Both the position numbers and the translations under genes were made by a program. DNA of 64,000 nt from Eledone cirrhosa. Lineage: Eukaryota. Where the stretch lies: positions 204,352,001 through 204,416,000 of the forward strand of contig OZ024743.1 of assembly GCA_964016885.1 (NCBI GenBank), in the 5' to 3' direction. The notes below the pieces were generated by a model. That model did no database searches and was not told the DNA's origin. It saw only the letters and a list, made by a program, of their open reading frames with translations. Position 1 is the stretch's first letter; each line of letters begins with the position of its first letter. Below, piece after piece: positions 1 through 64,000 of the stretch.

Positions 1-14865: not shown

Positions 14866-16887
14866 CTGTAATCAGTAAAGTAATCCATGATACATTTAAT
14901 AAAGACGATATTATATATAAATTGCATTACGGTGAAATTTTATGAAAACAAAAAGGAGAAAATTAGTGCCAGAAATATAAAACTTATATAACAATGCAAA
15001 TATATGAACGTTTACATAAGCGATCTAATAAGTGTTATGACATAACAGATGCTAAGCAGAAGTGTAGACATTTGAAAATTTTAAAAGAAGTGAATCTTAG
15101 AATAAACAATCATTATATATAAGAAAATTTATGTTTAATTAACAGCTACGAAATTTAGTACAAAAATTATGTAATATTCATCCATTATTTAATCAAATTA
15201 ATCTAAGTTATTTTACTAACAGGATAAAAACATATATTCATGATGCAGTCCCGCACTCCTCCTTTTATTTTATTATGATACTTCATAAGTCACGTGTTTA
15301 TGATGTGCATATGCCATTTATATGGTAGTGCTTTTGATATAAGTAACCGTTCCATGATTAAATGACTATTTAACCATTAAATGTGAAATTTACATGAAAG
15401 TCTCAAATACCTGAATTATGAAGTAAAGAAATATTAATTGAAATTCAAATTGAAAGAAAGCATTCATGAAATTTAATTAGTAATGAATTTAAAGTTCGAA
15501 ATAAATTAACATTCAGGTACATCAGCTAAATAAAAAACATGCGATTGTTTTATCTTATATACAACTGCTTTTATATTGTACTTTGGATTATTTTATTTAG
15601 AAATTTATGATTATATATGTAAAACATTTAGTGTATTTTTGACCATTTTTATTTTTTTCCCTCTCTCCGAGTGTGAAAACTGACACTTAATTATCTCACA
15701 TAATATCGAATCTATGAGATTTTGATATTATTTATTTTGAAAACAATATAAATATTAGCAACCGGTTACACCCAGTTACAGCCAGTTTGAACAGTAAGAA
15801 GTGAGAGAATTCTGGTTGAATACAGCTATTTTGAATGCTAAATAATGAAGTTGTATACAATTTGTATACATGTTTAACCTGTTTTTATAGTTTCCATGTA
15901 AATCTCAATCTTCATGTTGCAACTTGTGTTTATAATGAATCCTTCATTGAAAGCCAGAGTGGCAAATAAATTAAATCATCTATCTATTTATATACTACTA
16001 AAACTCTGTGATTGTTTGCTTGCTTGTCTGTAATGTAATACAGCAAAAAGGGTGCATAATGGGAAAATACTTTGAAAGGAAGTTGACCCTCAAATGGGAA
16101 TACAAATGAAATAAATCAAATTTCGCGTAAATCGGAGGACAAGTTCCTAAGATATGGGATTTTTCCGGGTACCTTCAGAAACAGAGAGAGAGAGAGAGAA
16201 AGAGATAGTAGTTGTGAGAGAGTAAATTGAAAGAGAGACATAGCGAGAGGGAGAGGAGACAGGGAAGGAGAATGGAAGAGAAAGAGAGAGCTGTAGTGTT
16301 GTTGTATATATCTCCCTCTCTCTCTCTATATATATATATATATGAGTAAGTTAAACAATTTTTCACTTCTTATTGTGTTTTTCTTTTGATATGCACTCTT
16401 TTTCCTGCTACTAATTTTGTCTTTTAAGTTGTGAATTAGACTGGTTATCTACGCACGTGGCTGACACATTTCAGCTCGCTACTATATTGGTATATAATGG
16501 ATGATCGCATTTAATGTCCGTTAAAGGTTCTGGGCACTACCATTGTTACCATCGCTTTCCTCTAGCCATGGGGCTTGGAGACATGAATCGAATGCTACCA
16601 TTCTATTTTATATCAATGTGAACTGCTATTTCTAATAGCCATCTTTTCACCCCTTGATAATTTGTGTGTGAGACACGTTGGCTGAGGGCTTCTGACAGGA
16701 ACTAATAGATTGATTCTTTTTAGCTTCCCGTCCCCACGTAAAATTTGTAGATCAGTGGCTAGTTGAGAGATAGAGTCCTATCAGTTGCCAGTTAATCGCT
16801 TTACCATGTCGGTTGTCACAAACAGTCATGACCGGCACGGGCCGGTGTTTGGATTTTGTTGATCGATTGTTTATTGATTAGGCGATA

Positions 16888-16996
16888 CCCGCTGATGAAG
16901 CCGCATAAGCCGATTGCGTATTGTTGCATAATATATGCAGACAGATGGTGCAGTGCACCTTACTGCTGCGTTAATGCTGCAGAACTCGAGTCCGGG
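16888..16996 (+). ncRNA. Near-canonical type I hammerhead with long stem II (core one A short)
   Basis: cccg-CTGATGA-[gc.gcat...atgc.gc]-GAAC-tcga-GTC-cggg; palindromic stem-loop III actcgagt; copy at 39333-39441. Confidence 0.6.
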
Positions 16997-17250
16997 AACC
17001 TTATAGGCACCCGTTTTACGTGTGTTGTGTTGAGGCAAATAACTATGTGTATACTCTGGTAATGTATCTTGCATTGCCCATTGAGTGCGCTGAGATACAA
17101 CCGGTACTGGCATTGATAAATATGCTGGGTCCGTCAACCCTTATTATATATATATATATATGTAGGAGGTGAGTTTTATTGTAGTACAATAAAGCAATGC
17201 AGATATCGGATAAGAAGCACTCTACAGTTTGTAGGACTGGAGTATACATA

Positions 17251-20200
17251 ATATAAGATCAAAAGATGGTTAAAGGAGTTCCATGTATTTTATTATGCGC
17301 ATAGTACAATTCGAGGAAGAATTAACTAAAATAATAAAAAATCTTAAATTCAAGAGATACCCTTACAAAGGACAAGAGCACCTTGTAAATCTCAAGAATA
17401 CAATCTCTAACCTAAATTCCTCAAAAAATGTTTTAGTCCACTCTGACAAAACCAATAACTTATATGGTATTTCCAAGGATAATTATAACAACCTTATCCT
17501 AAAGGAACTTAGGAAAAAGTATCGTAAAACCAACCATGAAAATTTAGAATACATAAACCTTGAAGCCTCTGAGATTATGTCAAAACTTGGCATTGAAAAA
17601 AAGACCGAACCATTCCTCCCAAGAACTCCGAGGATAAATCTCAAGGATCACAAAAACAATTTTCGCACTGAACTACCTGTTAGATTAATCGCCCCCTCTA
17701 AATCTGATCTGGGGGTTGTTAGTAAAGCCATCTTGGATAGAATTATCCCACAGGTTAGTTCTAATTGCTCTTCTTTGAACCTAAATTTATGGTTTGGTAC
17801 TTCTGAGGTGATTGGCTGGTTCAACAAATTGGATAATAAAAACAAACTAAAATTTATTCAATTTGATATTGCCAGCTACTATTCCTCCATTTCGCCTTCA
17901 CTTCTCAATAATGCTCTATCTTTCGCACTTAAATATTCTGACATCACCACAGATGAACTTCACATCATCCTCACCGCACGTAAAACCATCCTAGAGTTCA
18001 ACAACGAATATTGGACCAGAGCCGATACCTCTAACAACTTCGACATCACAATGGGAGCATCCGATTCATCCCAATTGACTGATTTAATTGGTATCTTCAT
18101 TTTGAACTCTTTGAGTCGGAAAATTCCTCAACTTCGCGGTGGAATTTATCGTGACGATGGACTCTTTACTATCCTAAATTGCAATATAGTTAACCTTAAT
18201 ATTATTAAGAACAATATACGTAATCTCTTTAACCAACATAACCTAAAAATTGAATTTGATAATAGTATCAAACTAGCTAATTTCTTGGATGTATCTCTTA
18301 ATCTTGACACTGGCCTATATTACCCTTACCATAAAAACAATGAGAACCTAAATTATGTTAACTTTAAATCTAACCATCCTACCAATATCAAGAATGCTAT
18401 AGTTAGTAATATTGGAAAAAGAATATCTAACATATCCTCTAATAAAAACATCTTTGATGCTAACGCCAATTACTATAATAACGCACTTTCTAAAGCCGGC
18501 TATCCAGATAAAATCAAATATAGTAAAGAAACAAATTCTAGAAAAACTTGCAGTAGAATAATTAATCATGATCATTCCAATAATTTTAATAAAAGACCTA
18601 GATACAAAAACATAATCTAGTATAATGCTCCTTTCTCCATCTCTATTAATAACAATATTCCTAAATTATTTTTTAGTGCCTTAAATAAATGCTTCCCCCC
18701 CTCACATATCTATAGTAAAATATTTAACAAACACACCATCAAATTTTCTTATTCTACATCCTCCAATATTTCCAACATCATCTCTAAACACAACAATAAA
18801 ATACTAAATACTAAATCTCTTCCTTCCAACATTGAATTTTATAATAACAGTAATAGTACTCCCGACGTCATTGTAAACCCTAGGCTAACTTCTGTAAACC
18901 CAAATACAACGTCAAACACAACTTCGCTAAATGTTCATAATCCAACTCTAAATCAAGAAACTATTATTCCTATTATTCCTATCGCAAACAACTTCTCCAA
19001 TCCAATTCCTTCTATAGATAACATTAGGTCACTCATTAATAATCTCTCTAATTGCAACTGCCGCATTAAAAATAAATGTCCTCTCAACAACCATTGTCTC
19101 GATAAAAACTTAATTTATGAATGTAAAATTATAACTAGCACCAATTCCTTCACCTATTTTGGCTCCACTTCCACCTCTTTTAAAGCTCGTCTCTATAATC
19201 ATCATTCATCTTTCAAATACAAACTTAAAAGAACCAACACTGCTCTCTCAGAACTCATATGGTCCTTAAAAGACAAAAACATTAATTATACCATCTTTTG
19301 GAAGAAGGTTTCTTCTGCATCCTCATACTTGAACAGCTCTCTATCTAAAATCTGTAATCTCTGCCTAAATGAAAAATTTACCATTATCTCTAACCTAGAT
19401 TCTATAATAAATAGACGTACAGATTTGTTTTCTATCTGCCTGCATAAATTCCATAGGACTTTTCACAAAGTATACAGTTAATATTCAATTCTTTATCAAT
19501 TTAGAATCTTTTCTCAAAGGCACATATACATACACCTCTTTAAAATATACCCATCTTCCTACCTTACTTTAAAGGGCATTATACACTCTATAATACTTGT
19601 TTACTCATTACCCTCATTCTATCTTCACCTTGTAAAATCCTTCATAACATATACATTTGTTTTTTTGACGTTAGAATATTCATCCGCAATTATTATTATT
19701 TTTTCTCTCTATCATAAATCTTTTTAATCTCAATTTCATCCTTAATTTATTATTTTTTTCTCCCCATCAACGAACTCATTCTTAATACATATTAACTCTT
19801 TATTCGCATATATTATCAATTCCTTCAATATACAAACTTTAACTTCACATTATTTTTCTCAAATCCTTCTACACACAAACCTTAATAATTTTTCTCTTCG
19901 TTAATTTTGAAATTGCCACAATACTTATCAACATACACTTTTTTTGACGTTAGAATATTCATCCACAATTATTATTTTTTCTCTCTATCTTCATACATAA
20001 ATTCCCTTCGTTAATTTTCAAATTCCTTTAATTTATACATTATCTTCCAACGGTTCTCAACCTCTCTATGTAAAACTATATATCTTTTTCTCAGTTATAA
20101 AAACTATCTCTTTCTCTCTATCACCCATCTCTCCCTCTCCACCTTCACTCTCATCTCCTCCCTCTTTTTTCATCCTCCCCCCCCCCTCCCTAAATAAAAT

Positions 20201-20611
20201 ATTTTTCCTCGCACATATCCTCCCTTCGTTAATTTTCAAATTTTTTTAATTTATACATTATCTTCCAAAGGTTTTCAACCTCTCTATGTAAAACAATATA
20301 TCTCCTCTCAGTTATAAAAACTATCTCTTTCTCTCTATCACCCATCTCTCCCTCTCATCTCCTCCCCTTTTTCATCCTTTCCACCCCCCCCTCTCTAAAT
20401 AAAATATTTTTCCCAATATCACACATCAATCTAAAACCACTTTTCATATGTTGATTTAAAACTGCACTATCCACAAGTGTTTTTTAGCCTTCATATCATG
20501 TTCTCCTGTTTTATCTGATGAAAACACAAATATTATTGCATGATGATGTTTGTTTTTGATATGCGCATAATAAAATACATGGAACTCCTTTAACCATCTT
20601 TTGATCTTATA

Positions 20612-20612
<1 letters not shown>
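17251..20612 (+). mobile_element. Penelope-like element (tentatively Nematis-like), RT + GIY-YIG, 5'-truncated with inverted terminal segment; copy 1
   Basis: SDKTNNLY; FDIASYYSSI; MGASDS; GGIYRDDG; CNCRIKNKCPLNNHC; LIYEC..YFG..RLYNH; CNLCLNEK. The frame runs to 19481 with one TAG at 18618. 17251-17303 is the reverse complement of 20560-20612. Confidence 0.93.
20509..20575 (+). ncRNA. Hammerhead-like motif at the PLE 3' end (GAAA changed to GATA)
   Basis: ttttat-CTGATGA-aaacacaaat...gtttgttttt-GATA-t-gcgc-ATA-ataaaa; copy at ~42956-43022. Confidence 0.6.
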
Positions 20613-20667
<55 letters not shown>

Positions 20668-20742
20668 CTATGACCAGTGTACATAGATCACAGACACCCA
20701 CATATATATATATATATATATACACGCACACACACATACATT

Positions 20743-21283
20743 ATCATCATCATCATCATTTAACATCCTTCTTCCATGCTATGGGTTGGACGGTTTTGTC
20801 CCACTTGAGGCGAGATTGGTCAGGAGACCGTGTCTCGCTGGTACAGAACTGTCGCTGGCAGGTTTACTATGGCTGGATGCCCTTCCTAACACCAACCACA
20901 TTTACAGTATGGACTGGCATCCTTTTTACCGTGTCTCCTACATGACCACTTTACAGTGTGGACTGGGTGCTTCTTGTTGTGTCACCTACACGACCGCTTT
21001 ACAGTGGATGGAAATAGGAGGATGGAGTAGGGGATGTGGCCTGGGGTGTATATTGGGTTAAGAGGTGCCTACTGACTGTAGGTTTAAGTTTGTATGCAAG
21101 GGAAGGGGTGTTTTCTGTATAACTGCATAGCGCCAAAGATCTCGATCCAGTGATATTGTCTTAGAGAGGTGTAAGTGAGCAAGGTCAGTTTTTATCAACT
21201 CGTCCCAAGTTTTTCTTGGTCTAAGCACTCCGTAACTTCCATCAATTTTGATCGCCCTGCACATTTTTATACAACTGTTGTCC
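20743..21283 (-). mobile_element. RTE LINE 3' fragment (copies at ~43195-43735 and ~46703-47243)
   Basis: CRAIKIDG...RPRKTWDELIKTDL...DRDLWRYAV; 3' UTR matches 62340-62700; (GAT)n tail. Confidence 0.85.
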
Positions 21284-21912
21284 TACACCAGGAGAAAGGT
21301 AGGAACAGCTGTAAAAATGCATCATGATCAACATATATAGAAAGTAGAAAGAGCCACATCTGTTGAAGCATAACAATATCTGTAGAAACATACAAACACC
21401 TGTAGAAAGATAGCAGCATATATAAAAAGTTGTACTTATATTTAACTATAAAGTATCATAGAAAACATTGATTTTTTCACACTATTAGAGAAGTGATTAG
21501 ATAGAGCTCAATATTTTACTGGTAAATATATTTTATTGACTCAGGAGGACTAAAAGCCAAATATACACCTATTATGATTTGCAGCACAGAAATATAAAAA
21601 GTCATGCCTCAATTAAACACTGTATCTAAGATGGGAAATATTGATTCGTTCTGACTAGAGAAAGAGTATAATCAACTAATTTTACTCTGGGATATTACAG
21701 GTGAAGGCACATTTAAGCAAGATACTTTATTTCATGCTGCTCCTTCTGCCTGGATTTGTGACCAGTAAATAGTATTAGCAATTGGAAAGACCAATAGAAA
21801 CATTGTTTTCTCAGTCCGATTTGACAAGGTTTGCGATCTTGTTGATCGACTGTCGATATTACAGGTATTTATTCTAGTAATACTCAGGAGTGGATGGGTG
21901 TGGAGGCAATTA

Positions 21913-22116
21913 CTGTATATACTCGAATATAAGCCAATTCAAATATATGCTGACCCCTTATTTTATGTCTGAGAAATAGGTGAAAATCCAAACCCTACTT
22001 ATAAACTGAGGCAGCTAATCAACACATTGTTTAGATAGCGTATATAAGCCAACCTCCCATTTTACCACAGATTTTTTTTTATACATATTCCTCAATTTAT
22101 ATTTGAGTATATATGG
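21913..22116. mobile_element. Tc2/pogo-like MITE with TA target-site duplication
   Basis: ta-CTGTATATACTCGAATATAAG ... TTTATATTTGAGTATATATGG-ta imperfect TIRs; copies near 44365 and 47873. Confidence 0.6.
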
Positions 22117-23110
22117 TAAATATGAGCTCAGAATGAAGAAAGATGTAAGTAAATATTTTAATTCTAAGTTTTGGAGAAATGATATATATACTAATTCAAG
22201 ATGGACTACAAACAATACAAACATGAAGAACAGTAATGAGATATACCAACAAAGCAATGGCGGTATCAGGAAATCAATGAGATGAACTAATGATAAACTA
22301 ATCAACTGATTAACAAGACAGAAACGTCTGGTGGAGAACTTGTAAATTAAATAAGGAAACTAGCAACAGAATTATACCAGAGTAGACAAAAAGACATTAC
22401 TGAGAGTGAGAAAAAATTGTCAGAGCACTATAATAAATTTAATGATATAAGGATATGATATATTGAAATAATGATAACATACAATGATATAACAACAACA
22501 ACAATAATAATAATGGTTTCTCATTTAGGCACAAGGCCAATGTGTATACACACACATTTATATATATACATACACACACGTATATATGTGGGCCTTCCAG
22601 TTTCATTTCACATTATATACATGTCTGTGTACATTTTAATTATTCAAAAATTAATTTTAAGTGAACATGATTTTTTTTAATAGAACGTGGTCCAACGGGT
22701 CACAGCTGGTCTAGTTATTATTATTATTTATTTACCAAAGCAATCTGGCTTATTTATAGAAGCTCCACTGAAGATTTCTCTCCCCTATCTCACATCCATA
22801 ATGAATCTAGGCCACGTAGAGACTGGTGGAGTCTATGTACATTTCCTCTATTCATACCAGTAAGTTCAGTTAACTACGAAATAGCAAAGCACACAGTTAT
22901 TCAGCATGTTCTACAATGTTAAGACTACTCACAACAGTGATAATTTGCTGCCATACCATACTTACATACAGATAGCTTCAATGTACATTTGAAAGTGAAG
23001 TGTTTGGTCAGCGATTGTTTGAAAAAAACGTCTGTCACACTATCTATGGTAGATATGTGCTGATTAAAACAACAATAACAAGAGCATAAACAAGAAAAGT
23101 AAGGTCTTAC

Positions 23111-23253
23111 CATCCCTATTTTTACACAATTTCTCTGTGGCAACCATTAAACTGGGATTGATTCCGTATAATTCCATGTATTCCTTAATTTCATGGCACG
23201 CAGTAAAATCTTTTATGCAAGTAGTCAATGTTTTCTTTTGAATTCCATCCGTA
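23111..23253 (-). CDS. Candidate exon (phase 2-1) of the Cys-rich gene
   Basis: tttctag|t...gatg|gtaaga; 143 bp open: TDGIQKKTLTTCIKDFTACHEIKEYMELYGINPSLMVATEKLCKNRD; splices in frame to exon 32892-33027. Confidence 0.6.
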
Positions 23254-23499
23254 CTAGAAACAGATTTAAAGTTAGACTGAAATGCATGTGACTTGATTTG
23301 ATTTCTAGTTTCATGTATGCATGATCTGTGTTAGCATTAAGAAAAACACCAGAGAGACAAATGATCAACCAAATTATACAATTTGTAATATTTGCCGTGA
23401 GAAAAAGTACAGGTAGAAAATATAAAGCTTCAAGTATTCCCCACTGCAGACAACGTATTTCGAAACATCATTTAGATGTCATTAATTTAAGTATTAGCA

Positions 23500-23812
23500 A
23501 CACATTGAAGTCAATTTAATCTACTAAACGTGTCTTCTACCAAACTTTAACTTCCTAGACATTAATTTAGATCTAAGTCCATGCACAAACAGACTATTCG
23601 GTAAACCCAGTGAAAATCTTAAGTTCATTCATAAGGACTCTAGTCACCCTGTCCCCACTACATCAGCAAGAGGATATCCAACCTCTCTTCTAGCAAAGCC
23701 ATTTTTAATAGGGCAGCCCTAAGCAACAGCGGCTTCTCTGAGAGAATCACTTACTCTCCAGATCACCGCCTTATATCTAGCAAGAAAAAACCTAGACATA
23801 AAGACATCATGT
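23500..23812 (+). mobile_element. Degenerate PLE RT-thumb fragment (inverted partial copy at 31129-31260)
   Basis: NFLDINLDLS...KPSENLKFIHKDSSHP..ISKRISNLSSSKAIFNRA/ALSNSGFSERITYS..KKKPRHK, homologous to the PLE at 17251. Confidence 0.75.
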
Positions 23813-23830
23813 ATAATATATATATATATA

Positions 23831-24169
23831 TATCGGTTTCAGCATCATATGCATCGTTAAATGCGGGTATGCAGAATATTGTTAAGTTGCATATTTGTAC
23901 AAATAGTGATGAAAATAATAGTAAAAATAAAAAGGGGAAGAAAAATAAATTTTCATATACATGTTCATATACTGTCACAACCAAGCTACTAACAGAGATG
24001 GATGGACAGGGAAATGAACTCTCTTCTCTGAATGAACATGTATGTGAAAATAAATTTTCCTTCCCCTTTTATTTTTTATTATTATTTTTATCACTATTTG
24101 TACAAATATGCAACTTAACAATATTCTGCATATCCGCATTTGACAATGCATATGATGCTGAAACCGATA
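23831..24169. repeat. Fold-back: ~135-bp inverted arms around a ~65-bp spacer, carrying a degenerate U3:A8 hammerhead (24131-24178 +)
   Basis: 23831-23969 is the reverse complement of 24032-24169; TTGACAA-tgcat-atg-atgct-GAAAC-cg-ATA; flanked by (TA)n. Confidence 0.75.
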
Positions 24170-24256
24170 TTGTAAATAAGTTAATGTTTTGATATTTCAC
24201 TGAAAAAATCTCTTCAACATTTTCAACTGAAAAAATGTTTTTCCTTTCTACTATTT

Positions 24257-24374
<118 letters not shown>

Positions 24375-24471
24375 TTGAGGTTGGTAATGGCACATGGAAT
24401 ATATAAGAGACAGAATACTTTTTTGTGAAAAAACATAATTTTATAAGGTAAGGAAATAATAAAGGGTATAA

Positions 24472-24519
24472 AAAATGACCGGTTTCGATGGGTCTGCAAA
24501 AGCCATCTTTTCAAATGTT
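24472..24519 (-). ncRNA. Type I hammerhead, U3:A8 variant (left arm; further copy at ~46115-46162)
   Basis: Reverse complement of 30916-30963. Confidence 0.75.
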
Positions 24520-24979
24520 GATTAATATTAAGAAAAATTAATAATACGAAGAGTTAAAATTTGAGACTTGAAAATTCAAGTATAAAATTCATTGTGGGAT
24601 TTCATAGCAGTTTTCATCTTGGTAGCAACAACAGGTTGACTGCTGTGTCCCTTTCTGGTAGTGAATGAGAAGTTATTTGGGGTGTGGGTTATTTTATAAA
24701 GGTCAGATTTAGCAATCACCAACTGGCCAGCTGCTGGTCAGTGAGGGGGTGGAAGCAATATACATACACATATCTTCCTGTGATGGGTAGGAGAGTGGAG
24801 CGTGATAGAAAGGGATTTAGTGCACTTACACCTATATATACACACATACCTTCATCCACACATACATACATATACATATACATATATATATATATATATA
24901 TATACATATACACACATACATACACACACACATACATATACATACACACATACACACACACACATATATATATACACAT

Positions 24980-25036
<57 letters not shown>

Positions 25037-25077
25037 TATATATATACATACACATACATCCAGATACACACATACAT

Positions 25078-25133
<56 letters not shown>

Positions 25134-25665
25134 CCACACATACATACACACACACACACATATATATATACATACACACATAAAAACATACACACACACA
25201 CACACATATATATACACACACATACACACACATATATACACACACACACACACACACGCACACACAATACATACATCCACATGCACACACATACACACAC
25301 ACACATATACACATACATACACCCACACACAGAGAAATGGCCTTCAAATATATATATATATATATACATACAGACACATATATTTTTTCCATAATATAAG
25401 AAGTTGGGGCAGTGAAATTAAAATACAAGTCATTCTGATCACATTGAGTTCTTCATGTAGATTGGGCCCCGCAACCGACAGTGGTGAATTCTGTGTGCGC
25501 ATATATATATAGATATATGTGTGTGCACGTGCAGGGTTTAACATGGATGTGTTGGTCACACAAAGGCATGGTCTGTCAATGAATAAACCTGATTCTACAG
25601 AATTGGTCTCTGGTCTTTAATAGTAGTGATTCCGTGCGTATGTGTGTTTATATTTTATGACAATT

Positions 25666-27705
25666 CTATTGGGGTGATAACCCGTTTAGTTTTGGTTTAA
25701 ATTTGTTAAAGAATAGATTTTCTTTGTTTATTCTTTGTTGCTGTGTGAACGAATCTGAGCACTTGTAGAAGGGGAAGATTTTAAAGTTGGGTAGTATCAT
25801 TCCTGCGCAGTTCGCAATATGGCTGCTCAAGGGGATTTTTCTTGTGTTAGCGTCCCGGATTTGTTGGCGGTGGATGGTCATTCTTTTGCGTAATGAGGTG
25901 CCCGTCTGTCCTATGTAGTTGTGTTTGCACCCACCGCAAGTTATTGCGTAAATCAAGTTCTCCGAGTTGCAGGTGAAATTGTTTTTTACTGTAAATGTTT
26001 GGCCATCTTTGAATGTAAATGTTTGTCCTTCAGTGAGGTAGAGGCACGTTCCACAGTTTGTTCTACCACATTTGGTAACTGTAGGGTTGAGGATTGGTTT
26101 GGGTATATTTGGTCCAGTGAGAATGCGTTTAAGTGATTTGGGTTGTCTTTTACTTTTAAGGATCTTGTGTGTTTCAAGAATAGACTTCATTTTTACATCT
26201 TTAAGTAGGATGGGGAGGTTTTTGTGTAGGTGATCAAACATTTCGGTATTTCTGGGGTTGAAAGTGGATACATATGGCAGGGTGTTGAGTGTGGTTTTCT
26301 GTTTTGGATTGTTAAGTTGATGGGGATTTAGGTGTTTTGCCCTGTCTATTCCATTGTTGATTATTTCAAGTGGAAAGGCTCTTAAGATAAGGGTGTCTTT
26401 TAGTTCCTTTAGTCTTTGCTCCCGTTTAGGTGGATCTGATACTATGGTACATATACGTTTGGCCAAATTGTAAGGAATGTTAAGTTTTGTATGTTTTGGG
26501 TGACTTGATGTGAAAAAGAGGTATTGCTTGGAATCTGTGGGTTTATAGAATATATCTGTATCAGAGATGAGAATATCCAAGAAGGCTAATTCCTTAGGAT
26601 TGGATTCCATTGTGAATTGTATGTTATTATCTATGTTGTTTATCATGTTTTTAAACGTAGTAAGTGAGTTCATGTCTTCTTGCCATAGGATAAAGCAGTC
26701 GTCTAGATATCTTTTCCAATTGGCTTTGAGGTGTGTGTGGAAAGAGTCTCCAAATAAGAGAAGGGACTGACTGTATATTTGTTGTTCATGGAATCCCATG
26801 ACTAGGTTGGCATATGTGGGTGCTACTTTCGTGCCCATTGCCGTACCTGATACTTGTCTGTATGTTGAACCATTGAATGTGAAGTAGTTATTTTGTAGGA
26901 TAAAGCGGAGTCCGTCAGTGATAAAATCTGTGTTGATGCGTGTCGGTATTTCTGATGGGTGTGTGTTAAGCCAGTATTGGACTGCTGTTATTCCATAGTT
27001 GTGAGGTATGTTTGTGTAGAGGTTTATTACGTCAAAGGAGACAAGAATTGTATTTGCACTTACTGTTTTAGGGAGGTGTTTCAGCATGTCAAGGTCATCT
27101 CGTATGTAGCTCTGTATATGTTGTAGAAAGGGTTTCAGTAGGATGTCCAGAAAGTTGCTAAGTCTGTGGGTTTCACATGTAGGGCCTGCTATAATTGGCC
27201 TGAGTTTTAGGTCTTCTGGTGGTGTTAGTTCAATGTAATTGTTGGTTGAGGTGTCACATGCATCGTTTATGGGTTTACATTTGTGAAGTTTCGGTAACCC
27301 GTAAAAAGAGCTTGTATTGCATTTGAAGTGGCTTATATAGTTAAACTCTTTTGTGGTTAAGCTGTTGCGGTATTTATTCAGTAAGGTCAAAAGGTTCCCC
27401 ATTGTTTTGGTGTGTTTGTAGTTTTCTGTTTTTTCATAGTATGTGTTGTTTTCTAAAATGTTAAGTGCGAGGGTCCTATAGTAGTCCGTATTCATAATGA
27501 CAACAGTACTGCCTTTATCGGCTTCTTTGATAGTTATCTCAGGGTTGTTTCTAAGTGTGAATAATTCTTCCCATTCGTGTGTAGATAGGTTTGATTTCGT
27601 GTGTTTATTTGTAATTTTTTCATAGGGAAAGTTGGTGATGTGTTCGCAGTACGTGTCCAGTGCTTTATTTCTTCCCTTTTGTGGGCAGAAATTGCTTTTA
27701 TAAAA
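25666..27705 (-). CDS. PLE RT + GIY-YIG polyprotein, 5'-truncated, otherwise open
   Basis: Translation identical to the right arm apart from residues at the palindrome centre. Confidence 0.85.
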   Translation of the reverse strand, partial: FYKSNFCPQKGRNKALDTYCEHITNFPYEKITNKHTKSNLSTHEWEELFTLRNNPEITIKEADKGSTVVIMNTDYYRTLALNILENNTYYEKTENYKHTKTMGNLLTLLNKYRNSLTTKEFNYISHFKCNTSSFYGLPKLHKCKPINDACDTSTNNYIELTPPEDLKLRPIIAGPTCETHRLSNFLDILLKPFLQHIQSYIRDDLDMLKHLPKTVSANTILVSFDVINLYTNIPHNYGITAVQYWLNTHPSEIPTRINTDFITDGLRFILQNNYFTFNGSTYRQVSGTAMGTKVAPTYANLVMGFHEQQIYSQSLLLFGDSFHTHLKANWKRYLDDCFILWQEDMNSLTTFKNMINNIDNNIQFTMESNPKELAFLDILISDTDIFYKPTDSKQYLFFTSSHPKHTKLNIPYNLAKRICTIVSDPPKREQRLKELKDTLILRAFPLEIINNGIDRAKHLNPHQLNNPKQKTTLNTLPYVSTFNPRNTEMFDHLHKNLPILLKDVKMKSILETHKILKSKRQPKSLKRILTGPNIPKPILNPTVTKCGRTNCGTCLYLTEGQTFTFKDGQTFTVKNNFTCNSENLIYAITCGGCKHNYIGQTGTSLRKRMTIHRQQIRDANTRKIPLSSHIANCAGMILPNFKIFPFYKCSDSFTQQQRINKENLFFNKFKPKLNGLSPQ

Positions 27706-27713
27706 GAAATTGC

Positions 27714-39699: not shown

Positions 39700-42600
39700 A
39701 TATAAGATCAAAAGATGGTTAAAGGAGTTCCATGTATTTTATTATGCGCCTAGTACAATTCGAGGAAGAATTAACTAAAATAATAAAAAATCTTAAATTC
39801 AAGAGATACCCTTACAAAGGACAAGAGCACCTTGTAAATCTCAAGAACACAATCTCTAACCTAAATTCCTCAAAAAATGTTTTAGTCCACTCTGACAAAA
39901 CCAATAACTTATATCGTATTTCCAAGGATAATTATAACAACCTTATCCTAAAGGAACTTAGGAAAAAGTATCGTAAAACCAACCATGAAAATTTAGAATA
40001 CATAAACCTTGAAGCCTCTGAGATTATGTCAAAACTTGGCATTGAAAAAAAGACCGAACCATTCCTCCCAAGAACTCCGAGGATAAATCTCAAGGATTAC
40101 AAAAACAATTTTCGCACTGAACTACCTGTTAGATTAATCGCCCCCTCTAAATCTGATCTGGGGGTTGTTAGTAAAGCCATCTTGGATAGAATTATCCCAC
40201 AGGTTAGTTCTAATTGCTCTTCTTTGAACCTAAATTTATGGTTTGGTACTTCTGAGGTGATTGGCTGGTTCAACAAATTGGATAATAAAAACAAACTAAA
40301 ATTTATTCAATTTGATATTGCCAGCTACTATTCCTCCATTTCGCCTTCACTTCTCAATAATGCTCTATCTTTCGCACTTAAATATTCTGACATCACCACA
40401 GATGAACTTCACATCATCCTCACCGCACGTAAAACCATCCTAGAGCTCAACAACGAATATTGGACCAGAGCCGATACCTCTAACAACTTCGACATCACAA
40501 TGGGAGCATCCGATTCATCCCAATTGACTGATTTAATTGGTATCTTCATTTTGAACTCTTTGAGTCGGAAAATTCCTCAACTTCGCGGTGGAATTTATCG
40601 TGACGATGGACTCTTTACTATCCTAAATTGCAATATAGTTAACCTTAATATTATTAAGAACAATATACGTAATCTCTTTAACCAACATAACCTAAAAATT
40701 GAATTTGATAATAGTATCAAACTAGCTAATGTCTTGGATGTATCTCTTAATCTTGACACTGGCCTATATTACCCTTACCATAAAAACAATGAGAACCTAA
40801 ATTATGTTAACTTTAAATCTAACCATCCTACCAATATCAAGAATGCTATAGTTAGTAATATTGGAAAAAGAATATCTAACATATCCTCTAACAAAAACAT
40901 CTTTGATGCTAACGCCAATTACTATAATAACGCACTTTCTAAAGCCGGCTATCCAGATAAAATCAAATATAGTAAAGAAACAAATTCTAGAAAAACTTAC
41001 AGTAGAATAATTAATCATGATCATTCCAATAATTTTAATAAAAGACCTAGATACAAAAACATAATCTGGTATAATGCTCCTTTCTCCATCTCTATTAATA
41101 ACAATATTCCTAAATTATTTTGTAGTGCCTTAAATAAATGCTTCCCTCCCTCACATATCTATAGTAAAATATTTAACAAACACACCATCAAATTTTCTTA
41201 TTCTACATCCTCCAATATTTCCAACATCATCTCTAAACACAACAATAAAATACTAAATACTAAATCTCTTCCTTCCAATTTTATAATAACAGTAATAGTA
41301 CTCCCGACGTCATTGTAAACCCTAGGCTAACTTCTGTAAACCCAAATACAACGTCAAACACAACTTCGCTAAATGTTCATAATCCAACTCTAAATCAAGA
41401 AACTATTATTCCTATTATTCCTATCGCAAACAACTTCTACAATCCAATTCCTTCTATAGATAACACTAGGTCACTCATTAATAATCTCTCTAATTGCAAC
41501 TGCCGCATTAAAAATAAATGTCCTCTCAACAACCATTGTCTCGATAAAAACTTAATTTATGAATGTAAAATTATAACTAGCACCAATTCCTTCACCTATT
41601 TTGGCTCCACTTGCACCTCTTTTAAAGCTCGTCTCTATAATCATCATTCATCTTTCAAATACAAACTTAAAAGAACCAACACTGCTCTCTCAGAACTCAT
41701 ATGGTCCTTAAAAGACAAAAACATTAAATATACCATCTTTTGGAAGAAGGTTTCTTCTGCATCCTCATACTTGAACAGCTCTCTATCTAAAATCTGTAAT
41801 CTCTGCCTAAATGAAAAATTTACCATTATCTCTAACCTAGATTCTATAATAAATAGACGTACAGATTTGTTTTCTATCTGCCTGCATAAATTCCATAGGA
41901 CTTTTCACAAAGTATACAGTTAATATTCAATTCTTTATCAATTTAGAATCTTTTCTCAAAGGCACATATACATACACCTCTTTAAAATATACCCATCTTC
42001 CTACCTTACTTTAAAGGGCATTATACACTCTATAATACTTGTTTACTCATTACCCTCATTCTATCTTCACCTTGTAAAATCCTTCATAACATATACATTT
42101 GTTTTTTTGACGTTAGAATATTCATCCGCAATTATTATTATTTTTTCTCTCTATCATAAATCTTTTTAATCTCAATTTCATCCTTAATTTATTATTTTTT
42201 TCTCCCCATCAACGAACTCATTCTTAATACATATTAACTCTTTATTCGCATATATTATCAATTCCTTCAATATACAAACTTTAACTTCACATTATTTTTC
42301 TCAAATCCTTCTACACACAAACCTTAATAATTTTTCTCTTCGTTAATTTTGAAATTGCCACAATACTTATCAACATACACTTTTTTTGACGTTAGAATAT
42401 TCATCCACAATTATTATTTTTTCTCTCTATCTTCATACATAAATTCCCTTCGTTAATTTTCAAATTCCTTTAATTTATACATTATCTTCCAACGGTTCTC
42501 AACCTCTCTATGTAAAACTATATATCTTTTTCTCAGTTATAAAAACTATCTCTTTCTCTCTATCACCCATCTCTCCCTCTCCACCTTCACTCTCATCTCC

Positions 42601-43058
42601 TCCCTCTTTTTTCATCCTCCCCCCCCCCCCTCCCTAAATAAAATATTTTTCCTCGCACATATCCTCCCTTCGTTAATTTTCAAATTTTTTTAATTTATAC
42701 ATTATCTTCCAAAGGTTTTCAACCTCTCTATGTAAAACAATATATCTCCTCTCAGTTATAAAAACTATCTCTTTCTCTCTATCACCCATCTCTCCCTCTC
42801 ATCTCCTCCCCTTTTTCATCCTTTCCACCCCCCCCCCCTCTCTAAATAAAATATTTTTCCCAATATCACACATCAATCTAAAACCACTTTTCATATGTTG
42901 ATTTAAAACTGCACTATCCACAAGTGTTTTTTAGCCTTCATATCATGTTCTCCTGTTTTATCTGATGAAAACACAAATATTATTGCATGATGATGTTTGT
43001 TTTTGATATGCGCATAATAAAATACATGGAACTCCTTTAACCATCTTTTGATCTTATA

Positions 43059-43059
<1 letters not shown>
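39700..43059 (+). mobile_element. Penelope-like element, copy 2 of 17251-20612
   Basis: ORF 39732-41318; TGG intact where copy 1 has TAG; 7-bp deletion frameshift at ~41278. Confidence 0.93.
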
Positions 43060-43120
<61 letters not shown>

Positions 43121-45907
43121 CTATGACCAGTGTACATAGATCACAGACACCCACATATATATATATATATATATACACGCACACACACATACATTATCAT
43201 CATCATCATCATTTAACATCCTTCTTCCATGCTATGGGTTGGACGGTTTTGTCCCACTTGAGGCGAGATTGGTCAGGAGACCGTGTCTCGCTGGTACAGA
43301 ACTGTCGCTGGCAGGTTTACTATGGCTGGATGCCCTTCCTAACACCAACCACATTTACAGTATGGACTGGCATCCTTTTTACCGTGTCTCCTACATGACC
43401 ACTTTACAGTGTGGACTGGGTGCTTCTTGTTGTGTCACCTACACGACCGCTTTACAGTGGATGGAAATAGGAGGATGGAGTAGGGGATGTGGCCTGGGGT
43501 GTATATTGGGTTAAGAGGTGCCTACTGACTGTAGGTTTAAGTTTGTATGCAAGGGAAGGGGTGTTTTCTGTATAACTGCATAGCGCCAAAGATCTCGATC
43601 CAGTGATATTGTCTTAGAGAGGTGTAAGTGAGCAAGGTCAGTTTTTATCAACTCGTCCCAAGTTTTTCTTGGTCTAAGCACTCCGTAACTTCCATCAATT
43701 TTGATCGCCCTGCACATTTTTATACAACTGTTGTCCTACACCAGGAGAAAGGTAGGAACAGCTGTAAAAATGCATCATGATCAACATATATAGAAAGTAG
43801 AAAGAGCCACATCTGTTGAAGCATAACAATATCTGTAGAAACATACAAACACCTGTAGAAAGATAGCAGCATATATAAAAAGTTGTACTTATATTTAACT
43901 ATAAAGTATCATAGAAAACATTGATTTTTTCACACTAGTAGAGAAGTGATTAGATAGAGCTCAATATTTTACTGGTAAATATATTTTATTGACTCAGGAG
44001 GACTAAAAGCCAAATATACACCTATTATGATTTGCAGCACAGAAATATAAAAAGTCATGCCTCAATTAAACACTGTATCTAAGATGGGAAATATTGATTC
44101 GTTCTGACTAGAGAAAGAGTATAATCAACTAATTTTACTCTGGGATATTACAGGTGAAGGCACATTTAAGCAAGATACTTTATTTCATGCTGCTCCTTCT
44201 GCCTGGATTTGTGACCAGTAAATAGTATTAGCAATTGGAAAGACCAATAGAAACATTGTTTTCTCAGTCCGATTTGACAAGGTTTGCGATCTTGTTGATC
44301 GACTGTCGATATTACAGGTATTTATTCTAGTAATACTCAGGAGTGGATGGGTGTGGAGGCAATTACTGTATATACTCGAATATAAGCCAATTCAAATATA
44401 TGCTGACCCCTTATTTTATGTCTGAGAAATAGGTGAAAATCCAAACCCTACTTATAAACTGAGGCAGCTAATCAACACATTGTTTAGATAGCGTATATAA
44501 GCCAACCTCCCATTTTACCACAGATTTTTTTTATACATATTCCTCAATTTATATTTGAGTATATATGGTAAATATGAGCTCAGAATGAAGAAAGATGTAA
44601 GTAAATATTTTAATTCTAAGTTTTGGAGAAATGATATATATACTAATTCAAGATGGACTACAAACAATACAAACATGAAGAACAGTAATGAGATATACCA
44701 ACAAAGCAATGGCGGTATCAGGAAATCAATGAGATGAACTAATGATAAACTAATCAACTGATTAACAAGACAGAAACGTCTGGTGGAGAACTTGTAAATT
44801 AAATAAGGAAACTAGCAACAGAATTATACCAGAGTAGACAAAAAGACATTACTGAGAGTGAGAAAAAATTGTCAGAGCACTATAATAAATTTAATGATAT
44901 AAGGATATGATATATTGAAATAATGATAACATACAATGATATAACAACAACAACAATAATAATAATGGTTTCTCATTTAGGCACAAGGCCAATGTGTATA
45001 CACACACATTTATATATATACATACACACACGTATATATATGGGCCTTCCAGTTTCATTTCACATTATATACATGTCTGTGTACATTTTAATTATTCAAA
45101 AATTAATTTTAAGTGAACATGATTTTTTTTAATAGAACGTGGTCCAACGGGTCACAGCTGGTCTAGTTATTATTATTATTTATTTACCAAAGCAATCTGG
45201 CTTATTTATAGAAGCTCCACTGAAGATTTCCATGCACAAACAGACTATTCGGTAAACCCAGTGAAAATCTTAAGTTCATTCATAAGGACTCTAGTCACCC
45301 TGTCCCCACTACATCAGCAAGAGGATATCCAACCTCTCTTCTAGCAAAGCCATTTTTAATAGGGCAGCCCTAAGCAACAGCGGCTTCTCTGAGAGAATCA
45401 CTTACTCTCCAGATCACCGCCTTATATCTAGCAAGAAAAAACCTAGACATAAAGACATCATGTATAATATATATATATATATATCGGTTTCAGCATCATA
45501 TGCATCGTTAAATGCGGGTATGCAGAATATTGTTAAGTTGCATATTTGTACAAATAGTGATGAAAATAATAGTAAAAATAAAAAGGGGAAGAAAAATAAA
45601 TTTTCATATACATGTTCATATACTGTCACAACCAAGCTACTAACAGAGATGGATGGACAGGGAAATGAACTCTCTTCTCTGAATGAACATGTATGTGAAA
45701 ATAAATTTTCCTTCCCCTTTTATTTTTTATTATTATTTTTATCACTATTTGTACAAATATGCAACTTGACAATATTCTGCATATCCGCATTTGACAATGC
45801 ATATGATGCTGAAACCGATATTGTAAATAAGTTAATGTTTTGATATTTCACTGAAAAAATCTCTTCAACATTTTCAACTGAAAAAATGTTTTTCCTTTCT
45901 ACTATTT

Positions 45908-46017
<110 letters not shown>

Positions 46018-46635
46018 TTGAGGTTGGTAATGGCACATGGAATATATAAGAGACAGAATACTTTTTTGTGAAAAAACATAATTTTATAAGGTAAGGAAAT
46101 AATAAAGGGTATAAAAAATGACCGGTTTCGATGGGTCTGCAAAAGCCATCTTTTCAAATGTTGATTAATATTAAGAAAAATTAATAATACGAAGAGTTAA
46201 AATTTGAGACTTGAAAATTCAAGTATAAAATTCATTGTGGGATTTCATAGCAGTTTTCATCTTGGTAGCAACAACAGGTTGACTGCTGTGTCCCTTTCTG
46301 GTAGTGAATGAGAAGTTATTTGGGGTGTGGGTTATTTTATAAAGGTCAGATTTAGCAATCACCAACTGGCCAGCTGCTGGTCAGTGAGGGGGTGGAAGCA
46401 ATATACATACACATATCTTCCTGTGATGGGTAGGAGAGTGGAGCGTGATAGAAAGGGATTTAGTGCACTTACACCTATATATACACACATACCTTCATCC
46501 ACACATACATACATATACATATACATATATATATATATATATATATACATATACACACATACATACACACACACATACATATACATACACACATACACAC
46601 ACACACATATATATATACACATACACACACACACA

Positions 46636-49600
46636 CCAGTGTACATAGATCACAGACACCCACATATATATATATATATATACACGCACACACACATACA
46701 TTATCATCATCATCATCATTTAACATCCTTCTTCCACGCTATGGGTTGGACGGTTTTGTCCCACTTGAGGCGAGATTGGTCAGGAGACCGTGTCTCGCTG
46801 GTACAGAACTGTCGCTGGCAGGTTTTCTATGGCTGGATGCCCTTCCTAACACCAACCACATTTACAGTATGGACTGGCATCCTTTTTACCGTGTCTCCTA
46901 CATGACCACTTTACAGTGTGGACTGGGTGCTTCTTGTTGTGTCACCTACACGACCGCTTTACAGTGGATGGAAATAGGAGGATGGAGTAGGGGATGTGGC
47001 CTGGGGTGTATATTGGGTTAAGAGGTGCCTACTGACTGTAGGTTTAAGTTTGTATGCAAGGGAAGGGGTGTTTTCTGTATAACTGCATAGCGCCAAAGAT
47101 CTCGATCCAGTGATATTGTCTTAGAGAGGTGTAAGTGAGCAAGGTCAGTTTTTATCAACTCGTCCCAAGTTTTTCTTGGTCTAAGCACTCCGTAACTTCC
47201 ATCAATTTTGATCGCCCTGCACATTTTTATACAACTGTTGTCCTACACCAGGAGAAAGGTAGGAACAGCTGTAAAAATGCATCATGATCAACATATATAG
47301 AAAGTAGAAAGAGCCACATCTGTTGAAGCATAACAATATCTGTAGAAACATACAAACACCTGTAGAAAGATAGCAGCATATATAAAAAGTTGTACTTATA
47401 TTTAACTATAAAGTATCATAGAAAACATTGATTTTTTCACACTAGTAGAGAAGTGATTAGATAGAGCTCAATATTTTACTGGTAAATATATTTTATTGTC
47501 TCAGGAGGACTAAAAGCCAAATATACACCTATTATGATTTGCAGCACAGAAATATAAAAAGTCATGCCTCAATTAAACACTGTATCTAAGATGGGAAATA
47601 TTGATTCGTTCTGACTAGAGAAAGAGTATAATCAACTAATTTTACTCTGGGATATTACAGGTGAAGGCACATTTAAGCAAGATACTTTATTTCATGCTGC
47701 TCCTTCTGCCTGGATTTGTGACCAGTATATAGTATTAGCAATTGGAAAGACCAATAGAAACATTGTTTTCTCAGTCCGATTTGACAAGGTTTGCGATCTT
47801 GTTGATCGACTGTCGATATTACAGGTATTTATTCTAGTAATACTCAGGAGTGGATGGGTGTGGAGGCAATTACTGGATATACTCGAATATAAGCCAATTC
47901 AAATATATGCTGACCCCTTATTTTATGTCTGAGAAATAGGTGAAAATCCAAACCCTGCTTATAAACTGATGCAGCTAATCAACACATTGTTTAGATGGCG
48001 TATATAAGCCAACCACCCATTTTACCACAGATTTTTTTTTATACATATTCCTCAATTTATATTTGAGTATATATGGTAAATATGAGCTCAGAATGAAGAA
48101 AGATGTAAGTAAATATTTTAATTCTAAGTTTTGGAGAAATGATATATATACTAATTCAAGATGGACTACAAACAATACAAACATGAAGAACAGTAATGAG
48201 ATATACCAACAAAGCAATGGCGGTATCAGGAAATCAATGAGATGAACTAATGATAAACTAATCAACTGATTAACAAGACAGAAACGTCTGGTGGAGAACT
48301 TGTAAATTAAATAAGGAAACTAGCAACAGAATTATACCAGAGTAGACAAAAAGACATTACTGAGAGTGAGAAAAAATTGTCAGAGCACTATAATAAATTT
48401 AATGATATAAGGATATGATATATTGAAATAATGATAACATACAATGATATAACAACAACAACAATAATAATAATGGTTTCTCATTTAGGCACAAGGCCAA
48501 TGTGTATACACACACATTTATATATATATATACACACACGTATATATATGGGCCTTCCAGTTTCATTTCACATTATATACATGTCTGTGTACATTTTAAT
48601 TATTCAAAAATTAATTTTAAGTGAACATGATTTTTTTAAATATTTTGAAGAGAACGTGGTCCAACGGGTCATAGGTGGTCTAGATATTATTATTATTTAT
48701 TTACCAAAACAATCTGGCTTATTTATAGAAGCTCCACTGAAGATTTCTCTCCCCTATCTCACATCCATAATGAATCTAGGCCACGTAGAGACTGGTGGAG
48801 TCTATGTGCATTTCCTCTATTCATACCAGTAAGTTCAGTTAACCACGAAATAGCAAAGCACACAGTTATTCAGCATGTTCTACAATGTTAAGACTACTCA
48901 CAACAGTGATAATTTGCTGCCATACCATACTTACATACAAATAGCTTCAATGTACATTTGAAAGTGAAGTGTTTGGTCAGCGATGGTTTGAAAAAAACAT
49001 CTGTCACACTATCTATGGTAGATATGTGCTGATTAAAACAACAATAACAAGAGCATAAACAAGAAAAGTAAGGTCTTACCATCCCTATTTTTACACAATT
49101 TCTCTGTGGCAACCATTAAATTGAGATTGATTCCGTATAATTCCATGAATTCCTTAATTTCATTGCACGCAGTAAAATCTTTTATGCAAGTAGTCAATGT
49201 TTTCTTTTGAATTCCATCCGTACTAGAAACAGATTTAAAGTTAGACTGAAATGCATGTGACTTGATTTGATTTCTAGTTTCATGTATGCATGATCTGTGT
49301 TAGCATTAAGAAAAACACCAGAGAGACAAATGATCAACCAAATTATACAATTTGTAATATTTGCCGTGAGAAATAGTACAGGTAGAAAATATAAAGCTTC
49401 AAGTATTCCCCACTGCAGACAACGTATTTCGAAACATCATTTAGATGTCATTAATTTAAGTATTAGCAACACATTGAAGTCAATTTAATCTACTAAACGT
49501 GTCTTCTACCAAACTTTAACTTCCTAGACATTAATTTAGATCTAAGTCCATGCACAAACAGACAGAAAGTTGCATATTTGTACAAATAGTGATAAAAATA

Positions 49601-49939
49601 ATAGTAAAAACAAAAAGGGGAAGAAAAATAAATTTTCATATACATGTTCATATACTGTCACAACCAAGCTACTAACAGAGATGGATGGACAGAGAAATGA
49701 ACTCTCTTCTCTGAATGAACATGTATGTGAAAATAAATTTTCCTTCCCCTTTTATTTTTTATTATTATTTTTATCACTATTTGTACAAATATGCAACTTA
49801 ACAATATTCTGCATATCCGCATTTGACAATGCATATGATGCTGAAACCGATATTGTAAATAAGTTAATGTTTTGATATTTCACTGAAAAAATCTCTTCAA
49901 CATTTTCAACTGAAAAAATGTTTTTCCTTTCTACTATTT

Positions 49940-49942
<3 letters not shown>
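46636..49942 (+). repeat. Third copy of sub-block B (20674-24260)
   Basis: Collinear at ~25.96-kb offset. Lacks 23594-23883 but keeps the segment deleted in copy 2. Confidence 0.93.
49080..49222 (-). CDS. Paralogous candidate exon (copy of 23111-23253)
   Basis: Open frame; four substitutions, all amino-acid changing (H>N, Y>F, P>L, S>N). Confidence 0.6.
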
Positions 49943-49980
<38 letters not shown>

Positions 49981-50840
49981 GATGGGTTTATGTCTTGGTT
50001 TTTTCTTGCTAGATATAAGGCGGTGATCTGGAGAGTAAGTGATTCTCTCAGAGAAGCCACTGTTGCTTAGGGCTGACATTTTGTCATTGAATAAATCCGC
50101 TACTGTGTGGAAATTTAGGAGTGGCTCTTCCTGTTGTTGTTTTGCTATATAATAAATGTATATATTATATATATACATCATCATCATCACCATTTAACGT
50201 CCATTTTCCACGCTAGCATGAGTTAGATGGGATTTTCCATTAGAGGCAAGTCAGATCAGGTGACTATGTCTTACTCATATAGAACTGTTTCTGGCTAGAT
50301 TTCTATGGTTGGATGTCCTTCCTAACGCCAACCAGATTTACAGTATGTGCTGGATGCTTTGTTGGGGCATGGGAGATGTATGGAAGGAGGTATAGTGGTT
50401 AAGATTGTATGTATTACTGCATAATGCCAACATTTTGATCCTGTATCATTGTCTTTGATGTCAGCTTTTATCACCTCATACCAGGTCTTCCTACTTCATA
50501 GCTTCTATCAACTTTGATTGCCCTGCACATTCTTTTACAGATGTCACCCTTCATATGCATCACATCACCATACCAACACAATCTATTCTCTAGCATACTG
50601 CATCTGATCCCTCTTAAGCCTAATTTCTCTCTCAGTTCATTTACGTTTTGCCGTTCGTGTATATTACTATCACATATCCATCAAAGCATGCAAGCATCAT
50701 CTGTTAGGGATTGATTAAAATGCAACTTCCATGGTCCACCAACAAACAGATTTTAGCTTTGTTGCCATGTCACACCTCTGCTACTCAAGCACATTGAACA
50801 GCTTTCATTAATAATAAGTGGAGATAAGCTATATATATAA

Positions 50841-51843
50841 CTAGCATTAAAGCCCGGCGTTGCTCGGGGTCAGTAAGTTACGAAAGTTAGGTTGCACCAC
50901 CCATTTTATGGCAGCACTTTTTTGTCTGCCAGGCACTTGGTGAATGAATAGTAGACCTGGACTGCCGAAGCAGGAGCTGCTCCAGCAGTGACAATTGTAG
51001 TTTCGCCTATGGATATTTTCTCTGTGCAAAGAAGTGTTGAAATTTATTGTTTCACAGTACTTGCGTAACACGCGCATAGACGATGCCAGCCGAACAACAG
51101 AGCTGCGATGGAGTTGTTCTGCATGGTTGTCTAATGTGTGTTTTCTAAATTTAAGACAATAGGGAGGGGTGTGGTGTGGGGGAGAGTTAGCTGTTGTTTC
51201 TAGCAGGTTTAGTGACCTCATAGAGTATATGTGTTTTCTAAATTTAAGACAGTAGGGAGGGGTGTGATATGGGGGAGAGTTAGCTGCTGTTTCTAGCAGG
51301 TTTAGTGACCTCATAGAGGATATTATTGTGTATAGTAAATAAACTGATACTTCTTTCTTCCACGTTCGTTGAGAGATGTTTTAAAAAAGATTTATCGCTA
51401 TTTTTTTTGTTGTTGAATAAATTTATCTGTTGCTTATGAATAATTGTTGTCATGGAAGTAAATAATATTTTGACCGTTCCACACTCAAAAACAAACGTTC
51501 TCGTCTCTCTCCTTCGTTTCTTTCTCTCTTCTTTCTTCGGCGTTCCTAAAGAAGTTTGTAAGTTTAAGCGTATAAGAGAAAGTTGCATGTATGTAGTTTT
51601 ATCGAATTGTAAGGGAAGTAGAGAGAGGATATCAGATTGTATTAGAGGGTTAAAGTATCATGTATTTAGTTTTATCGATTATTTCCGTAAATGTAGGTGA
51701 GTTTGAACGAAATAAATAGTCGGTGACCTACGTTAGACCATTTACAACATTCTTACAGACGTTGAGTCGAATCGGTTTGAAATTGTGCAAATGTATAAAC
51801 ATGGAACATGCCCACACACAACAACAATCTGCCTTTTATAGAT
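50841..51843 (-). mobile_element. Non-autonomous Helitron-like element, both ends present
   Basis: 5' TC and 3' hairpin + CTAG, inserted between A and T. Confidence 0.65.
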
Positions 51844-51847
51844 AATT

Positions 51848-52187
51848 GTTTCTACTTTTGGCACAAGGCCAGCAATTAGCCAGTACATTACTAGTACTTT
51901 ATTTTATCGACCCCATAAGGATGAAAGGCAAAGTTAGCCTCGGCGGGATTTGAACTCAGAATGTAAAGGGACATAACTATGCTAGAAAGCATTTTATAGA
52001 TAATTGTTTCTACTTTTGGCACAAGGCCAGCAATCACCCAGTACATTACTGGTACTTTATTTTATCGACCCCGTAAGGATGAAAGGCAAAGTTAACCTCT
52101 GCGGGATTTGAACACAGACCGTAAAAGGGCGTAACTATGCTGGAAAGCATGGCGTCCGACTCTCTACTGATACTGCCAATCCACCGT
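51848..52187 (-). mobile_element. Two tandem tRNA-derived SINE copies
   Basis: Same family as 88-536; separated and followed by the repeat 'ttttatagataatt'. Confidence 0.8.
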
Positions 52188-52296
52188 CCAAGCATTTTAT
52201 AGATAATTATACATATATGTATTGAGTTTTAACATAAATAAAAGACTTCAAAATTTATAACGTAATGACAAGTGATTAAGTGATTATTCAAATTAC

Positions 52297-52432
52297 TTGC
52301 AAAAAATATCGAATTCCTCTTTTGTCGAGTCTGCCTTCTTTGGCTGAATTAAACCAGCTGTACAACTTTGAAATTCCTCTAATGCTTTCATTACACAGCC
52401 ATTGGTCACTGGAAACCACCAGGAAATAGTAA
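52297..52432 (-). CDS. Paralogous candidate exon (copy of 32892-33027)
   Basis: Open frame, splice sites intact; K>Q plus one synonymous change. Confidence 0.65.
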
Positions 52433-52714
52433 CTGAAATAAAAGATGGATAAATGATTAAGTATGTATTAATTTTCATATACATGTATATGAGTGTTTGT
52501 GTATGCGTGTATTTGTCCATGTGCATGTATTTGTGTGTGTAAATGGTTCTGGGTAATTACATTGTGTGCATTTTTCTACAAGTGTCTTCTACTGTATCTT
52601 TTGGTTGACCAATAACTTGTGAGTATAATTATGTAAACAGAACAGTATGGAATTCAGCCATATGTATGTTTATATATATATATGTGTATGTGTATGTGTG
52701 TGTGTGTGTGTATG

Positions 52715-52745
<31 letters not shown>

Positions 52746-52803
52746 TATAGTAGTGAAAGAGTGAAGAATAACATGGTCGGCTGTACAAAAAGGGTTTTAT
52801 TTA

Positions 52804-52918
52804 CAGTATTAACAATTGTTTCATTGATCAGGTGAGTCTAAAGGACGCTAATCACTCGAAGTTGCATCTATCGACCTTGAATACTGTGTGCGACTCTGAT
52901 CAAATCATCAGAATACTG
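52804..52918 (-). ncRNA. Type I hammerhead ribozyme, long stem II
   Basis: cagtatt-CTGATGA-t-ttgatcag...ctgatcaa-t-GAAAC-aatt-GTT-aatactg. Confidence 0.85.
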
Positions 52919-53238
52919 GAGGGTGTAACACATAGCATTGGTATTTATAGATACATCGGAGAATCAAGTGAATTATAACAACCTCTAACGGGATCACCTA
53001 ACTTGTTATCCCATATATATATAATATAAAACGAAAAATCATTGTTGCATCTGAACTCAAATTTAACATACTCTGATTATATCATACTCTGGTGTGTAAG
53101 AGCATAGAGTGTTCAACCGGCATACCGCATAAGGAAGCATCTTAGCTACCATCAGACACACAAACATATATATATATACATATATATAAAATAAAGTTAA
53201 ATAAAAGTCAAATGATTAAAATTTAGCTTCGTTTATTG

Positions 53239-53291
53239 CTGCTATATATATTTCAGTGACAGCCATCTTTGGCTGTGACCTCTTCAGGCAG
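53239..53291 (-). ncRNA. Type I hammerhead ribozyme
   Basis: ctgc-CTGAAGA-ggtcacagcc-aaagat-ggctgtcact-GAAA-t-atat-ATA-gcag. Confidence 0.8.
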
Positions 53292-53344
53292 TTTGAATTA
53301 GTATGGTATAGACAAGTACATATGTTGTTTAGGTGTATATATAC

Positions 53345-53507
<163 letters not shown>

Positions 53508-53531
53508 CAGTTATATGTATATATAAAGATA

Positions 53532-53562
<31 letters not shown>

Positions 53563-53611
53563 CAGCTATATGTATATATAAAGATAATATATATATATAT
53601 ATATACTATAA

Positions 53612-54153
53612 TACTATAAAGTATGTCCATAGAATCATTTGATAAGATATATACACCATTTCCTCTCCACATCAGCATAATCAACCACACAAAAAAACAA
53701 TTAAACCAGGCTATAAGATTATAAGGCACCTATGAAGAAATAATAGATAAATAAATGACAGCCATCTATTCGCGATCAACAGCTATAGAATATTTACCCA
53801 CCATTTCAATAGCACGTGGAAATCGATTAAATATACGGTCAACCATACACAATTAGGTATAAAATTAAAGTTAGAAGAAAAAATGCATATAAACATACCA
53901 GGATTACGTTTCTACGCCTTGGGGTTTCATTCGCTTTTAGAAATATCCGATCAAGGATAAATTCTCGAGCTTCGAAATCATCAGGAAACAAACTCAGATG
54001 GCTGTCATTTATTTATCTATTATTTCTTCATAGGTGCCTTTTAATCTTATAGCCTGGTTTAATTGGTTTTTTGTGTGGTTGATTATGCTGATTGGGAGAG
54101 GAAATGGTGTATATATCTTATCAAATGATTCTATGGACATACTTTATAGTATA
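53612..54153. repeat. ~155-bp inverted arms around a ~225-bp spacer containing an HHR
   Basis: 53612-53768 is the reverse complement of 53996-54153. A diverged third copy lies at ~57056-57210. Confidence 0.85.
53908..53989 (-). ncRNA. Type I hammerhead ribozyme
   Basis: gtttc-CTGATGA-t-ttcg...tatcc/ggata...cgaa-t-GAAAC-cccaaggc-GTA-gaaac. Confidence 0.75.
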
Positions 54154-54678
54154 TTGCTCTGATTATGTAATTAATTAATTCATCATTGAGCCACATCGTG
54201 AATGGTTGCCAAAAACACATATTGCCAAAAACGTAGTTTCGTGGCATATTATGCAAAAACACTACATCATAGAGATATAGAGTTTTTGTGAGGTCTGTCG
54301 ACTTATCAAGTGGATACCTCATTAAGGGTTTCAAAACACGTCTGTGATGCGTGAGATAGAATCTCGAAAAGGCGGAGGTGGAGTCAATCACGTGATACAG
54401 CGGTCAAGAAACAGAGCTAAGCCCCTTATAACCCTGAAAAATATACCACGTAGGCGGAGGGGGTATTTATATCAAAGTCAAAGAAGAGGTGGTTTGAGGA
54501 GGCGAAAAGTACGAGTAATGGTAGCTATCCAGCAGTCACTACCCTTCAAAGGGAGTTATAAACAATATATAGAGAAACACACAGATACATGCGGACACAT
54601 ACATACACATGAATATATCCACATATATGCCTGAGTTAGTGGCACCAACGTCAGCCGATGTTGCTCTATATGTATGTG

Positions 54679-54741
<63 letters not shown>

Positions 54742-54891
54742 TGTTATACTTTGGGAGGGTCATGTTGCCAATAAGAAACACACGCACCAGTTGCTTTCAC
54801 TTCAATTTATTATAATAAATTTATAAATTTAGGAATTTATAAATTTATAAATTTCTGGTTGGTTCCACAACCAGATAGTTGTTTATATATT

Positions 54892-64000: not shown

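Follow-up and report, generated by a model that had tools for sequence, protein, structure and literature searches.

Organization of the Locus

The window (the whole 64,000-nucleotide stretch of Eledone cirrhosa DNA analyzed here, from contig OZ024743.1) is AT-rich, with a GC content of 33.7%, and dense in microsatellites. In the sequence as assembled, self-alignment revealed a tandem duplication in which unit A (10787–33314, plus strand) is followed by unit B (33315–52715), itself a composite of B1 (33315–46636, plus strand) and B2 (46635–52715, plus strand). Unit A carries an insert of 6776 bp at 24328–31103, with a few bases uncertain as both ends merge into TA. The insert consists mainly of two head-to-head, 5′-truncated copies of a Penelope-like element (PLE), each about 3.35 kb long, with their 3′ ends pointing outward. 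The arm-to-arm identity spans 24367–31068 (6702 bp).

On the left, (TA)34 (24260–24327) borders 39 nt of extra (CT)n/(GA)n (24328–24366, minus strand), which are absent from the right arm and from the empty site described below. The left junction of A counts 22 GA units in total, compared with about 2.5 in the element's own end. The left arm (24367–27700, minus strand) is the inverted copy without a tail, and it ends where the right arm reads TTTTCTCT|ATA; the element's own sequence therefore supplies a TATA microhomology to the target. The arms meet at a center (27687–27729) that shows no foreign spacer and an 18-nt templated duplication. The right arm contains an ORF remnant of 677 codons without a stop (27720–29753, plus strand; mirrored at 27699–25666) and a 3′ region of about 1.35 kb, including a 0.5-kb complex CA/TA microsatellite (30088–30601, plus strand; mirrored at 24834–25331). 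The arms differ only in this microsatellite, at their ends, and at the center. A 35-nt tail (31069–31103, plus strand) is present at the right end only and is unique in the window, where it has, beyond itself, only short matches at chance level (E of at least 0.46). It is followed by (TA)12 (31104–31128).

A reading of the center, TTTTATAAAA, as a native hairpin was rejected, since every inverted junction without a spacer is self-complementary by construction; most among the homologues listed have N instead of Y at this point. A 16-nt gap in the comparison of the inner arms proved to be an artefact of unequal cut points at the center and not an arm difference. The stem-loop spanning the arm/tail boundary is weak (z = −1.99; 11 of 200 shuffles were equally good).

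The first-pass annotation described one filled and one empty site. Both exist, but a second filled left junction in B1 (45911–46636, minus strand), comprising (TA)34(GA)18 and about 620 bp of arm, had been missed, and the site is therefore present in three versions. The B1 arm breaks off within the CA microsatellite. Its join to B2 has a 2-bp microhomology (AC), and there the sequence jumps back to the equivalent of 20673, the start of B2. B2 is a version of 20673–24259 plus 31104–33312 without the insert. It repeats 3.3 kb of the left flank, so the empty site lies 3.3 kb from the broken filled copy. B1 also has an 800-bp deletion (22779–23577 of A), and B2 has a 290-bp deletion of its own (relative to 23595–23883), 380 bp upstream. 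Between A and B1, divergence falls from 1.78% to 0.43% and 0% in successive blocks toward the insert. The B1 truncation and the 800-bp deletion both show 2-bp microhomology and are younger than the A/B1 split, itself very recent. This would fit palindrome-induced breakage or, with lower probability, assembly joins at microsatellites.

At the duplication junction (33314/33315 and 10787), a (TATGTG)n tract meets the middle of a reading frame with 2-bp microhomology. The frame has no Pfam match and resembles a DNA-transposon transposase. A 557-bp insertion in B2 (51660–52216), which A lacks, is a second presence/absence polymorphism between the units. It consists of 158-bp units in tandem, with related repeats at 152–537, 2693–2900, and 9577–9769, and apparently has a short imperfect direct repeat at its flanks.

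The Empty (TA)n Site

The empty target site is a pure (TA)18 tract at 49943–49978, within the diverged copy B2, bounded by ...CTACTATTTGTT on one side and ATGATGGGTTTA on the other. Its left flank is identical to 23884–24259 in 373 of 376 columns, and its right flank differs from 31129–33312 by 38 substitutions in 2180 aligned columns and four indels. This match between the empty and filled sites is far beyond chance, and the empty site is genuine. The alignment of both flanks thus bears out the earlier claim that an empty (TA)n with the palindrome's flanks (24260 and 31129) exists in the window. No trace of GA, tail, or arm is left there, and the tract very likely represents the pre-insertion state. 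B2 may be either an allele of the filled copy, as the heading of the first-pass annotation has it, or a paralogue, as its text has it; both fit the window.

The first-pass annotation took the whole palindrome, with (TA)n on both sides, to be the insert. TA tracts are indeed found on both sides, but neither abuts the palindrome directly, as 35 nt intervene on the right and 39 nt of (GA)n on the left. The proposed insert was accordingly too small, since the 35-nt tail and the extra (GA)n also belong to it. The empty site holds no part of the insert, which is therefore not inverted host DNA, as the first-pass annotation had argued. The run of the left arm from TTTTCTCT into (CT)n and then (TA)n was read correctly and corresponds to (TA)34(GA)22 at 24260–24371. 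Slippage, which had been suggested for this junction, is plausible because the empty site lacks GA, and may have taken place during or after insertion.

The filled site has 34 + 12 TA units and the empty site has 18, and any target-site duplication is hidden inside (TA)n. Outside the insert, tracts of (TA)≥6 make up 5.3% of the window; in its first 52.7 kb their share is 1.5%. Given this background, one insertion event is no proof of the (TA)n preference that had been considered.

The target is bracketed by 120-bp inverted repeats (23714–23833 and 31106–31224; also 45365–45484 and 49956–50075), which are 95–96% identical and each have a (TA)n end. The target (TA)n is therefore the end of an older repeat fragment. 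The left repeat lies within a frame resembling the thumb region of a Hydra-type PLE. Directly to the left of the target is a MITE-like 340-bp hairpin (23830–24170; 45481–45821; 49567–49853), whose left arm is shorter in B2 through the 290-bp deletion, which has a 3-base filler.

Identity of the Element

The ORF lacks about 65–90 N-terminal residues. It starts at profile position 66 of 744, and 78 of the 93 homologues aligned from its start have at least 40 extra residues upstream. The missing N-terminus was not found in the pLTR or tail by tblastn with 120 homologue N-termini or with a profile built from 78 of them (best profile E 0.68). The ORF contains the RT motifs ADKG, SFDVINLYT, GTAMG, and YLDD, and Pfam detects RVT_1 only (E 3.8e-7). 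Its homologues number 940, the best being 59% identical, and the nearest named ones are bivalve sequences or belong to bins named as bivalve symbionts, which would suggest a marine invertebrate host. Several of the top protein matches are labelled as symbiont proteins. Across 19 homologues, the ORF retains 111 of the 113 invariant columns, and both changes are conservative.

The same ORF encodes a GIY-YIG domain with CCHH (LIYAITCGGCKHNYIG, RKRMTIH, HIANC; residues 582–597 of 677), and PF01541 is present in many of its homologues. Upstream of GIY, a CX4CxxC linker (CGRTNCGTC) is located at residue 544. The spacing from CxxC to the pre-GIY cysteine is 24 aa here and 23–24 in all 19 of the 19 homologues. 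Judged by eye from the supplement of PMC8557442, it is about 20–25 in the Neptune rows and below 10 in two Nematis rows, and its use to separate these groups is our own interpretation of that partially available alignment, not a published definition.

An RT with DKG, a C-terminal GIY-YIG, an inverted copy with 5′ truncation, and a one-sided 35-nt tail are the features of EN+ Penelope-like elements. The C-terminal EN with a CX2-5CxxC linker, shared with Nematis, and the long CxxC-to-cysteine spacing point to Neptune. Hydra elements have DKT and CxCX5C and no CCHH, and Naiad elements an N-terminal endonuclease, according to the available part of PMC8557442; the palindromic element has DKG, CX4CxxC, CCHH, and a GIY-YIG at the C-terminal end, and is neither. 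It is probably a 5′-truncated Neptune-type PLE, as its domain order, linker, and spacing match Neptune over Nematis, Hydra, and Naiad.

A scan of genome contigs gave 55 pattern matches, which led to four distant relatives (L001–L004, 30–44% identity) and no member of the palindrome's own family. L003 ends in (AT)22, L001 and L002 have short TA runs, and L004 is without a 3′ end. These relatives are Neptune-type PLEs with hammerhead-like motifs, located in contigs of prokaryotic genome bins; they are probably host-derived contamination and not bacterial PLEs.

A Candidate Hammerhead Ribozyme

A candidate minimal hammerhead ribozyme is located at 30921–30958 on the plus strand, with mirrors at 24514 and 46157 on the minus strand. 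It combines a U3:A8 core, a variant described in the accessible part of PMC4209133, with a 5-bp helix II, a palindromic helix III, and a helix I of only 2 bp. A descriptor written after the candidate had been seen has three matches in the window, all of them arm copies; it also matches both pLTRs of L003, and none of 3000 shuffles. Rfam returned no match in the whole window at the gathering threshold and two chance matches only in an E-value scan of 30780–31110. The canonical CTGANGA core is absent from both strands of the right arm, and the candidate is not the minimum-energy fold (fold z = −0.82).

Counted from the predicted cut, the two arms end at +140 and +175. The candidate helix II contains the start of an ATG (30929), located 30 nt ahead of that cut; the 21-codon frame that it opens (MAFADPSKPV...) bears only a loose likeness to homologue starts.

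Direction and Age of the Event

The 2479 columns shared by A, B1, and B2 contain 18 SNPs specific to B2, two to A, and one to B1. Nesting B2 within the filled pair would need a rate imbalance of 18:1 or 18:2 (p = 8e-5 or 4e-4). We sought to polarize these 21 sites with other repeat copies in the window as outgroups, which are 74–91% identical. No outgroup copy was available for 14 sites, two had microsatellite matches only, one was homopolymer-ambiguous, and one was derived in B1. At all three of the cleanly polarized B2-only sites (20777, 20866, 23911), B2 carries the outgroup base, and A and B1 share the derived one. The first-pass annotation had named shared derived SNPs grouping the empty site inside the filled copies as the sign of a later excision; the empty copy is not nested in this way. 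The SNP pattern and its polarization thus exclude a recent excision from A or B1 and still allow an old insertion that was lost in B2.

The two arms show no difference in 2832 unique columns (0 of 489 for the B1 arm). If the insertion had predated the A/B2 split, 26–35 differences would be expected from the A–B2 divergence of 0.91–1.24%, assuming no gene conversion between the arms and no homogenization by consensus polishing. The arm microsatellites differ by seven substitutions and five indels in 463 columns, indicating that the arms were resolved separately and were not freshly converted end to end. The convergence of A and B1 to 0% near the insert is as expected around a young shared event. 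We are confident that the event was an insertion and not an excision, and the 6.8-kb mirror-image element is likely a recent insertion of a known kind.

Proposed Mechanism of Insertion and Its Alternatives

We propose that a Neptune-type PLE probably inserted into the pre-insertion (TA)18 by target-primed reverse transcription, with both cut strands serving as primers. The GIY-YIG endonuclease would cut both strands within (TA)n. Priming by the bottom-strand end at an outer start site would produce the right arm and its tail; the left end would lack a tail because the top-strand end primed at an inner start site, 35 nt upstream. At the inner start, UCUCUAUA of the RNA could pair with the target TATA, and two CU template units may have been copied repeatedly, or expanded soon after insertion, to produce (GA)18–22. 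One cDNA would stop about 65–90 codons into the ORF and fold back, and its self-copying would proceed as far as the other cDNA; the outcome would be arms of equal length and a center without a spacer but with the 18-nt templated duplication. The equal length of the arms is the reason a template switch is needed. Later, the filled segment would have been copied (A, B1); breakage followed by microhomology repair would then have removed most of the palindrome from B1.

The native 3′ end, tail, and center are all read from one locus, and the family is known here from a single full copy. We lean toward priming from two strands at two start sites. Where the 3′ pLTR of L003 (tandem pLTRs) meets (AT)22, there is a 4-nt ATAT match to the continuing sequence of L003 itself, and L001 and L002 have TA runs of 9–10 nt located 83–88 nt after a hammerhead-like core. 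Synthesis of (GA)n at the time of insertion is favored by the lack of GA at the empty site and by the identical TCTCT of the right arm, which is unexpanded. The GA run differs by four units between A and B1 (22 and 18) and must therefore also change once inserted. This difference and an unrelated compound (CT)6(TA)n tract at 16316 count against synthesis during insertion, which we regard as possible but somewhat doubtful. It seems unlikely that a telomerase-related RT added about 20 GA repeats from a two-unit CU template during two-strand, two-start priming.

A single priming event could instead account for the structure, if the tailed right-hand cDNA formed a fold-back, was extended along its own strand nearly to its start, and became linked through TATA to the left (TA)n, with (GA)n growing later. 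One template switch would then explain both the equal arms and the spacer-free center, and the available part of PMC3846280 favors self-priming for head-to-head junctions. The variable GA count of A and B1 would also be accommodated, but the copy would have to stop exactly 35 nt short, which is the canonical tail length, and the unexpanded TCTCT of the right arm would need another explanation. Growth from about 2.5 to about 20 units by replication slippage is, moreover, unlikely within the age of a 0%-diverged insertion, which counts against single priming, and we consider this route rather unlikely. Alternatively, the target allele may already have been (TA)n(GA)m, with the element pairing over 8 nt (TATAGAGA), so that the GA run would be host DNA and not a product of slippage. 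Compound TA/GA tracts do occur elsewhere in the window (5682–5763; 16316–16342 and its duplicate), and the empty copy, about 1% diverged, need not show the exact target allele. Such a target would, however, have to be (TA)n(GA)m(TA)k. With nothing but (TA)18 at the empty site and (TA)12 at the right junction, a pre-existing host tract is quite improbable.

The remaining alternatives concern the relationship between the copies. It can be argued that the insertion is old, predating the A/B2 split, that B2 lost it cleanly by TA–TA recombination or hairpin deletion, and that gene conversion kept the arms identical. No date for the insertion follows from the tree (A,B1),B2 alone, and the flanking (TA)n tracts could serve as direct repeats. 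The palindrome is also unstable, B1 having lost all but about 620 bp, and B2 carries its own 290-bp deletion nearby. This explanation nevertheless conflicts with the complete identity of the arms where 26–35 differences would be expected, and wholesale recent conversion would have erased the differences between the arm microsatellites. The unbroken ORF, the convergence of A and B1 toward the insert, and an empty site without GA, tail, or arm remnant also speak against it, and we judge it highly improbable. Another explanation is that assembly has linked, at microsatellites, what are in fact haplotypes or collapsed paralogues (A, B1, and B2); the empty site would then be allelic, and at least one of the joins at 33314/33315 and 46635 would be false. 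Both joins come directly after a complex microsatellite with 2-bp microhomology only, and the block-wise divergence between A and B1 resembles that of allelic haplotypes. Yet three distinct versions of 20673–24259 need at least one real duplication in a single diploid, and assemblers join on long overlaps, not on 2 bp; an assembly product is rather unlikely. False joins would in any case leave the conclusion on the empty site unchanged. In the extreme form of this explanation, the palindrome itself is a fold-back read chimera. Such a chimera would mirror the left flank, and here the true right flank continues collinearly after a unique tail; a chimera is therefore unlikely, consistent with the first-pass view that the site makes an artefact less likely.

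If GA repeats were indeed added from the CU template during two-strand priming, which we consider unlikely, Neptune PLEs would be able to add repeats in the manner of telomerase and would be a source of compound (TA)n(GA)n microsatellites. A (GA)n run made at priming would link PLE RTs functionally to telomerase repeat addition. Spacer-free multi-kilobase palindromes would drive local deletions and duplications such as those of B1; this broken sister copy suggests that such palindromes destabilize their neighborhood.

Relation to Known Penelope-Like Elements

In the accessible part of PMC8557442, PLEs are described with an inverted 5′-truncated copy at the 5′ end and a 30–40-bp tail at one end, and their microsatellite bias is stated to hide target-site duplications. 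The same source reports the linker, citing Arkhipova 2006, as the hypothesized mediator of the Neptune microsatellite bias and Neptune as paraphyletic. Like the Neptune elements described there, the present element has a C-terminal GIY-YIG with CCHH after the RT, a CX2-5CxxC linker, and DKG, together with 5′ truncation, an inverted truncated copy, a tail, a microsatellite target, and no discernible target-site duplication. In contrast to them, the inverted copy here equals the main copy (3.35-kb arms, no spacer), a direct 5′ pLTR is lacking, one junction carries about 20 extra GA units, and the 3′ region of about 1.35 kb includes a 0.5-kb microsatellite. The Hydra and Naiad clades have a (TA)n insertion bias and inverted ends, as far as the accessible part of PMC8557442 describes them, and the (TA)n target and inverted copy of this element resemble these features.

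The anole PLE PAc (Poseidon) cleaves and extends both strands in vitro, its tail lies between two RT start sites, and its ORF starts in HHR stem II, 26 nt before the cut, according to the available part of PMC11167929. An AT-rich target is common to both systems, and so would be the cutting and extension of both strands, the tail between two start sites, and, if the candidate HHR is genuine, an ORF start or ATG in stem II about 26–30 nt before the cut. PAc belongs to a different clade, however, and initiates without target homology, in contrast to the 4-nt TA microhomology found here and in L003; the part of PMC11167929 available to us describes no repeat addition. Penelope elements of Adineta vaga show head-to-head structures, palindromes at the inverted junction, and a 31-bp tail at one end only; insertion was proved there by means of an allelic empty site with 2% divergence (PMC3846280, available in part). 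In that system, the inverted pLTRs are short, the target-site duplications are 8–10 bp, and the targets are non-repeat, whereas here the whole 5′-truncated element is mirrored within (TA)n.

Each component of the locus has thus already been described for PLEs; the sole unusual features are the (GA)n run and the arms, which are equal in length and have no spacer. In the literature searched, which left subscription papers and Repbase mostly outside, we found no closer report of a full-length spacer-free PLE palindrome with an empty site, nor of slippage repeats at PLE junctions. The accessible parts of PMC12602865 and bioRxiv 10.64898/2026.07.22.740005 contain nothing on the junction structure, and no in vitro study of the Neptune clade was found in the literature searched. 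The locus is a well-bounded young example of a known PLE architecture, and it provides exact start-site candidates (31068, 31103) and an intact RT–EN core for a Neptune-type family. How inverted structures and microsatellite bias arise is named as an open mechanistic question in the accessible part of PMC8557442, and a filled/empty pair with asymmetric ends makes both testable.

Other Elements in the Window

A Hydra-type PLE (DKT, CxCX5C) is located at 17162–20612, between (TA)n at about 17144–17161 and (TA)n at about 20613, with a copy at about 39610–43060. Its position between two (TA)n tracts fits the published bias, but it represents another clade. On its left are a 61-bp inverted copy of its own 3′ end and roughly 80 nt of extension. 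A native 10-bp palindrome (20560–20569), which looks like helix III of a degenerate hammerhead, lies at the inverted junction. The copy in A has an in-frame stop, and a 7-bp indel separates the two copies.

A decayed Neptune-type remnant on the minus strand (about 5880–6550, within 5682–9075) lies beside (TA)24(GA)n. It is arranged head-to-head with a Hydra-type remnant (about 6550–9074), which ends at (TA)n, and a 12-bp palindrome is found at the join. A hammerhead-like motif was seen by eye in the Hydra-type remnant near 8900–9010. The TA-to-GA polarity at 5682–9075 is the same as that of the main element. This pair may represent a nested insertion or two templates primed from one cut.

Further hairpins appear in the self-alignment at 56437–56705 (269 bp, 97%) and 57265–57850 (586 bp, 87%, with (TA)n on the left). 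Two minus-strand frames, 61442–62263 and 62632–63519, resemble 3′ parts of non-LTR retrotransposons; in 62632–63519, Pfam detects a PHD finger only. Non-coding relatives of the 61442–63519 frames are found at 20742–21287 and 31324–31848.
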